From NCBI GenBank assembly GCA_019233975.1, contig JAFALY010000033.1, positions 16,602-80,601 on the forward strand: DNA of 64,000 bases. Reading direction: 5' to 3'. Position 1 is the first letter of the stretch; each line of letters starts with the position of its first letter. The translations under genes and the position numbers were made by a program. Shown here one piece after another: positions 1 to 64,000 of the stretch. Source of the DNA: Alphaproteobacteria bacterium (GTDB lineage Bacteria > Pseudomonadota > Alphaproteobacteria > UBA9219). The notes under the pieces were generated by a model that was not told the origin of the DNA, did no database searches, and was given only the letters and a program-made list of their open reading frames with translations.

Positions 1-601
1 GGACTGTCATATGCCGGACATAAACGGGTATGATGCGACACTTAAAATACGCGAACAGGAAAAAGAAACTGGCCGTCACGTGCCGATCATCGCCATGACG
101 GCCAACACCATGGTAGGCGATAGGGACAAATGTCTGCGCGTCGGCATGGACGAATATATCGGCAAGCCGATCAATGTAGAAGAACTTCGCGAAGCCCTCG
201 GCCAATGGATAAAATTCGACAGTGCCCAGCCCGCCCCAGCATCAACCGCAGATACAGCGGCAACAAAACCTGCCGTCGATTTGGCACGTATAAAAACTTT
301 CTCCGAGGGCGACATTGAGGTTGAGAAAGAATTAATACGCATCTTCAGGGAACAGTCAGACAAGCATATCGCGAATTTGTCACACACACTGGAAGACGGT
401 GATCTAGAGACCTGGCAGGGCGTTGCCCATACCTTTAAAGGCGGGGCACTGAGCGTAGGCGCAGACGTGCTGGGCGCTTACTGTAACGAGGCGCAGCATT
501 TTCAGGGTGATCTGGGTGCACGAACGGATTTATATAACAAAATAAACGCGGCCTATAATGATGCCATCGCCTGCCTGCAGAAGATGGGGCTGACAGACTA
601 A
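1..601 (+). CDS. C-terminal fragment of a hybrid sensor kinase/phosphorelay protein (receiver + HPt); the 5' end lies outside the window
   Basis: The frame is open from nt 2 (DCHMPDINGY...); ORF track 11..601. Receiver motifs 'DCHMPDINGY', 'IIAMTANT', 'YIGKPI'. HPt signature 'HTFKGGALSVGA' near the C-terminus. Confidence 0.8.
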   Translation, partial: DCHMPDINGYDATLKIREQEKETGRHVPIIAMTANTMVGDRDKCLRVGMDEYIGKPINVEELREALGQWIKFDSAQPAPASTADTAATKPAVDLARIKTFSEGDIEVEKELIRIFREQSDKHIANLSHTLEDGDLETWQGVAHTFKGGALSVGADVLGAYCNEAQHFQGDLGARTDLYNKINAAYNDAIACLQKMGLTD

Positions 602-614
602 TCCGCCAATTGCG

Positions 615-1445
615 TTAATCCGCACTGACTGTTGTGCATTCACGAACGCACTGCATAAGGCGTTCTTTGGTAAATGGCTTGGACAGAAAGTTCTGCGCCC
701 CCTTCTGCCATGTATCTGCAATGTTTTCCTGAGAAGCATCGGCGCTGATCATAATCACGCACGCTTCAGGGTCATACATGGTAAGATGATGCACGATATC
801 GCGACCACTCTGGTTGGGCAGATGTATGTCCAAAAAAACAATATCCGGATTGGCTTTCTTATAGGCGGTCATGACCAGGTTACCGTCATCAACCTCCACA
901 ACCTCACCTATACCAGATAAGCCCTTCCTTAAAAGCATACGCTGAAACGCGTCGTCATCGACAACCAGAAATACGTTCGTCTTTCTTGCCCGCCTTTGCT
1001 CGATCATGGATTCGGCAATGTCTGGCCGCGTATAGCTGACAGAAATCACAATTTTACGCAGCCCCTCCGGCGTCGACTTCTCAACGCGCATCTGGCAGCT
1101 TTGTTCCGGCAGAAACTTTTCTATTGCCACGCTGCATTCAGTCATGGCGCGCGGCGTACTGCCCCACCTGATAACAACCAGCAGTTCTGACGTATTACAC
1201 ACGTATATAACGCCATCATGATGGATCAGGCCAGCGTGCAATAGATTTGCAATATTGGTAATTGTCAGATCTTTATCCGAATTAGGCGCAATCGTCAGGT
1301 TGACGAGCAACCATTCCGGCAAACTCGCCCGCAGTTTGTGGATATAATCCAGAAACTCCGGATAAAATTCGTTTGATAGTATCTTCACGATTCCACCCAC
1401 TTCCGGATAACGGAGCAGCGCTTCGCCCGCCGACAACCAGACCAC
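615..1445 (-). CDS. Protein with an unrecognised ~150-aa N-terminal domain and a C-terminal receiver (REC) domain
   Basis: ORF 615..1445. C-terminal half has 'VFLVVDDD', 'DIVFLDIHLPNQSG', 'VIMISA', 'FLSKPF', a complete REC signature. The start at 1445 is GTG. An alternative GTG at about 1388 follows a GGTGGA, so the start is uncertain. Confidence 0.7.
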   Translation of the reverse strand: MVWLSAGEALLRYPEVGGIVKILSNEFYPEFLDYIHKLRASLPEWLLVNLTIAPNSDKDLTITNIANLLHAGLIHHDGVIYVCNTSELLVVIRWGSTPRAMTECSVAIEKFLPEQSCQMRVEKSTPEGLRKIVISVSYTRPDIAESMIEQRRARKTNVFLVVDDDAFQRMLLRKGLSGIGEVVEVDDGNLVMTAYKKANPDIVFLDIHLPNQSGRDIVHHLTMYDPEACVIMISADASQENIADTWQKGAQNFLSKPFTKERLMQCVRECTTVSAD

Positions 1446-1613
1446 AGCAATTATATAAAATATCGGTTAAAAAGTACTTGTGGCACACACATCAGCACGC
1501 CAGATGGATAGCTCATTGAAATCAATGCAAGCTTTCTTCCGGCCCAACGGTTAATTAAGAAATTTTTATATTTAGAAATGCCCAAACGTCACGAACACAG
1601 ATTGATGCACACA

Positions 1614-2438
1614 TTATAGTGATGATGCCAACAATCCGGCCCAGTTCTGCGCCCAGCAACAAGCATGCGTGTAATCGGGAATCTCGATCAATCTTACCGC
1701 ATTATTAGCAGGTAAGTGGTTCATATATGATTGAACGACATCCGTACCCACGACCGCGTCATGTGCGCCAGTAAAATGCGTCTGCGGTATTTGCGCCAAA
1801 GCGGCCGCCACGTCAGCAGGATTTAGTGACGCATTCAGTGGCGCCAAACCATCGCGCCTCGTCCAATAGTCAGTATCCAGATTGGCAGCTACCGTTATAA
1901 TGGACTGTACATCGTGCCGACGCGCAGCAACCAGTACTGCGAGTGCTCCGCCGCCAGAATAACCGACCAGTTTGATCTGATGAGCGCCTGTCTGCTGCTT
2001 CACGGTGTCAATTGCGGAACTGAGGCTCTCAATCACTTCTGTCGCATAACGCCTGTTGGTCCAGTAATCCACCTTACAATTACGCCCAGGCTGGCGATCA
2101 TGCGCCGTGTACTGACATGGCCTGCCCAGCCATACTATAGGATGCAGAGTTGTGTCGGCCAGAGCCATACGCAGGGCAACAGGGTCTTTGGGGGTTGGGT
2201 CCATCGCGGGCTGTGACGGGTGAACAAAGGCGTAGCCGTCTCCTTCGATATACACGGTTAATATATCGCCCACACGCCCCGTTGGTTGAGCAATTGCCAG
2301 ATCAAACGTGCCCGCTGGTAAAACCACCCATTCCCACCCGGCTTGCCGTGCTAAACCAGCCCCCTCCTCCAACCGCGATTGAGAGCATGCGCACAGCAGC
2401 AAAACCATTAACATAAGTGAGAATTTCAGCATTTTCAT
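1614..2438 (-). CDS. Lipoprotein with alpha/beta-hydrolase fold
   Basis: Internal ATG at 2438 gives 'MKMLKFSLMLMVLLLCACSQ' (signal peptide plus lipobox-like LCAC). Nucleophile elbow 'GYSGGG'. The longer ORF to 2672 would overlap the divergent gene at 2527. Confidence 0.7.
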   Translation of the reverse strand: MKMLKFSLMLMVLLLCACSQSRLEEGAGLARQAGWEWVVLPAGTFDLAIAQPTGRVGDILTVYIEGDGYAFVHPSQPAMDPTPKDPVALRMALADTTLHPIVWLGRPCQYTAHDRQPGRNCKVDYWTNRRYATEVIESLSSAIDTVKQQTGAHQIKLVGYSGGGALAVLVAARRHDVQSIITVAANLDTDYWTRRDGLAPLNASLNPADVAAALAQIPQTHFTGAHDAVVGTDVVQSYMNHLPANNAVRLIEIPDYTHACCWAQNWAGLLASSL

Positions 2439-2526
2439 CTTTACTGCCTTGCTTATATTGATCTTTAACGCTAACGTGAAAAACCGTTCATAAGCTCCAA
2501 CCCCAAAGCACACCATCGGAGATAAC

Positions 2527-4167
2527 ATGTTTCTACGTACGCGCAAGTTCGCTTTGCATGCGACGACCGTTCTTGCCATGGCTGTCGTCGCCGTTGATGC
2601 AGAGGCCCACACTATCTCGATTGGGTATGCAAATGCTGGCGCTGCGGGTTCAGTGAACTTTTGGTATGGCACCTATCATACAACAACCGACTTAGGCGCC
2701 ACCCTTAATTATACCGAGGGCAGCCTTCATGTCACGAATACCAGCGGGTATAATCAGACAATTCAGTTCACTCAATTAGTCAATGTTAAGCCCACCGGCC
2801 TTATTGACGGAACAAACAACTTTTACATTAACTCCCCACAACGCAACGCTCTGACGGCCACACCATACCCATCAGCTGTGCATTTTTGGCAAGGCGCAAC
2901 TTTGACCAATTTGTCAGCAGGCACGTATACATTTACCTATGTTCCCATTCAAAATCCAACAGACGTTTGGCAGCCGATTGCAAATGCCATTCTTTCTAAT
3001 ACAGTGACGATTTCTGCCGCTGATGTCGGATCATCAAACTGGACGAGCGTGGGCAATACTGCTGGCGGCCATGCGACACCATTAGGCCCCACACTTGACT
3101 TGATCGCGAACAATGGTGGCCTATCCAGCCAGTTGTCGAGCCTTAGCGGATTGTCATCTGGCGCGCAGTATCACGGCATGAAACAATTGAGCGCAACAAC
3201 GCTGACAGCATCAACACTGACAACGGGCCAAACCTTTACCCCCAGCAACGTGGCCATTGATACGCACTTGCAAACCATTGTTTCTGACGCGTCTTTGGGC
3301 AAGAGCGCGGCGGCTGGTGACGCTTACCAGCAAGGCGCATTCTGGGGTGAGTTTTTAGGCAACTCAACCAGCTTGGGCAACTCTTCTTCAGGTGACGGTT
3401 TTGCATCAACATCAGCAGGTCTGATGGCCGGCGCAGACGTCTTTGTCGATGAAGATGCCGTGGTTGGCTTGGCCTATAACTGGTTGCGCAGTTCTGCAAG
3501 AGGCAAGGGTGACTCTTCGAGCAACTCAACCCTGACCAACACATATCAGGTTAACTTGTACGGCTCATTGCGCCCCGACGGTGACCCGTTGTGGCTGCAA
3601 GGGGTCACATCACTTGGCCTCAACGACTACGCGCAAAAGCGTGGTATTGATTATCTGGGTGAGGTTGCTTCCGCTTCTTACACAGGTCTGCAGATGCAGG
3701 CAAAGGCAACCGTCGGTTATGATTTCCAGGTTGAAGATATGGAAGGCTTGACACTGGCCCCCGTGTCCAGCCTTGAGTTCGCGCGCGTTCAGAACCATGC
3801 CTATACCGAAACCGGCAGCTCGGTTGACCAATGGGTCAAAGGCCATGGATTCAACAGCGTCGACAGTGTTCTGGGTGGTAAAGCTACGCAGAAGTTCGAC
3901 GTTGAAGATATTGGCCCTGTCACAGCCGACGTTCAGGCCGGTTGGTTGCATGATTATATACGCACCCCGATATCAACGACCGCCGTATTGCAAGGTGTAA
4001 GCTATGCCGAGCAAACATCGCGCCTGCCTTCAAACGGCGCGCAGGTGGCCGTTGGCGCCAATGTCCAGCAAAGCGATGATTTGTCTGTCCGTGTTGAGTA
4101 TCAGGGCGATATTCGTCCCGGCTACACCAGCCATACAGCCGCTTTGAAAATCCGCCAGAGCTTCTGA
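2527..4167 (+). CDS. Autotransporter-type outer-membrane protein (short passenger + C-terminal beta-barrel)
   Basis: GGAGA Shine-Dalgarno before the ATG at 2527. Signal peptide 'TTVLAMAVVAVDAEA'. The C-terminal ~280 aa have alternating beta-strand character and end in 'AALKIRQSF' (terminal aromatic residue). Confidence 0.65.
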   Translation: MFLRTRKFALHATTVLAMAVVAVDAEAHTISIGYANAGAAGSVNFWYGTYHTTTDLGATLNYTEGSLHVTNTSGYNQTIQFTQLVNVKPTGLIDGTNNFYINSPQRNALTATPYPSAVHFWQGATLTNLSAGTYTFTYVPIQNPTDVWQPIANAILSNTVTISAADVGSSNWTSVGNTAGGHATPLGPTLDLIANNGGLSSQLSSLSGLSSGAQYHGMKQLSATTLTASTLTTGQTFTPSNVAIDTHLQTIVSDASLGKSAAAGDAYQQGAFWGEFLGNSTSLGNSSSGDGFASTSAGLMAGADVFVDEDAVVGLAYNWLRSSARGKGDSSSNSTLTNTYQVNLYGSLRPDGDPLWLQGVTSLGLNDYAQKRGIDYLGEVASASYTGLQMQAKATVGYDFQVEDMEGLTLAPVSSLEFARVQNHAYTETGSSVDQWVKGHGFNSVDSVLGGKATQKFDVEDIGPVTADVQAGWLHDYIRTPISTTAVLQGVSYAEQTSRLPSNGAQVAVGANVQQSDDLSVRVEYQGDIRPGYTSHTAALKIRQSF

Positions 4168-4262
4168 TCAACGCCGGGCTTCCTGTGCCCGGCGCATCAT
4201 GAATATGGCGCATAGCGTCCGAAGTGTGTAGTGTAACGACGACACGCTCAATCGGGGGATTC

Positions 4263-4631
4263 ATGCTCGACGGATTCAGGAAGTTCGTTTTACGTGGTAA
4301 CGTTGTCGATCTGGCCGTTGGTGTCATCATCGGCGCGGCGTTCAGCGCGATTGTCAAATCCATGGTCGAAGACGTTGTCACACCCTTGATAGGGATGGCC
4401 GGGGGCGCGCCAGATTTTTCATCGCTAAAGCTTGGGCCTGTGAAAGTCGGCAACTTCGTCAATGCGCTCGCGAACTTTCTTATTCAGGCGGGCGTTCTCT
4501 ATTTTGTCGTCGTAGTTCCCATCAACAAGTTGCTGGACCGCATGGGCAGAACATCAGAGGCGCCACCGCTAACTGCAGACCAAAAGTTATTGACCGAAAT
4601 ACGTGACCTCCTCAAAGCTCCCAAAAACTAA
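4263..4631 (+). CDS. mscL: Large-conductance mechanosensitive channel MscL
   Basis: 'MLDGFRKFVLRGNVVDLAVGVIIGAAFSAIVKSMVEDVVTPLIG' is the canonical MscL N-terminus/TM1. The ATG at 4263 lies inside ORF 4224..4631, whose own start is GTG. Confidence 0.9.
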   Translation: MLDGFRKFVLRGNVVDLAVGVIIGAAFSAIVKSMVEDVVTPLIGMAGGAPDFSSLKLGPVKVGNFVNALANFLIQAGVLYFVVVVPINKLLDRMGRTSEAPPLTADQKLLTEIRDLLKAPKN

Positions 4632-4663
4632 CAACGCCACTCACACACAGACAGGAGAGAACA

Positions 4664-5458
4664 ATGTCAAAAAAGATTATTATCGGCCTCTTTGTTCTGA
4701 TCGTCTTACTGGCTATGGGGGCGAGCTATCTATGGTCCAACCTGGGCGGTATTATAGAAAAAGCCGTTGATACATATGGCACCGAAGCGACCCAGACCCC
4801 TGTGCGTCTGGGCAATGTCAAGCTATCGCTTACAACGGGTGAAGGCAGCCTGAGCGACCTGAGCGTGGGTACGCCTACCGGTTTCTCAGCACCCCGAACG
4901 CTTTATCTAGGCACCATTACGGTTCAGCTCGACACACGATCCGTAACAGGCACTGGCCCCATCATCATCAAGCAAGTCGTGATCGATAAACCAGAAGTGA
5001 CATACGAAGTCAACGCATCCGGCGACAACAACCTGCAGGTCATTGCGCGCAATGCCCAGGCATACGCCAGCAGATTCAGCAAAGACAGAAAACCGGAAGA
5101 GAAAACAGCCGATCAACCACATGCCGACAATCAGGGACGCAAAATTATTATTGAAACACTCAGCATCACCAATGGGCAGATCGGCATCAGCCAGCCCTTG
5201 CTGAAAGGCAAGCAACTACAGGCCAGCCTGCCCACCATACACTTGAACAATATCGGCAAGAATGAAGGCGGCGCGACGCCCGCCGAGATTGCCCAATTGC
5301 TGATCGGCACCATCACGCAAAACGCATCACAGGTCGCAACATCCAGCCTTACAAATGCGCTTGGCAACATTAAAGACCTGGGCGGCAACGCGGTTAAAGG
5401 CGCAACTGGCACGCTGGGCAATGCGGGCAGCAAAATAAAAGGCCTGTTCGGTCAATAA
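4664..5458 (+). CDS. N-terminally membrane-anchored protein of unknown function (possibly AsmA/DUF748-like)
   Basis: Strong Shine-Dalgarno (ACAGGAGAGAACA-ATG). Single N-terminal TM 'IIIGLFVLIVLLAMGASYLW'. The rest is hydrophilic and Gly/Thr-rich. The family assignment is tentative. Confidence 0.6.
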   Translation: MSKKIIIGLFVLIVLLAMGASYLWSNLGGIIEKAVDTYGTEATQTPVRLGNVKLSLTTGEGSLSDLSVGTPTGFSAPRTLYLGTITVQLDTRSVTGTGPIIIKQVVIDKPEVTYEVNASGDNNLQVIARNAQAYASRFSKDRKPEEKTADQPHADNQGRKIIIETLSITNGQIGISQPLLKGKQLQASLPTIHLNNIGKNEGGATPAEIAQLLIGTITQNASQVATSSLTNALGNIKDLGGNAVKGATGTLGNAGSKIKGLFGQ

Positions 5459-5472
5459 CCATCCGTATTAAG

Positions 5473-6888
5473 TCAGGACGTTGTACCACCACCCAACGCC
5501 TTGATCAGCTCGACACTTGCCGTCAATCGCCGCGCCAAGAGCAAAAGATTGGTCAGCCTTGCCTGCAATTGGGCGTTCTGGGCGGACACAACATCCAGAT
5601 AAGTCGTGGCACCGCCGTGGTACAGATCCAAAGCGTGCGCCATAGACTTCTCGGTGGACTTGAGTGCAGATGCCTGACTACGCGCTTCATCAAACAGATA
5701 ATGCTGTGTCGCCAAGTTGTCTTCCACGTCCTGATACGCCATCAAGACAACCTGCCTGTATTGTGCCGTACTTTGTTCATAGGCAGCACGCGCCTCATCT
5801 GACAGATCGCTTAACCTGCCTGCATCAAACAAATTGACGCTGGCGGACGGACCAAATGACCAGAATGACGCAGGCGCCGTAAACCATCCCCCCGTCATTT
5901 TATTTTCATACCCGCCCGCGCCGGTCAGGCTGAAAGTCGGGAAAAACGCTGCACGCGCGACGCCGATTTCAGCATTGGCCGCCGCCACGCGACGTTCTGC
6001 CGCGGCAATATCGGGCCGACGTTGCAACAACTGCGACGGCAAATCCGCTTTGACATGCGGCACATGGAGGCGCATGACCTGATGCGACAACGTAAACCCA
6101 GACGGGTTTTTCCCCGTCAAAACGGCAATGGCATGCTCCAGCTGGCTACGCTGCAAATCAATATCGGACAGTTGAGCCTTCGCATTTTCAAGCTTGTTCT
6201 CGGCGTCATCAACTTCCACCTCAGCAACCGCGCCGCCCTTATAGCGGTCTTGTGACAATCGCAGGGCCTTCTCATCAACATGTACAATCTGCTGCAGTAT
6301 TTCGGCGGCTTCATCATCGACGCAAAGTGCTATGTAGTCGATGGCCAATTCCGCATGCAGGCTAAGCCGGACATTCTCCAGATCAGCCGCACTGGCCTCC
6401 GCCTGATCCTGATTGGCCTCAACCGTGTTGCGTACCCTGCCCCATAAATCAAGCTCGTAACTGAAATCACCTTGTGCCGCAAAAGTATTGAACTGCGTCA
6501 CAGTCGGTGTGTTTGCGAGTTTTAGGGAGTCCTTGGTGCGCACACCGCTGGTATTGCCTGTAATTGTTGGAAAATAGGCCGTGCGTGCGACGGATGCCTG
6601 TAAGCGCGCCTGCTCATACTGAGCGAGTGCCGACTTCAAGGTCTGATTAGCGCCGGTTAGCTCGTTTTCAAGTTCATTCAGTTTTGTATCACCAAAAACC
6701 GTCCACCAATCACCGCGCTTGATGTCGTCTGTCGGCTGCACCTCATTCCATGCGCCAACATTTTCTTTATACTGACCTGCGTCATCCACCTTAGGCACTT
6801 CATAGTCTGGCGCGAATGAACACCCTGCCAACAGCAAAGACATCATCCATACAACAGATAGTTTATGTGGCAAGACTGACTTCGTCAT
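5473..6888 (-). CDS. RND efflux outer-membrane factor lipoprotein (NodT/OprM family)
   Basis: Lipobox 'LLLAGCSF'. About 470 aa with two-repeat coiled-coil/OEP character. Its start overlaps the upstream adaptor stop (ATGA at 6885-6888). Confidence 0.9.
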   Translation of the reverse strand: MTKSVLPHKLSVVWMMSLLLAGCSFAPDYEVPKVDDAGQYKENVGAWNEVQPTDDIKRGDWWTVFGDTKLNELENELTGANQTLKSALAQYEQARLQASVARTAYFPTITGNTSGVRTKDSLKLANTPTVTQFNTFAAQGDFSYELDLWGRVRNTVEANQDQAEASAADLENVRLSLHAELAIDYIALCVDDEAAEILQQIVHVDEKALRLSQDRYKGGAVAEVEVDDAENKLENAKAQLSDIDLQRSQLEHAIAVLTGKNPSGFTLSHQVMRLHVPHVKADLPSQLLQRRPDIAAAERRVAAANAEIGVARAAFFPTFSLTGAGGYENKMTGGWFTAPASFWSFGPSASVNLFDAGRLSDLSDEARAAYEQSTAQYRQVVLMAYQDVEDNLATQHYLFDEARSQASALKSTEKSMAHALDLYHGGATTYLDVVSAQNAQLQARLTNLLLLARRLTASVELIKALGGGTTS

Positions 6889-8075
6889 GGCTGTTTGCCG
6901 TTTTTATCTGCAGCGTTATCCTGCACGCGCACTTCCGCGCCATCTTCAATAGAATCTGGTGGATTCACGACAACGACATCGCCGGAATTAACCCCTGTCA
7001 CAACATCAACCGTTTTGCCGTAATCCCTGCCGATCTTGATAGGCTTTAACCGAACTATTTTTCCGCTTTCGACGACGGCAACCTTTGTTCCATCACGGAA
7101 GATAATGGTGTTCACCGGCAGGCTAACAAAGTTACTGTCTGTTGGCAGCAGCAAATGCACTTCTGCATAACCGCCGGACAACAAATCGCCACCGCCGTTA
7201 TCAACAACCAGTTGGATCAATAACGTGCGTGTCGCCGGATCAATAGCATCAGCATTCTCAGCCAGGGCAGCCTCAAAAGAACGTCCCGGATATTGGGTAA
7301 AGTACAACTTGGCCTTCAGGTCAGGCTTAATCGCTGCTGTGTAACTTTCAGGCACGCGCACATAAACGCGCAATTTGTTAGTTTCGGCAACGCGGAACAA
7401 TTCCTGTCCAGACGGGTTGCTGCCTGCATTGATCAACGAACCTATATCCGTAGTGCGTGACGTCACCACACCGTCGAACGGCGCTACAACCTGCTTAAAC
7501 CCTTCCAGTTTCTGTAAGCGATCAAGCTCAGCCTTAGCAGCTGCCACAAGGGCAGCATCAGCCGCCGCAGTCGCCACCTTCTCATTCGTGTCCTGTTCGG
7601 ACACTGCATGTGTCTTCAGCAAATCCTGCCAACGCTTTGCCGTGCTCTGTGCAATGTTATTATTGGCTTCCGCAGTTGCTAGGCCGGCTTCGGCCTGATG
7701 CAATTGCGCATCAATTTCAGGCGTATCAATCTCACCCAACAGATCGCCTTCCTTTACATGCGCACCAATATCTTTTTGCCAGCTTTTTAAATAGCCGTTT
7801 GTCCGCGCATAAACTGCGGCTTCGTGCCATGGCTGCACATCACCGGGTAAAACAACTTCTTCAGTTCCGCCACCCTGTTGCGCCACAAGCGTGCTCACGA
7901 TTGGCACGGCCTGCTCCTCTGTCCCATGGCGCAGGTTTTCTTCTGCCACCACCCGCAGATTGATGCCCCACGCTGCAGCGCCGACTAAAACAACTGCCAG
8001 CAGGAATAGTTTCCAACCCATGCCAGACTTTCTACGTGATGGCGTTGCACCATCTGGGGTTTGCGTATCAGTCAT
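6885..8075 (-). CDS. RND efflux periplasmic adaptor (membrane fusion protein)
   Basis: N-terminal TM 'WKLFLLAVVLVGAAAW'. Typical MFP lipoyl/hairpin region 'GDLLGEIDTPEIDAQLHQAEAGLATAEAN'. Overlaps both neighbours in an operon arrangement. Confidence 0.9.
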   Translation of the reverse strand: MTDTQTPDGATPSRRKSGMGWKLFLLAVVLVGAAAWGINLRVVAEENLRHGTEEQAVPIVSTLVAQQGGGTEEVVLPGDVQPWHEAAVYARTNGYLKSWQKDIGAHVKEGDLLGEIDTPEIDAQLHQAEAGLATAEANNNIAQSTAKRWQDLLKTHAVSEQDTNEKVATAAADAALVAAAKAELDRLQKLEGFKQVVAPFDGVVTSRTTDIGSLINAGSNPSGQELFRVAETNKLRVYVRVPESYTAAIKPDLKAKLYFTQYPGRSFEAALAENADAIDPATRTLLIQLVVDNGGGDLLSGGYAEVHLLLPTDSNFVSLPVNTIIFRDGTKVAVVESGKIVRLKPIKIGRDYGKTVDVVTGVNSGDVVVVNPPDSIEDGAEVRVQDNAADKNGKQP

Positions 8076-11000
8076 GTATTTGCCCTTCTACTGAATTTTC
8101 ACTATCTGCACGGGTCAACGGACGGTTAGCATGCACGAGGCTAAACACCGCAGGCACAAAAAAGAGAGTCGCCACCGTTGCCATCACCAAACCGCCGATA
8201 ACGGCACGACCTAATGGCGCGTTCTGCTCACCGCCATCGCCAAGACCCAATGCCATAGGCACCATGCCGATAATCATGGCCAGCGCTGTCATCATAACGG
8301 GGCGCAGGCGTGTAACGCCAGCCTCCAGCGCAGCCTGCACCGCACTACAACCGTATTCATGCATGCGTTCGCGCGCAAAGCTGACGATAAGAATACTGTT
8401 CGCAGTCGCAACCCCCATACACATGATGGCCCCAGTCAAGGCCGGAACACTAAGTGTTGTGTGTGTTAGAAAGAGCATCCAGACAATGCCCGCCAATGCA
8501 CCCGGCAGGGCTGTGATAATAATGAAAGGATCCGTCCAGGATTGGAAGTTTACGACAATCAGGAAATAAATAAGGACGATGGCCCCCAACAAGCCGAAAG
8601 CAAGGCCCGTAAATGAATCCACCATGGTCTTCATCTGACCGCGGGCAACAATACGCGTACCTTTCGGCAAGTCTTTCTCGGCTGTTTGCAATATTTTATT
8701 GATGTCAGAAGCGATAGACCCCATGTCACGATCCTGCGCAGCGGCAAAAATATCAATAACCGGCTGTACATTATAATGCGATATAACGGCAGGGCCAACA
8801 CCACGCTCCACCGTTGCCAATGATCCAAGTATTTGCGGTTTACCACCCAACGAGGAGGTCACAGGTATATTGCGCAAATCCTCCAACGACGTCAGTGAAT
8901 ATTGTGGCGACTGCGTCACGACATTATAAGAAACCCCATTTTTGGGATCCACCCAGAAGGTTGGCGAGGTCTGGAAACTGCCGCTCAATGAAATCAGCAT
9001 ATTTGTGGCAATGTCACGCTGTGTAATGCCCAATTCCTGTGCACGCGTTCTATCAACCGTCACGTTAAATTCTGGCGCATTAAAGGCTTGCTGTATATGG
9101 CCGTCGACGACCCCTGTTACATGGCGGATTTGATCAAGCAATTTGTCAGCCACAATACGATTAGCCGCGACATTATTGCCGATCACCTGGATATCGATTG
9201 GTGATGGCAGACCAAAATTCAAAATCTGGCTGGTAATGTCTGCTGGCAGAAACGAGAAACTGACGTTCGGCATGGCACCACTTAATTCCGCACGCAATTG
9301 CCGTACATAATCAGCCGTCGGCTTATGTTCAGATGTCAGCGAAATAAAGATGTCGGCATCTTCGGGACCAATCGGGGCTGAATTACTATAAGTCAGATTA
9401 ATACCGCTGTTCGGCAATCCCACATTGTTGACAATGCTTTGCAGGTCATCCTTACCAATAACGTCGCGAATTGTCGTGGCAACCTGATCACAAATGGCTG
9501 CCGTCTCCTCAACACGTGTGCCGGTCGGCGCACGCAGATGTAACTTGATCTGCCCCGCATCAATTAATGGAAAAAAATCAGAACCAAGCCACGGCCCTAA
9601 CACGACAATGGACCCCAATATCAAAGCCAAAAAGCCAGTTATAAAAGAGCGCCGATGTTGTAACGCCGACTCCAGCACAACCTTATATCCACCACGGTAG
9701 GAGTCAAAGCCACGCTCAAACGTCATTTGTATTTTCTGCAATGGATTTCTGGTTGTCGCTTTTTCATGCGACGGCACATGGATACGCAACAGATATTTAG
9801 CCATCGTGGGTACAAGCGTACGCGACAGAAAATAGGATGCCAACATGGCAAAGATAACGGCCTCCGCCATTGGCACGAACAGATAGCGGGCAACACCGGT
9901 CAGGAAAAACATGGGCACGAACACAATGCATATGCATAGCGTAGACACAAGCGCCGGAATGGCAATCTGCTGCGCCCCGTCCAGAATAGACTGGATAACC
10001 CCTTTTCCCTGCTCCAGATGCCAGTTGATGTTTTCAATGGCAACGGTGGCGTCATCAACCAAAATACCGACGGCGAGCGCCAATCCACCCAAAGTCATAA
10101 TATTGACAGTCTCGCCTAATGCCGACAGCACGATGATTGAGACAAGAATAGACAACGGGATTGAAACAACAATGATGAGCGTACTGCGCCAGCTGCCCAA
10201 AAACAAAAGGATCATCATCCCGGTTAGGGCGGCCGCAATGACACCTTCACGGACAACACCGCTGATGGCCCCCTGCACAAATACAGATTGATCGCCGATG
10301 GGATGCAGACTGAGTGTTGACGGCAAACTGGCCTTGATTTGAGGCAAAGTTTTCTTCACCCGCTCAATAATATCCAAGGTCGAGGCGCTACCTGTTTTTA
10401 ACACCGTCATTAAGGCGGCACGTTGTCCATCCACACGAACAATGTTGGTCTGCGGCGCAAAACCATCACGCACATGGGCAACATCACGCACATGAATGAT
10501 CGTGCCATTGACAGCCTTGATAGGCATGTCATTGAGTTGATCAACCACCGTCGGGCTAGCGTTCAGCTTGATGTTGTATTCCAACGCACCAATTTTCTCG
10601 GTGCCAGCTGGGATAATCAGATTTTGCGCGCCTATGGCAGCGTTCACATCTTGCGCCGAAAGGCCCAACGCCTGCAGGCGATTCTGGTCAAGATCGACTA
10701 ATATCTGTCTTACCTTTCCACCATAAGGGAACGGCAAAGCAGCCCCCTGCACCGTCGCCAATTGCGTACGAATAAAATTATTGCCGGCATCAAATAGCTC
10801 CTGCTCGGACAATTGCTGACTGGACAATGCCAACTGCATAATCGGCACGCTGGAGGCATTATAACTTAGCACCAACGGTGGTGTTGAGCCGGGCGGCATG
10901 CTTTTCAACAATGTTTGCGATATTGCCGTAACCTGAGATAAGGCAACATCGATGTTGGTATTGGGTTGGAAATAGATTTTAATAACAGCCACGCCCGTTA

Positions 11001-11256
11001 AAGTCTGCGATTCAATGTGTTCAATATCATTAACGGTTGTTGTCAGTGCGCGTTCAAACCCGCTGACCATATAGTTTGACATCTGATCCGGCGGCAAGCC
11101 TGAGAAAGACCACACAACGCCTACCACGGGGATATTGATCGTCGGGAAAATATCCTTGGGCGTACGCATGATGGTTAGCGGCCCTAGAATGAGGAGAAGA
11201 AGCGCCAGCACCACAAATGTGTAGGGCCTGCTGAGCGCGATACGTACGATCCACAT
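8068..11256 (-). CDS. RND efflux inner-membrane transporter (AcrB/HAE1-like)
   Basis: 1062 aa. N-terminus 'MWIVRIALSRPYTFVVLALLLLILG' and 12-TM AcrB-like layout ('VGILVDDATVAIENI'). Confidence 0.95.
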   Translation of the reverse strand: MWIVRIALSRPYTFVVLALLLLILGPLTIMRTPKDIFPTINIPVVGVVWSFSGLPPDQMSNYMVSGFERALTTTVNDIEHIESQTLTGVAVIKIYFQPNTNIDVALSQVTAISQTLLKSMPPGSTPPLVLSYNASSVPIMQLALSSQQLSEQELFDAGNNFIRTQLATVQGAALPFPYGGKVRQILVDLDQNRLQALGLSAQDVNAAIGAQNLIIPAGTEKIGALEYNIKLNASPTVVDQLNDMPIKAVNGTIIHVRDVAHVRDGFAPQTNIVRVDGQRAALMTVLKTGSASTLDIIERVKKTLPQIKASLPSTLSLHPIGDQSVFVQGAISGVVREGVIAAALTGMMILLFLGSWRSTLIIVVSIPLSILVSIIVLSALGETVNIMTLGGLALAVGILVDDATVAIENINWHLEQGKGVIQSILDGAQQIAIPALVSTLCICIVFVPMFFLTGVARYLFVPMAEAVIFAMLASYFLSRTLVPTMAKYLLRIHVPSHEKATTRNPLQKIQMTFERGFDSYRGGYKVVLESALQHRRSFITGFLALILGSIVVLGPWLGSDFFPLIDAGQIKLHLRAPTGTRVEETAAICDQVATTIRDVIGKDDLQSIVNNVGLPNSGINLTYSNSAPIGPEDADIFISLTSEHKPTADYVRQLRAELSGAMPNVSFSFLPADITSQILNFGLPSPIDIQVIGNNVAANRIVADKLLDQIRHVTGVVDGHIQQAFNAPEFNVTVDRTRAQELGITQRDIATNMLISLSGSFQTSPTFWVDPKNGVSYNVVTQSPQYSLTSLEDLRNIPVTSSLGGKPQILGSLATVERGVGPAVISHYNVQPVIDIFAAAQDRDMGSIASDINKILQTAEKDLPKGTRIVARGQMKTMVDSFTGLAFGLLGAIVLIYFLIVVNFQSWTDPFIIITALPGALAGIVWMLFLTHTTLSVPALTGAIMCMGVATANSILIVSFARERMHEYGCSAVQAALEAGVTRLRPVMMTALAMIIGMVPMALGLGDGGEQNAPLGRAVIGGLVMATVATLFFVPAVFSLVHANRPLTRADSENSVEGQIHD

Positions 11257-11466
11257 AAACTGAATTTCCCAGACTTGGTTGCGGCGTGAGATAACGTCAA
11301 AATTTTGTCTAAATGTTGACGCTACAGAGCATCCGGAAAAACGGCAAGCTACAATTCTACCGTCGCATTAATTCTTGCTCACAAACAAGAAATCAACAAC
11401 CCCGTAAGTTTTCGCCTGCTGTAAGCGTGACTCACATGGTGAGGTTAAGAGAACGATCGCCGCCGC

Positions 11467-11940
11467 TCAGGTCCACTTCACAGACTCGTCATCGGGCAGC
11501 AAGACCAGATCAACAAAAAATGAGTCAACTGCCCGCGCCACATCCTTGAACATGGAGAGGCTGTTGGGCTTGGCGATATACCCGTTTGCATGCAATTTGT
11601 AACTTTGCATGACATCCTGTTCAGCGCGTGAACTGGACAGCACCACAACCGGTATGTGCTTAAGGTCAGAGTCTTCTTTCAGCACCGACAGAAAATCCAG
11701 CCCATGCATTTGAGGCAAGTTCAAATCCAGAATAATCATGTCCGGGGTCGGCACCATTTCATCTTGCGCTTGCCCACGCAACATGGACAGTGCTGCCTCA
11801 GCCGTTTTGGCATGAACAACGTTATAGGGGCCTTTTAAATCCTTCATGGCTTTGCGCAATAAAAGTGCATCACCATTGTTGTCTTCAATCAACAGTACGA
11901 CAACCGGCCTGTTTTTATTTCTAAGGCAATCCGCTGCCAT
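11467..11940 (-). CDS. Single-domain response regulator (receiver only)
   Basis: 'VVVLLIEDNNGDALL', 'MIILDLNLPQMHG', 'VVVLSSS', 'YIAKP'. AGGTG Shine-Dalgarno. Sits 7 nt downstream of the kinase gene. Confidence 0.9.
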   Translation of the reverse strand: MAADCLRNKNRPVVVLLIEDNNGDALLLRKAMKDLKGPYNVVHAKTAEAALSMLRGQAQDEMVPTPDMIILDLNLPQMHGLDFLSVLKEDSDLKHIPVVVLSSSRAEQDVMQSYKLHANGYIAKPNSLSMFKDVARAVDSFFVDLVLLPDDESVKWT

Positions 11941-11947
11941 GGTGCAC

Positions 11948-13459
11948 CTATTGGTTAGTTAAGGCGTATTTTCGTATCGTAAACGCGAACACACTTCCCC
12001 GCCCCGGTGTTGACGTGGCCCATATTCTGCCGGAATGATTTTCTGCAATTTTTTTGCATATACTCAACCCCAGGCCAACGCCCTGGATTTGATCCCATGA
12101 ATGTAACCGCCGGAACGGTTCAAAAACCTGTTCCAGATATTCAGGTTTGATGCCCATACCATTATCGGTGACGGATAACTGCCAGACATCCCCTTGATCC
12201 TGAATACCCATATGAATGCGCGGCACATTGTTTTCTGGCTGATATTTAATGCCGTTGGCAACAAGGTTCTGCAACAACCGCAGAAGCTGCACCGGGTTTC
12301 CATACAAAGTCGGGAACTGGTCGCATGTAATTTCAACACCGCGCTCTTCGATCAGCCGCCTTAAGTTACCCAAAAGGCCACTGACCAGCTCCTGCCCATC
12401 AAAATCGCGCATTTGCGTATTATCGGATTCAAGGCGTGAATAGGCCAGCAGGTCATCCACCATATCCTTCAATCGCCCACCGGAATTAATGACAACGTCC
12501 AGATATTCTTTTCCCTCTTCGTCCAGAAGGCTTTCGTAATCGCTCTTAATCAACGCGCTGAAATTCGTGATCATGCGGATGGGCTCTAACATATCATGTG
12601 ATGCGATATAGGCGAAGCGCTCCAGCTTTGTATTGGACTCCGCAAGTTTCTGGATCAGCCGCTCCCTTTGCGACTCCAGTGACTTGCGCAAACTGCAATC
12701 CTGAACTGCGGCAATGACCTGCATCTTGCCGTCCGGCAGTTTTGTTTTACTAAGGCCAATTTCCAACGGCACCACACTGCCGTCTTTGCGCTTACCAACC
12801 ACATCACGCCCCAGCGCCATCTGACGCGCACCGCCAGCTAACATGTACTGCGACATATCTTGTTGATGTTTGGAAAGATATTGCTCAGGGATCAGCACCT
12901 CAATTTTCTGGCCGATCAATTCGCTCTCCTCATAATCAAAAATTTTGAGCAAGGACGTGTTGACCGATGTAATCGTGCCCGTAATATCGACGGTCATAAT
13001 GCCGCCGGGCGCCGCATTCATAATGGCTAACAGGCGCAAGGACTCCCCGCGCAGCGCATTTTCTGCATTCTTTTGCGCCGTCATGTCGCGGATAATGCCC
13101 ACGAACACGCGCTTTTCTCCGACGATCATATCGTTGACGCCCAGTTCCATGGGAAACACTTCACCGGATTTACGTCGCCCTGAAACTTCACGACCAATGC
13201 CGATCACCTTCCTGCTGCCGGTCTCTAGATAATTGTGAATGTAGGCGCCATGCTCAGAATGATAAGGCTCCGGCATCAACATGTTCACATTGAGCCCCAT
13301 GACTTCTTCCGGCTGATAGCCAAAGATCTGCGTTGCAGCTTTATTAAAGCTGAGGATCTCACCTCTGCTATTGATCATGACGATACCCTCGAGAACTGTA
13401 TCGAGAACAGTGTTGAGCGGTACGTTTCCTTCAAAGACGTTTTGCATCGGGGCGTCCAC
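11948..13459 (-). CDS. Cytoplasmic PAS-PAS sensor histidine kinase
   Basis: Two PAS-like repeats ('GIVMINSRGEILSFNKAATQIFGY', 'GIMTVDITGTITSVNTSLLKIFDY'). H-box 'FAYIASHDMLEPIRMI'. ATPase motifs 'VTDNGMGI' and 'GVGLGLSICKKI'. No TM segment. Confidence 0.9.
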   Translation of the reverse strand: MDAPMQNVFEGNVPLNTVLDTVLEGIVMINSRGEILSFNKAATQIFGYQPEEVMGLNVNMLMPEPYHSEHGAYIHNYLETGSRKVIGIGREVSGRRKSGEVFPMELGVNDMIVGEKRVFVGIIRDMTAQKNAENALRGESLRLLAIMNAAPGGIMTVDITGTITSVNTSLLKIFDYEESELIGQKIEVLIPEQYLSKHQQDMSQYMLAGGARQMALGRDVVGKRKDGSVVPLEIGLSKTKLPDGKMQVIAAVQDCSLRKSLESQRERLIQKLAESNTKLERFAYIASHDMLEPIRMITNFSALIKSDYESLLDEEGKEYLDVVINSGGRLKDMVDDLLAYSRLESDNTQMRDFDGQELVSGLLGNLRRLIEERGVEITCDQFPTLYGNPVQLLRLLQNLVANGIKYQPENNVPRIHMGIQDQGDVWQLSVTDNGMGIKPEYLEQVFEPFRRLHSWDQIQGVGLGLSICKKIAENHSGRIWATSTPGRGSVFAFTIRKYALTNQ

Positions 13460-13581
13460 GGTTACCGTGAATTAACTAACAAATCCTATTTAGCAGCACA
13501 AGAAATATGCTTGTAGATTTCTGTCTAATATTGTGTTTATATAGTACGCAACAAATAATTATGTAATATACATACTGTGGC

Positions 13582-14265
13582 ATGATCAACATCAGACAAA
13601 TACGCGCCGCGCGCGCAATGCTGGGCTGGGATCAAAAAGAGCTCGCCAGAAGGGCGGGTATTTCCATTGCCACATACAATAATATAGAACGCGGCGTTCA
13701 GCGCGATCCCAAAACAAGCACATTAAGAGCCATTATAACTGCCCTTGAAAGAGAAGGCATAGAATTCGCGGCCCAGCCCAACGGTATCGAAGGTATATTC
13801 TTGAAAGCCGTGATACGCCAAGCCGAACCAGCAACCGTTCTGATTATCGACGACAACCGCAGTGATCGGCTGCTTTTTAAGCGATGGTTGGGGGATATCA
13901 GTGATTACGACTTAAATATTGTCGAAGCAGCGAACGGCAAAAGCGGCTTCAATAATTTTTTGCTTAGCACGCCGGACTGCATCATTCTGGACTTTATGAT
14001 GTATGGCATCGACGGTCTACAGCTCCTGACAGCCATCAAACAGGGCGGACACAAAGTGCCGCCCGTTATTTTTGCAACTGGCGCACACAGCGATGCAGTT
14101 GAGCAAAAGGTTTTCGGACAAGGGGTTTTTGCCTATGTCAACAAAACGGAAACCAAAAAGGAGCTGTTTATCAAAACAGTCACAGAAGCCCTGCGTTATA
14201 AAAAATCAGGCGGGCCGATTGCAGCGCACAAACCCGAAAGCCGCGCCCAAGCTCATATACAGTAA
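13582..14265 (+). CDS. XRE-type HTH domain fused to a C-terminal receiver domain
   Basis: N-terminus 'IRQIRAARAMLGWDQKELARRAGISIATYNNIERG' (HTH_XRE). C-terminus 'VLIIDDNRSD', 'CIILDFMMYGIDG', 'VIFATG', 'AYVNK' (REC). Confidence 0.8.
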   Translation: MINIRQIRAARAMLGWDQKELARRAGISIATYNNIERGVQRDPKTSTLRAIITALEREGIEFAAQPNGIEGIFLKAVIRQAEPATVLIIDDNRSDRLLFKRWLGDISDYDLNIVEAANGKSGFNNFLLSTPDCIILDFMMYGIDGLQLLTAIKQGGHKVPPVIFATGAHSDAVEQKVFGQGVFAYVNKTETKKELFIKTVTEALRYKKSGGPIAAHKPESRAQAHIQ

Positions 14266-14276
14266 ATAATGCATAC

Positions 14277-14301
14277 AATAATAGTATTCTGAACTATTAT
14301 T
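14277..14301. repeat. Perfect 9-bp inverted repeat AATAATAGT-N7-ACTATTATT
   Basis: Read directly from the sequence, 12 nt after the stop of the XRE-REC gene. Related hexamers TACTAT/ATAGTA recur at about 14321, about 14344 and about 13532. The stem is almost all A/T, so it is a poor terminator. Confidence 0.5.
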
Positions 14302-14412
14302 TATCATTAATTGCAAAAATTACTATGGATTAGTTTTTAGAAATACTATATTTGACGATCTGTTTACCACAGCCCCACACAATGCAGTCACAATGGGAAA
14401 TGGGAGGGGACG

Positions 14413-14940
14413 ATGCGTCAGAATATAGCTTACGCAGAAAAAGAATCCGCCGGCCAAAGCACTGCCGTTCGATCTTTCCCTCCGCATGTTCCCAACAAGC
14501 CGTCGCGCATTCTTGCAACCAGCGGTAATGATGACGAAGCGGCTGACACGCTGATCTATGACTTCTTGCTGGTTGAGGATTCACGCCCCGATGCAATCTT
14601 GACCAAGATCGCTCTTGAAAGCCTCGGCATGGGGTACAATCTGATCCACCTTGAAAAAGGCGGCGACGTTATCCCCTATCTTATGGCGAACGCGAACAAC
14701 AAACCCGACCTTCTGATCCTGGATTTAGGATTACCTGACCTTAGCGGCTTTGATGTTCTGGAACATATATCCACCCTGCCCGCGCCTTCGCGCGATTTTC
14801 CGATCATCATTGTCACCGGATACAACGACTTTCAATATGTGCAGAACAATCAGCTGTTACTGATTAAGGGGTATGTTCATAAATCCGCGCTTCGGCTGAC
14901 AATTCACAAAGCCGTGCGTCGTGCTCTGTTCGACGAATAA
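14413..14940 (+). CDS. Response regulator, receiver domain only, with an N-terminal extension of about 50 aa
   Basis: 'FLLVEDSRPD', 'LLILDLGLPDLSG', 'IIIVTG', 'YVHK'. GGGAGGGG Shine-Dalgarno upstream of the ATG at 14413. Confidence 0.8.
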   Translation: MRQNIAYAEKESAGQSTAVRSFPPHVPNKPSRILATSGNDDEAADTLIYDFLLVEDSRPDAILTKIALESLGMGYNLIHLEKGGDVIPYLMANANNKPDLLILDLGLPDLSGFDVLEHISTLPAPSRDFPIIIVTGYNDFQYVQNNQLLLIKGYVHKSALRLTIHKAVRRALFDE

Positions 14941-14960
14941 ACCTCGCCCTTTCACTATCC

Positions 14961-16223
14961 CTAAAACTCCCACGAATCCGGTACTCGCTGAAAAGCCGCG
15001 TGCCCCGTAAAGCGTCGCACCTGCTGATCGTGTAATCCCCAGGTAACCGCACCACGACCGAAACGACCATTAATCTTATCCATCACCGGCGACAAAGGGC
15101 GGGATTGCACAGCCGTGCTTTGTGCTGGCATCACACCCTCGGTAAACAGGTCCAGTTGATGCCGAGCGGCAGGGACCAGATCCATCAGTACCATGCCCAC
15201 TTTAACCGGCCAGCATGCGGGCACGCCGCGCCACAAATCCATCAGGCGGGTCTGCATAAAGCCCGTGTCCTGCGTTTCGTGAAAACCGACCTCACCCCAC
15301 CAATTCCCAAGTCCCGATATGCGCGATAAATACAACCCCATGCGGCGCGCATAATAACCTTTATGCCGCAACCGCTCACCAGCCTTAGCCAGCAGATGCT
15401 GGGAAAACTGGCGCGCCCCTTCCATGGTACGCAAGGCCGGTTCCAATACATGTTCATGGCTGATACTGCGGCTTTCCTGCGAAGACGGAAACTGTAAATC
15501 CGCCCCGTGCAACAGTTCGTAATACAGAACCCCTGTTACACCGCCCCACGCCCGACGCAACACATCACGCGATGCGCGCATCAGATCCTCAACCGTGCCG
15601 ATCCCCGCCATGTTCAGGCGATGCTCCATACGCCGGCCAATGCCATAGATGTCTGTCAGTTTGAGACGATGCAAAATATGCGGCAAGTCTGACTTGGTAA
15701 TTGTCACCAGCCCATCCGGCTTCTGCATGTCACTGCCCACTTTGCCCAGAAACATATTGGGCGCAAGACCAATCGAACACGTCATACGCTCCCCTACATG
15801 CTGTCTGATGGCCGCCTTGACGCGATGCGCCAATGCCTGCGCTCCGCTAACCGTACGTTCTGCCCCCATCAGGCGGCAGGCCATTTCGTCAATCGAACAC
15901 ACCTTTTCAACCGGCAGGCAGGTATCAACCGCCGCAATGACGCGATGGTGGTAATCGACATAGAGCTTGTGCCGCGCCCTAACCAGAACCAGGTCGCGGC
16001 ACATCTGTTTGGCTTCCCATATTGCCGTGCCGGTCTTGATGCCATAAGCCTTGGCTTCATAGCTGGCGGCAATCGCGCAGGTACTTTCCGTATCGGTTGG
16101 CACAACGGCAACCGGGCGCCCACGCAGTTCCGGCCTTTCCTGCTGTTCGCACGATGCGAAAAAGCTGTTCAAATCCAGAAACAGCCAATTGACAGAATGT
16201 TCCGCTGAAGCTAGTTTGTTCAT
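14961..16223 (-). CDS. Y-family (DinB/UmuC-like) translesion DNA polymerase
   Basis: 'WLFLDLNSFFASCEQQERPELRGRPVAVVP' and 'CSIDEMACRL' match the catalytic Asp/steric-gate and SIDE motifs of active Y-family polymerases. Confidence 0.85.
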   Translation of the reverse strand: MNKLASAEHSVNWLFLDLNSFFASCEQQERPELRGRPVAVVPTDTESTCAIAASYEAKAYGIKTGTAIWEAKQMCRDLVLVRARHKLYVDYHHRVIAAVDTCLPVEKVCSIDEMACRLMGAERTVSGAQALAHRVKAAIRQHVGERMTCSIGLAPNMFLGKVGSDMQKPDGLVTITKSDLPHILHRLKLTDIYGIGRRMEHRLNMAGIGTVEDLMRASRDVLRRAWGGVTGVLYYELLHGADLQFPSSQESRSISHEHVLEPALRTMEGARQFSQHLLAKAGERLRHKGYYARRMGLYLSRISGLGNWWGEVGFHETQDTGFMQTRLMDLWRGVPACWPVKVGMVLMDLVPAARHQLDLFTEGVMPAQSTAVQSRPLSPVMDKINGRFGRGAVTWGLHDQQVRRFTGHAAFQRVPDSWEF

Positions 16224-16232
16224 GTTTTGTTC
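16218..16232 (-). promoter_or_regulatory. Putative alphaproteobacterial LexA (SOS) box GTTC-N7-GTTC
   Basis: Plus strand reads GTTCATGTTTTGTTC; minus strand reads GAACAAAACATGAAC, which contains the polymerase ATG. It abuts a TATAAG hexamer (16232-16237) and a TTGCAA (16253-16258). Confidence 0.6.
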
Positions 16233-16310
16233 TTATAGGCTGCGGCGGCATTTTGCAATAGATATCTGTCGAACACATACGCTTGGCAAACACACCTGAA
16301 GGAATCCCAC

Positions 16311-16718
16311 ATGGTCGAGACGAACATCCGCTACGAAGGCAGCCTGCGCTGTACGGCAGAGCACGCCCCCTCACACACCACCCTGACGACCGATGCCCCA
16401 GTTGATAATCAGGGCAAGGGGGAGAGTTTCTCTCCCACCGATCTGGTTGCCACGGCACTGGGCTCCTGCATCCTGACAACTATGGGGATTGTCGCTGCCC
16501 GCATGCAGGTCGACATGACCGGCAGCCATGCAACCGTCATCAAAGAAATGGCGACGTCGGCACCGCGCAGAATTGCGAAACTTGCGGTCACACTCACCAT
16601 GCACGGCACATTCGATGAAACGCAAAAAGAAAAACTGACCCGTGCAGCACATGTGTGCCCGGTGCATCAAAGCCTGCACCTGGATATTGATGTGCCGATT
16701 GATATTCACTGGCCGTGA
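16311..16718 (+). CDS. OsmC/Ohr-family peroxiredoxin-like protein
   Basis: 135 aa. 'GESFSPTDLVATALGSCILTTM' and 'AAHVCPVHQSL' carry the two conserved Cys of the OsmC family. Confidence 0.85.
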   Translation: MVETNIRYEGSLRCTAEHAPSHTTLTTDAPVDNQGKGESFSPTDLVATALGSCILTTMGIVAARMQVDMTGSHATVIKEMATSAPRRIAKLAVTLTMHGTFDETQKEKLTRAAHVCPVHQSLHLDIDVPIDIHWP

Positions 16719-16913
16719 TCGCAAAAAATCACCGCAGATTTTGAATCAATTGTATATGAACGCTCAGTATCTGACACATGGAAACGCCTTGCTTTACAAG
16801 GCATTACAGCACGCAAAATTTGTGCTGTGAAAACTCTTTTCCATGCTATCAAACGCTCAGCTTTGGCCGTGGCGTCAAAGCCGCATCTCCAACAACCAAC
16901 AGTGGAGGATCTC

Positions 16914-17546
16914 ATGTACACTTTGTATTACAGCCCCGGTTCATGTTCGATGGCCATTCACATCGCCTTGAACGAATGCAACCAGCCGGTCACCCTGAAA
17001 AAGGTCGACCTGATGTCGGGCGAACAACGTTCTCCCGAATTTATGGCAATCAACCCGCGCGGCCAGGTTCCCGTCCTGACGGATGGCAAGACCGTGATGC
17101 GTGAGGGCGCCGCCATCCTCATCCACCTGTACGACAAATATAACAACCCGCTGCTGCCAAAGTCGGAACCCGCCCGTTCACAAGCCATCGAATGGTTGAT
17201 GTTCTGCAACGCCACGCTGCACCCCGCTTATGCCCGCTGCTTCTTCATCAAGCGCAACATCAGCGACCCAGCGGCGCAAGAACAAGCCATGACGGCGGCC
17301 GTCTCCCGCCTGAATGACCTGTGGTCGGACGTCGAAGCCCGTTTGTCAAACAGCCCCTATCTGTGTGGCAGCCAACCCACCGCCGCCGATTTATTGCTGA
17401 CCGTCATTGCGAATTGGTCGGGTAATGTCGGCAAGCCGGTTAACATCGGCTCAAACACCAAACGTTTGCTGAAGGAAATCAGCCAGCGTCCGGCTTATCA
17501 GAAAGCCATGCAGGCTGAACAAGTTGAATACCAAGCTGCCGCCTAA
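16914..17546 (+). CDS. Glutathione S-transferase
   Basis: The ATG at 16914 is preceded by GGAGGA. 'MYTLYYSPGSCSMAIHIALNE', 'INPRGQVPVL' and a C-terminal alpha-helical GST domain. Confidence 0.85.
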   Translation: MYTLYYSPGSCSMAIHIALNECNQPVTLKKVDLMSGEQRSPEFMAINPRGQVPVLTDGKTVMREGAAILIHLYDKYNNPLLPKSEPARSQAIEWLMFCNATLHPAYARCFFIKRNISDPAAQEQAMTAAVSRLNDLWSDVEARLSNSPYLCGSQPTAADLLLTVIANWSGNVGKPVNIGSNTKRLLKEISQRPAYQKAMQAEQVEYQAAA

Positions 17547-18304
17547 GCGTCAGTCGCGACAAAAGCCGTCACAGCCCGCCACAGCATCTCAAGATCCTGT
17601 GGTCGGCTGAGGCGGTGGTCTCCATCCTTAATCAACGACACCGCCACATCATCGCGTGTTATACAGTCGGCGATTTTTAGGGCATGCCGCCATGGCACAT
17701 CCGCGTCACGCATGCCCTGTAACAGATGCGTGGGGCACGACAAGCGCAACGGCTTACGCAACAACAAATGCGCACGACCATCTTCGATCAGCCGCAAAGT
17801 GATGGGTGCATTATGTTCAGGCGTTGCATGTTCGTCGGGCAGCAGACCATCGCGCTGAATGATCGCTTTTTGCTCCGGTGTCATCACTTGCCACATCAGG
17901 TCTTCCGTAAAGTCCGGCGCGGCAGCAATACCGACAACAGCGGCAATAGATTCAGGCAGTTGTTGCGCAAGCGCCAAAGCAATCCACCCACCCATCGAGG
18001 ATCCAACAAGCACCTGACGCTGCCCTTGCCCTGCGACAAGTGCAAGCATATGCCGCGCGTCATCAATCCAATCGCCAATTGCATGATCTGTAAACTTGCC
18101 GCTGGATTGCCCATGGCCCCGATAATCAAAGCGCATAAACGATAAATCAGCCGCGGAGCAACGTTCCGCCAGATACCCCGCTTTGGTGCCCGTCATATCG
18201 GACGCAAAACCGCCTAAAAAAACGACACCCGGACGGTCCAAACGGCCAATACGGCGTTGATAGGCAAGGCGGCGATCCGCTATGGTATAAAAATCAGGAA
18301 TCAT
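17543..18304 (-). CDS. Alpha/beta-fold hydrolase
   Basis: 'VVFLGGFASDMTGTKA', nucleophile elbow 'VGSSMGGWIA', and a late 'DGDHRL'. The start is set at the internal ATG 18304 to avoid overlapping the divergent gene; 18388 is also possible. Confidence 0.75.
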   Translation of the reverse strand: MIPDFYTIADRRLAYQRRIGRLDRPGVVFLGGFASDMTGTKAGYLAERCSAADLSFMRFDYRGHGQSSGKFTDHAIGDWIDDARHMLALVAGQGQRQVLVGSSMGGWIALALAQQLPESIAAVVGIAAAPDFTEDLMWQVMTPEQKAIIQRDGLLPDEHATPEHNAPITLRLIEDGRAHLLLRKPLRLSCPTHLLQGMRDADVPWRHALKIADCITRDDVAVSLIKDGDHRLSRPQDLEMLWRAVTAFVATDA

Positions 18305-18325
18305 AAAGACAGAATACAAGGCCCC

Positions 18326-19555
18326 ATGGCGAATTACAAAAACATTACCGCACGCGACAAGAACATTCCACGCACGACCGTTCTGCATCTGACTGCCGAT
18401 CTGGAACCAGATGATTTGTCGCGCGAAGCCGTCGATGCCGCGGTGTTAACGCAGCGCAATGGCTGGCGCGCCCTGATGGTTTCCGCCGGTGGCCGTTACG
18501 TCAACGAAGTCGAACGCGCAGCGGTTCGCCACCGTAACCTGTCGGTCGGCAGCAAGAGCCTGCTCACGCGCTTGATGTGCAGCATGCGATTGGACACAAT
18601 TGTCCAGCAGGAAAGGCCAGCCCTCATTCACGTGCACGGTATGGACGCCCTGTCCTGCGGCATAGCACTGGCGCACAAGAAGCGGCTGCCCCTGATCCTT
18701 AGTTTGTGCCAACCCGTTGCGCCCACTAAGGCTAACCGCAACTTATTCAAGCGCCTGTCCAAGGCTCTTTTTGCGTTGCGCGTCCCCTCGCGCTTTATGG
18801 CCGTGCATCTGCATGACACATTCGGCCTTGATGCAAGCGCTATTAACATCATCCCGCCAGGCGTTGACCTGAACGTACACAGCGCAGGGTTTATAAGTCC
18901 CGAAAGGCTGCACGCGCTTAATCAATTGTGGCGCCTGCCGGAACAGGCCGCCGTGCTTCTTATGCCCATGCCGCTGGCCGATCAGGGTGGACATAGCATA
19001 CTGCTGGAAGCGCTTTCGCTTTTACGGGGTGAAAAGATTTACGCCATTATGGCAGGCAGCGACCGCGCGAACCCCGGCTATCGCGCACAAGTCGAGGCCG
19101 AAATTGTTCGCCGCGGCTTGGATGGTCGTGTCATCATGCCAGAGGAATGTAGTGATCTTCCCGCAGCATGCTGGATGGCGAGCGTGATCGTAGCGCCCAA
19201 CGAAGCGCCGCGCGGCGTTAATCTGTCCGTACTGGCGGCACAGGCGGTTGGCCGCCCTGTCATTGTCACACGCACAGGCGCGCACGAAGAATTTGTTCGT
19301 CAGAATGAGACGGCGTGGATTATTGACACAGGCGATGCCAAACAATTGGCCAATGCTATTCGTGAAGCCATCCACCTACCGACAGACATACGTCTTGCAA
19401 CGGCAGACACAGCGCATAATTTTATTGCCGAGAATTTTCCGCAGAGCGCCTATTACAATGGCATGCGTGAATTATACGACTATCTACTGCATCGCGAGCC
19501 CGCTACTGCGTCACCGCATCCACAAAAGACACAGCAGGCTCAGGCTGCCGCCTGA
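18326..19555 (+). CDS. Glycosyltransferase, GT-B fold (family 4-like)
   Basis: 'VLHLTADLEP' N-terminus and C-terminal GT1 region 'RGVNLSVLAAQAVGRPVIVTRTGAHEEFV'. The track start 18257 is TTG; ATG 18326 is preferred. Confidence 0.75.
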   Translation: MANYKNITARDKNIPRTTVLHLTADLEPDDLSREAVDAAVLTQRNGWRALMVSAGGRYVNEVERAAVRHRNLSVGSKSLLTRLMCSMRLDTIVQQERPALIHVHGMDALSCGIALAHKKRLPLILSLCQPVAPTKANRNLFKRLSKALFALRVPSRFMAVHLHDTFGLDASAINIIPPGVDLNVHSAGFISPERLHALNQLWRLPEQAAVLLMPMPLADQGGHSILLEALSLLRGEKIYAIMAGSDRANPGYRAQVEAEIVRRGLDGRVIMPEECSDLPAACWMASVIVAPNEAPRGVNLSVLAAQAVGRPVIVTRTGAHEEFVRQNETAWIIDTGDAKQLANAIREAIHLPTDIRLATADTAHNFIAENFPQSAYYNGMRELYDYLLHREPATASPHPQKTQQAQAAA

Positions 19556-19557
19556 TA

Positions 19558-20538
19558 TTAAACAACGGGCAATTCGTAGTTAAAGCAGCGCTGATAGAAT
19601 TCAGCGATGGCCGCGCGTTCAGACTCGTCGCATTTATTGAGGAAGCTCAGGCGGAACGCCGTTGCCACATCATCAAAGATGATCGCATTTTCTGCCCATG
19701 AAATAACCGTACGCGGCGACATAACCGTTGAAATATCGCCCTGCATAAAACTGCGGCGCGTCAGGTTCGCAAGCGCCACCATGGCGGCAACCTGCTGACG
19801 CCCCGTTTCATTTGCAAAGTCCGGCACCTTGGCCAGTATGATCGCGCATTCTTGATCTTCCGGCAGATAGTTCAGCGTGGTCACAATGTTCCAGCGGTCC
19901 ATCTGCCCTTGATTAATCTGCTGCGTACCGTGATAGAGGCCCGTCGTATCACCAAGGCCGACTGTGTTGGCAGTTGCAAACAGGCGGAACGAGGGATGCG
20001 GGTGAATAACGCGGTTTTGATCCAGAAGCGTCAGCTTGCCTTCCACCTCCAGCACACGTTGAATGACAAACATGACGTCCGGGCGGCCAGCATCATATTC
20101 ATCGAACACCAGCGCCGTTGCGTGTTGTAGCGCCCACGGCAGAAGACCTTCGCGGAACTCGGTAACCTGCTTGCCTTCTTTCAGAACAATCGCATCCTTG
20201 CCGATCAGATCAATACGGCTGATATGACTGTCGAGGTTGATGCGAACGCAAGGCCAGTTCAAACGCGCGGCCACCTGTTCGATATGCGTGGATTTGCCCG
20301 TGCCATGGTAACCCTGCACCATGACGCGGCGATTGTGTTTGAACCCGGCCAAAATGGCGAGTGTCGTATCGCGGTCAAAGCGGTAGGCCGTGTCGATATT
20401 GGGCACATGTTCGTCCGACTGGCTGAAAGCCGGAACTTTCATATCGCTGTCGATGTTGAAGACCTTGCGGACGTCCAGTTCAATATCAGGCAGGCGCTTT
20501 TCACTGCCGACCGAAGAAACCGCTGCTTTTACCGTCAT
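19558..20538 (-). CDS. cobS: CobS-type AAA+ ATPase (cobaltochelatase subunit CobS homologue)
   Basis: '[44 protein letters not shown]' and '[23 protein letters not shown]' are characteristic of alphaproteobacterial CobS. Confidence 0.85.
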
Positions 20539-20552
20539 GATTGTATCCTGCT

Positions 20553-21107
20553 TCAGGCTGCGTCTTCGGCATTATAGAGTTGTTTCAGGACAGTGAAAGC
20601 CTGATTGATGCTTTTAAACTTTTCTTCGGTTTCCTGGCTGCCGCCATTGGCGTCAGGGTGGTATTTTTTCACCAGAACACGATATTGGTTTTTGATCTCA
20701 GTGAAGGTAACCGGTGGCGCCAGCTCCAGAATCGCCAGCGCGTCTTTTTCCACCTTTGGCATAGCAGGCGGCGGGGTGAACCCGGCCCCTTCCCCATCAT
20801 AAAATTCATGCATGGTCTGCTCGCGTAATTGCTGTTCGCGCTTTTGCCATTCACCCAGCGGCCAAGTCGGCCGTTCCCAAACCGTGGCGTCGCGAATGTA
20901 ATGCTCGATCTCTGAACCGCTCATACCCGCGAAAAAGTCCCAATTGCGGTTGTATTCGCGTACATGCTCAAGACAAAAGTGGTAATAATCTTTCAAATCA
21001 CGCGATTTCGGAGCGCGGTAATCCCCCGGCGACATACACCCCGGACAATCGCACCCCTGTACGGCAACCGGACGATCCGGTTCAAAAAATGTCGAGAAAC
21101 TGCGCAT
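20553..21107 (-). CDS. J-domain (DnaJ-like) protein
   Basis: N-terminal Cys cluster 'CDCPGC...[12 protein letters not shown]'. C-terminal J-domain '[15 protein letters not shown]' (HPD motif). The start at ATG 21107 avoids overlap with bolA; the track ORF extends to 21278. Confidence 0.75.
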
Positions 21108-21173
21108 GCAACTACCAATTGCCGAAAGGGCCATTCTATCACATATTTTTGCCAATGCCTTAAAGGAGTTCGC

Positions 21174-21443
21174 ATGAAATCGCCGACCTATGCCCAACGT
21201 ATCGAGCAAAAACTTACAGCAGCGCTGGCACCCAGCCTGTTGATTGTCGAAGATCAATCTGCCCGGCATTCCGGGCATTCAGGCAGCAGGCCGGAAGGAG
21301 AAACTCATTTTGCCGTCACAATCGTGTCTGCTCAATTTATAGGCAAATCCCGCATTGAGCAGCACAGGATGATTCACAATATCTTGGCTGAAGAACTTAA
21401 TGAGCATGTCCACGCACTGGCTCTAACCTGCAGATTACCCTGA
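21174..21443 (+). CDS. bolA: BolA-family protein
   Basis: AAGGAG Shine-Dalgarno before the ATG at 21174. 'LLIVEDQSARHSGHSG...HFAVTIVSAQFIGKSRIEQHRMIHNIL'. Confidence 0.8.
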   Translation: MKSPTYAQRIEQKLTAALAPSLLIVEDQSARHSGHSGSRPEGETHFAVTIVSAQFIGKSRIEQHRMIHNILAEELNEHVHALALTCRLP

Positions 21444-21550
21444 ATGTTTTATACGGTTGTGTTTTTTGTGTTGTGCAACCATTACGTGTAATGTATGAAT
21501 ACAACCCATGGATGTATTCCCGCAATGCATACTCTTCTATGGAGAACAAC

Positions 21551-22018
21551 ATGCAGGTAGTTAATCAATCCAGTATCGCCGTTGTTAAGCCTCTTAAAAT
21601 GCAAAAAGCCAAGCCAACCATCAACAGTACGCTTGTCAGTCGTAACGTCACCGTTTGTGGACATAGAACCAGCGTTCGCCTTGAACCAGATATGTGGCGT
21701 GGCCTTATTGAAATCTGCAATCGGGAGAAGACCAATCAGCACAAAGTATGCAGCATGATTGCCGAAGCCAAACCCGAAGCCACATCCCTGACTGCAGCTA
21801 TACGCGTATTCATCATGTCCTATTTCCGCGCTGCTGCGACAGAGGATGGGCACAACCGCGCCGGACACGGGCACGGCATGCTCGGCAATACGATAGAAAA
21901 TATCACCCGTGCGCCCGTTGCCTCCCCCACTGCCATAAACGGCACCATGGCGCGCGTAACATCGACCATGCCCTATATCATTGGCGCCAGCATCAAGTCG
22001 CCGCCTGTGAATCGTTGA
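21551..22018 (+). CDS. Ribbon-helix-helix-like small regulator with a Gly/His-rich tail (RHH_4-like)
   Basis: 'VSRNVTVCGHRTSVRLEPDMWRGLIEICNREKTNQHKVCSMI' resembles the alphaproteobacterial RHH_4 family. GGAGAA lies before the ATG at 21551. The start is uncertain (21473 or 21539 are also possible). Confidence 0.55.
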   Translation: MQVVNQSSIAVVKPLKMQKAKPTINSTLVSRNVTVCGHRTSVRLEPDMWRGLIEICNREKTNQHKVCSMIAEAKPEATSLTAAIRVFIMSYFRAAATEDGHNRAGHGHGMLGNTIENITRAPVASPTAINGTMARVTSTMPYIIGASIKSPPVNR

Positions 22019-22098
22019 TAAGTCCTTATTGCCAAGTTGAAAAAGTCTGCCTAGTCTCTGCTTTCTTGAACCCGATCAACAAAGCAGAGACTTTTCTT

Positions 22099-22257
22099 AT
22101 GGGACATGACGTTTCGCGGCACAGTTTATTAAACGTGACCATTCTGGCAGCCATGGTTGTCTTTCTGGGCGGTTTGATATGGCTTGCTGGTTCGCACATT
22201 GCCCCGCCCAAGCAGAAGGTCGAACAAACCATCCCTGATGAACGTATTCCCCGCTAA
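22099..22257 (+). CDS. Possible 52-aa single-pass membrane protein
   Basis: The ATG at 22099 gives 'MGHDVSRHSLLNVTILAAMVVFLGGLIWLAGSH...'. There is no clear Shine-Dalgarno. It overlaps the next gene's start by 20 nt. Confidence 0.35.
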   Translation: MGHDVSRHSLLNVTILAAMVVFLGGLIWLAGSHIAPPKQKVEQTIPDERIPR

Positions 22258-24178
22258 GCGACTGGTTCCGGCCCTATTAGGTCTTGCTGTTCTGTGCAAC
22301 ACAGTGACGGCGCTCGCTCAGTCAAACGACAGAGCCGCCAGCTTCATGATCGATGCACAGGCACCTGTTGCACAAGATCCGGCCAAGGCGCCACCGCTAG
22401 CCCTCATGCCAGCACCGGTAGTTTCCACGACACCAGCGACGACAGAATCTACGGGTATAGGAACAGCCGCACCGGCTACTGCGAAATCAACGGCCACTGC
22501 CAGCCCTGCGGTCGATTTGGGGCAACCTGTCACGACTACGGCTTTGTCTGAAGTCAAACCGGACTCAATCGGCCTACTGGATAACGGCAAGGAAGGCCTT
22601 GGCGCGACGATGTGGAAAGGCACATCACGCAGCTTTGTCACCACGCTGTTACCTGCAATTAATTTGCCCACCCCTTCCCCGACCTTGAACAGCCTAGCGC
22701 GCCGCCTGTTGCTGACAACCGCGACGGCACCCGAAGGCGAAGATAACAAAAGCCTGACGCTAACGGCCGCCCGCGCAGAAGCTTTGGTTTCTTTGGGATA
22801 CGCTGGTGAGGCGTGGAAGCTGACGCAGCTCGCCAAGGCCGATCAGTTTGATGAGATCACCTACAGCCAGATTGCCGAGGCCGGGCTGGTCACGCCATCA
22901 ATTGCTGACGATGTCTGCGCCCGTCTGTCTGATATCATGAAATCACGCAGCAGCCTTGAATGGCAGAAGCCACTAGCCATATGCCAGTTGCGCGCCAAAG
23001 ATACCAAGGCCGCCCAAGTTGCTGTTGATTTGCTGCGCGCACAGGGCGATAAGGACGACACCTTTGCCTCAATTATCGAGAAAAATATCATTGGCGGCGG
23101 CAAGCAGTTGCCACGCCAACTGACGCCGCTTAAGGCCACAACATTGGCATTGATCCGCATGACCGAACTGCCCCTGCGTGATGAGGTCTATGCCCGCTCG
23201 GAGCCTGCCCTTTTCTCGGAATTGATGCAGACGAAAGCCAGCAGCCCCTATTCCCTTACAAGTATGGCCGAGCAAATGGCGCGTCACGGCCTGGCCACGG
23301 CTGACACGTTAAAAGCCGCCTATCAAACCGCCGCCACAATACAGGATGATCCGCAAACGACCCTGTCTACACGCGACCGCGACATAAGATCGCGCGCCAT
23401 CCTGTTTCAGGCCTACCTGCAAGTCAAAGATCCCAAGGAACGGATCGCCAAAGCTGCCGAGTTGCTGGATGCACAAGACGCGGCAACCCGTAACGGGGCT
23501 TTCTCTGGAATGATCGCAGACACCCTCAGCGACCTTGCGCCCAGCGCAGACTACAACGCGCTGGCCGGTAATATGGCCGAAGTGCAGATTTTTGGCGGCA
23601 AACCGGACTTTGCCCTTGCATGGCTGAAGCAGGCGCGCATTGCCGGTATTGGCATTCCCGCTGTCGCTGATGCTTTGCGTAATCTGTGGCCGGTTATCGC
23701 CATATCCGGTTTTGAGTCAGAGGCTGATTTCAACCGCCATCTGGCCGAGTGGGAAGATCATATGCTGATCCCGCCAGATGATGGTCGTACGGATCTGCGT
23801 GATCTGAAATTAAGTATTCAAAACATCCTGCAAATTGTCGAAGCGGCTGGCTTCACAATCCCGGACGACGCCTGGGTTAAATGCTTTACGCCGCCAGAAC
23901 TTGATAAGCGCGCCTACCCCAGCGCTTATAGCCTCAGCCGCCTGCAGCGCGCTGCCGCCGCAGGCCGTCGCGGTGAAACGGTTTTAGCGGCCTTGTCTGT
24001 GGTCAGTCCGTTTGCAAAGTCAAACAGCAGCAACCCGAACGCCAGCGAACCGCCAGTCTATGCCTGGGTTGCCGTTATCACAGCCCTGCGTCAGGTCGGG
24101 CTGAACAGCGATGCAGCTCTGTTGGCGAAAGAAGTTATGGGCAGGCTTATGGAAAAGCCCGCCGCACAAGCCCGCTAG
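22238..24178 (+). CDS. Large secreted/periplasmic protein of unknown function
   Basis: The ATG at 22238 gives signal peptide 'MNVFPAKRLVPALLGLAVLCNTVTALAQS'. This is followed by an Ala/Pro/Thr-rich linker and a long helical region. No recognisable catalytic motif. Confidence 0.7.
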   Translation: MNVFPAKRLVPALLGLAVLCNTVTALAQSNDRAASFMIDAQAPVAQDPAKAPPLALMPAPVVSTTPATTESTGIGTAAPATAKSTATASPAVDLGQPVTTTALSEVKPDSIGLLDNGKEGLGATMWKGTSRSFVTTLLPAINLPTPSPTLNSLARRLLLTTATAPEGEDNKSLTLTAARAEALVSLGYAGEAWKLTQLAKADQFDEITYSQIAEAGLVTPSIADDVCARLSDIMKSRSSLEWQKPLAICQLRAKDTKAAQVAVDLLRAQGDKDDTFASIIEKNIIGGGKQLPRQLTPLKATTLALIRMTELPLRDEVYARSEPALFSELMQTKASSPYSLTSMAEQMARHGLATADTLKAAYQTAATIQDDPQTTLSTRDRDIRSRAILFQAYLQVKDPKERIAKAAELLDAQDAATRNGAFSGMIADTLSDLAPSADYNALAGNMAEVQIFGGKPDFALAWLKQARIAGIGIPAVADALRNLWPVIAISGFESEADFNRHLAEWEDHMLIPPDDGRTDLRDLKLSIQNILQIVEAAGFTIPDDAWVKCFTPPELDKRAYPSAYSLSRLQRAAAAGRRGETVLAALSVVSPFAKSNSSNPNASEPPVYAWVAVITALRQVGLNSDAALLAKEVMGRLMEKPAAQAR

Positions 24179-24187
24179 ACACAGACA

Positions 24188-24664
24188 TTATACGAACGCA
24201 ACGCGCGTAATGTCGTACGATTTGGCACCCTTCGGTGTGTTGACCTCAACCGTGTCATCCACGCCTTTACCGATAAGAGCGCGCGCCAACGGTGCAGTGA
24301 CGGAAAGCAGGCCGGCCTTGATGTCGGCTTCGTCTTCACCCACGATTTGATAAATGACTTCTTCGTCCGTGTCGGCGTCAATAACCGTCACAGTCGCGCC
24401 GAATTTTACGGTTTTGCCAGTCAGTTTCGACACGTCAATCACGTCCGCGTGGCTGATTTTATATTCCAGCTCTTCAATACGGCCTTCGATAAAGCTCTGA
24501 CGTTCACGGGCTGCGTGATATTCCGCGTTTTCGGACAAGTCGCCATGTTCGCGCGCTTCGGCAATTGCCTTCACGACGGCGGGGCGTTCAACACCCTTCA
24601 GGTTCTTTAGTTCTTCTTCGAGCTTGTCAAAGCCCAGCTTGGTCATCGGAATTTTGTCACTCAT
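24188..24664 (-). CDS. greA: Transcription elongation factor GreA
   Basis: '[57 protein letters not shown]'. Confidence 0.95.
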
Positions 24665-24667
24665 GGC

Positions 24668-24886
24668 TCAGCCCTCGGAAACCTTTCTAAAACGGGGCAT
24701 TGTCTGCCCGTCAATTACAACGTCTTCGCAAAACATCTTGAGCGGCCGTATATACAAACCATGGTCATCATAAAGGGCCCGATAAACCACCAGACGTTCG
24801 CGCGTTTCGGAATGCGTCGCGACTTCGAACACCCAGTAATTCTTCCCTTTGTAATGCCGGTATAGGCCAGCTTCGATCTCTTGCAT
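24668..24886 (-). CDS. DUF1653-like small protein
   Basis: 'YRHYKGKNYWVFEVATHSETRERLVVYRALY'. AGGTGAGG Shine-Dalgarno upstream. Confidence 0.7.
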   Translation of the reverse strand: MQEIEAGLYRHYKGKNYWVFEVATHSETRERLVVYRALYDDHGLYIRPLKMFCEDVVIDGQTMPRFRKVSEG

Positions 24887-24895
24887 GCCTCACCT

Positions 24896-24939
24896 ACAAA
24901 AGCAGCCTGTTGCGACACCCGTTAGGGGGCCGACACAGG
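24896..24939 (-). terminator. Possible intrinsic terminator/attenuator downstream of carB
   Basis: Minus-strand imperfect hairpin CCUGUGUCGGCCCCC-UAAC-GGGUGUCGCAACAGG followed by CUGCUUUUG. The stem contains bulges. Confidence 0.3.
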
Positions 24940-24947
24940 CCTTGTAT

Positions 24948-27900
24948 TCAGGATGCCTTAAGATAGCGCTGCAGCGACTGAACTTCAAGACTGCCGGATT
25001 GCATCGCCGCAATGGCTTCTATCGCGGCCCGGGCGCCCGGAATTGTCGTATATTGGGCAACACCCCGTGCCAAGGCTACACGACGGATACTGAATTTATC
25101 CTTCAGCATCGCGGGGCCTGAAGCGGTGGTGTTAATGATCATCTGAACGTCACCGTTAATGATCGCGTCACCGATATGCGGTTGCCCCTCATGGACTTTG
25201 TTAACGCGGCGGACGGGTACACCAGCTTCCTGCAGCGCGGATGCAGTACCAGCGGTCGCAATGATGTCAAAGCCCAGATTGATAAGCTGCCAAGCCATCA
25301 GGATAACCGCAGATTTATCTTTATCCTTTACCGAAATGAAGCACGTACCCTGTGACGGCAGGCGCACGCCCGCACCCAATTGAGCCTTGGCATAGGCGCG
25401 TGCAAAGTTGCGGTCCATACCCATGACTTCGCCGGTTGAGCGCATTTCCGGCCCCAGAATAACATCCACGCCAGGAAAGCGATTGAACGGAAACACGGGA
25501 GACTTCACAGACAGATGTGATGGCAAAACGGTATTCAGATTAAAGCTGGACAGCTTTTCACCCGCCATAATGCGTGCCGCAATCTTGGCAATCGGTTGCC
25601 CTGTTGCTTTGGCCACAAACGGTACTGTGCGGCTGGCGCGCGGGTTGACTTCCAGAATGTAAATCGTGCCGTCTTTGACCGCGAATTGAACATTCATAAG
25701 GCCAACAACGCCAATGGCGCGCGCTAGTTGCTCAGCCTGTTTGCTGATTTCACTGACAATCGGCGCAGGCAGCGAATAAGGCGGCAGGGCGCATGAGCTG
25801 TCGCCCGAATGAATGCCCGCCTCCTCGATATGTTCCATCACTCCGGCGACATAGACGCTGTCTGCATCGGCAACGACATCAACATCAACCTCGATCGCGT
25901 CCTGCAGATAATGGTCGATCAACACCGGGTTGGTACCGGATACATAAACCGCTTTCTGCACATAGCGGCGCAAGGCCTCCACGTCGTAGACGATTTCCAT
26001 GGCCCGCCCACCCAGAACATAAGAAGGACGCACAACGACGGGGTAACCAATAGATTGAGCGACTGCTTCCGCTTCGGCAACGTTGCGAGCAAGTCCATTC
26101 GGCGGTTGCTTCAACGCCAGTTTTTGCAGCAAGACCTGAAAACGTTCGCGATCTTCGGCCAGATCGATGGCATCAGGCGTCGTACCAAGAATGGGAATAC
26201 CCGCATCCTGTAGCGCGTGCGCAAGCCTCAGCGGCGTTTGCCCACCAAATTGTACAATAACGCCCAGCAACGTGCCGTTGCTTTGTTCCTTACGCACGAT
26301 GGCAATGACATCTTCGTCCGTCAGCGGTTCGAAGTAGAGACGATCAGCCGTATCATAATCCGTCGATACGGTTTCCGGATTGCAGTTGACCATAACGGTT
26401 TCATAACCGGCGGCACGGAGCGCCATCACCGCATGCACGCAGCAATAGTCGAATTCGATCCCCTGCCCGATGCGGTTCGGCCCGCCACCCAGTATGACAA
26501 CCTTCTTTTTGTCACTCGGCTGCGCTTCACACGCAGGTGTGTGCAGCCCATCCCCTTCATAGGTGGAATACAGATACGGCGTGGTCGAAGCAAATTCCGC
26601 CGCGCAGGTATCAATACGCTTGAACACGGGAGCGAGATTATGCTTTGCCCGCAAGGCTTCCACATCAGATGTGCGAATATTGGCCAGCCTGGCCAGGCGC
26701 GCATCGCTGAACCCCATATGTTTGAGCGCCTGTAAGCCTTCGGCATCCTGCGGTAGCCCCTGCTCACGCACCTTCTCTTCCGTGGCAACAATCGTGGCGA
26801 TCTGATCCAAGAACCAGATATCGAATTTGCAAGCTGCATGGATTTGCTCAACCGACAAACCGCGGCGCAATGCTTCGGCCACAGCCAGAATGCGTTCCGG
26901 CGTCGGTTGCGACAACATGCTGAGCACAGTATTCACATCCGCATCTTTCAACGAACGAAGCTCATCAAAACCTGACAGTCCGACTTCAAGACCGCGCAAG
27001 GCCTTTTGCACGGATTCCTGCCAGTTGCGACCAATTGCCATCACTTCACCAACCGACTTCATGGCAGTGGTCAAGGTTGGCTCTGTGCCCGGGAATTTTT
27101 CAAACGCAAAGCGCGGGATTTTTGTGACGACATAATCGATGGTCGGCTCAAACGACGCAGGCGTGACGCGCGTAATATCGTTCTTCAGTTCATCCAGCGT
27201 ATATCCAACAGCAAGCTTGGCCGCGATTTTTGCAATGGGAAAACCTGTCGCCTTGCTTGCTAGCGCCGAAGACCGGCTGACGCGCGGGTTCATTTCGATC
27301 ACGACCATGCGGCCATCGGTGGGGCTGACGCCAAACTGAACATTCGAACCACCGGTATCAACACCGATTTCGCGCAATACCGCAATCGAAGCGTCACGCA
27401 TAATCTGATATTCTTTATCGGTCAGCGTCAGTGCAGGCGCCACCGTGATACTGTCACCCGTATGGACGCCCATAGGGTCCACATTTTCAATGGAACAGAT
27501 GATAATACAGTTGTCGTTCCGGTCACGAACGACTTCCATTTCATATTCTTTCCAACCAAGAACGGATTCTTCAATCAATACTTCGTTCACCGGGCTGGCG
27601 GCAATACCGCCTGCAACGATTTCTCTGAACGTATCTTTGTTATACGCAACACCGCCGCCCGTACCACCGAGCGTAAAGCTGGGACGAATGATGGCAGGCA
27701 AACCGACTTCTTCCAATGCCGCCTGCGCCTCTTCCATGCTCTTGACCACATGGCTTTTGGGACAGGACAGGCCGATTTTGGTCATCGCTTCACGGAACTT
27801 GAAGCGATCTTCGGCCTTTTCAATCGCTTCCTGATTGGCGCCGATCAGCTCAATTCCCAAGCGTTCAAGCGTGCCGTTTTTCGCCAGTGCCAGCGCTGTA

Positions 27901-28190
27901 TTCAATGCCGTCTGGCCGCCCATGGTCGGCAATAATGCGTCCGGTCGTTCATGTTCCAGAACCTTGGCGACCATGTCTGGCGTTATCGGCTCGACATAGG
28001 TTGCATCAGCCAATTCCGGGTCAGTCATGATCGTCGCCGGATTAGAGTTGATGAGGATAACGCGATACCCTTCTTCGCGCAGCGCCTTACAGGCCTGCAC
28101 ACCTGAATAGTCAAACTCGCAAGCCTGTCCGATGATGATCGGGCCTGCGCCAATGATGCAGACGGATTTAATATCAGTACGTTTGGGCAT
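24948..28190 (-). CDS. carB: Carbamoyl-phosphate synthase large subunit
   Basis: 1080 aa. '[42 protein letters not shown]', duplicated ATP-grasp halves and a C-terminal MGS-like domain. Confidence 0.97.
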
Positions 28191-29413
28191 CAGGCTGCCT
28201 TTCTTGCGCTTTTATGCGCTTCGATCATATCGACGAAGCGTTTGAATAGGTAATGGCTGTCATGCGGTCCGGGCGAGGCCTCGGGGTGATACTGCACCGA
28301 AAAGACCGGGCTGTCTTTCAGGCGCAGACCTTCGTTGCTGCCGTCGAACAGACTGACATGAGTGACTTCTGCCGTAGATGGCAGGCTTTCAGGTAACACA
28401 CAGAAGCCGTGGTTTTGGCTGGTAATTTCAACCTTGCCGGTTTGTAGATCCTTTACCGGGTGATTGGCGCCGCGATGCCCGCGCGGCATCTTCGTGGTTT
28501 TTCCGCCAAGCGCGAGCGCCAGTATCTGATGTCCAAGACAAATACCAAATAGAGGGATTTTCTTTTCCAGAACCGCCTTGATCGTGGGCACCGCATAGAT
28601 GCCTGTCGCGGCAGGATCACCTGGACCATTTGACAGGAAAACGCCATCCGGCTTTAACCCCAGCAATTCATCCACCGTTATCGTGGCAGGCACAACAGTC
28701 ACACGACAGCCAGCGTTAACCAGGCAGCGCAGGATATTTTGCTTTGCGCCATAATCAACGGCAACAACATGGTGGCGCAAGTTATTGGGGGCGCGCATGT
28801 GCGCGGCCTTGCGCTCCGGAAACCATTTCCAGACATTTTCACGCCATTCATAGGATTCTGCACAGGTCACTTCCTTGGCCAGATCCATGCCCTCCAGACC
28901 GGGCCAGGCGCGCGCCTGCTTAATAAGCGCATCAACGTCGATATCACCCTTACTATGGCAAATAACCGCATTCGGCGCGCCACCATCGCGGATACGGATC
29001 GTCAGCGCGCGCGTATCCACGCCCGACAGACCAACCAGCCCATTGCGATCCAGCCAATCTTCCAGATGACCAGCCGCCCGCCAATTAGCAGGTGACGTAA
29101 TGTCTTCACGCAATACCACGCCGCGCACGGACGGTTTTACCGTCTCAATATCCTGCATGTTGATGCCAACATTACCGATATGCGGGAAAGTGAAGGTGAT
29201 AATCTGCCCTGCATAACTGGGGTCGGTCGTAATTTCCTGATAGCCGGTCATGGAGGTGTTAAAGCAAAGCTCCCCCACCGTGATGCCCTCGGCCCCTATA
29301 CCTTTTCCCCAAAATACCGATCCATCTGAAAGAACAAGAACCCCTGTGGCATGTGCAGGGCGAGGCTGTGGCGCGCGCATACGGTCGCGCGGTTCCGATG
29401 GTGATCCGGTCAT
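28190..29413 (-). CDS. carA: Carbamoyl-phosphate synthase small (glutaminase) subunit
   Basis: '[18 protein letters not shown]' (catalytic Cys) and '[15 protein letters not shown]'. The stop overlaps the carB ATG by one base (TGATG). Confidence 0.95.
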
Positions 29414-29590
29414 GATCCTCTACTATGTCTGGGAGCCGTTTGCTTTAGCTCAAACGAGAAGAGACTATGCCTATTCCACCCCCGGTTTGCAATCGTAAAA
29501 TAGTCCCTATTTTCCAGCAAAACGCGACGGTTCCGTTCCTACCCCCCTGTGCTATAAAAGCAGACGTCTTTTTGGAACGGTTGATTCTCC

Positions 29591-30424
29591 ATGCCTGCAA
29601 ATCTTCGTCCGCACATGCTTCGCCTGACTCTTGCCTGCGCCTTGGCCGCCTGTCTGGCCGCCTGCGCCGGCGATAAGGACAAGGATGAATTACCGCCCGA
29701 CGAAGTGGTCGAGTCGCTTTATAACAAGGCCGCCGATACTTTGGACAAAGGTGAATATACCGAGGCTGCCAAACAATTTGCCGAAGTCGAACGCCAGCAT
29801 CCCTACTCACAATGGGCGACAAAGGCGCAGGTTATGGAAGCGTTTTCCTATTATCAGAATACAGATTACGACGAGGCCGTTACCGCCCTGAACCAGTTCA
29901 TCGATCTGCATCCCGGTAACGCGGACGCAGCCTACGCCTATTACCTGCGGGCTCTGTGCAACTATGAACGGATCGCAGACGTCGAGCGCGACCAAGGCTT
30001 TGCCCATGATGCACTGAAGGGCATGCAGGAAGTCATCAGCCGCTTCCCGGACAGCAGCTATGCCAAGGACGCGGTTTTAAAAGTCGGTTTAATCAAGGAC
30101 CACATGGCCGGGCATGAAATGTCGGTTGGTCGCTGGTATCTAAGCCAGAAGCTGTATATCTCAGCCATCGGCCGCTTCCGCGAAGTCGTAGAGAAATACC
30201 AGACAACCAGCCACGTACCAGAGGCACTGGAACGGTTGGTCGAATCTTACCTTGCGCTGGGCATAACCAAGGAAGCGAAGGCCACCGCCGCCGTCCTGGG
30301 TTACAACTTCCCTGGCAGTGAGTGGTATGGCCATGCCTATGACCTGCTGGTTCAGAACAATTTAACGCCTGAAGCGCCGGATGATGAATCCTGGATCGGG
30401 CATATCTGGCATCAGGTGTTCTGA
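29591..30424 (+). CDS. bamD: Outer-membrane protein assembly factor BamD
   Basis: Lipobox 'LAACLAAC'. TPR-like 'LYNKAADTLDKGEYTEAAKQFAEVERQHPYSQWATKAQ'. Confidence 0.85.
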   Translation: MPANLRPHMLRLTLACALAACLAACAGDKDKDELPPDEVVESLYNKAADTLDKGEYTEAAKQFAEVERQHPYSQWATKAQVMEAFSYYQNTDYDEAVTALNQFIDLHPGNADAAYAYYLRALCNYERIADVERDQGFAHDALKGMQEVISRFPDSSYAKDAVLKVGLIKDHMAGHEMSVGRWYLSQKLYISAIGRFREVVEKYQTTSHVPEALERLVESYLALGITKEAKATAAVLGYNFPGSEWYGHAYDLLVQNNLTPEAPDDESWIGHIWHQVF

Positions 30425-30427
30425 CCC

Positions 30428-32101
30428 ATGCTGTCCCGCCTCGTCATCCATGATGTGGTGCTGATCGACAAACTGAACCTTACTTTGACCGAGGGGCTGA
30501 ACGTCTTTACCGGCGAAACGGGCGCGGGCAAGTCGATCCTGCTGGATGCGCTTGGGTTGGCACTCGGTGGACGCAGCGATGCAGCCCTGATCCGCGCAGG
30601 CGCCGATCAGGCCAATGTAAGCGCTGTTTTTGAGATAGAAAATCCGGCTTTACTAAAATTACTGGATACTGTCGCCGATGAGCACGGTTTGTCATTGGAG
30701 ACGCCCCTTATCCTGCGCCGCGTTGTAGGGCGCGACGGCAAAAGCCGCGCCTTCATCAACGACCAACCCGTGGGCATTGCCCTGCTCAAGCAAATCGGTG
30801 GTTACCTGCTGGAAATCCACGGTCAGTTCGATACGCATGGCCTATTGAACCCAGCAACGCATCGCGGCCTCCTCGACAACTTTGCCGGACTGGATGCGCA
30901 GGTAAAGAAACTTTCTGACACCTATCATGAATGGAAAGCAGCCGAAGCGGCATGGCAAGAGCAGCAGCAAAATCTGGAACGCGCCCGGGCCGAACAGGAT
31001 TTTCTGTCCGCCGCCGTCAATGAGCTGACTGACCTGGCCCCTGAAGCAGGCGAGGCCGATAAGTTAGCCGATCAACGATCACAGCTTCAGAACCGCGAAA
31101 AAATAACCGAAGCCCTGCTGTCGGCACAGCAAGCACTGAATAACGACCGTGGCGCGAGTGTTGCTTTGTCACAGGCGGGCAAAGCCATTGCGCGCCTGAC
31201 AGATAAGGCTCAAGGTTTGAATGAAATTCTGGCAGCCATTGACCGCGCCGCCGATGAAACCGCCGAAGCAGCACGCATGCTGGATCATTTTATGGCGTCA
31301 TTGGACGCCCGACCGGATGCACTGCAACGCATTGAAGAACGCCTGTTTGCCCTGCGTGCCATGGCGCGTAAACACGGCGTGCCGGTTGATGACCTTCCCG
31401 CGCTTTGTGAACAATTATCCGCCAAGATCGCCCTCCTCAGCGATAAAGGTGATACCATCGCGAAACTTGCGACACAAACCAAAGCCAAGCGTGAAGCCTA
31501 CATCACGCTGGCACAAAAACTGGGGGATGCACGGCGCAAGGCTGTCCCTAAACTGGAGAAAGCCATAGCGGCAGAACTACCGCCCTTAAAACTGGACCGC
31601 GCGCGCATCACCATGGAACTGCCCCCCCTGCCCGAAGATCAATGGTCCGCAGAAGGCATGGAGCGCGCCACATTTCTGGCTGCCACAAATCCCGGCGCAC
31701 CCTTTGGTCCATTACATAAGGTGGCGTCTGGTGGCGAGTTGTCACGATTTATGCTGGCACTCAAGGTTGTTCTGTCTGCCAATGATGTGATCGGCACTTT
31801 GGTGTTCGACGAAGTCGATGCCGGCATCGGCGGCTCTACGGCTTCTGCTGTCGGTGAACGGCTGGCACGTCTGGCTGAAACAAAACAAATCCTTGTTGTC
31901 ACACACAGCCCGCAGGTGGCCGCGCGCGGCGCCACGCATATGCGCGTGTCAAAAACTCTTACCAAGGGCAAAACCCTGACAACCGTTGATACATTGGACC
32001 AAAACGAACGTCAGGAAGAGATCGCCCGCATGTTAGCAGGTGCACAAATAACCGATGCGGCACGCAACGCCGCAGCCAGCCTGATTGCGGATGCCAGTTA
32101 A
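30428..32101 (+). CDS. recN: DNA repair protein RecN
   Basis: 'LNVFTGETGAGKSILLDAL' (Walker A), a long coiled-coil, and 'GGELSRFMLALKV' / 'LVFDEVDAGIGG'. Confidence 0.95.
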   Translation: MLSRLVIHDVVLIDKLNLTLTEGLNVFTGETGAGKSILLDALGLALGGRSDAALIRAGADQANVSAVFEIENPALLKLLDTVADEHGLSLETPLILRRVVGRDGKSRAFINDQPVGIALLKQIGGYLLEIHGQFDTHGLLNPATHRGLLDNFAGLDAQVKKLSDTYHEWKAAEAAWQEQQQNLERARAEQDFLSAAVNELTDLAPEAGEADKLADQRSQLQNREKITEALLSAQQALNNDRGASVALSQAGKAIARLTDKAQGLNEILAAIDRAADETAEAARMLDHFMASLDARPDALQRIEERLFALRAMARKHGVPVDDLPALCEQLSAKIALLSDKGDTIAKLATQTKAKREAYITLAQKLGDARRKAVPKLEKAIAAELPPLKLDRARITMELPPLPEDQWSAEGMERATFLAATNPGAPFGPLHKVASGGELSRFMLALKVVLSANDVIGTLVFDEVDAGIGGSTASAVGERLARLAETKQILVVTHSPQVAARGATHMRVSKTLTKGKTLTTVDTLDQNERQEEIARMLAGAQITDAARNAAASLIADAS

Positions 32102-32186
32102 CCAACCATGAAACTATTAGACAGTCCCTGCATCCGCTTCCTATAGTGCGTGCATTACAGGATCAGTATTTTGGTTGTGTTTTGTT

Positions 32187-32660
32187 ATGATTGCAGCGAA
32201 CGATAATTGGGACAAGGTATCCAGCAAGCCATCACGGTTTGCGCAGGAATGCCAGATAACCAATGGGCGATGGTTGAACTCCGGCCACTATGTCGGCAAG
32301 TATCGCATCGCATCTATCAGTTACATGCTGACACAAAACGTTACGTCGACCATCGTCAACGGCGTTGTCGGATACAAACTCTTTTCTATAGCCGCCGCCT
32401 CTTTACTATCACCTGTCGGTATTGTTGCAGCCATAGCGTTGGCCGCGATCACCACCTGCGCCATGGTCAATGGCTGGCATGCGATCAAAAGCTTCAAGCG
32501 CTGGGGTATGCCAACCGGACATCTTGGGACGTTGAAAGCGGCAACAAAGTATGCGGATGGGCAGTTAGTTATGTCGCCGCTTGTCGGTATCGCTCATGGC
32601 CTGTGGTATTCGGCACCGGCAAGCTTGATCAAACTGCCCTTCGCCATGTTCGCGAAATAA
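32187..32660 (+). CDS. Hypothetical membrane protein (orphan)
   Basis: The ATG at 32187 lies in ORF 32175..32660. Hydrophobic stretches 'LFSIAAASLLSPVGIVAAIALAAITTCAMV' and 'LVMSPLVGIAHGLWY'. No Shine-Dalgarno and no recognisable family. Confidence 0.4.
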   Translation: MIAANDNWDKVSSKPSRFAQECQITNGRWLNSGHYVGKYRIASISYMLTQNVTSTIVNGVVGYKLFSIAAASLLSPVGIVAAIALAAITTCAMVNGWHAIKSFKRWGMPTGHLGTLKAATKYADGQLVMSPLVGIAHGLWYSAPASLIKLPFAMFAK

Positions 32661-32676
32661 GTGCGCTAGTCGCACC

Positions 32677-34497
32677 TCAGCTATCCAGCCAATCGCCGCC
32701 GCTCTCGCCATCAGTCGCCACTTCTGCACCAATGTCCGTATCCGCAACCGGTGTTGGTGACTGCGCCTGCTCACGCAGAGAAATCAGCTTGGCCGTCGGG
32801 AAATTCAGCAAGACCGCTTGCGCCAAGGGATGTGACAGAGCGTGGTCGGTTCGTTTCTTTTCAGTCTGCATTTGCTGATCGCGCAAACTGGTTTCGCCTG
32901 CGCGGTCTGACAACGTTACCATCCATTGCCGCCCCGTCCATTGCGACAGGCATTGGCTGACACGGCTGATAAAGTTCGCAGGCGCATCTGCGCCAACCTT
33001 TATTTCCAATATGCCGGGTGCGTAGCGTATCAACTGCGCGTTGTTATAAAGCTGCGCATGCAATGCCGCTTCGCGGTGCGTGTCGAACAAGGTGACCAGA
33101 TCCTTATAACTGGCCGGCACATTCTGTGAAACTGGCGCCTCAGCAATGGCCTGACGCGCAACAGCTTGCACAACTTCGCCGCCGCCCAATGCAGCCCGCG
33201 CACGCGGTATGCCGCCAGAACCACCACCGGCAGGTACCGCACCCGCAAACGCGCCAGAGGCCGCAGCATCACGCACCTGCTTAATCAAGTCTGCAGGCAA
33301 CGGCAAATCCGCCGCATAGGCAAGGCGGATCAACACCATTTCGGCAGCCTGAGCCGGATGTGGGGCCAGTTGCACTTCGCCGATACCCTTCAATAATATC
33401 TGCCACGCGCGAGTCAGTGCGGGCACCTTGACGTCCGACGCATCAACCAGCAACTGCCTGTCATATTCAGGCAGGGCAGCCGATTGCGCAAAATCCTGAA
33501 TAACCTGTCCGCGCGTCAACAAATGCACAAGGTCGCACATATCCTGCAAGACTTGCACAGGGTCAGAGCCCGCCTGCTGCATCCCGTGAAAAATTTCCAG
33601 CGCGTCACTAACCTGTCCGCGCAATAAATGACGACACAAGGCAATGCTGTGCCCACGGTCGGCAAGCCCCAGCATGTCTTTCACATCGGCGGTGGTGATC
33701 GTGCCGTTACCGCGCGCAATGGCCTGATCCAGCAAGCTCAGCCCATCGCGGGCGGAACCGTCCGCTGCCTGCGCGATCAGCTTAATCGCTTCCTGTTCTG
33801 CCGTGACTTTTTCCCAACCGGCCACTTCCATAAAGAACTGCGCCAGACGTTCGCTTTCGATACGACGCAGATCAAAGCGTTGGCAACGCGACAGCACGGT
33901 CACCGGAACCTTGCGGATTTCCGTTGTGGCAAAGATAAATTTTGTGTGCGGCGGCGGTTCTTCCAACGTTTTCAAAAGCGCGTTGAACGCGTTCTTTGAC
34001 AACATATGCACTTCGTCGAGAATGTAGATTTTATAACGCGCCGATACGGGGCCGTAACGCACGCCGTCGATAATATCGCGAATATCGTCAACGGATGTGC
34101 GCGACGCGGCGTCCATTTCCAAAACATCGACATGGCGATCTTCGGCAATCGATTTACATGAATCGCATTGGCCACAGGGATGAATGGTCGGCCCACCCTT
34201 GCCATCCGTCCCGGTGCAGTTCAATGCGCGCGCAATGATACGCGCCGTTGTCGTCTTGCCGATGCCGCGCACCCCTGTCAGCATCCACGCGTGCGGCAGA
34301 CGCCCAGCCTCAATAGCGTTGGTGAGGGTTTTCACCATCGCTTCCTGACCGATCACCTGCTCAAACGTCACCGGGCGGTATTTACGTGCCAAAACACGAT
34401 AGGCCGGCCCCTTGTTCTGTACAGGCGCCATATCGGCCCAAAAGCCACCCTGATTTTCGTCAGTTGATATTTCTGGGGATGCAAAAAGTTCGGCCAT
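32677..34497 (-). CDS. dnaX: DNA polymerase III subunit gamma/tau
   Basis: 'YRVLARKYRPVTFEQVIGQE', 'LTGVRGIGKTTTARI', Zn module 'CGQCDSCKSI', 'KIYILDEVHMLS'. Confidence 0.95.
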   Translation of the reverse strand: MAELFASPEISTDENQGGFWADMAPVQNKGPAYRVLARKYRPVTFEQVIGQEAMVKTLTNAIEAGRLPHAWMLTGVRGIGKTTTARIIARALNCTGTDGKGGPTIHPCGQCDSCKSIAEDRHVDVLEMDAASRTSVDDIRDIIDGVRYGPVSARYKIYILDEVHMLSKNAFNALLKTLEEPPPHTKFIFATTEIRKVPVTVLSRCQRFDLRRIESERLAQFFMEVAGWEKVTAEQEAIKLIAQAADGSARDGLSLLDQAIARGNGTITTADVKDMLGLADRGHSIALCRHLLRGQVSDALEIFHGMQQAGSDPVQVLQDMCDLVHLLTRGQVIQDFAQSAALPEYDRQLLVDASDVKVPALTRAWQILLKGIGEVQLAPHPAQAAEMVLIRLAYAADLPLPADLIKQVRDAAASGAFAGAVPAGGGSGGIPRARAALGGGEVVQAVARQAIAEAPVSQNVPASYKDLVTLFDTHREAALHAQLYNNAQLIRYAPGILEIKVGADAPANFISRVSQCLSQWTGRQWMVTLSDRAGETSLRDQQMQTEKKRTDHALSHPLAQAVLLNFPTAKLISLREQAQSPTPVADTDIGAEVATDGESGGDWLDS

Positions 34498-34506
34498 TTT
34501 TATCTC

Positions 34507-35436
34507 TCATACCAACGGTATTGTATCGGAGGTTTCGTATTGCGGCAGAAAGTCGCGTGACAACGTTCGCCTTTGCGCTTCTGTTAACTGCCAGCCGCAG
34601 GCGCCGCATATTTCCGCCAGATGGTCAGCCTTGGACGATTTCACAAGGGCGACAGTCTGGGGTTGTGCGAACAGCCAGTTCAGCGCCACCTGAATATTGC
34701 TTTTGCCGGTTTCGGCAGCGACCTGATCCAGCACAGGGTACGCGCCGGGTTCCCACGCATTCTTTAACCCAGTACCGGGGACAGCCTTGCGGTTTGCGAA
34801 GCGTATAGGTCGCCACGCAACGATAAAATAATCACGTTCCTGAGCATGCTTCAGCATGCCCACAGTTTCCGGCTCCCGGAATGCAAGGTTATAGTGCACC
34901 TGATTAGCGACAATCGGGGTTTGCAAATACTCCCGCAGCCGATCAATGCGGTCGGGATGAAAATTGCTGACAGCAATGTGCTTAATCAGTCCATCGGCAA
35001 CGGCAACATTCAGCGCACGCGCCGTTTCCTGCAGCGGCACATCCAGATTAGGTGCATGCAGGTAGTAAATGTCCAGATAGGGTGTCTTGAGGCGCTCCAG
35101 ACTTGCTTTCAGTGAGGACAGCAGCGCGTCGTAGTTATGATTTTTGGGCCCCACCTTGCTGGCCAGCACCAAATCCTCACGACGATAGGGACGAATGGCG
35201 TCCGCGACGATTGTTTCGGAAAATCCTGCCGCGTAAACCTCAGCCGTATCTATGTGCCGAAACCCAAGCTCGATACCTTGTTGTAGCGCCTTCACTTCTG
35301 CCGCCATATTGGCGTTGGGGTCATGCGCGTGATCGCCCCCCATCATCCATGTACCAAGTCCCAAAACCGGCAATGCAAACCCGGTCTTTAGTCTTTTTTC
35401 GGGGATGGTATGCGCGGCCATGAATGCCTCAAACAT
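34507..35436 (-). CDS. Aldo/keto reductase
   Basis: 'LPVLGLGTWMMGG', 'RHIDTAEVYAAG', 'LDIYYLHAP'. Confidence 0.85.
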   Translation of the reverse strand: MFEAFMAAHTIPEKRLKTGFALPVLGLGTWMMGGDHAHDPNANMAAEVKALQQGIELGFRHIDTAEVYAAGFSETIVADAIRPYRREDLVLASKVGPKNHNYDALLSSLKASLERLKTPYLDIYYLHAPNLDVPLQETARALNVAVADGLIKHIAVSNFHPDRIDRLREYLQTPIVANQVHYNLAFREPETVGMLKHAQERDYFIVAWRPIRFANRKAVPGTGLKNAWEPGAYPVLDQVAAETGKSNIQVALNWLFAQPQTVALVKSSKADHLAEICGACGWQLTEAQRRTLSRDFLPQYETSDTIPLV

Positions 35437-35454
35437 GATAGGTCTATATATGGG

Positions 35455-35553
35455 GTGGGAGATTGAACGGCGACCCGGATCGAAACGTGTTACGGCTGCT
35501 TCCTTTCGGACCTGACCGGGTTGGCACGGGATTCGCCCGCCGCCAACCTCCCG
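35455..35553 (-). ncRNA. ffs: Signal recognition particle RNA (4.5S RNA)
   Basis: The minus strand reads ...GGGAGGUUGGCGGC...CCCGGUCAGGUCCGAAAGGAAGCAGCCGUAAC...GCCGUUCAAUCUCCCACCCC. This contains the conserved domain IV motif GGUCAGGUCC-GNRA-GGAAGCAGCC, with 5'/3' ends that pair (GGGAG/CUCCC). The ends are approximate to +/-5 nt. Confidence 0.9.
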
Positions 35554-35623
35554 CCTCTTTATAGCAAAGATTTCAGGCGGTGCATGGGTATTTTTTACTT
35601 AATTTACTGGCCTTTATAGGCAC

Positions 35624-36394
35624 TTACGCCATAGCCACTTCGGCTACAGCCCGCGTCGCAGCGTGGTAATATTCGGCCAGCCTCTGCCGCGCTCGCGGCA
35701 AATCACCCGGCGTCGCGATCAATAACCGGCTATGCGGATGGGCAAAGACGTGGCGAGAGAGGAAATGCCCTGTCATCTCCAGCCCCTGACGCACTGCATC
35801 AGCATCCCATAGGGCCGAGCCCAGCAAAAAGGACGGGATCGGAAACAGGCGGTCATGATAGCTGCGGCCCGCCTCGAGGGAGACCGCGCGACCACTGCGC
35901 GGGCTGACATAGGCCAGATTTTCAGTTTCGCCTGTTACACAGCATTTGCTGATATCAAGACCGTAACCGAGCGCCCGTAAAATCTCCATTTCCCATTTCA
36001 CATAGGCAACGCCCCATAGGTCGGGGTCCGTCAGTTGAAACAATGCCTGCAACCCCGCAAAAATACCGGGCATCGGCTGGCGTTCGGGCAGGCTGGCCTC
36101 CGTCACCGCACAAGCACTGGCGATAACTGACAACACCTCCGGCACATCAAACCAGCGCGCCGTATGGTTAGCCATGAGGTCGAGCGTATAGTGCCCCAGA
36201 TGTTCCGACAAACGCGCGCGCCATTTGGCCTGCACAACATTGCCAGGCTGCAACAATGGCTGCGCACGCACACCCTGTCCGCCGGACACCAGCCCCGCAT
36301 GCCGTCCATGCGTAGCCGTCAGCAAAGTCACAACCGCGGCGTTTTCACCATGCGGGCGTGCAGACAAAACAAGGGCTTCATCAATCCATTCCAT
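35624..36394 (-). CDS. recO: DNA repair protein RecO
   Basis: 'MEWIDEALVLSARPHGENAAVVTLLTATHGRHAGLV' OB-fold N-terminus; about 250 aa. Confidence 0.85.
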   Translation of the reverse strand: MEWIDEALVLSARPHGENAAVVTLLTATHGRHAGLVSGGQGVRAQPLLQPGNVVQAKWRARLSEHLGHYTLDLMANHTARWFDVPEVLSVIASACAVTEASLPERQPMPGIFAGLQALFQLTDPDLWGVAYVKWEMEILRALGYGLDISKCCVTGETENLAYVSPRSGRAVSLEAGRSYHDRLFPIPSFLLGSALWDADAVRQGLEMTGHFLSRHVFAHPHSRLLIATPGDLPRARQRLAEYYHAATRAVAEVAMA

Positions 36395-36460
36395 ACAGAC
36401 ATCCTAGCCATTCGGGCGCGACTACGGTATATCTGATTCACGTGAAAGGCGCGATTTTCC

Positions 36461-38122
36461 ATGACTGTTGCAATCGACTACGACATTGGCAAAAACCCGG
36501 AAACGGTCCAGAAGGTCTTTGGCCTGCAGGTCGCCATTTTTAACTGGATCAAGGCGTTTTTTCGCTACGGATCACAGGAAAAGATCTATTTCCTGATCGA
36601 TGACGTCAATGCATGGGGCAATGTTCAGAAACTGGCCGAAGAAGTCGGCCTGCCCCAAGACCGGTTGGCCGCCTTTGACCGCCGCTTTGTGCAACAGAAT
36701 TATCAACACATAACAACCGTGTTTCGCGCTGACCCATCGGCGCAGCAAATCCTGTGGCGACGTGAGTCCGTTCCGGGGCCCGGATACAATTTCTGCGGTC
36801 TCGCGCATGCCATCAGCGGCCTGGAAACCGGTGCGTTGCTGGAGCAATATTGTCTGGCCCCAACCGAGCCCACCGATGCCATCGTTGCACCTTCACGGGC
36901 AGTACAGGCGTCTATCCGTTCATTCCTTGATATCTATAGCGATTATATCCGGCGGCGGTTTAAGTGCGATTATCAATGCCCGATACAGTTGCCTATCATT
37001 CCACTCGGCACCGATATCGCCAAGTTCGAGTCCAAAGTGACGCCTGAAAAACGCAAGGATTATCGCGCCAAGCTGGGCATTGGTGAAGACGATATCGTCC
37101 TGTTATGGGTGGGTCGCCTGAGCCATGCGATCAAGGCACACCCTCTGCCCATGTTTCAGGCGGCAGAGCGTGCGGCTGAACTGACCGGCGCCAATGTGCA
37201 TTTGCTGATGAATGGCTATTTCGCCATGGAAGTGGATGAACCTCACTTTAAAAATCTGGCCGCCGATATTTGCCGTAAAGCCAAGGTGACCTTTATCCCC
37301 AATCTGGACGAACGCTTTCCCGATGGCGTATGGGCGGCGGGCGACATTTTCCTGTCACTCATCGACAATATGCAGGAAAGTTTTGGCCTGACGCCGATTG
37401 AAGCGATGGCCGCCGGCCTGCCGCGTGTTATCAGTGATTGGGACGGTTATCGTGACAGCGTACATCACGGCGTTGACGGCTTTCTGGTACCCACACGCCA
37501 ACCCCCGCCGGGAACGGGCGGCGCACTGGCTGACTTGCTGTTAACCGGCATTGACCAATATGGCGGCTATCTGGCGAAGACCGCCCTGTCTGTTTCCATC
37601 GATCAGGAAGCCGCCGCGCAGTGCATTGCGCAGTTGATACGTGACAAAAACCTGCGCGCAAGCATGGCCGAGAAAGCCCGCGCCCGCGCTCGTGCCACTT
37701 ATGATTGGAAGCACATCATTCCGGCCTATGAAGCCTTCTGGCACGAAATGGCAATGAAACGTCGGGCCGATATGGCCAGTCGCCCGCGTGCCGTGTGGCC
37801 TGCCATTCCACCGCAGGCCCCCGACCCCTACACCATGTATGCGGCCTATCCGACACAGCCGTTTAAGGAAACGGATATCGTCCGCGTTATTGTCGATGCG
37901 GCAACCATCAAACGTCTGTGGTCGCATGAAATCAATGTATTCGGCATGGATATGATGATCCCGCCGGACGAAGCCACAAAGCTGATCAGCTATGTCTCGG
38001 CCCATGGGCCGTTGACGATCGGGTCATTGCTCGCCGCCATGCCGCAATATGACCGGCCACAGTTGTGGCGCACGCTCGGCTGGCTTATCAAGCTGGGCAT
38101 TGTCGGTGCGAGCTATACTTGA
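36461..38122 (+). CDS. Glycosyltransferase (GT-B, family 4-like) with a C-terminal extension of about 130 aa
   Basis: 'LLWVGRLSHAIKAHP' and E-x7-E region 'ESFGLTPIEAMAAGLPRVISDWDGY'. The tail 'PLTIGSLLAAMPQYDRPQLWRTLGWLIKLGIV' is not part of the GT fold. Confidence 0.8.
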   Translation: MTVAIDYDIGKNPETVQKVFGLQVAIFNWIKAFFRYGSQEKIYFLIDDVNAWGNVQKLAEEVGLPQDRLAAFDRRFVQQNYQHITTVFRADPSAQQILWRRESVPGPGYNFCGLAHAISGLETGALLEQYCLAPTEPTDAIVAPSRAVQASIRSFLDIYSDYIRRRFKCDYQCPIQLPIIPLGTDIAKFESKVTPEKRKDYRAKLGIGEDDIVLLWVGRLSHAIKAHPLPMFQAAERAAELTGANVHLLMNGYFAMEVDEPHFKNLAADICRKAKVTFIPNLDERFPDGVWAAGDIFLSLIDNMQESFGLTPIEAMAAGLPRVISDWDGYRDSVHHGVDGFLVPTRQPPPGTGGALADLLLTGIDQYGGYLAKTALSVSIDQEAAAQCIAQLIRDKNLRASMAEKARARARATYDWKHIIPAYEAFWHEMAMKRRADMASRPRAVWPAIPPQAPDPYTMYAAYPTQPFKETDIVRVIVDAATIKRLWSHEINVFGMDMMIPPDEATKLISYVSAHGPLTIGSLLAAMPQYDRPQLWRTLGWLIKLGIVGASYT

Positions 38123-39261
38123 GGCGCCGGGCAAAGGCGTGCCGCACCTTTGTTGATGACGCACAACCACCAGTCATTGAACCACACCAGCGGCATCGCG
38201 ATGACATAGCTTGCCACGATTGAGCCAAACACCGCGCACAGCGTGCCATAGTGCAGATACAAGGCCGCCCCTACAGAGCATATGACGGGGGTCTGCACTA
38301 GATACACGGGGAACGAATACCGTCCCAGAAAGCGGAATATGCCATCCGACATAAAGTCACGCATGGGGGCATATGTTTCGCACAGATATATCAGGATGAT
38401 GGCGCCAATAATATTGGGATACGTCGTATAGAGGTGGTTATAGTCACCCAATATAGTGAAAGGTAGATAAGCACCGGCAGAACTACCCGAATAGCCCAAC
38501 AAATATAATGCGCCGACAGTAGCGGCAATAAAAACTCCGCAACTTGTTTTCTTGTTGGCAGGTAAGATGGAGGCCAACACTACCCCTAGCGGAAAAGCCA
38601 CCAAATACGGTATTGAGAAATGACAAAGAACAACGATGACGACCAGCAGAATAATAGAAAAAACATGCGTTGATGACAGGCGGCGCGCATTATACACCAG
38701 TATCGCCATACCGTAGGCTATCAAACTCCCTATCAGCTCAATCCGCATGGTCCACAGACTGCTGTCATACGAACCATCGCCCCTTGTCAGGTTTAAAAAT
38801 AGCCCCTGCGCCACTGCCGTCCAGAATGACGGTTTAAAGGGAGTTCGATAGGCATTCCCGAATGTATACAGCCATGGTGATTGCGATTGAACAGCTGCGT
38901 CTTCATATGAATATAAATGAAAGACGAACAGCAGATAGGAAAACATAATGGCTATAAAAATAGGTCCCATTAGGCGGGGATACCTTTTCACTACGCCGCG
39001 CACGATTGTCTGTACGTCACCGGTAAGCAGATATTTACGTACCAGCACATACCCGGATAAAACAAAGAAAAGCGCAACGGCTGCACCACCATTCATGAAA
39101 ACGAAAAACGGATATCCTTGCCAACTTGTCGCATCATACTGAGGGAAAATCCCGCTGTGAAATGGCCAGAACCCCAACAACGCGTGATAGATCACAACCA
39201 CCAGCGCCGCCATGCCGCGCAAACCTTCCAGCGCGTAGTCTTTATTATCTGACTTATTCAT
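38113..39261 (-). CDS. Membrane acyltransferase (acyltransferase_3 family)
   Basis: The ATG at 39261 is preceded by GAGGTGA. 'LEGLRGMAALVVVIYH' motif and about 10 TM segments. Visibly more AT-rich than its neighbours. Confidence 0.85.
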   Translation of the reverse strand: MNKSDNKDYALEGLRGMAALVVVIYHALLGFWPFHSGIFPQYDATSWQGYPFFVFMNGGAAVALFFVLSGYVLVRKYLLTGDVQTIVRGVVKRYPRLMGPIFIAIMFSYLLFVFHLYSYEDAAVQSQSPWLYTFGNAYRTPFKPSFWTAVAQGLFLNLTRGDGSYDSSLWTMRIELIGSLIAYGMAILVYNARRLSSTHVFSIILLVVIVVLCHFSIPYLVAFPLGVVLASILPANKKTSCGVFIAATVGALYLLGYSGSSAGAYLPFTILGDYNHLYTTYPNIIGAIILIYLCETYAPMRDFMSDGIFRFLGRYSFPVYLVQTPVICSVGAALYLHYGTLCAVFGSIVASYVIAMPLVWFNDWWLCVINKGAARLCPAPQV

Positions 39262-39272
39262 ACTCACCTCGA

Positions 39273-40535
39273 TCAAACCTTCCTCACCACCCGCTCAACC
39301 GGGAAAGTCAACGTCACGCTGGTCCCCACGCTGACCTTGCTTTGCAGGTCGAAAATACCGTCATGTAGTTCCACGAGCGCCTTGGTCAGAGGCAAGCCAA
39401 GCCCCGTTCCCTGATGCGTACGGCTGAGGGCACTTTCAATCTGGCCAAATGGCGCCAGCGCCACCGGAATATCTTCAGGCGCAATGCCAATACCCGTATC
39501 CGTCACGCGGATAACAATGCGGTTTTTGTCATCCATATAGGCTTCAAGGGTCACATCACCGCCTTCAGGCGTAAATTTGATGGCATTCGTCAAAAGGTTG
39601 GTCAGCACCTGCTTGATCGCGCGTTCTTCGCCACGCAAAGCGGGCATATCACGCGCGACACGAACGTTCAGATGCTGCTTGCTCATCTTCGCGCGCGCCG
39701 CGACCAGGCGCACCACCGACTGCACCGTATTGTCGATGTCCATATTGGTTTCTGCAAGGTCGCGCTTACCGGATTCAATTTTCGACATATCCAGAATGTC
39801 ATTAATCAAGGACAGCAACAACGAACCGCTGTCAAAAATATCACTGGCATACTCGACATATTGCGCCTGACCGACGGGGCCGAACATTTCGCCTTTAATG
39901 ATTTCGGCAAAACCGATAATGGCGTTCAACGGCGTACGCAATTCATGGCTCATATTCGCAAGAAATTCCGATTTACTGCGGTTAGCAAAATCAGCCTGTT
40001 CTTTGGCTTGCAACAACGCGATCTCCGCCTTGCGTCGTTCGGTCATGTCAAACATCGTGCATTCGACCGTCGGGCCACACCCGGCTTCGCCCGCAACCAA
40101 ATATCCGCTAATGCTCAGCCACAACGGCCGCCCTGCATTGGTACGCGCTTCTGCTTCGCGCGTCGTAACGCCACCCTGCCCCATGCCCTGCAACCAGGCG
40201 CGGTGGGCGGCCGTGTCCGTGAACAATCCTTCGGCTTTGTCAGGCTGTGCTGCCAATAAGGCAGCAACCGTTTCAAAACCCAGCATTTTTGCCATTGTCG
40301 GGTTCGCATTCAGCCATTGCCCATCCATGGCAATTTCGCAAATGCCGATACCGGCATTTTCAAAAATGGCGCGATAGCTTTGCTCGCTGCGTAGCAGTGC
40401 CTTGGTAACTGTCGTATCAACTTCGGGTTGCACAACCGGCGGCTGCCACGTCCCCGCTTGCGAGGCGTCACCGTCACCATCGGCGGCCTTAACCGCACCC
40501 CAGAGCGAGCGTATCGACGTAAGCAGTGAATCCAT
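39273..40535 (-). CDS. PAS-domain sensor histidine kinase (soluble)
   Basis: PAS '[26 protein letters not shown]'. H-box '[19 protein letters not shown]'. 'VTDTGIGI' and '[13 protein letters not shown]'. Start taken at ATG 40535; the track start 40601 is GTG. Confidence 0.85.
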
Positions 40536-40691
40536 AGCAAATATCCGTAACGAAAAGCTGCTCCAAGATTGGTTAGTAACGCCTAATATCCCGTTAACCA
40601 CATCGGCAGTGGGCTCTAAAGCATTCTCTTAGTCTAGAACATCATTTCTCAATGAGCCTATAGAGTTGGCATGGCCAGCTTGCCTATTCGT

Positions 40692-41486
40692 TCAAGCAGA
40701 GGCCCATCCGTGCAAAAAGATGATTTCGAAAGTCAGCGGCAATTGACCATCAGGCAGAACGTAACGATCCCGGTACAATTTTTCGGCCAACTGGAACACC
40801 TTGCGTGGCGTTGGCCGTCGCAGGCGCTCATGGTGCAAATTGGCCCCGCCCATCCCGCGCAGGTCACGCATCATGGTAAAAATGTCGGGGTAAGCCAGCG
40901 TAATGAATTCAGAATCCACCACAGGCAGGACAAAGCCTGCCCGCTGCATCAGGCCGCTTGCCATAGGCAGGTCAATGACAGGATGAACACGCGGGCTGAC
41001 ACCGCCCATCAGCATCATTTCCGCTTCCATCAAACAGTCGCGAAGCTCCACTAGACTATCACCGCCCAGTAGGGCAGCCAGCAACATGCCGTCAGATTTC
41101 AGTATTTGCCTGATCTGCACTAAAGCACCCGGCAAGTCATTCACCAGATGCAAGGTCATGTTGCCAACGATCAGATCAAAGCTTTGCGCCGCAAACGGCA
41201 GGCATTCTTCATCCACCGCCGCCGCTATGCCTGTGGCGCAGCCCAGAAGGTCTGCGGACACAATCATACGTTCCGGCGCGGTCATCATACTGGATAGCTT
41301 ATCGTTGCCGCCACTTAGATCCAGCACGTGGGGAAATGGACGCTTCACGTCGGTAAGTCGGGTGTGCAACAAAGTCGCCGCTTCATGCTGCAAAACATCG
41401 TGCCTGCGCCTGTTCGACCAGCAACGCCGCAGCCTTTGCCGCAGCAGGGCACGATCGAAAACAGTTATTGGGGCGTGGTCGGACAT
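40692..41486 (-). CDS. SAM-dependent methyltransferase (class I)
   Basis: About 260 aa. 'HVLDLSGG' and 'FDLIVGNMTLHLVNDLPG' resemble the methyltransferase type-11 fold. Confidence 0.65.
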   Translation of the reverse strand: MSDHAPITVFDRALLRQRLRRCWSNRRRHDVLQHEAATLLHTRLTDVKRPFPHVLDLSGGNDKLSSMMTAPERMIVSADLLGCATGIAAAVDEECLPFAAQSFDLIVGNMTLHLVNDLPGALVQIRQILKSDGMLLAALLGGDSLVELRDCLMEAEMMLMGGVSPRVHPVIDLPMASGLMQRAGFVLPVVDSEFITLAYPDIFTMMRDLRGMGGANLHHERLRRPTPRKVFQLAEKLYRDRYVLPDGQLPLTFEIIFLHGWASA

Positions 41487-41524
41487 GCGCTAGATTATCA
41501 AAAGAACCAGTTGGCAGGCATAGT

Positions 41525-42274
41525 ATGACCTCAACAGCAACAAGTCTATGGTCTGACCTGAGGCGCGGTATGATGGATTTTATCCTGCCGCCGCTATGCC
41601 TTTCTTGCGACACGCGCGTTGAGCGTGCTCACAGCCTGTGCCCCGCCTGTTGGGGTAAAACGCACTTTATAGCGCCGCCCTATTGCGTGACGTGCGGCAT
41701 GCCCTTCGACGCACCCGTCGGGGATGATATGCAATGCGCACACTGCATAGCCAACCCGCCGGAATATACCCGCGCACGCGCCAGCATGATTTATGATGAT
41801 GCCAGCAAGGGTATGATCCTGGGCTTCAAGCATGGCGACAGAACCTACATGGCTCAGGCCATGGGGCAATGGATGGCACAAGCCGGCCAAGCCCTGCTGC
41901 AGGAAAGTGATTATATCGTACCCGTACCCCTGCATCGCTGGCGGCTGTTTCATCGGCGCTATAATCAGGCTGCCCTGATGGCGCGTATTATTGCCGCGCA
42001 GGTGAATAAACCCTTACTGGCGGACTGCCTGATCCGCAGCCGACACACACCACAGCAAGGCCATATGAACCGCACCGAGCGCGCCAAGAATGTCAAAGAC
42101 GCTTTTCGCGTCCATGCTACACACCGGCAAGCCATTCTGGGCAAGACGATAACACTGATAGATGATGTGCTGACCACAGGCGCCACACTTAATGAATGCG
42201 CGCACACCCTACGCACAGCGGGCGCTGCAACTGTGCATGTTGTCACACTGGCCCGCGTGCGCAATCTGGTTTGA
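41525..42274 (+). CDS. comF: ComF-family phosphoribosyltransferase-like protein
   Basis: N-terminal Cys pairs 'CLSCDTRV...CPACW', 'CVTCGMPF...CAHC'. PRT motif 'ITLIDDVLTTGATL'. Confidence 0.8.
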   Translation: MTSTATSLWSDLRRGMMDFILPPLCLSCDTRVERAHSLCPACWGKTHFIAPPYCVTCGMPFDAPVGDDMQCAHCIANPPEYTRARASMIYDDASKGMILGFKHGDRTYMAQAMGQWMAQAGQALLQESDYIVPVPLHRWRLFHRRYNQAALMARIIAAQVNKPLLADCLIRSRHTPQQGHMNRTERAKNVKDAFRVHATHRQAILGKTITLIDDVLTTGATLNECAHTLRTAGAATVHVVTLARVRNLV

Positions 42275-42327
42275 TTTCGTCAGTCAACAGGCGCAAAATA
42301 GCCGCGAAACCTTGAAGGAGATACCCC

Positions 42328-42585
42328 ATGGCTGACATCACCGTCTATTCCGGCCCCAGCTGCCCCTACTGCGACCGCGCCAAATTGCTGCTGAAGAAAA
42401 AAGGCGCTGCGTTTACCGAAGTGAATGTAAAGGCTGATCCCGCCAAACTGGAAGAGATGATGACGCGCGCTAATGGCAAGCGCACTATCCCGCAAATTTT
42501 CATCAACAACCAGCATATCGGCGGTTGTGATGATCTGTACGCGCTGGATGCCGCCGGAAAGCTGGATTCGCTGCTGGCCTCGTAA
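42328..42585 (+). CDS. grxC: Glutaredoxin 3
   Basis: 'ITVYSGPSCPYCDRAKLLLKKKG' (CPYC) and 'TIPQIFINNQHIGGCDDL'. Confidence 0.95.
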   Translation: MADITVYSGPSCPYCDRAKLLLKKKGAAFTEVNVKADPAKLEEMMTRANGKRTIPQIFINNQHIGGCDDLYALDAAGKLDSLLAS

Positions 42586-42590
42586 GCCGG

Positions 42591-43355
42591 TCAGTCCTTG
42601 ACGAAGGCGACCATATAATTTACGGACAGATCGCGCGGATCTAGGCTGAATGTCTGATGCAGCGGGTTATAGACAACACCTGTCGCATCTACGACACGCA
42701 GCCCGTGTTGTTCCAGCGCACGCATCAGCTCAGACGGACGGACAAATTTTTTCCACTGGTGCGTGCCGCGCGGCACCCAACGCAGAATATACTCAGCGGC
42801 GACAATGCCCATTGCATAGCTTTTAGCCGTCCTGTTCAATGTGGATGCAACCAGTAACCCACCCGGATGCAGACAATCAGCCAATGCTCGTGAAAACGCG
42901 TTCATGTCGGCAACATGTTCGACAATTTCCATGGCAGTCACGACATCGTATTGCTTCCCTTTGGCCGCAACCTCTTCAACACTGGTGGCCTGATAGCTGA
43001 TTTCCAACCCCGACTGACGCGCATGGGCACGGGCAGCCTTTATGCCCGCTTCTGACGCATCAATGCCCGTTACCTTGGCACCCAGCCGTGCCATGGGCTC
43101 AGCCAGCAAGCCACCTCCGCATCCGACATCCAGCAGCTTTAAGCCTGAAAAAATATTGTATGGCGATGCCTTTGATATCTTTAATCGCTCAACCGCCTGA
43201 TCGCGCACATAAGCAAGACGCACCGGGTTCAATTTATGCAAAGGCGCAAAATCGCCGTCCGCCAGCCACCAATCCTCAGATTGGGCAGAAAAACGGGCGA
43301 TTTCATCGCTGGAAATACTGGCTGATTTCTTTGTCGGCATCGGTGCTTGCGTCAT
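42591..43355 (-). CDS. ubiG: Bifunctional ubiquinone-biosynthesis O-methyltransferase UbiG
   Basis: 'EIARFSAQSEDWWLADGDFAPLHKLNPVRLAYV' and 'LLDVGCGGGLLAEPMARLGAKVTGIDAS'. The track start 43376 is TTG; ATG 43355 is chosen. Confidence 0.85.
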   Translation of the reverse strand: MTQAPMPTKKSASISSDEIARFSAQSEDWWLADGDFAPLHKLNPVRLAYVRDQAVERLKISKASPYNIFSGLKLLDVGCGGGLLAEPMARLGAKVTGIDASEAGIKAARAHARQSGLEISYQATSVEEVAAKGKQYDVVTAMEIVEHVADMNAFSRALADCLHPGGLLVASTLNRTAKSYAMGIVAAEYILRWVPRGTHQWKKFVRPSELMRALEQHGLRVVDATGVVYNPLHQTFSLDPRDLSVNYMVAFVKD

Positions 43356-43433
43356 GGGGCATAACAACGCTATCAATAACGCTTAATCCCCTGTCTCACA
43401 AGTCCCCAGAGGGGGCCGTATGGGTTAATAAGT

Positions 43434-44669
43434 ATGTCGCTTTTAGTTATGAAATTTGGCGGTACATCCGTTGGCGATGTTGACCGCATCAAGAATGCTG
43501 CAGCCAAGGTCGCCGCCGAGGTCCAGCGGGGGCACAAAGTGGCCGTCGTCGTATCCGCGATGGCGGGGGCCACGGACGGCCTGATCAACCTCTGCCGCTC
43601 GGTCACGCCCCATTATGACCTGCGTGAATATGACGCTGTTGTCTCAACCGGCGAACAGATCACAGCCGGCCTTATGGCTTTGGCGCTGCGTCAACATGGT
43701 TTAACGGCGCGTTCATGGCAGGGCTGGCAGTTGCCCCTGAAAACAGACGGTAATTATGGCAACGCCCGCATTATGTCGATTGACGGCGACAAGGCGCGCG
43801 AACGCATTCTGGATGGTGAAATCGCCGTGTTGGCTGGGTTCCAGGGCATCAACGACGACAACCGCATTACAACATTGGGCCGCGGCGGATCAGATACCTC
43901 AGCCGTCGCGCTGGCGATCGCCATCAAGGCTGATCGTTGCGATATTTATACGGACGTCGCAGGTGTTTACACAGCCGACCCACGCATTGTTACCAAGGCG
44001 CGTAAAATGTCGCGCGTATCTTACGAAGAAATGCTGGAACTGGCTTCGCTGGGTGCCAAGGTTTTACACACCCGCTCGGTTGAGCTCGGCATGCGTTACC
44101 GCATGCCTATTCAGGTCCTTTCTACTTTTGCAAACGCCTTGGGCAGCGATACGCCGGGCACCATTCTGACTGACGGAGACGAAACCATGGAACAAAATAT
44201 GGTCACAGGCATTGCCTACAACAGCAACCAGGCCAAGATCACGTTGGCCAAGGTTGTCGACAAGCCCGGCATCGCGGCCGCCGTCTTTGCACCATTGGCC
44301 CGCGCAGGCATTAATGTCGATATGATCGTACAAACGGATTCCACCGAAACCGGCAGCACCGACATTACCTTCACGGTCGGCAAGAATGATCTGGAACGCG
44401 CCTGCAAAATACTGGAATCCGAACGCGGAACCATTCAGTACAGCAACCTGCAATCATCGGCGGATGTGACCAAGATCTCGCTGGTTGGCTTTGGCATGCG
44501 CAGCCACTCGGGCGTTGCAGCGACAATGTTTGAAACTTTGGCCAGCAAGGGCATCAATATTCAGGTTATCGAAACGTCGGAAATAAACACCAGCGTATTG
44601 ATTGACGAAGAATATACCGAACTGGCGCTGCGCGCCCTGCACACCGCCTATGGGTTGGATGGCCAATGA
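43434..44669 (+). CDS. lysC: Aspartate kinase
   Basis: 'LVMKFGGTSVGDVDRIKNAA', 'GRGGSDTSAVALA', and two C-terminal ACT domains. Confidence 0.95.
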   Translation: MSLLVMKFGGTSVGDVDRIKNAAAKVAAEVQRGHKVAVVVSAMAGATDGLINLCRSVTPHYDLREYDAVVSTGEQITAGLMALALRQHGLTARSWQGWQLPLKTDGNYGNARIMSIDGDKARERILDGEIAVLAGFQGINDDNRITTLGRGGSDTSAVALAIAIKADRCDIYTDVAGVYTADPRIVTKARKMSRVSYEEMLELASLGAKVLHTRSVELGMRYRMPIQVLSTFANALGSDTPGTILTDGDETMEQNMVTGIAYNSNQAKITLAKVVDKPGIAAAVFAPLARAGINVDMIVQTDSTETGSTDITFTVGKNDLERACKILESERGTIQYSNLQSSADVTKISLVGFGMRSHSGVAATMFETLASKGINIQVIETSEINTSVLIDEEYTELALRALHTAYGLDGQ

Positions 44670-45685
44670 GAAACGTTAGTCCCGCCCTGCACCGTCTGTG
44701 GCAACGTGGTTGTGATTTTCTGAATGTTCCCTACGCTATTATGGGCGGAGCGATGAGCTGGGTTTCCGAACGCCATCTGGTCGCCGCCATTTCAAACGGC
44801 GGTGGCTTTGGCACGATCGCGGGCGGTTCCATGCCACCCGAACTGTTGGCCAAGGAAATTGAAGCGACACAGGCCCTTACCACCAAAAGCTTTGGCGTGA
44901 ACCTTATTACGTTGCACCCGCAACTGGATGCGCTGATTGACGTCTGTCTGGCTAAAAAAATTACGCACATGGTTTTGGCAGGCGGCCTGCCCCCGGCCAA
45001 CGCCATCAAGAAAATCAAGGAAGCCGGCGTCAAGCTGATCTGCTTCACGCCAACGGCTGCGCTTGGCAAAAAACTGGTGCGAATGGGTGTTGATGCGCTG
45101 GTTATTGAAGGCATGGAAGCCGGCGGCCATATAGGCCCCGTCAGCACTTCCGTTCTGGCGCAGGAGATCCTGCCCGAAATACGTGACGTGCCCGTGTTTG
45201 TGGCTGGCGGCATTGGTCGCGGCGAGGCCATTGCGTCCTACCTTGAAATGGGTGCGGCGGGTGTACAGCTCGGCACACGCTTTGTCTGCGCCACCGAATG
45301 CATTGCGCACCCGAAATTCAAACAGGCATTCATGCGCGCAGCAGCACGTGATGCCGTACCGTCGGTCCAGATAGACCCGCGCTTCCCCATCATACCGGTG
45401 CGCGCGCTGGCCAATGAGGGCAGCCGCCTGTTCATGGAAAAGCAGCGCGAAGTCATCGAACGCTTTGACAAGGGCGAGCTCAACAAAGAATCCGCACAGT
45501 TGGAAATTGAGCATTTCTGGGCGGGTGCCTTACGTCGTGCGGTTATCGATGGCGATGTGGATATGGGTTCCGTTATGGCCGGGCAAAGCGTTGGCATGGT
45601 CAACAAGGAACAACCGACCGCCGAAATCATTCAGGAACTGATTGATCAGGCCGAAAATGCCCTGAAACAACGCCAATCAGCATAA
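44666..45685 (+). CDS. Nitronate monooxygenase / enoyl-ACP reductase II-like flavoprotein (NPD family)
   Basis: 'IMGGAMSWVSERHLVAAISNGGGFGTIAGG', 'VIEGMEAGGHIG', 'VAGGIGRGE'. Confidence 0.8.
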   Translation: MRNVSPALHRLWQRGCDFLNVPYAIMGGAMSWVSERHLVAAISNGGGFGTIAGGSMPPELLAKEIEATQALTTKSFGVNLITLHPQLDALIDVCLAKKITHMVLAGGLPPANAIKKIKEAGVKLICFTPTAALGKKLVRMGVDALVIEGMEAGGHIGPVSTSVLAQEILPEIRDVPVFVAGGIGRGEAIASYLEMGAAGVQLGTRFVCATECIAHPKFKQAFMRAAARDAVPSVQIDPRFPIIPVRALANEGSRLFMEKQREVIERFDKGELNKESAQLEIEHFWAGALRRAVIDGDVDMGSVMAGQSVGMVNKEQPTAEIIQELIDQAENALKQRQSA

Positions 45686-45722
45686 GATTCGGGTTAAGAA
45701 TCACTGATTCGTTGCCTTTTAT

Positions 45723-45745
45723 CCCGGAATTGCCTAAATTCCGGG
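45723..45745 (+). other. Perfect 9-bp stem hairpin immediately upstream of the RodZ-like start codon
   Basis: CCCGGAATT-GCCTA-AATTCCGGG ends 1 nt before the ATG at 45747. No U-tract follows it on either strand. Confidence 0.6.
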
Positions 45746-45746
45746 C

Positions 45747-46682
45747 ATGGCTTATCCGCAAAAAAATTCGCGCTCAGCGCAATCCGATTACAGTCAGGGA
45801 CAAGACGCCGCATCCATCGCGGCCGCGTCTTCTACCTACACCCCGCCGGTGGGTGAGCGTCTGGGTGACCTGCTGCGCCGTGAGCGTGAACGTCGCGGCG
45901 ACAATCTGGACTATATCGCCGAATATCTGCGCATCCGTCCGTCATTCCTGCGGGCCATTGAACACAGCCGTTATGAAGAATTTCCAGCCGATGCCTATGT
46001 CATCGGGTTCCTGCGTTCTTATGCCGAGTATCTGGGCCTGAACGGCAAGGATGCTATCGACTATTACCGTCATGAAATGGCTGGCCGCCGCCGCAAGCCG
46101 ACTTTGGCCATGCCCACACCACTCAGCGAAGGCCGTTCACCCACCATCCCCATCATGGTTGCCGCGGGTCTGGCCGTCCTTGTCATTTATATCATCTGGT
46201 ACAGCTTCTCAGGCAGCGACAGGGCAACAGTATCAGTGCCACAGCCCCTGCCCCCGCAAGTCTCGACAGAAACAACGCACGGCACGTCAACGAACACGAC
46301 CTCTGCGGCATCTGCCATCTACGCAACGCCACTATCGTCTACATCGCCCCTGGCGTCAGTAGAGCAAGCAACTGCGAAAACAGCGCAGGCTGAAACAACC
46401 ACAGTTACGCAACCACCACATATGGTCATTAAAGCCACGCAGGCGAGTTGGGTTCTGGTAGCGGATGGCAAAGGGATCCCCCTTTATGACAAAGTGATGA
46501 AGGCCGGGGAAAGCTTTAAGGTACCCGACAATGTGTCAGGCCTTACATTGACCACGGGGAACGGCGCAGGGATCGCCATCATGATGGATGGCGTGGAAAT
46601 GCCAAAGCTTTCCAACGCAACGTCCAAGATCATTCGCAACGTACCGCTGGACGCCAGCCTGAAAGACCGCACGCCGCAATAG
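45747..46682 (+). CDS. RodZ-like protein (HTH + TM + DUF4115-like C-terminus)
   Basis: 'GERLGDLLRRERERRGDNLDYIAEYLRIRPSFLRAIEHSRYEEFP', TM 'IMVAAGLAVLVIYIIWY', and a C-terminal beta-rich domain. The true start could be further downstream. Confidence 0.75.
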   Translation: MAYPQKNSRSAQSDYSQGQDAASIAAASSTYTPPVGERLGDLLRRERERRGDNLDYIAEYLRIRPSFLRAIEHSRYEEFPADAYVIGFLRSYAEYLGLNGKDAIDYYRHEMAGRRRKPTLAMPTPLSEGRSPTIPIMVAAGLAVLVIYIIWYSFSGSDRATVSVPQPLPPQVSTETTHGTSTNTTSAASAIYATPLSSTSPLASVEQATAKTAQAETTTVTQPPHMVIKATQASWVLVADGKGIPLYDKVMKAGESFKVPDNVSGLTLTTGNGAGIAIMMDGVEMPKLSNATSKIIRNVPLDASLKDRTPQ

Positions 46683-46683
46683 G

Positions 46684-47988
46684 CTACTGGTTCTTTTTAC
46701 GGCGCAGTTCCGCCCAATAATCCAGCCGTTTACGCACTTCGCGTTCAAAACCGCGTTCGACGGGCTCATAGAATGCCTGACGATTCATACCGTCGGGGAA
46801 GTAATTCTGCCCTGAAAATCCGTCGGCCTGGTCATGATCGTAGGCATAGTTTTCTCCATATCCCATGTCTTTCATCATTGTGGTTGGCGCATTCAGAATA
46901 TGCGCGGGCGGCATCAATGAACCATATTGCTGGGCCGCCGCGCGCGCAGCGCCAAAGGCACGATAACTGGCATTGGATTTAGGCGCAGTGGCCAGATAGA
47001 TGACCAGTTCGGCCACTGCAAGGTCCCCTTCGGGACTGCCAAGCCTTTCATAGGATTGCCATGCCGATAGCGCGATCGTCAGCGCTTGCGGATCCGCCAG
47101 ACCTATATCCTCACTCGCAAAGCGCGTCAGACGTCGCAGAATATAGCGCGGATCTTCACCGCCTTGTAACATACGCGCAAACCAATATAGAGCCGCATCA
47201 CAATCCGACCCGCGTAATGATTTATGCAGGGCACTGATTAAATTATAGTGGCTGTCCTGCCCCTTGTCATACAGGGGGCGACGACGTTGCACAAAACGCG
47301 CCAGAGCATCGACATCCATCGGCGCCGCATTCTTGAGGGCCAGCAGTTCTTCGGCCATCACCAATGCATAACGCCCGTCGCCATCCGCCATGGCGCATAG
47401 GCTTTGCCGCGCTTCCGCTGTTAACGGTAAACGCGCGTTCATCAGTATTTCAGCACGTACCAATAATGTTTCTATTGCAACATCATCCAGCCGTTTTAGA
47501 ACCATGACCTGACAGCGGGATAACAACGCACCGTTCAGTTCAAAAGACGGATTTTCTGTGGTTGCACCGACCAACGTCACCGTGCCGTCTTCGACATAGG
47601 GCAACAACACATCCTGCTGCGCGCGATTAAAGCGATGAATTTCATCGACGAATAACAGCGTTCCCTGCCCTTGCATATGACGTTCAGAAGCCGCTTCGAA
47701 AATTTTACGCAAATCGGCAACGCCGGATGCCACAGCCGATACGGGTTCAAAATACAGATTGACCGCCTGCGCCAAAAGGCGTGCTGTTGTCGTCTTACCA
47801 CAACCGGGCGGCCCCCAAAGGATCATGGATGCCAACCGGCCCGATGCCAGCATGCGCCCAATCGGCGCGTCCGGCGTCAACAGATGATCCTGTCCCACAA
47901 TATCGGACACAATGTGCGGGCGCAGGCGCTCCGCCAACGGCGCTTTAACCGGTGTAGAAAATAACGAAGGCCCGGATCCGCGCACCAC
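46684..47988 (-). CDS. rarA: Replication-associated recombination protein A (AAA+ ATPase)
   Basis: 'MILWGPPGCGKTTTARLLA', 'LLFVDEIHRFNRAQQD', 'LHKSLRGSDCDAALYW'. Confidence 0.95.
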   Translation of the reverse strand: MVRGSGPSLFSTPVKAPLAERLRPHIVSDIVGQDHLLTPDAPIGRMLASGRLASMILWGPPGCGKTTTARLLAQAVNLYFEPVSAVASGVADLRKIFEAASERHMQGQGTLLFVDEIHRFNRAQQDVLLPYVEDGTVTLVGATTENPSFELNGALLSRCQVMVLKRLDDVAIETLLVRAEILMNARLPLTAEARQSLCAMADGDGRYALVMAEELLALKNAAPMDVDALARFVQRRRPLYDKGQDSHYNLISALHKSLRGSDCDAALYWFARMLQGGEDPRYILRRLTRFASEDIGLADPQALTIALSAWQSYERLGSPEGDLAVAELVIYLATAPKSNASYRAFGAARAAAQQYGSLMPPAHILNAPTTMMKDMGYGENYAYDHDQADGFSGQNYFPDGMNRQAFYEPVERGFEREVRKRLDYWAELRRKKNQ

Positions 47989-49398
47989 CTAACCACCCAC
48001 CAAAAGCGTCACGGTGTTATCACCGCGACGGATAGTCACGCGCCAGCTCTGGCCAGCCGCCGGTGGTGTTTTCAGAACCTTAACAACATCTTCAACCAAT
48101 GGCGTCTTGACGTTATTAACCGCCAGAATGACATCACCAACTTGAACACCGATATTGGCTGCAATGCCGTTCTGCTTCATTTCCACCACAACAACGCCAT
48201 TGTCAGCGGCATGCAAACCACGCGCCTCCACGACCGCAGGAGAAAGATTTTCAATTGTAACGCCTTCCAAAGGATTGCGCCCTGAAACATGCGTCGTATT
48301 TCTGGGTGGAACCTCAGGCGGCGCAATCAACGGCACAGCAACTGTTACCTTCTGCCCTTTGCGTAACAGGCCGAATTCGGTTGTCTGCCCCACCGATAGC
48401 GTTGCCAAGCGATAATGCAGAGCTTCGGGATCTTCAACCTCACGCCCGCCAACGGATTGAATAACATCCCCCACCTGCACACCCGACTTTACCGCAGGAC
48501 TTTCAGGCAGTAATTTATTCACCAGCACGCCGGAAGGTTGCATCATGCCAAGCGTGGCCGCCAGATCTTGCGTCACGGCCTGCCCATCCACCCCGATCCA
48601 TGGCCGGATGATGGTTTTCTTCCCGCCTTCAACCGCATTCAGGACAACGCGCACCACATTCGACGGCACGGCAAAACCGATGCCCATATTGCCGCCGTCC
48701 CGCGAATAGATCGCCGTGTTGATGCCAACCAAGTGTCCGTCCATGGTCACCAACGCACCACCTGAGTTGCCGGGATTAATGGCTGCATCCGTTTGAATAA
48801 AATAATCAAGGTCACTCGACCCCACAGCGCCATGCGTCATGGCCGAGATAATACCGCTCGTCACCGTCTGACCGACACCGAATGGATTACCGATGGCCAG
48901 CACAAGATCGCCCACTTCGGCATCATCCGAGTCACGTAATTGCAGGAAGGGCAGTTTTTCGCCTTTGGCGTCAATCCGTAGAACAGCCAGGTCCGCATGC
49001 TCATCCGCGAGCACGACGGAGGCGTCATATTCACGGCGATCCGACAAGACAACGCGTATTTGCTCAGCGCCACGTATGACGTGGTTACTGGTAACAATCA
49101 GGCCATCCGCCCGCACCAGAACGCCGGAACCAAGAGAGCTCTCCAGCCTTTGCCGCGTCATACCGGGCGGCGTGGCCCCTTCAAAGAATTGGCGAAAAAA
49201 AGGATCTGCAAACAGGGGCGATACGCGTTGTTCGACCACGCGCTGGGTATAGATATTCACGACCGCAGGTGTCACCTGCTTCACAAGCGGAGCGAAACTC
49301 AGCGTAATCTGGTTCCGCGAGGCAGGAACAGCCTCAGCCGCCCACAATGACGCAGGTAGCAATAACAACAGGCAGGCAATGATGATAAAGCGCTTCAT
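47989..49398 (-). CDS. Do/DegP/HtrA-family periplasmic serine protease with two PDZ domains
   Basis: GGAGGGTGG Shine-Dalgarno before the ATG at 49398. Signal peptide 'MKRFIIIACLLLLLPASLWA'. 'TDAAINPGNSGGALV' (catalytic Ser). Confidence 0.9.
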   Translation of the reverse strand: MKRFIIIACLLLLLPASLWAAEAVPASRNQITLSFAPLVKQVTPAVVNIYTQRVVEQRVSPLFADPFFRQFFEGATPPGMTRQRLESSLGSGVLVRADGLIVTSNHVIRGAEQIRVVLSDRREYDASVVLADEHADLAVLRIDAKGEKLPFLQLRDSDDAEVGDLVLAIGNPFGVGQTVTSGIISAMTHGAVGSSDLDYFIQTDAAINPGNSGGALVTMDGHLVGINTAIYSRDGGNMGIGFAVPSNVVRVVLNAVEGGKKTIIRPWIGVDGQAVTQDLAATLGMMQPSGVLVNKLLPESPAVKSGVQVGDVIQSVGGREVEDPEALHYRLATLSVGQTTEFGLLRKGQKVTVAVPLIAPPEVPPRNTTHVSGRNPLEGVTIENLSPAVVEARGLHAADNGVVVVEMKQNGIAANIGVQVGDVILAVNNVKTPLVEDVVKVLKTPPAAGQSWRVTIRRGDNTVTLLVGG

Positions 49399-49428
49399 CC
49401 ACCCTCCGTAAAACCCGTAAGATAACAC

Positions 49429-49728
49429 TTACCTTGTTTTACAATCTGGCAGACATTTTTGTAAAGCCGTACGGCATTCGCCGCTGGCGCCGAAAATACC
49501 GCTGGTTGAGCCGCTGACAGGCCCGTTCTGCGCTGGTTCTGTTTCCATACAACGCGCGTAATCGTCATTACAGGCGCGCATGCATTGCTCGCGGTCATTT
49601 TCAACGACCGCAACACGTCCGTCTTTGTCGATATAGGTGACAGGTTGAGGTTTGCCAGATACGCACCCGGCTAGTGCGCCGCATCCCAGCATCCCCACGA
49701 CAGTGATCATGAGGATGTGGTTGCGCAT
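49429..49728 (-). CDS. Small Cys-rich lipoprotein, unknown function
   Basis: 'MITVVGMLGCGALAGCVSG' lipobox and six further Cys in about 75 mature residues. The start is 3 nt after the rplQ stop. Confidence 0.6.
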   Translation of the reverse strand: MRNHILMITVVGMLGCGALAGCVSGKPQPVTYIDKDGRVAVVENDREQCMRACNDDYARCMETEPAQNGPVSGSTSGIFGASGECRTALQKCLPDCKTR

Positions 49729-49731
49729 ATC

Positions 49732-50160
49732 TTAGCCCTCGGCGCTTGCTTCAGCCGACTTGACAGGCTGACGTTCGCGATCCTTGCGGCCGCGGGCGTC
49801 GGCGTCACGGTCCATCAGCTCGATCATCGCCATCGGAGCGGCGTCGCCGTAGCGGAAACCAGCCTTGAAAACGCGGGTGTAACCACCGGCACGCTTTTCA
49901 TAGCGCTTGGCCAAGCCATCAAACAGCTTGCGAACCGCAGTTTCATCACGCAGTTCAGCCATGGCGGCGCGACGGTTGGCCAAGCCACCCTTCTTACCCA
50001 ACGTAATAAGACGTTCGACAACCGGGCGCAATTCCTTCGCCTTCGGCAGGGTTGTTTTGATCTGTTCGTTTTCGATCAGGGCCACGCACATATTCGCGAA
50101 CATCGCACGGCGATGACTGGCGGTGACGCCCAACTTACGATTTCCATTACCATGACGCAT
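49732..50160 (-). CDS. rplQ: 50S ribosomal protein L17
   Basis: '[46 protein letters not shown]'. Confidence 0.97.
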
Positions 50161-50304
50161 GGTTCACTCCTCTTGGGCTTGGCCCGTCTCTTGGCTCTGT
50201 GATGCTACCCACCCTGGGTGCTCTTGCAGAAACCGGTTGTTTAATCCGCCGACCTGAGGATGTCCTACAGCAACGGCGGGCCTGCACTTTCATAACTTAT
50301 AAGC

Positions 50305-51318
50305 TCAAAACGGCTCTTCCAGACGCTTGGCCAAATCTTCAATGTTTTCCGGCGGCCAGTTCGGGATTTGCATGCCAAGGGCCAGACCCATTTGAGTCAG
50401 GACTTCCTTGATTTCGTTCAAGCTCTTGCGGCCAAAGTTCGGCGTGCGCAGCATTTCGCCTTCGGTCTTTTGAACCAGATCGCCGATGTAAACGATGTTG
50501 TCGTTCTTCAGGCAGTTGGCCGAACGAACCGACAATTCCAGTTCATCAACCTTACGCAGCAGATTGCGGTTGAACGGCAATTCGCTGGCCTGTTCTTGAG
50601 CCGCGGCAACGCGCGGTTCTTCGAAGTTGATGAACAGTTGGAACTGATCCTGCAGGATGCGCGCGGCAATGGCGATTGCGTCTTCCGGCGATACGGAGCC
50701 GTCGGTTTCAACCGTCAGCGACAGCTTGTCATAGTCGGTGACCTGACCCACGCGGCTGTTTTCAACCTTGTAGGCAACCTTGTTCACCGGACTGAACAGC
50801 GCGTCGATCGGCAGCAGACCGATGGGCGTATCTTCCTTACGCAGCGCGGCGGCGGGAATGTAACCACGGCCGGTTTCAACGGTCATTTCCATCGACAATT
50901 GCGCGCCGTTATCCAACGTGCAGATGATCAGGTCAGGGTTCATAACTTCGACGTCGGAACCGCATTCAATCTGACCAGCGGTAACGGTACCGGGCCCCGT
51001 TGCGCGCAACCGAACCTTCTTCGGGCCTTCGTTGTGCATACGGAGCGCGAGGCCCTTGATGTTCAGGATGATGTCCGTGACGTCTTCGCGCACACCCGGG
51101 ATCGATGAGAATTCATGCAGAACACCTTCGACCTGGATCGATGTAACAGCGGCCCCCTGCAGGGATGACAGCAACACGCGACGTAGCGCGTTGCCGAGTG
51201 TCATGCCGAAGCCGCGTTCCAGCGGTTCAGCGACCATGGTCGCCACATTGCGATTATTTTCGGAAACATGGGTTTGCTTGGTCGGCTGAATGAGCGACTT
51301 CCAGTTTTTTTGCAACAC
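50305..51318 (-). CDS. rpoA: DNA-directed RNA polymerase alpha subunit
   Basis: '[28 protein letters not shown]' and C-terminal domain '[23 protein letters not shown]'. GTG start with GAGAGG Shine-Dalgarno. Confidence 0.97.
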
Positions 51319-51367
51319 GGTTTGACCTCTCTGGTTCGAAAACTAATTCTGTGTGGTTGCCTGACGA

Positions 51368-51790
51368 TTAAACGCGGCGGCGCTTCGGCGGACGGCAGCC
51401 ATTGTGCGGGATCGGCGTCACATCACGGATCGACGTGATGGAGAAACCAACAGCCTGCAAAGCGCGCAAGGCTGATTCACGGCCAGCACCCGGCCCCTTG
51501 ACTTCTACTTCCAACGAACGAACACCATGTTCCAGCGCCTTGCGGCCCGCATCTTCGGCGGCCATCTGCGCGGCGTACGGGGTCGACTTACGCGAACCCT
51601 TGAAACCCATCAGACCGGCGGATGACCACACGATGGTGTTGCCCTGCGCATCGGCGATGGTGATGATCGTGTTGTTGAAGCTGGCATTCACATGCGCGAT
51701 GCCGTTCACGATATTCTTGCGTTCGCGACGACGACGGACGGTCGAGCCGGACTTAGATTCAGTTTTGTCTTTTTTAGCAGCGGTAGCCAT
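51368..51790 (-). CDS. rpsK: 30S ribosomal protein S11
   Basis: '[30 protein letters not shown]...[18 protein letters not shown]'. Confidence 0.97.
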
Positions 51791-51809
51791 TGTTCATTAT
51801 TCCGTTCAA

Positions 51810-52190
51810 TTATTTCTTGGTCGCAATCTTCTTGCCGGCAATCGGCTTCGCCTTACCCTTACGCGTGCGCGCATTGGTGTGCGTACGCTGACCGCGCACG
51901 GGCAGACCCTTGCGGTGACGCAGACCGCGGTAGCAGCCCAGGTCCATCAGACGCTTGATGTTCATCGCAACTTCGCGACGCAGGTCACCTTCGACCTTAT
52001 AGTGCTTGTCGATGTCTTCGCGGATGCGCAGGATTTCAGCTTCGGAAAGCTGGTTGACGCGCTTGGCCGGATCAATACCGACGCGTGCGCAAATTTCCAG
52101 GGCGTTGGTCGGGCCAATGCCGTAGATGTAGCGCAAAGCGATGTGAAGAGGTTTTCCTGTCGGAATATTGACGCCAGCTATACGAGCCAC
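51810..52190 (-). CDS. rpsM: 30S ribosomal protein S13
   Basis: '[26 protein letters not shown]'. GTG start with GGAG Shine-Dalgarno. Confidence 0.97.
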
Positions 52191-52324
52191 TTTAGTTATC
52201 TCCGTTGTTCAACCCGTCGCCAAAAAACAAAACCACCGTGTGGGCGTCCCTATGACGCACCAGCAACCCTGTTACAGAGGCGCAAAAATGGGTACAGTCC
52301 CGACATTCGGGACCGAGGAGCGGG

Positions 52325-52352
52325 ATTATAGTGATTAAGACTCGCGAGTCAA
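52325..52352 (-). promoter_or_regulatory. Near-consensus sigma70-type promoter upstream of rpsM
   Basis: The minus strand reads TTGACT (52352-52347), a 16-nt spacer, then TATAAT (52330-52325). This is about 135 nt upstream of the rpsM start and about 73 nt downstream of the kinase stop. Confidence 0.55.
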
Positions 52353-52424
52353 GCACTAGAAAGCAATGCAAAATAAGGTATTTTCACATTACTTTACAGC
52401 ATCTTAGGCCGCTCTAGACCCGCT

Positions 52425-54176
52425 CTATTCTGCGCGCTTGGCGGCAGGACCTGCTTCTGAAACAGACATTTTATAGGGCAGAATTATTGTAAAATTGGTG
52501 CCTTTATAAATCTCTGAGGCAACACTGATTTGCCCGCCTAACAATGACACTTCACGCTGCACAGCTTCCAAGCCAACGCCACGGCCGGAAATATCCGTCA
52601 CATTGTCGCGTGTAGAAAATCCCCACGAGAAAATGCGCTGCAAGACCGTCACGTCATCCTCATTATGCCATGTGCCATGAGGATCTTTTTCTCCTAGCTT
52701 CGCCCGAATGCGCGCGGGATCAATACCGTTGCCGTCATCGCTGACAACAATTTTCAATTGCTCTCCGCCCGAAGCCGTTTGAAGCACCTCAGTGGAAATG
52801 GTCACCAGCCCTAACGGCTCCTTGCCGCGCGCCATGCGGGTGATGGGCGCCTCGATCCCGTGGTCGATAATGTTTCTGCACAAATGCGTAAAGGTAAAGA
52901 ACATGTTGCGCAGCGTCTCCATCAACACTGGCGGATTATCGCCGGTGAATTTGATGGGCTTCATCTGCTTGCCCATGATGGTCGCCAGATCTTGCAGCTC
53001 ACGCTCAAACACACGGAAACAATCACGAATGGGAACAGCGGCGATGACGCGCAGATATTCCTGCACAACATCGTTCGGTGCCCTCATTTCCTGCAAGCGC
53101 ACAGCAAAAGCATAGATGGCGCTATCCGCAATTTCACGCATGTCACCGCGACGTTCATAGTCATGGCCGACGATTTCATTGACCTGATCAATGACCGCCT
53201 TCAGCTGGCTCTGGATTTGCAGGCGCCCCTGCTCCAGCACCATCACAAACTGAACATCGCTTTCAATCTGCGTGCTGCGCAGATCAGATTCCAGCTTATG
53301 AATCGTGGTCGAAAGATCCAGCAGATAATAATGCTTCACAGCCGCCTTCAAGGTGTGCAGCAAGCGCAAAATCGGGGCGCCCTCATCACGCTTGGTGACC
53401 TGTTCTGCATCTGTCAAAAACGTACGTATATGCGTGATTGTCGCGAGAAATTGATTACGCTCACGGAAAATGCGCGTGATCATGGCCGCATAGTTTTGTT
53501 GCTGCAGCGTCCTTTGTTGTGCCTCATGCTCTTCTGTCTGATCGGTCGCGATCACTTCAATGTACGTGAGCGCACCCTCACTATTTCGTATCGCACTATA
53601 ATCCAAAGCAACTATACGGCCACCCGTATGCGGGTAGCGCTGCGGCAGAAACTTCACGACATCGTCGAAGCCGAGCGCATGGTTTGGCATAAACAGAATA
53701 TCAAGCCAGTCCTTGAAATCGCCCAGCTCTTCGGCAGGCACCCTTAGAACATCGCTTATTACTTTGCCGGACGGCGCGCATTCCAACAACTCGACACAGG
53801 CGCGCGAGAACACATCGCCACACACACCGTTTTTGTCGAACGAGAAGAAGCCCTGCTTTAGGCTATCAACCAGAACGCGCGTCAATTGCGCGTGGTTTTC
53901 AACCTCACCATGCATACGGAGGTTGAAATAATACATGCCAGCGATACCGGCAGCGGCCGCAATAACAATGACCAAATAGGCCAGCACATTTGTCATGGGG
54001 TGCAGGCCAAACACCGGCAGACCCAAACCGATCAGCAAGCAAATCGTGATCAGCATCATCCCGGCCAAAGAGGTATGAAGCGCATACAAATCGCTTTTAC
54101 CCATAGCGGAAGCTGCGGGGTTAACCTCAGCCTGCTCCTGCGGGGCGGTATCTGGCGTAGACTGTGACATGACCAT
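52425..54176 (-). CDS. Membrane-anchored CheA-family histidine kinase (2 TM + PAS-like + HPt + dimerisation/ATPase core, no CheW-like domain)
   Basis: TMs 'LAGMMLITICLLIGLGLPVFGL' and 'VLAYLVIVIAAAAGIAGMYYF'. HPt 'LLHTLKAAVKHYYLLDL'. CheA-type P4 'VPIRDCFRVFERELQDLATIMGKQ', 'THLCRNIIDHGIE', 'VSDDGNGID', 'GFSTRDNVTDISGRGVGLEAV'. The protein ends about 35 aa later. Start at 54176 or 54170. Confidence 0.8.
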   Translation of the reverse strand: MVMSQSTPDTAPQEQAEVNPAASAMGKSDLYALHTSLAGMMLITICLLIGLGLPVFGLHPMTNVLAYLVIVIAAAAGIAGMYYFNLRMHGEVENHAQLTRVLVDSLKQGFFSFDKNGVCGDVFSRACVELLECAPSGKVISDVLRVPAEELGDFKDWLDILFMPNHALGFDDVVKFLPQRYPHTGGRIVALDYSAIRNSEGALTYIEVIATDQTEEHEAQQRTLQQQNYAAMITRIFRERNQFLATITHIRTFLTDAEQVTKRDEGAPILRLLHTLKAAVKHYYLLDLSTTIHKLESDLRSTQIESDVQFVMVLEQGRLQIQSQLKAVIDQVNEIVGHDYERRGDMREIADSAIYAFAVRLQEMRAPNDVVQEYLRVIAAVPIRDCFRVFERELQDLATIMGKQMKPIKFTGDNPPVLMETLRNMFFTFTHLCRNIIDHGIEAPITRMARGKEPLGLVTISTEVLQTASGGEQLKIVVSDDGNGIDPARIRAKLGEKDPHGTWHNEDDVTVLQRIFSWGFSTRDNVTDISGRGVGLEAVQREVSLLGGQISVASEIYKGTNFTIILPYKMSVSEAGPAAKRAE

Positions 54177-54186
54177 CCGGGGCGGC

Positions 54187-54687
54187 CTAGCTCCGCAACG
54201 CGTCGTGCAGGGCCACATAAATCTGAAACAGCTGGCCGTTAATGTGGAACGGCACGATCATATATTTGCCGCGATGAAATTGACTGACGAAATGCCCTTT
54301 GCCGGTCACAACGCTGGGAATGCCCAGCTTGATCTGATACCCACGCGCGCCCATATCGCGCTTCACCTGGCCGAAAACCATGTTGGTCATTTCACCAACA
54401 GCGTCAACCGCCATTTCATGCGTGATGGTAACAGCTTTGCCGACGACCTGCGGCAGAAGGCTGCGCACCGTTTCATAGCCCATGCACATGGTCATGGTGC
54501 CTTCCAGTTGCGACTGAACGATTGCAATCACGCCAGACACGTCACCGACCAACGATACCATGCCGTCGCCGATTTCATAAGGTCCCGGCACCACGTCGAC
54601 CATAAAGGTTTCGTGCATCACCTTACATACGGCCTGCGAAATTTCGCGCGCCAGCGTTTCATTAAGTGCGAATGGCTGTCCTGACAT
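54187..54687 (-). CDS. CheX-like CheY-P phosphatase
   Basis: 166 aa. 'VSLVGDVSGVIAIV' and the catalytic-type E-x-x-N segment 'AVGEMTNMVFGQVK' typical of the CheX/CheC/FliY class. Confidence 0.7.
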   Translation of the reverse strand: MSGQPFALNETLAREISQAVCKVMHETFMVDVVPGPYEIGDGMVSLVGDVSGVIAIVQSQLEGTMTMCMGYETVRSLLPQVVGKAVTITHEMAVDAVGEMTNMVFGQVKRDMGARGYQIKLGIPSVVTGKGHFVSQFHRGKYMIVPFHINGQLFQIYVALHDALRS

Positions 54688-54730
54688 GCTACTAACCCGT
54701 GGCGCTATGGTTGTTATGTGTGGCTATGGA

Positions 54731-55168
54731 TCAACGCATCGCCTGCGCCGCTTGCTTCTTGCGCTTGATCCATTCGTAAATTTCACCCAGCTTCTTGCTG
54801 AGGTCCGGCGGAGAAACCGGCTTGATGATGTATGAAGTGGCTCCTGCCTTGATGGCCTTCATAATATTCTGCTGTTCCGACTCGGCGGTCAGCATCACAA
54901 AGGCGGTCGCCGCATATTCAGGCTTGGCGCGGAAGAAACTGAGCACTTCCAAACCGGAAATCGTCGGCATGTTCCAGTCCAGAAAGACAACGTCATAGGG
55001 TTGGTTGACTTCGTGCGCCTTTTGCACCAGGTCAATCGCCTCGTTGCCGTCCGCTGCCGTTTGCACATTCAAAATTTTGGCATCCTGGAGCGTATTGCGT
55101 ACAAATTGGCGGATCAGAAAATGATCGTCTGCCACCAGGACTTTCAGGTCTGACATCTGAGCTGTCAC
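54731..55168 (-). CDS. CheY-like single-domain response regulator
   Basis: 'LKVLVADDHFLIR', 'VVFLDWNMPTISG', 'AFVMLTAESEQQNIMKAIKAGATSYIIKP' closely track CheY. GTG 55168 has GGGGAG 8 nt upstream; ATG 55156 is the alternative start. Confidence 0.85.
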   Translation of the reverse strand: MTAQMSDLKVLVADDHFLIRQFVRNTLQDAKILNVQTAADGNEAIDLVQKAHEVNQPYDVVFLDWNMPTISGLEVLSFFRAKPEYAATAFVMLTAESEQQNIMKAIKAGATSYIIKPVSPPDLSKKLGEIYEWIKRKKQAAQAMR

Positions 55169-55371
55169 GGTATCTTCTCCCCGAATGGAAAGGCTGCGAA
55201 AGGCTTGATGATTCAAACCCGTGGGCTGGAGCGAATGCGAAACTGACTTCGTGATACTGCACAAAAAAGATTGCCGCATGGTTAAACAGTTACCACGAAC
55301 TGCTTAGCCAATAGGTTAGGCGAATATTAACCTTGTTTTTTATTAAGTTCCAGACCGTTTATTCTGGCTGA

Positions 55372-56022
55372 TTAGGCTGATTTTACAAGGCGCAGCAGTT
55401 CCGCCTGTACCTGGTTGATTTCGGCCATGCCGTCTATTGCCTGCAACATCCCCTTCTTTTCGTAATAGGGGAGAATCGGTGCGGTCTGCTCCTGAAACGC
55501 CTTCAGGCGTGTTTTCATGGTTTCCGCATTGTCATCTGGGCGGCGCACAAAATCCGTGCTGCCACATGCGTCGCAAACCCCGGCGACCTTGGTTGGCTTG
55601 AATTTATCGTGATACCCTGCCCCGCATTTGGCACAGGTAAAGCGGCCGGAAACACGTTCAATTAACGCCTCATCGTTCACTTTAAGATGAATAACGGCGT
55701 TCAACCCCTTGTTAAGACGGGTCAACATGTCATCCAAGGCTTCAGCCTGCGGTATAGTGCGGGGGAAACCGTCGAGAATGAATCCCTTGGCACAGTCTGG
55801 CTGAACAATCCGGTTTTCGATCAGGTTGACCATCAAATGGTCAGGGACCAATTGCCCGGAATCAATAATAGCCTTCGCCTTTAGGCCAATCGGGTCACCA
55901 TTCTTGATGGCCGCACGCAACATGTCACCGGTTGATATCTGCACCATGCCCAGCTTTTCTTCGAGCATACGCGCTTGTGTTCCCTTACCGGCTCCCGGCG
56001 GCCCGAGCAGAATGATATTCAT
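55372..56022 (-). CDS. adk: Adenylate kinase (long form with Cys4 lid)
   Basis: '[17 protein letters not shown]', '[10 protein letters not shown]', lid 'CAKCGAGYH...CDACGS'. Confidence 0.97.
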
Positions 56023-56082
56023 TGGGTCTCCCTTAAGGCTGATAACAACACAATAACCGGACGTAATTGACGAAACGCTAAC

Positions 56083-57417
56083 TTACTTGGTACGCAGCTT
56101 CGCTTTTTTGATCAGGCCTTCATATTGATGTGCAATCAGGTGCGACTGAACACGCGAGATGGTGTCAATCGTCACACTGACAACGATCAGCAACGACGTG
56201 CCGCCCAGATAGAACGGGATGGCGCCCTTGCTCATCAAAAATTCCGGCAGCAAGCAGACAACGGCCAGATAGGCCGAGCCGAGCACGGTCAGGCGCGTCA
56301 GCACATAATCGAAATAATCCGATGTACTTTTGCCGGGACGAATGCCGGGGATGAATCCGCCATGCTTCTTCAAATTATCGGCGGTTTCTTCCGGGTTAAA
56401 CACAACCGCTGTGTAGAAGAACGCAAAAAAGATAATCAGGGCCGCATAAAGCACCATAAACAGAGGCTTGCCATGGCCCAACTCGGCAATCAGGTCAGAT
56501 ACCCATCCGCCTTTTTGCTGTACGTCTGTAAAGCTGGCCAATGTCAGCGGGAACAGCAGCAACGAGCTGGCGAAAATCGGCGGGATAACGCCCGAGGTGT
56601 TGATTTTCAGCGGCATGTGCGATGCTTCACCGCCATACATGCGATTACCCACTTGACGCTTTGGATACTGCACCAGAATACGACGCTGCGCACGTTCACA
56701 GAAGACGCAGAGCGCCAAAACACCAAACACCAGAACGAGGATCAGCAGAATAAACCAGGTCGACAAAGCGCCCGTGCGACCGAGTTCAAGAGTCTGCGCC
56801 ATGGCGTTCGGCAGATTGGCAACGATGCCCGAGTAAATAATCAACGATGTGCCATTGCCAATACCGCGCGCGGTGATTTGTTCACCCAGCCACATCAGGA
56901 ACAACGTGCCGCCCGTCAATGTGGCAACCGTGCTGATGCGGAAGAAAAAGCCCGGCGCCACAACCGCGCCGCCGCCCATCATGTTTTCAAGACCGACAGC
57001 CAACGCGTAAGATTGCACAACCGCAAACGCAACGGTCAGATAACGTGAATATTGGTTCAGCTTGGCACGACCGGTATCGCCTTCCTTCTTCAGCGCTTCG
57101 AACTGCGGCAAAATCGCCGACAGCAATTGCACGATGATGGAGGCAGTAATGTACGGCATAACGCTGAGCGCAAACAGGGTCATACGCTTCAAGGCGCCGC
57201 CCGAGAACATGTCGAACATGCCCAGAATACCGCCGCCATGCTGTTTGAAAATCTGGCCGAGCGCGACAGGATCAACCCCCGGCAGCGGAATGTAGGTACC
57301 AATGCGATAGACGATAAGCGCAAGGAAGGTGAACCAGATGCGGCTTTTCAGCTCGGTTGCCTTGGCGAAGGCTGACATTGAGAGGCCAGAGGCAAGCGCG
57401 TCGTTTGTAGATGCCAT
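56083..57417 (-). CDS. secY: Preprotein translocase subunit SecY
   Basis: 'ELKSRIWFTFLALIVYRIGTYIPLPGV', 10-TM layout, 444 aa. Confidence 0.97.
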   Translation of the reverse strand: MASTNDALASGLSMSAFAKATELKSRIWFTFLALIVYRIGTYIPLPGVDPVALGQIFKQHGGGILGMFDMFSGGALKRMTLFALSVMPYITASIIVQLLSAILPQFEALKKEGDTGRAKLNQYSRYLTVAFAVVQSYALAVGLENMMGGGAVVAPGFFFRISTVATLTGGTLFLMWLGEQITARGIGNGTSLIIYSGIVANLPNAMAQTLELGRTGALSTWFILLILVLVFGVLALCVFCERAQRRILVQYPKRQVGNRMYGGEASHMPLKINTSGVIPPIFASSLLLFPLTLASFTDVQQKGGWVSDLIAELGHGKPLFMVLYAALIIFFAFFYTAVVFNPEETADNLKKHGGFIPGIRPGKSTSDYFDYVLTRLTVLGSAYLAVVCLLPEFLMSKGAIPFYLGGTSLLIVVSVTIDTISRVQSHLIAHQYEGLIKKAKLRTK

Positions 57418-57574
57418 TTCAGAGAACCGTTAAGGAAAAGTAGACAGACCTAAAGGATATAGGGCCTGCCGCTGATCAAAACAAGCAATAGATGTCTAAA
57501 ATTAATTGATATCTATAGTTTTTTGCACAGCAACAAAATGCATGCTGGGCCTTCGCGTCTAACAACCCATAGCA

Positions 57575-57604
57575 TTGCTTGCAATACTTCCCTGTGGTTA
57601 TAAT
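57575..57604 (+). promoter_or_regulatory. Putative sigma70-type promoter for the opposite-strand small ORF
   Basis: TTGCTT (57575-57580), an 18-nt spacer, then TATAAT (57599-57604), 31 nt upstream of the ATG at 57635. Confidence 0.45.
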
Positions 57605-57634
57605 CCGTGCGTATTGACATATGTGGAGATTATT

Positions 57635-57784
57635 ATGACAAGCAATGTTCAAAACAATAGTGGTCAAGAAAATGGAACCGCTGAAGAATGGGCCAACTAC
57701 TATAAGGGTGGAACATCGGAGCGCCCCAAAGGTCAAATAGTAGACTGGGCTGCATACCTGAGAGCCATCTTTGGCGGCGGCTAA
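57635..57784 (+). CDS. 49-aa hydrophilic small protein of unknown function
   Basis: GGAGA (57625-57629) lies 5 nt before the ATG. 'MTSNVQNNSGQENGTAEEWANYYKGGTSERPKGQIVDWAAYLRAIFGGG'. It has its own promoter-like and terminator signals. No homology recognised. Confidence 0.5.
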   Translation: MTSNVQNNSGQENGTAEEWANYYKGGTSERPKGQIVDWAAYLRAIFGGG

Positions 57785-57824
57785 TAGATTTCAATTCATT
57801 GACTGACTTAGCGATAGGCAAAAC

Positions 57825-57856
57825 AAAAAAGCTGCAGATTTCTCTGCAGCTTTTTA
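57825..57856. terminator. Bidirectional rho-independent terminator between rplO and the small ORF
   Basis: AAAAAAGCTGCAG-ATTTCT-CTGCAGCTTTTT. The minus-strand RNA gives stem AGCUGCAG/CUGCAGCU followed by UUUUUUGUUUUG, 20 nt after the rplO stop. The plus-strand RNA gives the same stem followed by UUUUU. Confidence 0.75.
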
Positions 57857-57875
57857 AACTTCATAGCCTATAGAC

Positions 57876-58358
57876 TTAAGCCGCAGCCTTTTCCTTGGCC
57901 GGGGTCGTCACGGTGACCTTGCCACCCGCCTTTTCAACGGCAGCGATGGCTGACTTGGAGGCACCGGCAACCGTCAGCTCAACCTTGGCTTTCAGTTCGC
58001 CCTTGCCCAGCAGGCGGACGCCGTCGCGCGACTTGGCGACCACACCGGCCTGAACCAGCGTTTCGTCCGTGATCGGCTTCTTGGCGTCAATGCGGCCCGC
58101 GTCAATCGCTTGCTGCAAACGACCAAGATTCAATTCGGCATATTCCTTGGCGAAAATGTTGTTAAAGCCGCGCTTTGGCATACGGCGATGCAAGGGCATC
58201 TGGCCGCCTTCAAAACCGCGGATCGAAACACCCGTGCGGGCCTTCTGACCCTTCACACCGCGACCGCTGGTCTTACCCTTACCAGAGCCGATACCACGAC
58301 CAACCGTCATGCGCTTTTTACGGGCACCCGGATTATCACGCAGATCATTCAACTTCAT
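57876..58358 (-). CDS. rplO: 50S ribosomal protein L15
   Basis: '[41 protein letters not shown]'. Confidence 0.97.
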
Positions 58359-58406
58359 TGTTCTGTTCCTTCTATCAGCCCGCCGTATAAACCGCAGGCG
58401 TGTCAG

Positions 58407-58619
58407 TTAGGCCTTTTTCGTGGCCTTCTTGGTTTCTTCTTCAACGCGCACCAGATGCTTCACGCGGGTGATCATACCGCGCACGGAAGGTGTATCTTCC
58501 AAAACGCGGCTGCTGTTCACGCGACCAAGGCCGAGGCCCGTCAACGTTTCACGCACGCCGGGCTTTTGGCCCGTGATGCTGCCCGTTTGAAAAACGGTGA
58601 TGGTTTTCTTTGCAGACAT
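58407..58619 (-). CDS. rpmD: 50S ribosomal protein L30
   Basis: 'ITVFQTGSITGQKPGVRETLTGLGLGRVNSSRVLEDTPSVRGMI'. Confidence 0.95.
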   Translation of the reverse strand: MSAKKTITVFQTGSITGQKPGVRETLTGLGLGRVNSSRVLEDTPSVRGMITRVKHLVRVEEETKKATKKA

Positions 58620-58633
58620 GGATAAACCCCTTT

Positions 58634-59203
58634 TTACGCGTCCTTGGCATCGGCGTGTTCGCCGGCCTTCTTGCCCAGAATATCGCTGACTTTCTTGCCG
58701 CGACGCATGGCAACCGAGCGCGGGCTGGCCACCTGGTCGAGTGCGGCGAAAGTCGCCTTGATCATGTTGTGCGGATTGGACGAACCGACCGACTTCGCAA
58801 CAACGTCATGAATGCCGAGCGCTTCAAATACCGCACGCATCGGACCGCCGGCGATGATACCGGTACCAGCCGGGGCTGCGCGCAGCACAACCTTGCCAGC
58901 GCCGTAACGGCCACGCACGTCGTGGTGCAATGTACGGCCTTCGCGCAACGGCACGCGGCGCATGCGACGCTTGGCTGCGTCTGTTGCCTTGCGGATCGCG
59001 TCCGGAACTTCGCGCGCCTTGCCGGTGCCGAGGCCAACGCGGCCCTTACCGTCACCAACAATCACGACCGCCGCCATAGCGAAGCGCTTACCGCCCTTCA
59101 CAACCTTGGCCACACGGTTGATACCGACCAACTTTTCAATCAGTTCGGAACCGTCGCGTTGATCTTCGGTTTCGTCCTTTTTTGCTCTTTCAGGCTTCGC
59201 CAT
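58634..59203 (-). CDS. rpsE: 30S ribosomal protein S5
   Basis: '[43 protein letters not shown]'. Confidence 0.97.
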
Positions 59204-59229
59204 TATCGCTTCCCCTTGGAAATCACGAG

Positions 59230-59592
59230 TTAGAATGAAAGGCCGGCTTCACGCGCGGCTTCGGCCAGTTCCTTAACACGGCCATGATACAGGTAACCGC
59301 CGCGGTCAAAGACAACTTCCTTGATCCCGGCCTTGATCGCGCGTTCGGCAACCAACTGGCCAATCTTCTTGGCGGCAGATTTATCGGCACCGGTCTTGAG
59401 CGCGTCACGCAGCTCTTTTTCCAGCGACGAAGCCGCGACCAAAGTCTTGCCGGCCGTGTCGTCGATGATTTGCGCAGAAATGTTCTTGCCCGAGCGGTAA
59501 ACGGACAGACGCAGGCGGCCATGGGCCTTCTGGCTGATCTGATAGCGATTACGCTTCGCGCGGCGTTGATGCAGTTCTTTTGGCGATAGCAT
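59230..59592 (-). CDS. rplR: 50S ribosomal protein L18
   Basis: '[20 protein letters not shown]...[28 protein letters not shown]'. Confidence 0.97.
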
Positions 59593-59604
59593 GTTAGTTC
59601 ACCC

Positions 59605-60138
59605 TTATTTCTTCTTACCTTCTTTACGGCGAATGCGTTCGCCTTCGTATTTAATACCCTTGCCCTTATAGGGTTCCGGCTTCTTCATACCGCGGATTTC
59701 GGCGGCCACCTGGCCGACGCGCTGCTTTTCGTTGCCGGTGATCGTCACGACGGTCTGCTTGTCGACCTTCATGCTGATCCCTTCGGGGATCGGGTACTTG
59801 ATTTCATGGCTGAAGCCCAGTTGCAGGACCAGGTCCTTGCCAGCGATGGCTGCACGGAAACCGACGCCTTCGATTTCAAGAACGATCTTGAAGCCTTCGG
59901 TCACGCCCTGCACCATGTTTTTGATATTATTGCGGGTGGTGCCCCACAGGACGCGCGCGCGGTTTGTGTCGTGGCGCATCGCGACCGCGACCTTGCTGTC
60001 GGCAACCTGAACTTCGACTTCGTCAGGAATGGCGAGCGACAAAGTGCCGTTCTTACCCTTGACGGCGATCTGGTCGCCCTTGATTTCGGCGCTCACGCCT
60101 TGCGGCAAGGCTACCGGATATTTACCAACACGAGACAT
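59605..60138 (-). CDS. rplF: 50S ribosomal protein L6
   Basis: 'MSRVGKYPVALPQGVSAEIKGDQIAVKGKNGTL'. Confidence 0.97.
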   Translation of the reverse strand: MSRVGKYPVALPQGVSAEIKGDQIAVKGKNGTLSLAIPDEVEVQVADSKVAVAMRHDTNRARVLWGTTRNNIKNMVQGVTEGFKIVLEIEGVGFRAAIAGKDLVLQLGFSHEIKYPIPEGISMKVDKQTVVTITGNEKQRVGQVAAEIRGMKKPEPYKGKGIKYEGERIRRKEGKKK

Positions 60139-60160
60139 GGCTCACTTCCCCTTCAACCTC

Positions 60161-60559
60161 TTAGAATACGCGGCACAAAATTTCGCCGCCGACATGCTGC
60201 GCACGCGCTTCGTTGTCCGATAGGACACCACGCGGCGTGGACAGAATGGAAACACCCAGACCGTTGAACACGCGGCCCAAATCCTTGATGCCGGCATACA
60301 CGCGGCGACCCGGGGTCGACACACGTTCAATCTTGCGGATAGCACCCTGACCTTCGTGGTACTTCAGCTCAATTTCCAGCGTAGCTTGCGCGCCGCCCTG
60401 TTGCACTTCGACATAGCCGCGGATGTAGCCTTCGCGCTGAAGCGCGTCGAGCACGTTCTTGCGCAGCTTTGATGACGGGCATGTGACAACCGCCATGCTG
60501 GCCATCTGGCCATTGCGGATGCGTGTCAACATATCACCCAATGTATCTGTTACGGACAT
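60161..60559 (-). CDS. rpsH: 30S ribosomal protein S8
   Basis: 'DTLGDMLTRIRNGQMA...GVSILSTPRGVLSDNEARAQHVGGEILCRVF'. Confidence 0.97.
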   Translation of the reverse strand: MSVTDTLGDMLTRIRNGQMASMAVVTCPSSKLRKNVLDALQREGYIRGYVEVQQGGAQATLEIELKYHEGQGAIRKIERVSTPGRRVYAGIKDLGRVFNGLGVSILSTPRGVLSDNEARAQHVGGEILCRVF

Positions 60560-60571
60560 GAACGCCCCTCC

Positions 60572-60877
60572 TTACCAACTCGACTTAACAACGCCGGGGA
60601 TCTGGCCAGCCGAGGCCAGGTCACGCAGCTTAATACGGCACAGCTTGAACTTGCGATAAACGCCACGCGGACGGCCGGTCAGTTCGCAACGGTTGTGCTG
60701 ACGGTTCTTCGCGGAATTACGCGGCAGCTTGGCGAGCGTCATCACCGCCGAGAAACGGTCTTCCATGGACGTTTCCTTGTCCATGATAACCTTCTTCAGG
60801 TTGGTACGCTTCGCGTCGTATTGCTTGGCCATACGCTTGCGGCGCTTTTCTTTTTCGATCATGCAGGTTTTTGCCAT
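60572..60877 (-). CDS. rpsN: 30S ribosomal protein S14 (long, non-zinc form)
   Basis: '[51 protein letters not shown]'. Confidence 0.97.
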
Positions 60878-60897
60878 GCTATCCTCTCTCGCCTTTC

Positions 60898-61464
60898 TCA
60901 GGACTGGAACGGCATGTCAAAGCAACGCAGCAATTCGCGCGCTTCATCATCCGTTTTCGCGGTGGTGCAGATAACGATATCCATACCGCGGATTTCGTCG
61001 ATCTTGTCGTAATCAATTTCCGGGAACACGATCTGTTCCTTCAGGCCCAGCGCATAATTGCCGTTGCCGTCAAAGCTCTTGGCCGATACGCCACGGAAGT
61101 CGCGGACGCGCGGCAGCGCGATCGTGACCAGGCGGTCCAGGAATTCATACATGCGTTCGCGACGCAGCGTGACTTTGCAGCCGATGCCGAGGCCTCCGCG
61201 CAGCTTAAAGGTCGCGATGGCCTTACGAGCACGTGTGATGACGGGCTTCTGACCTGTAATCAACGCCAATTCTTCGGCGGCGTTCTTGGTCTTCTTGCTG
61301 TCATTGACGGCTTCACCGACGCCCATATTCACGACAATCTTGTCGAGGCGCGGCACCATCATGCCATTCGTGTAGCCGAACTTCTTTGTCAGTTCGGAAC
61401 GCACCACTTCCTGATAATGCTTTTGCAGGCGGGGCGTGTATCTGTCCTTATTCGCTGCGACCAT
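60898..61464 (-). CDS. rplE: 50S ribosomal protein L5
   Basis: '[15 protein letters not shown]...[34 protein letters not shown]'. Confidence 0.97.
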
Positions 61465-61474
61465 GGTTCAATCC

Positions 61475-61798
61475 TCAATCAATCACTTCGCCGGAACGGC
61501 GCGCAACGCGCACCTTGCGGTCTTTTTCAATCTTGTAGCCGACGCGGGTGGCCTTGTTGCCCTTCGGGTCGACATGCGCAACGTTCGACGCATGAATAGC
61601 TGCTTCGCGACGGACGATGCCGCCCTGCGGATTCGCCTGCGACGGACGCGTGTGGCGGGCCACCATGTTGACGCCAGAGACAACAACGCGGTTTTCGCTC
61701 GGCAACACGGCTTTCACTTCACCGATCTTGCCCTTGTCCTTGCCAGCCAAAACAATGACGCGGTCTTTCTTTTTGATCTTCATCTTAGCACTCATCAC
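61475..61798 (-). CDS. rplX: 50S ribosomal protein L24
   Basis: '[27 protein letters not shown]'. The start overlaps the rplN stop (ATGA). Confidence 0.97.
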
Positions 61799-62163
61799 AA
61801 CACCTCTTCGGCCAACGAGATAATCTTCATGAAGCCGAGGTTACGCAGTTCACGGGTCACCGGTCCAAAGATACGGGTACCAATCGGTTCCTTATCCTTG
61901 TTGATCAGAACGGCCGCGTTGCGGTCGAAGCGGATCAACGTGCCGTCGGCACGGCGCAGCGCGAACTTCTGGCGGACGATAACCGCCTTGTGCACGTCGC
62001 CCTTTTTCACACGGCCGCGCGGAATAGCTTCTCTGATCGACACGACAATGACGTCGCCGATCGAAGCAACTTTACGCTTCGAACCACCAAGAACCTTGAT
62101 GCAGGCAACGGCTTTGGCGCCGCTGTTGTCCGCTACATCAAGTACTGTTTCCATCTGGATCAT
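61795..62163 (-). CDS. rplN: 50S ribosomal protein L14
   Basis: '[43 protein letters not shown]'. Confidence 0.97.
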
Positions 62164-62190
62164 GACACAAACCCTGTTGTCTTAATCTTG

Positions 62191-62466
62191 TTACTTAGTC
62201 GCCGACTTTTTGGCGGTCTTTGTTTTCGTTTCGACTGCGGCGTCAACCAGCGTCCAGCGCTTGCGCTTGCTGATCGGGCTGCATTCGATGATCTGCACCA
62301 CGTCGCCGATTTTGCGGCTGTTGGTTTCGTCATGCGCGGCATACTTCTTCGATTTACGAATGTACTTCTTGTAAATCGGATGCATAACGCGACGTTCGAC
62401 CAACACGGTGATGGTCTTGTCACCCTTATCACTTACTACGGTTCCTTGCAGCACACGACGCGGCAT
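62191..62466 (-). CDS. rpsQ: 30S ribosomal protein S17
   Basis: '[47 protein letters not shown]'. Confidence 0.97.
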
Positions 62467-62478
62467 AGTCTTTCCCCT

Positions 62479-62694
62479 TTACTTCCCAGCTTTGCGTTGA
62501 CGATCACCGGCAACGGTCATGATCTTTGCAATTTCCTTGCGGACTTTGCGGACCTGGGCCGTGTTCGCCAACTGACCCGTAGCCTTCTGAAAGCGCAGGT
62601 TGAACTTTTCCTTACGCAGTTCCGACAAACGGGTTTCCAATTCCTTATCCGTTTTGGCCCGGATATCTGAGGCCTTGACTGTATTCTTTGCCAT
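62479..62694 (-). CDS. rpmC: 50S ribosomal protein L29
   Basis: '[48 protein letters not shown]'. Confidence 0.95.
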
Positions 62695-62706
62695 ATTTCC
62701 TACTCC

Positions 62707-63120
62707 TTATGCCGCCAAACGCTGCACAAACTTGGTCTTGATCGGCAGCTTGGCCGCAGCCAGCTGGAACGCTTCTTTGGCAACCGCCAACGGCACGCCG
62801 TCCATTTCGAACATCACGCGACCAGGATGCACGCGGCATGCCCAGAATTCGGGGGCACCCTTACCGGAACCCATGCGGACTTCGGCAGGCTTGCGCGACA
62901 CCGGAACGTCCGGGAAGATCAGGATCCAAAGACGGCCCTGACGCTTCATGGCGCGGGTGATGGCGCGACGTGCGGCTTCGATCTGGCGCGCGGTGACGCG
63001 TTCCGGTTCCAAAGCCTTCAGGCCATAAGCGCCGTAGCTCAGGCGAGTGCCACCCTTGGCGGCGCCGTGAATGCGGCCCTTGTGGGCTTTGCGGTACTTG
63101 GTGCGTTTTGGCTGCAACAT
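62707..63120 (-). CDS. rplP: 50S ribosomal protein L16
   Basis: '[36 protein letters not shown]'. Confidence 0.97.
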
Positions 63121-63143
63121 GTTACGTTCTCTCTATTCCTAAC

Positions 63144-63827
63144 TTACGAGCGTTGCGGCTGGGCTTCACCGGCGCGCTTGTCCTGCGCCATCGGATCGTG
63201 CTCCAGAATTTCGCCACGGAAAATCCAAACCTTGACGCCGCAGGTGCCCATGGTGGTGAAAGCGGTCGACGTGCCGTAATCAACATCGGCGCGCAGCGTG
63301 TGCAACGGCACACGGCCTTCGCGGTACCATTCCATGCGGGCGATTTCAGCGCCACCCAGACGGCCGCTGCAGTTGATACGAATGCCGAGGGCACCCGCAC
63401 GCAGAGCCGACTGAACCGCGCGCTTCATCGCGCGACGGAAAGCAATACGACGTTCCAGCTGATCGGCAATACCGGCGGCAACCAACTTGGCGTCGATGTC
63501 CGGTTTGCGGATTTCGACGATGTTCAAGCTGACTTCCGCGTTGGTCATCTTGCTGATGTCACCGCGCAACTTTTCGATATCGGCACCTTTTTTGCCGATG
63601 ATCACACCCGGACGGGCCGAGTGAATGACGATGCGGGCCTTACCAGCCGGACGTTCGATGACAATCTTCGAAACACTTGCAACCTTGCCGATCTTTTCTT
63701 CCAGATACTGGCGGATGCGGAAATCTTCGTGCAAGAAGCTGCCGTAATCCTTGCGGGCGAACCAGCGGCTGTCCCACGTACGGTTGATACCCAGGCGCAT
63801 GCCAATTGGATTGACTTTCTGACCCAT
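63144..63827 (-). CDS. rpsC: 30S ribosomal protein S3
   Basis: '[24 protein letters not shown]'; KH and S3-C domains. Confidence 0.97.
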
Positions 63828-63828
63828 A

Positions 63829-64000
63829 TTACGCTCCCGCCCCTGCAGTTACCTTCTTCGAGAAGCCCTTAGCGCGCTTCTTCGTCAACTTCTTCGCGTC
63901 GCCTTCTTCACGTTGCTTGACAACGATGGTCAGGTTGCTGAACGGCTTTTCGATACCGGCGCTGCGGCCACGACCACGGGTATGGAAACGCTTCATCACA
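63829..64000 (-). CDS. rplV: 50S ribosomal protein L22, 3' portion (the start lies outside the window)
   Basis: Manual minus-strand translation gives '...[55 protein letters not shown]'. The TAA stop at 63829-63831 is 1 nt before the rpsC ATG. It is not in the ORF track because it has no in-window start. Confidence 0.85.

Follow-up and report, generated by a model that had tools for sequence, protein, structure and literature searches.

A CheY-, CheX- and CheA-like gene trio between adk and rpsM in an uncultured, Micavibrio-related alphaproteobacterial clade

Gene content of the adk-rpsM junction

The stretch of alphaproteobacterial DNA analysed here (the window) is 64 kb long, and all features described below lie on its minus strand. 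Read along that strand, the gene order is secY (56083-57417), adk (55372-56022), a CheY-like response regulator (54731-55168), a CheX phosphatase (54187-54687), a CheA-like sensor kinase (52425-54176), rpsM (51810-52190), rpsK, rpoA and rplQ. The genes secY, adk and rpsM were taken from the ORF listing, and the two flanks of the trio were also identified by Pfam (ADK, 2.9e-56; Ribosomal_S13, 8e-33). The upstream neighbour, adk, is the last gene of the spc-type block and, in the ORF listing, rpsM opens the alpha-type block rpsM-rpsK-rpoA-rplQ; the adk-rpsM junction is the natural boundary of the spc and alpha operons. In the window adk is not directly followed by rpsM. The 3.2 kb between them hold three genes on the same strand, as the earlier note had described, and the spacers are 203 nt (adk to response regulator), 43 nt (response regulator to CheX), 10 nt (CheX to kinase) and 234 nt (kinase to rpsM). 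The CheY-like, CheX-like and CheA-like identities proposed in that note hold in Pfam, NCBIfam and PDB profile matches. No flagellar, cheW, cheA, mcp or ctrA gene was found within the window.

The response regulator has 145 amino acids and a single domain. Its start is the GTG at 55168, downstream of the Shine-Dalgarno sequence GGGGAGAAG; a longer ORF (54731-55279) was rejected as spurious because its ATG falls within a conserved non-coding motif. The protein matches Pfam Response_reg (4e-27), and all the elements of a single receiver domain are present, from acidic pocket and acceptor Asp to the Thr/Tyr/Lys switch residues (key residues D14, D15, the acceptor D64, T94, Y113 and K116). These signature and phospho-chemistry residues are invariant in 53 orthologues. 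The closest PDB matches are CheY of E. coli and Salmonella (~1e-24), and the CheY signature DWNMP...TAE...YIIKP is kept in the PDB comparison. The best NCBIfam match, CheY, scores 92.3 bits and so falls short of the 189 bits required for the equivalog. Pfam found no output domain for binding DNA or RNA. The C-terminal tail, which reads ...EWIKRKKQAAQAMR, is basic and conserved (EWIKRKK), whereas E. coli CheY has no such tail. Orthologues of the response regulator are 76-96% identical across the clade, compared to 62-82% for adk.

The CheX protein (166 amino acids) matches PF13690 CheX at 2e-16, with 60.2 bits against a gathering cut-off of 27, as well as the CheX/CheC-like PDB entries 3h2d, 3iic and 6vpw at 1e-14 to 1e-17. 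Its ExxN catalytic motif corresponds to E99/N102 inside GEMTNM, and the E and N of GE(I/M)TNM are invariant in 54 CheX orthologues. Glu-x-x-Asn is reportedly the catalytic motif of CheX (Park et al. 2004, cited in PMC8789113).

The kinase has 583 amino acids; an alternative start at 54218 receives no support from the homologue alignment. Two transmembrane helices (TM1 at about residues 34-56, TM2 at about 64-86), with a very short outer loop between them, are followed by a PAS-like domain (108-212), an Hpt/P1-like helical bundle (214-340), a P3-like region (351-401) and a CheA-type P4 domain (408-575). The AF2 model (pLDDT 85.7) contains the two transmembrane helices, a domain of PAS topology, a bundle of helices and CheA P3-P4. 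Pfam gave HATPase_c only (5.5e-16), and the NCBIfam CheA models cover no more than residues 338-586. The kinase profile matched CheA P3-P4 in the PDB at 4e-37 and P4 at ~1e-36. Foldseek on the model returned CheA P4 with target TM-scores of 0.73-0.80 and, with low TM-scores, full-length sensor kinases of the PAS or LOV type. The N, G1 and G2 boxes of a CheA-type P4 are present: the N-box is HxxRNxxDHGIE, and H431/N435, DDGNGID and GRGVG are invariant in the orthologue alignment. For the P3 region, the alignments start at E. coli CheA residue 270 and also include T. maritima P3P4, the AF2 helices span 351-401, and Pfam H-kinase_dim gave no match.

The N-terminal half is assigned less firmly. 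The PAS-like domain is a prediction from the modelled fold only, and Pfam PAS has no match in the window kinase. The Hpt assignment is weak: Pfam Hpt has no match in the window kinase at E <= 0.01 and is precomputed for only a subset of its orthologues, and the P1 match to PDB 2ld6 is itself weak (E = 0.002). In this match His274, which sits in LHTLKAAVKHY, is aligned to CheA His48, and the residue is invariant among orthologues, including 25-37%-identical homologues. At E <= 1e-10, the PAS-Hpt half by itself has matches in 586 clusters (50% identity). Pfam found no P5/CheW domain in the kinase, which ends at residue 583, about 8 residues past P4, and P5 is likewise missing in 83 aligned orthologues. 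P2 is also absent, as the Hpt bundle (to 340) is followed almost directly by P3 (from 351). Lacking P5 and P2 and carrying transmembrane helices and a PAS-like domain, the protein cannot be a standard receptor-coupled CheA. It is an uncharacterised, membrane-anchored CheA-type kinase without a receptor-coupling domain.

Conserved elements upstream of the trio and of rpsM

A conserved element lies upstream of the module at 55253-55286, with TTTAACCATGCGGCAATCTTTTTTGTGCAGTATC as the window sequence and YTTAACCATRCGGCAAGGTTTTTRTGGCAAAAATC as the clade consensus. At its core is an ungapped box of the CtrA type, TTAACCAT (55278-55285), which stands 110 nt 5' of the response regulator start and occurs only once in the 64 kb. 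We took as a CtrA box either TTAA-N7-TTAA or the ungapped TTAACCAT in a promoter region, the latter being described as the ungapped CtrA motif (PMC6180460), and it is the TTAACCAT form that is found here. An exact TTAACCAT lies at most 230 nt upstream of the response regulator in 33 of 49 sequences, compared to a background of 0.01 per 230 nt, and most of the remaining sequences have a one-mismatch variant. The extended motif occurs once per locus, solely at the position upstream of the response regulator. The box also precedes an MCP gene that adjoins the trio in one locus (L004) and the response regulator of one paralogue in another (L070).

The element is probably the promoter or operator of the module. 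Activating CtrA sites are located near -35 in the literature; here, the distance from TTAACC to any recognisable -10 is at odds with a simple sigma-70 promoter. Another regulator could bind the 25 conserved bases that follow the box. From the box and its conservation we infer that the trio may be under CtrA control, in which case its expression would probably be tied to the cell-cycle/motility programme and not to the ribosomal genes.

A promoter-like site for rpsM is found at 52325-52352 (TTGACT-N16-TATAAT). It is near the sigma-70 consensus, with 11/12 matches, and is the best site in 7 kb. TTGAC[TA]-N16-TATA[ACT]T is kept upstream of rpsM in 30 of 41 sequences. The earlier note had explained this promoter as a new one, needed after the insertion had split transcription. 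The promoter is conserved in the clade, but its origin in the insertion is conjecture; the trio's own conserved CtrA-type box points to separate regulation. In the rpsM 5' leader (52191-52324) a conserved hairpin is accompanied by a long-range stem, and a U-rich tract comes immediately 5' of the Shine-Dalgarno sequence. The consensus fold of 15 aligned leaders comprises 21 pairs, 3 of them with compensatory changes, and no Rfam family matched; the leader is possibly an attenuator or a ribosomal-protein leader. No clear terminator was found between adk and the trio or between the trio and rpsM, so read-through co-transcription is possible.

Arrangement in relatives and age of the insertion

Orthologous trio loci were obtained from over 50 species-level MAGs, which carry the labels Alphaproteobacteria, 'Rhodospirillaceae', 'Bdellovibrionales' and 'Micavibrio sp.'. 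The order response regulator-CheX-kinase is intact in every orthologous locus with its upstream side on the contig. Flanks were counted in the 42 species in which both were readable. Both adk and rpsM adjoin the trio in 19 of these, deepest branches included; rpsM only is retained in 14, which form a single clade, adk only in 5 and neither neighbour in 4. Accordingly, rpsM is directly downstream in 33/42 (linkage lost in 9/42) and adk directly upstream in 24/42 (linkage lost in 18/42). The NJ tree of the kinase has adk|trio|rpsM in its outgroup and on its basal branches and gathers the adk-less loci in a single clade, whereas linkage to rpsM was lost several times. Since the trio is intact in relatives and the deepest branches have adk|trio|rpsM, the insertion is old: it was made in the ancestor of an uncultured, Micavibrio-related alphaproteobacterial clade and has been vertically inherited since. 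No cultured carrier of the trio was identified among the relatives found, and no experimental work on any of its members was found in the literature.

A recently acquired horizontal or mobile cassette specific to this genome would also interrupt an otherwise conserved gene order. However, the same trio stands at the same junction in dozens of species, and the kinase tree agrees with the arrangement classes. The GC content of the module (0.49-0.56) shows no step relative to its surroundings (~0.53-0.60), the repeat search found no direct or inverted repeats flanking the trio, and the window ORFs include no integrase or transposase beside it. We consider a recent cassette hardly credible, and the orthologous loci, the 42-species flank counts and the kinase tree effectively refute it. 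The earlier note had described a cassette placed in the ribosomal cluster of this genome and had suspected that it may be old. The insertion is real and its age agrees with the clade-wide trio and the smooth GC content, but it is not peculiar to one genome. The note had also regarded the presence of the trio at this junction in many characterised relatives as evidence against its reading; many relatives have it there, and none of them is characterised.

Some other contents of these loci were recorded. A second, paralogous response regulator-CheX-FIST-kinase set tends to occur per genome. An MFS transporter, a YbjQ-like gene and an MCP gene are tolerated at the same junction.

The varied flanks around an intact trio indicate that its link to the ribosomal genes is dispensable. 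A functional position would mean that the module is co-transcribed with, or regulates, rpsM-rpsK-rpoA-rplQ or adk, so that the synthesis of ribosomes and RNA polymerase would respond to an environmental or energy signal, for instance when cells switch between motile and growth phases. In favour of this, rpsM is retained 3' of the trio in 33/42 species, which could reflect selection, and adk 5' of it in 24/42; convincing terminators flanking the trio were not found, the response regulator is as conserved as ribosomal proteins, and in Micavibrio the ribosomal and motility genes show expression in opposite phases (PMC3189940). Nevertheless, the repeated loss of linkage (to rpsM on several independent branches) while the trio was never broken argues against a functional tie to ribosomal-protein expression, as do the separate conserved promoter elements of the trio and of rpsM, the lack of a DNA- or RNA-binding output domain in the regulator and the other genes tolerated at the junction. 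We therefore think a functional position improbable. Most likely, the trio sits at the spc|alpha boundary as a passenger that has no functional link to ribosomal-protein expression.

Outside the window, kinase and rpsM are separated by a CZB-domain MCP gene in L004/L005, which are one place covered by two assemblies. Split CheAs exist, such as CheA3/CheA4 of Rhodobacter sphaeroides, and the P3-P4 core of the present kinase is of the CheA type; it could thus work in canonical chemoreceptor arrays by way of a separate CheW, CheV or P5-bearing CheA. Against such recruitment, neither a cheW gene nor a P5 domain occurs in any inspected locus, the kinase has a membrane anchor and a PAS-like sensor of its own, and no other gene-inspected locus has an MCP neighbour. 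In our judgement, recruitment to arrays is very improbable.

A proposed phosphorelay and its relation to known systems

We favour, at somewhat better than even confidence, a self-contained phosphorelay of the CheA/CheY/CheX class that is independent of chemoreceptor arrays, has its own promoter region and is a passenger between adk and rpsM. The adjacency and co-conservation of the three proteins suggest that they are phosphotransfer partners. The kinase would be anchored in the inner membrane via its two helices and would sense its input, which might reasonably be a redox or energy signal of the Aer kind, through the cytoplasmic PAS-like domain. Its CheA-type P3-P4 core would autophosphorylate His274 of its own Hpt/P1-like bundle, and the phosphoryl group would pass to Asp64 of the adjacent CheY-like protein. 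CheX (E99/N102) would dephosphorylate CheY-P and so reset the signal. The phosphorelay probably controls motility: we infer both the PAS signal and a motor output, in which CheY-P would most likely bind the flagellar switch and so connect sensor and motor directly in one taxis pathway. Transcription of the module would start from its own promoter region with the CtrA-type box.

The same phosphorelay may have an output other than the flagellar motor, such as type IV pili, attachment or a switch of predation phase, or development, as a module of 'alternative cellular function'. The low CheY score of the response regulator (92 bits, where the equivalog model asks for 189), its conserved basic tail missing from E. 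coli CheY, and the lack of P5, which uncouples the module from chemotaxis arrays, are consistent with this. The second paralogous set suggests diversified roles, and the Micavibrio and Bdellovibrionales labels of the relatives refer to lineages with biphasic life cycles. On the other hand, bona fide CheY is the closest match of the regulator, and most of its alpha4-beta5-alpha5 face is kept, at positions which we take to be the equivalents of I95, A103, Y106 and K119 in E. coli CheY. In L004 the neighbour of the trio is an MCP gene preceded by the same box, and the literature describes motor-binding CheY as the target of CheX phosphatases (PMC8789113). A non-motor output is in our view a real possibility, but a minority one.

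If position in the genome is only historical, the result is a modest one at the level of annotation. The locus offers a clean, datable case in which a signalling operon entered the spc|alpha boundary and was then passed on vertically throughout an uncultured clade. With conserved regulatory elements for both the insert and rpsM, it may serve as a synteny marker of the clade and a test case for insertion tolerance in the ribosomal supercluster. CheA-type kinases are known from textbooks as non-sensing kinases that depend on receptor arrays via P5 and CheW. A P5-less family that combines CheA catalytic and Hpt domains with an anchor and a PAS-like sensor would show the CheA class as direct sensor kinases for CheY/CheX. 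A broader reading, which we regard as rather unlikely, is that of a previously unrecognised chemotaxis-type class: the kinase would have exchanged P5/CheW/MCP coupling for a membrane anchor and PAS sensor, and the resulting three-protein, CtrA-controlled taxis circuit would have persisted for long in the ribosomal supercluster of a clade that is Micavibrio-related and possibly predatory, its location there helping to set motile- versus growth-phase expression.

Compared to the class II CheA (P1-P5) of E. coli and Thermotoga maritima, the kinase shares a P4 ATP-binding domain of the CheA type and the N-box HxxRNxxDHGIE with G1 and G2 boxes. It also has a putative P3 dimerisation domain and a probable phospho-acceptor His on a separate Hpt-like bundle instead of a DHp helix. 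It differs in lacking P2 and the CheW-like P5, the latter leaving no known way of coupling to MCP/CheW arrays, in its N-terminus with two transmembrane helices and a PAS-like sensor, and in the placement of Hpt between sensor and P3. Aer energy taxis offers a functional analogy only: there too, an anchor nearly without periplasmic loop and a cytoplasmic PAS-like input precede a CheA-type kinase and CheY. Aer, however, is itself a receptor of the MCP type and depends on CheW and CheA, whereas here sensor and kinase are one polypeptide with no MCP signalling domain and no known cofactor.

The CheY3-CheX pair of Borrelia burgdorferi and Thermotoga CheX resemble the present pair in that a single-domain CheY-like receiver is encoded beside an ExxN CheX phosphatase, but their kinase is a full CheA encoded with cheW and not a P5-less sensor kinase. 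The alphaproteobacterial Cle proteins are also CheY-like, with a short, basic C-terminal extension. They are defined by a tandem [YF]xGP[DE][RK]R arginine-rich motif (PMC5677366), which the present regulator lacks; unlike them, it has intact phospho-acceptor chemistry and a dedicated kinase and phosphatase adjacent to it. Finally, the exact TTAACCAT conserved upstream of the module and of the neighbouring MCP gene is shared with the CtrA-dependent motility and chemotaxis promoters of Caulobacter, Rhodobacter fla2 and Ruegeria, although the putative CtrA box is here part of a longer conserved element of ~34 nt.

Gene content of the adk-rpsM junction

The three same-strand genes that the earlier note had described between adk and rpsM were confirmed in the ORF map. 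On the minus strand, secY (56083-57417) and adk (55372-56022) are followed by a response regulator (RR, 145 aa, 54731-55168), a CheX protein (166 aa, 54187-54687) and a CheA-like kinase (583 aa, 52425-54176), and then by rpsM (51810-52190), rpsK, rpoA and rplQ. The spacers from adk through RR, CheX and the kinase to rpsM are, in order, 203, 43, 10 and 234 nt, and the GC content passes over the module without a step, in agreement with the claimed lack of a composition break. We placed the start of RR at GTG 55168, 4-5 nt past the Shine-Dalgarno sequence GGGGAGAAG. A longer RR reading frame (54731-55279) was ruled out, as its ATG belongs to the conserved motif TTAACCATG.

RR has one domain only, a receiver (Pfam Response_reg, 4e-27). 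Its top NCBIfam model is CheY with 92 bits, which is below the equivalog cut-off of 189, and its closest solved structures are the CheY proteins of E. coli and Salmonella (about 1e-24). D14/D15, the acceptor D64 within the CheY signature DWNMP, T94, Y113 and K116 are all retained. A Cle-type c-di-GMP effector was ruled out by the absence of the ARR motif. CheX scores above the Pfam CheX gathering score and matches solved CheX and CheC-like structures; it has the catalytic E-x-x-N (E99/N102 in GEMTNM), which 54 orthologues share without change. Domain and structure matches from Pfam, NCBIfam and solved structures, including those of the kinase described below, bear out the proposed CheY-like, CheX-like and CheA-like identities.

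Other features of the region were recorded as well. Between rplQ and a DegP-like protease there is an ORF of 99 aa (49429-49728, minus strand) that is rich in Cys and begins like a lipoprotein; most related loci keep it after rplQ, with 30-60% identity. The rplO-secY gap (57418-57875) measures 458 nt, is low in GC (0.46) and contains a strong terminator-like hairpin (57826-57855, minus strand; 13-bp stem, T-run). In two of the numbered homologous loci that we retrieved from other genomes (L001 and L017) this gap holds three unrelated genes, and in a third (L087) non-ribosomal genes precede secY, so the ribosomal supercluster is fragmented at several points in the clade. By-eye reading of translations also found a 157-aa receiver beside a 503-aa possibly PAS-type kinase (11467-13459, minus strand) and a receiver-containing ORF truncated by the window start (11-601, plus strand); both appear unrelated to the module.

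Carriers and age of the insertion

In order to find carriers of the module, we searched 5.8 billion proteins for homologues and scanned GTDB with one genome per species. The search returned 236 matches, and the 120 that were listed are full-length kinase homologues of 48-75% identity, all from metagenomes or metagenome-assembled genomes (MAGs); the 75%-identical locus is present in SRR22388xxx runs. The scan gave 141 relatives, from which 77 loci were retrieved. All carriers are MAGs labelled Alphaproteobacteria, 'Rhodospirillaceae', 'Bdellovibrionales' or 'Micavibrio sp.'. Since NCBI taxonomy places Micavibrio under Bdellovibrionales, these labels fit a Micavibrio-related alphaproteobacterial clade, to which the carriers probably belong. 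The profile search and cluster look-up gave only MAG proteins without names, and no cultured or characterised carrier was found among them. Among the chemotaxis genes listed for Micavibrio aeruginosavorus ARL-13 none adjoins rpsM (GMV2111); judged from that list, the cultured species probably lacks the module at the rpsM site.

The order RR-CheX-kinase is intact in every orthologous locus whose upstream side is on the contig. Without L058 and L059, which branch off deepest, RR is 76-96% identical within the clade, CheX 53-93% and the kinase 46-75%; the corresponding values for adk and rpsM are 62-82% and 75-95%. Both flanks could be read in 42 species. The trio stands between adk and rpsM in 19 of them, next to rpsM without adk in 14, next to adk without rpsM in 5, and beside neither in the remaining 4. 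The synteny comparison that the earlier note had suggested therefore places the trio at the junction in many relatives, none of them characterised.

The order of events was read from a neighbour-joining tree of the kinases. The complete adk-trio-rpsM state is found in the outgroup-like L058 and L059 (36-37% kinase identity) and in basal branches, and the adk-less state forms one clade that is sister to the window's own lineage. This tree and the flank census show vertical inheritance over the clade, and the insertion, which the earlier note had thought may be old, is ancient. A recent mobile insertion is effectively refuted: there is no GC step, no flanking repeats marking a mobile element were found around the module, and the kinase tree shows vertical inheritance. 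Linkage to rpsM has been lost several times independently according to the same tree, and the association of the module with ribosomal genes is frequent but dispensable. We regard a functional coupling of the module to the alpha operon as improbable.

The junction has taken in other genes too. By-eye reading of translations places an opposite-strand MFS-type transporter-like gene between adk and RR in L058 (4709-5938, minus strand) and L059 (4607-5893, minus strand), and a YbjQ-like gene between the kinase and rpsM in L058 (8960-9292, minus strand). In L004 and L005 a soluble MCP with a C-terminal zinc-binding CZB domain lies between the kinase and rpsM (7843-9291 in L004); the L004 kinase beside it has no P5 domain for coupling to that MCP. 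In other bacteria the spc/alpha junction is a natural operon boundary. The position between adk and rpsM is best explained as an old operon-boundary insertion that has persisted since the flanking blocks rarely rearrange.

Predicted transcription signals of the module and of rpsM

An element of about 34 nt, YTTAACCATRCGGCAAGGTTTTTRTGGCAAAAATC, is conserved upstream of RR. In 33 of 49 sequences its core box, TTAACCAT, is present without mismatch no more than 230 nt from the RR start, against a background frequency of 0.01 per 230 nt, and most of the others have one-mismatch variants. The extended pattern is found once per locus and at this position only, and the sole TTAACCAT of the window (55278-55285) lies 110 nt before the RR start codon. 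A second copy is present in L004 about 50 nt upstream of the adjacent MCP gene, and in L070 the box precedes the RR of a paralogous set. The box is identical to the ungapped motif published for CtrA binding, and CtrA sites that activate transcription are located near -35 (PMC6180460). We infer from these sequence matches that the module has its own candidate CtrA-type promoter or operator. The 25 bases beyond the box are also conserved. By eye, a sigma-54 promoter was rejected since the -12 GC is not conserved (TTGT or TTAT), and no sigma-28 consensus match was seen; a simple sigma-70 reading with TTAACC as -35 leaves too long a spacing to any -10-like hexamer.

The promoter-like site upstream of rpsM (TTGACT-16-TATAAT, 52352-52325, minus strand) agrees with the consensus at 11 of 12 positions, better than any other site in 7 kb, and TTGAC[TA]-N16-TATA[ACT]T is present in 30 of 41 sequences upstream of rpsM. 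rpsM thus has its own conserved promoter. The earlier interpretation is partly supported overall. It had explained the site by the insertion, and nothing ties the origin of the promoter to that event. The leader downstream of it (52191-52324, minus strand) is conserved and structured, with homologous leaders in L004, L013, L020, L023 and others. It comprises a 5' hairpin with compensatory changes, a long-range stem (CCG...GGC/GCC...CGG) and then a U-rich tract (TGTTTTTGTTGTTTTTTTT) abutting the Shine-Dalgarno sequence. Its form suggests an attenuator or a leader for ribosomal-protein autoregulation. The only match in an Rfam scan of the whole window was an ordinary bacterial small SRP RNA (RF00169, 56.7 bits, 35455-35551, minus strand); around the module and rpsM the scan gave no known leader or riboswitch.

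Neither the adk-trio spacer nor the trio-rpsM spacer contains a canonical terminator, and folding past the kinase stop gave only an AU-rich hairpin (z = -1.2). Some read-through into and out of the module is therefore possible.

Kinase architecture and proposed output

HATPase_c is the only Pfam domain of the kinase. A profile built from 83 orthologues matches the dimerisation and ATP-binding domains of CheA (P3-P4) at 4e-37 and the Hpt domain (P1) weakly, with His274 (LHTLKAAVKHY), which is invariant among orthologues, aligned to CheA His48. The AlphaFold2 model (mean pLDDT 85.7) has two transmembrane helices at about residues 34-56 and 64-86 with a very short connecting loop, a PAS-topology domain (108-212) that includes the conserved C119 and C127, a helical bundle bearing His274 (214-340), a P3-like helical pair and a CheA-type P4, after which the chain ends within about 8 residues. 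Foldseek confirmed CheA P3P4/P4 (target TM-scores 0.57-0.80) and also matched full-length PAS or LOV sensor kinases with low TM-scores. The CheY-docking domain P2 and the receptor-coupling P5/CheW domain are both absent from the Pfam matches and the model, so the kinase cannot be a canonical receptor-coupled CheA. It seems quite improbable that the kinase works within receptor arrays via separate adaptors.

A paralogous set, 29-35% identical, is often present in the same genomes. In L065 (4594-8461) it consists of a CheY-like RR, CheX, a 378-aa protein (FIST-like in appearance by eye) and a soluble 582-aa kinase having the same PAS-like/Hpt/P3/P4 core (IHTLKGLAGTF) without transmembrane helices; L064, L067, L068 and L082 also carry it. 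Among 1.84 billion representatives, 586 clusters (50% identity) match the PAS-Hpt half alone at E <= 1e-10; they are 550-880 aa long, and those few members that carry names come from MAGs of 'Oligoflexia' or of Alphaproteobacteria. Distant PAS-Hpt-P3-P4 kinases (29-32% identity) with longer and varied N-termini were seen in L071-L085, from MAGs with Bdellovibrionota labels (Bdellovibrionaceae, Bacteriovoracaceae or Oligoflexia). Two predatory lineages may share the family; alternatively, the labels may follow from the NCBI placement of Micavibrio in Bdellovibrionales.

Adjacency and strict co-conservation make the three proteins partners in our proposal. The membrane-anchored PAS-sensor kinase, of the CheA class, would autophosphorylate His274, the CheY-like protein encoded next to it would receive the phosphoryl group on D64, and CheX would reset the signal. 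Most likely the pathway acts on the flagellar switch, since the CheY-like RR, the presence of CheX, the CtrA-type box and the MCP neighbour agree. The window holds no flagellar genes. A non-motor output of the phosphorelay is a less likely alternative.

A literature search for CheA-like kinases that lack P5, span the membrane or carry a PAS domain and go with CheX gave nothing relevant. The module, which is conserved in an uncultured clade and lies inside the ribosomal supercluster, pairs CheY and CheX with a CheA-class kinase that has no P5 and is fused to a transmembrane and PAS-like sensor. Compared with canonical CheA, the kinase keeps a CheA-like chemistry and dispenses with both P2 and P5/CheW.

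Follow-up and report, generated by a model that had tools for sequence, protein, structure and literature searches.

The histidine kinase CheA is the textbook case of a kinase that is unable to sense on its own and depends on arrays of receptors. A class of kinases that unites a sensor with CheA-like components, the class III histidine kinases (HKIII), was reportedly defined in 2017 by Adebali, Petukh, Reznik, Tishkov, Upadhyay and Zhulin in J Bacteriol: its members are said to combine a sensor, an Hpt domain and a CheA-like kinase without the dimerisation domain, and to have a single-domain response regulator (RR) and a CheX phosphatase as their partners. The class was reportedly described as narrowly distributed, and its systems are said to include 'in many instances' an unorthodox soluble chemoreceptor. 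All genomes with an HKIII reportedly have pilT, which led Adebali et al. to propose a role in the control of pili; likewise, the TwmS/TwmR pair of D. nodosus is said to have been described by Kennan et al. in 2015, with TwmSR affecting twitching. To our knowledge, the class has been named, yet there is almost no biochemistry on it. A further membrane-anchored relative of CheA is CheA1 of Azospirillum brasilense, which reportedly bears an N-terminal transmembrane domain, keeps P3 and P5/CheW, and works with chemoreceptors. The pilus-control proposal for HKIII and the effect of the D. nodosus TwmSR on twitching are summarised in a citing paper (PMC6501615), which was also the one directly relevant item to emerge from the literature on CheA-like/CheX/Hpt kinases, HKIII and TwmS/TwmR; the literature on Micavibrio chemotaxis offered nothing useful on this system. 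In CheA itself, the P1, P3, P4 and P5 domains constitute the core in all representatives (Berry, Andrianova & Zhulin 2023, PMC10782961).

A three-gene locus with a CheA-like kinase

Here, we describe a trio of genes coding for a CheY-like regulator, a CheX-family protein and a CheA-like kinase in a 64-kb window (the whole stretch of DNA analysed, 64,000 nucleotides):

54731..55168, reverse strand: single-domain CheY-like response regulator, 145 aa, starting at GTG 55168
54187..54687, reverse strand: predicted CheY-P phosphatase of the CheX family, 166 aa
52425..54176, reverse strand: probable HKIII-type kinase, 583 aa, with a hairpin, PAS, HPt, P3 remnant and CheA-type P4
52325..52352, reverse strand: promoter-like site TTGACT-16-TATAAT, 11/12, a consensus match only

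The 583-aa kinase product is identical to a database protein (P0001), and all four peptides quoted in an earlier, sequence-only reading of this DNA are present in its translation; that the gene might be a chance ORF was considered and rejected. An in-frame ATG upstream, at 54218, would yield a 597-aa form, but one that shares 32 nt with the CheX gene; it is also disfavoured by the homologues of the kinase, whose starts coincide with M1/M3 of the 583-aa form or lie close by. The mechanically called ORF of the regulator reaches an ATG at 55279, with GGGGAGAAGA upstream of the GTG; its homologues are 145-146 aa long and start at the aligned V/M. At the other end, the promoter-like site falls within the 234-nt gap before rpsM and delimits the module on its downstream side, and such sites are no more numerous in this region than in shuffled sequence. 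A scan of 20 large ORFs in the window recovered no pilT, pilus, flagellar or che gene outside the trio. Neither mcp nor cheW was found in the window or beside the trio in any of the seven genomic contexts discussed below.

Both neighbors of the kinase retain their active sites, in line with the CheY-like and CheX-like genes noted from the sequence alone. The regulator is a complete receiver (Pfam Response_reg, E=8e-27), and the NCBIfam model that fits it best is CheY PRK10610 (E=5e-26, under the cut-off of that model). It shares 40% identity with E. coli CheY and keeps D12, D13, D57, T87, Y106 and K109 and, on the FliM-binding face, I95, A103 and K119 alongside Y106. It is also 77-83% identical between genomes whose kinases are 48-55% identical. 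The CheX protein matches the Pfam CheX model with E=2e-16 (60 bits vs a cut-off of 27), and all homologues aligned with it retain the catalytic motif D-A-V-G-E-M-T-N (D-x3-E-x2-N).

The catalytic half of the kinase

The C-terminal part of the kinase comprises the following elements:

52467..53033, reverse strand: CheA-type P4 ATP-binding domain, residues 382-570
53034..53168, reverse strand: degenerate P3-like linker, residues 337-381
53169..53459, reverse strand: HPt helical bundle of the CheA P1 type, residues 240-336
53355-53357, reverse strand: putative phospho-acceptor His274 in the HPt

The P4 domain displays the characteristic boxes of the catalytic core (N box, HLCRNIIDHGIE; G1, DDGNG; F box, IFSWGFST; G2, SGRGVGL). 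It is 35% identical to residues 317-511 of E. coli CheA (BLASTP, E=5e-32), aligns with CheA with an hhalign probability of 99.8%, and superimposes on CheA P4 structures with Foldseek TM-scores of 0.74-0.80. NCBIfam CheA models are matched with E=2e-34, and a search of the PDB recovers CheA chains with E=6e-38, compared with 3e-5 at best for ordinary kinases, with the class I structures matching at the G2-box region only. NCBIfam, PDB, BLASTP, hhalign and Foldseek thus agree on the CheA-type catalytic core that the sequence-only reading had proposed; clustering of the ATPase with HisKA-type kinases, the outcome it had named as contrary to its view, did not materialise, the CheA matches being far stronger.

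The alignment to E. coli CheA ends at residue 511-513, which is the P4/P5 border, and leaves about 13 residues of the kinase. Neither CheW nor H-kinase_dim (PF02895) of Pfam matches the kinase at E<=1; likewise, no HisKA-family match and no P2 domain were detected in it. Among 77 sampled clusters of relatives, HATPase_c was found in 75 and Hpt in 74, and CheW, H-kinase_dim and HisKA in none. The protein therefore ends with P4 and has no CheW-like P5, as had been surmised from its length, though it runs for 47 aa past the G2 box and not the approximately 35 aa initially counted. As P5 is missing, so is docking to CheW or receptors. The supposed P3/P4 core fares differently in its two parts: while P4 stands, P3 is reduced to a remnant, given that profile-profile homology to CheA does not begin until residue 306, within the second helix of P3 (the hhalign and BLASTP alignments start at CheA 306-317). 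A weak HMM alignment extends to CheA 270-326, and the AlphaFold2 confidence is low at residues 338-345. Since this remnant is detectable by HMM, dimerisation may not have been lost.

Upstream of the linker, H274, K277, H293 and E296 have the spacing of the P1 tetrad of E. coli CheA (H48/K51/H67/E70), and BLASTP pairs H274, H293 and E296 with H48, H67 and E70. The Pfam Hpt model scores below its threshold on this particular kinase (15.1 bits vs a cut-off of 24.6) and above it in many of the relatives (25-46 bits). The CheA P1 structure 2ld6 matches the region with E=0.006, and AlphaFold2 predicts a four-helix bundle around H274. All 31 close homologues compared carry this histidine, and across 143 distant representatives its column is the sole invariant one. 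Hence, the HPt signature noticed earlier holds up, and its histidine shows none of the variability that had been envisaged as evidence to the contrary.

The N-terminal sensor half

The remaining N-terminal region harbors the predicted input elements:

53538..53879, reverse strand: PAS-fold domain, residues 100-213, from the AlphaFold2 model and Foldseek
53820-53822 and 53796-53798, reverse strand: C119 and C127, respectively, the Cys pair in the PAS domain
53919..54080, reverse strand: membrane hairpin, with TM1 at 33-56, the loop GLHPMTN at 57-63 and TM2 at 64-86

The two TM helices were placed by Kyte-Doolittle peaks and the AlphaFold2 helices 29-56 and 64-105, in agreement with the earlier observation of two such helices about 7 residues apart. 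The 32-residue N-terminus and all residues past TM2 are predicted to be cytoplasmic. The sequence of the hairpin is unusually well conserved, with H34, G39 and P54 invariant in the close homologues. The cytoplasmic PAS-like segment likewise finds support at the level of the fold, without a Pfam PAS match in this kinase: an AlphaFold2 model of residues 88-345 (pLDDT 82) has the PAS order of strands and helices, and Foldseek retrieves the FixL heme-PAS, the FlrB/VC2136 PAS, the WalK PAS and LOV domains with E-values of 3e-6 to 1e-3. In 28 and in 143 diverse relatives, the motif SLGQGF..FD..G.C...YS.AC shows conservation of 90% or more, and its Cys pair is conserved superfamily-wide. That the kinase might be an intracellular or redox sensor is a guess from sequence, for which this Cys pair is the sole hint.

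Conservation, gene neighborhoods and class assignment

More than 230 homologues with 40-75% identity and a length of 565-612 aa keep the design of the kinase and its end point. The gene order regulator, CheX, kinase was found in all seven contexts of the membrane-hairpin clade that were read (the window, L003, L006, L007, L008, L013 and L015), down to 40% identity, with the trio usually placed between adk and rpsM and elsewhere in L006. On the L008 contig, a Protoglobin-MCP gene lies 6 kb from the trio. The MAGs of this clade are labelled Alphaproteobacteria, Rhodospirillaceae and 'Bdellovibrionales' (where NCBI files Micavibrio). A scan of genome contigs recovered two loci only, both from MAGs, and a profile search aimed at the wider superfamily led back to the same close family. 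More broadly, the core of PAS, HPt and P4 occurs in 1,235 representative clusters, in which the other N-terminal sensors include PAS, GAF, HAMP and CHASE8 domains; among ten of these wider-core clusters that were looked up, one carried a taxon name, that of an Oligoflexia MAG. The partner genes accompany distant relatives too, in the order RR-CheX-FIST-HK in L009 and as CHASE8-HK followed by RR-CheX-CheX in L016.

Matched feature by feature against the reported definition of HKIII, the kinase is probably a member of this little-studied kind and not of a new one. It carries its sensor in the same polypeptide (the PAS fold and the hairpin) and an Hpt with a CheA-like HATPase_c, lacks CheW and an intact dimerisation domain (the P3 remnant being seen by HMM), and has a single-domain RR and CheX as neighbors, as do the two distant subfamilies above; like the reported HKIII, it is not tied to che clusters. 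In contrast to the class as reported, the clade is alphaproteobacterial, has the conserved two-helix hairpin and the detectable P3 remnant, and occupies a locus without a soluble chemoreceptor, usually between adk and rpsM; also, the core is very widespread, whereas HKIII is reportedly narrow in distribution. We accordingly regard the clade as a membrane-anchored subfamily from Alphaproteobacteria, belonging to a kind that is known but poorly characterised. The sequence-only reading had not recognised the architecture as a characterised system, a view weakened by the match of both design and partners to the reported HKIII.

With Azospirillum CheA1, the kinase has in common that it is a membrane-anchored alphaproteobacterial member of the CheA family, but P3 and P5/CheW are reportedly kept there and not here. 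With the canonical P1-P2-P3-P4-P5 CheA, it shares the P1 tetrad, the P4 domain, the CheA-specific GFST...SGRGVGMD signature, and the pairing with a CheY-like protein and a phosphatase of the CheC/CheX family, but it differs in having no P5 or P2, a P3 remnant, a membrane anchor and a PAS input of its own. Of the domains that define a CheA, it has P1 and P4 and has neither P3 nor P5; hence, it is not a CheA by the published definition (PMC10782961).

A proposed receptor-independent phosphorelay and its alternatives

We propose that the trio is a receptor-independent three-gene phosphorelay of the HKIII type, to which we assign a probability of about 0.72. This agrees with the self-contained, MCP/CheW-independent pathway put forward from the sequence alone, the trio being conserved as a unit with the active sites of the partners intact. 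The following scheme is our inference as to the direction of phosphotransfer, the role of CheX, the kind of signal and the output. The kinase would have derived from CheA through loss of P2 and P5 and degeneration of P3 to a vestige, and would have gained an input module in which a membrane hairpin, devoid of a periplasmic domain, precedes the PAS domain in the cytoplasm. The PAS domain (possibly via Cys119/Cys127) and/or the conserved hairpin might read a cue that is cytoplasmic or associated with the membrane, and so alter the access of the CheA-type P4 to the adjacent P1-type HPt bundle. His274 would then be phosphorylated by P4, and the phosphoryl group passed on to Asp57 of the neighboring CheY-like regulator, from which CheX would strip it, making for a fast and resettable signal. 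Having no output domain, the regulator must exert its effect on a partner that it binds, which may be the flagellar switch, as the CheY switch residues are kept, or the type IV pilus machinery, in keeping with the proposal for HKIII.

Several other readings of the locus deserve consideration. A truncated or decaying canonical cheA, lacking P5 as a pseudogene or through an error of assembly or a frameshift artefact, might be suspected from the best curated models, which are CheA equivalogs (only partly matched), and from the name 'CheA' that JGI gives to many homologues. This is refuted by the homologues, with their shared length and end point; moreover, conservation extends to the first 340 residues, which are unlike CheA, the gap downstream holds the promoter-like site before rpsM and no remnants of P5, and CheW is absent from all the sampled relatives, leaving this reading with practically no chance of being correct. 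The kinase also has a likeness to the class I PAS kinases (WalK/VicK, FixL and the engineered YF1), in which sensor and kinase are likewise joined in one polypeptide in the order TM, PAS, helical phospho-acceptor region and GHKL ATPase; its PAS domain is similar to those of FixL, WalK and LOV proteins, and its full-length Foldseek matches include WalK, VicK and YF1. If it were an ordinary kinase of this class, the 'HPt' would be a dimeric DHp hairpin. However, HisKA is absent from the kinase and its relatives, the ATPase is of the CheA type, and the phospho-acceptor region is an HPt bundle in place of the HisKA/DHp dimer, as indicated by the P1-type tetrad, the AlphaFold2 model and the above-threshold Hpt matches of the relatives. 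We therefore reject this assignment as very improbable.

Control by chemoreceptors, with the kinase recruited as an accessory CheA to arrays or to a soluble chemoreceptor by a part other than P5, such as its hairpin or P3 remnant, could be entertained on the grounds of the soluble chemoreceptor reported for many HKIII systems, the Protoglobin-MCP gene of L008 and the unusual conservation of the hairpin. Yet P5, by which CheA docks to CheW and receptors, is absent, no mcp or cheW was found in the window or beside the trio in the seven contexts read, and the kinase has a conserved PAS domain of its own, so that we deem such control unlikely. A more substantial alternative retains the same phosphorelay and alters only its output, from the flagellar motor to type IV pilus motility or a growth-linked target unrelated to motility. 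The former is in keeping with the pilT-based proposal for HKIII and the twitching effect of TwmSR mentioned at the outset; the latter is considered because the trio lies in the ribosomal-protein/secY/adk cluster, flanked by adk and rpsM in several genomes. Against this, the regulator resembles E. coli CheY and keeps residues of its FliM face, which is suggestive only, and no pil genes were found in the window; as for the ribosomal cluster, L006 has its trio at another place, and the location there may be no more than inherited synteny in the other genomes. We consider this output a credible option, if at somewhat less than even odds.

Returning to the phosphorelay with a CheY-type output, a more speculative and rather doubtful elaboration is that the conserved core with its nearly universal Cys119/Cys127 constitutes a cytoplasmic thiol/redox or cofactor sensor. 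This might drive the flagellar switch (or pili) via a CheY and CheX of its own, a pair with unusual conservation, without chemoreceptors and, by co-expression with the secY-adk/ribosomal-protein cluster, tie motility to the growth or energy state of the cell.

Finally, the label 'CheA' that JGI applies to many of these proteins wrongly implies a receptor-coupled chemotaxis system. The proteins instead point to a widespread derivative of CheA with its own sensor and only CheY and CheX as partners, in which the core of chemotaxis appears to have become a compact pathway with a single kinase. The clade described here offers a simple and strongly conserved three-gene version of it, with testable residues in His274 and Cys119/Cys127 of the kinase and Asp57 of the RR. 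If the thiol/redox-sensor reading were true, it would represent a one-protein taxis pathway running parallel to array-based chemotaxis.

The conserved gene trio and its ribosomal neighborhood

The kinase gene resides in a minus-strand ribosomal-protein cluster with the order rplF, rplR, rpsE, rpmD, rplO, secY, adk, a trio coding for a CheY-like regulator (RR), a CheX-family protein and the kinase, and then rpsM, rpsK, rpoA and rplQ.

Annotated features of the window (coordinates, strand, description)
2527-4167, plus, autotransporter beta-domain protein
5473-11256, minus, complete RND efflux operon (OEP, HlyD-type adaptor, AcrB-type pump)
11948-13459, minus, class I kinase (PAS-PAS-HisKA-HATPase_c)
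35455-35551, minus, bacterial small SRP RNA (Rfam RF00169, 56.7 bits)
39273-40601, minus, class I kinase (HisKA-HATPase_c)
51810-52190, minus, rpsM
52325-52352, minus, near-consensus sigma-70-like promoter match (TTGACT-16-TATAAT, 11/12) in the 234-nt rpsM leader
52425-54176, minus, kinase, 583 aa, identical to database protein P0001
54187-54687, minus, CheX-family protein
54731-55279, minus, ORF of the CheY-like receiver (RR)
55372-56022, minus, adk
56083-57417, minus, secY

The RR most likely starts at the GTG at 55168, yielding a protein of 145 aa (54731-55168, minus strand). The intergenic gaps measure 203 nt (adk-RR), 43 nt (RR-CheX), 10 nt (CheX-kinase) and 234 nt (kinase-rpsM), the last being the rpsM leader, which matches no Rfam family. 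Further upstream, the 458-nt non-coding rplO-secY gap (57418-57875, minus strand) contains a 13-bp terminator-like hairpin (57855-57826, minus strand); at the equivalent position L003, the locus of a kinase relative, has three additional genes. Elsewhere in the window, the two class I kinases are ordinary and provide an internal contrast to the CheA-type kinase, and a 664-aa ORF (22184-24178, plus strand) has no Pfam match at E<=1e-5.

The RR-CheX-kinase order is kept in every clade context read, namely the window and the relatives' loci L003, L006, L007, L008, L013 and L015, the most distant being L015 with a kinase of 40% identity. In most of these the next gene downstream of the trio is rpsM, and adk often flanks it on the other side; the position of the region (52191-55371, minus strand) within the ribosomal cluster is kept in L003, L007, L008, L013 and L015. 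As the order persists even in L006, where the genes are placed elsewhere, the trio itself is the conserved unit; its ribosomal neighborhood may reflect inherited synteny or co-expression with housekeeping genes. In L008 the trio is followed, at a distance of about 6 kb, by a Protoglobin-MCPsignal gene (14577-15749, minus strand) for a soluble heme chemoreceptor-like protein, and at least that organism therefore also has chemoreceptors.

The RR is 77-83% identical in genome pairs whose kinases are 48-55% and Adk proteins 66-69% identical, which points to unusually strong constraint on it. It shows 40% identity to E. coli CheY and keeps the CheY residues D12/D13/D57/T87/Y106/K109, as well as I95/A103/K119; in E. 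coli CheY, I95, A103, Y106 and K119 are FliM-contacting residues. The CheX protein keeps the D-x3-E-x2-N motif.

Over 230 proteins with 48-75% identity to the kinase match it in length (565-612 aa) and throughout their architecture; the MAGs that encode them carry the labels Alphaproteobacteria, Rhodospirillaceae or 'Bdellovibrionales'. Given these labels, the placement by NCBI of the alphaproteobacterial genus Micavibrio under Bdellovibrionales and the 76% identity of the window RpoA to that of Azospirillum, the lineage is alphaproteobacterial, and possibly Micavibrio-like.

Domain architecture of the kinase

The sequence-only reading had described a membrane-anchored kinase with a PAS-like sensor, an HPt domain and a CheA-type P3/P4 core but no CheW-like P5, and the four peptides it quoted are all present in the protein. 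Hydropathy and an AlphaFold2 model (31-sequence alignment, mean pLDDT 80) agree on its two transmembrane helices (~33-56 and ~64-86) and on their seven-residue linker, GLHPMTN. With the helices so joined, the kinase is predicted to have both ends in the cytoplasm and no periplasmic domain. The cytoplasmic PAS-like segment is likewise upheld despite the lack of a Pfam PAS match in the kinase: residues 88-345, when modelled on their own (pLDDT 82), show PAS topology, and their Foldseek matches include the FixL heme-PAS, V. cholerae FlrB/VC2136, WalK and LOV domains. Across 143 representative superfamily clusters, C119 (53820-53822) and C127 (53796-53798, both minus strand) of this domain are at least 90% conserved, as is the motif SLGQGF..FD..G.C...YS.AC across the superfamily; the two cysteines are candidates for a redox, metal or cofactor site.

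In the kinase itself the Pfam Hpt match is sub-threshold, at 15 bits. His274 is invariant in 31/31 close homologues, and no other column is invariant in either of two alignments of distant representatives (143 and 77 sequences). H48, K51, H67 and E70 form the catalytic network of CheA P1. BLASTP against E. coli CheA aligns 'LRLLHTLKAAVKHY' to 'IFRAAHSIKGGAGTF' and 'TIHKLESDL' to 'TTHLMENLL', and by this pairing H274/K277/H293/E296 reproduce the H48/K51/H67/E70 spacing. Together with the above-threshold Hpt matches of most representative relatives, this conservation is strong evidence for the HPt domain.

The catalytic domain is unambiguously CheA-type. The P4 region is 35% identical to E. coli CheA 317-511 (BLASTP, E=5e-32), hhalign gives a probability of 99.8% against CheA, and Foldseek TM-scores of the model against P4 structures are 0.74-0.80; PDB CheA chains are matched at E=6e-38, as opposed to only 3e-5, limited to the G2 region, for ordinary kinases. 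The P3 part of the described core is less well upheld. Pfam H-kinase_dim has no match in the kinase. An HMM alignment can be extended back to CheA residue 270, and confident hhalign and BLAST alignments begin only at CheA 306-317, a stretch inside the second P3 helix and the 'xxVP' junction, which is conserved; AlphaFold2 confidence falls at kinase residues 338-345. P3 is a remnant, through which dimerisation is conceivable. The alignment stops at CheA 511-513, the P4/P5 boundary, with ~13 kinase residues beyond, and no Pfam CheW match is found in the kinase even at E<=1. The observations named beforehand as contrary to the sequence-only reading were looked for: CheW is absent, the ATPase is CheA-type rather than HisKA-type and the HPt histidine is conserved. 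The feature is real and well conserved, and its architecture was correctly described.

A wider superfamily with varied sensors and partners

Searched by phmmer with residues 1-340, a set of 1.84 billion representatives yielded 1,235 clusters at E<=1e-3 (582 at E<=1e-10). As nearly all alignments run from about residue 95 to 300-340, the PAS-like domain and HPt constitute a conserved core rather than a lineage-specific add-on, upstream of which the relatives carry PAS, GAF, HAMP or CHASE8 domains. Among 77 representative relatives, Pfam HATPase_c is matched in 75, Hpt exceeds its threshold in 74 and H-kinase_dim is matched in none.

Partners also vary. Distant members show RR-CheX-FIST-kinase (L009) and a CHASE8-kinase followed by RR-CheX-CheX (L016), and CheX is absent with the HAMP-form member in L010. 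In Bdellovibrio species the gene for a PAS-PAS-Hpt-kinase (~650 aa) has no CheX nearby and instead shares a 4-nt overlap with the end of a FecR-like gene (711-722 aa; gene pairs at L012 3836-7953 and L011 2869-6944), so that the kinase core has other partners here. Genes for FIST/FIST_C sensor proteins (L009 3841-5004, L017 3616-4758) stand beside those of soluble members with no TM, suggesting that in these lineages the N-terminal sensor is replaced by a sensor on a polypeptide of its own.

Mechanism and relationship to known classes

A self-contained His-to-Asp relay is the most likely mechanism: the PAS and/or the hairpin would control whether P4 phosphorylates His274, Asp57 of the neighboring CheY-like protein would then receive the phosphoryl group, and CheX would reset the regulator. 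The cysteine pair suggests a redox, metal or cofactor signal, and the output may lie in the flagellar switch, in pili or in another target. Control by chemoreceptors through a route other than P5 is improbable, finding no support in the loci read. A truncated cheA is excluded by the more than 230 homologues of like length and by CheW matches in 0/77 relatives, and a class I kinase by HisKA matches in 0/77 together with the G2-limited similarity to ordinary kinases.

Since P5 is absent and P3 a remnant, the kinase is not a CheA as defined by the presence of P1, P3, P4 and P5 in all homologues (Berry, Andrianova and Zhulin, PMC10782961). It resembles the class III histidine kinases (HKIII) in its sensory domains, Hpt, CheA-like kinase domain, missing dimerisation domain, and single-domain RR and CheX. 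Adebali et al. reportedly defined HKIII in 2017 by just this combination, the sensory domains being the kinase's own, and are said to have suggested that these kinases govern type IV pilus motility, given the presence of pilT in all HKIII genomes and TwmSR in Dichelobacter nodosus. A citing paper (PMC6501615) summarises the HKIII study. Membership of the kinase in HKIII is supported by this feature-by-feature comparison. The conserved membrane hairpin, alphaproteobacterial host, residual P3 and place next to rpsM may be traits that set this clade apart. The kinase probably belongs to an already named but barely characterised class, one whose distribution extends far beyond what one locus would imply.
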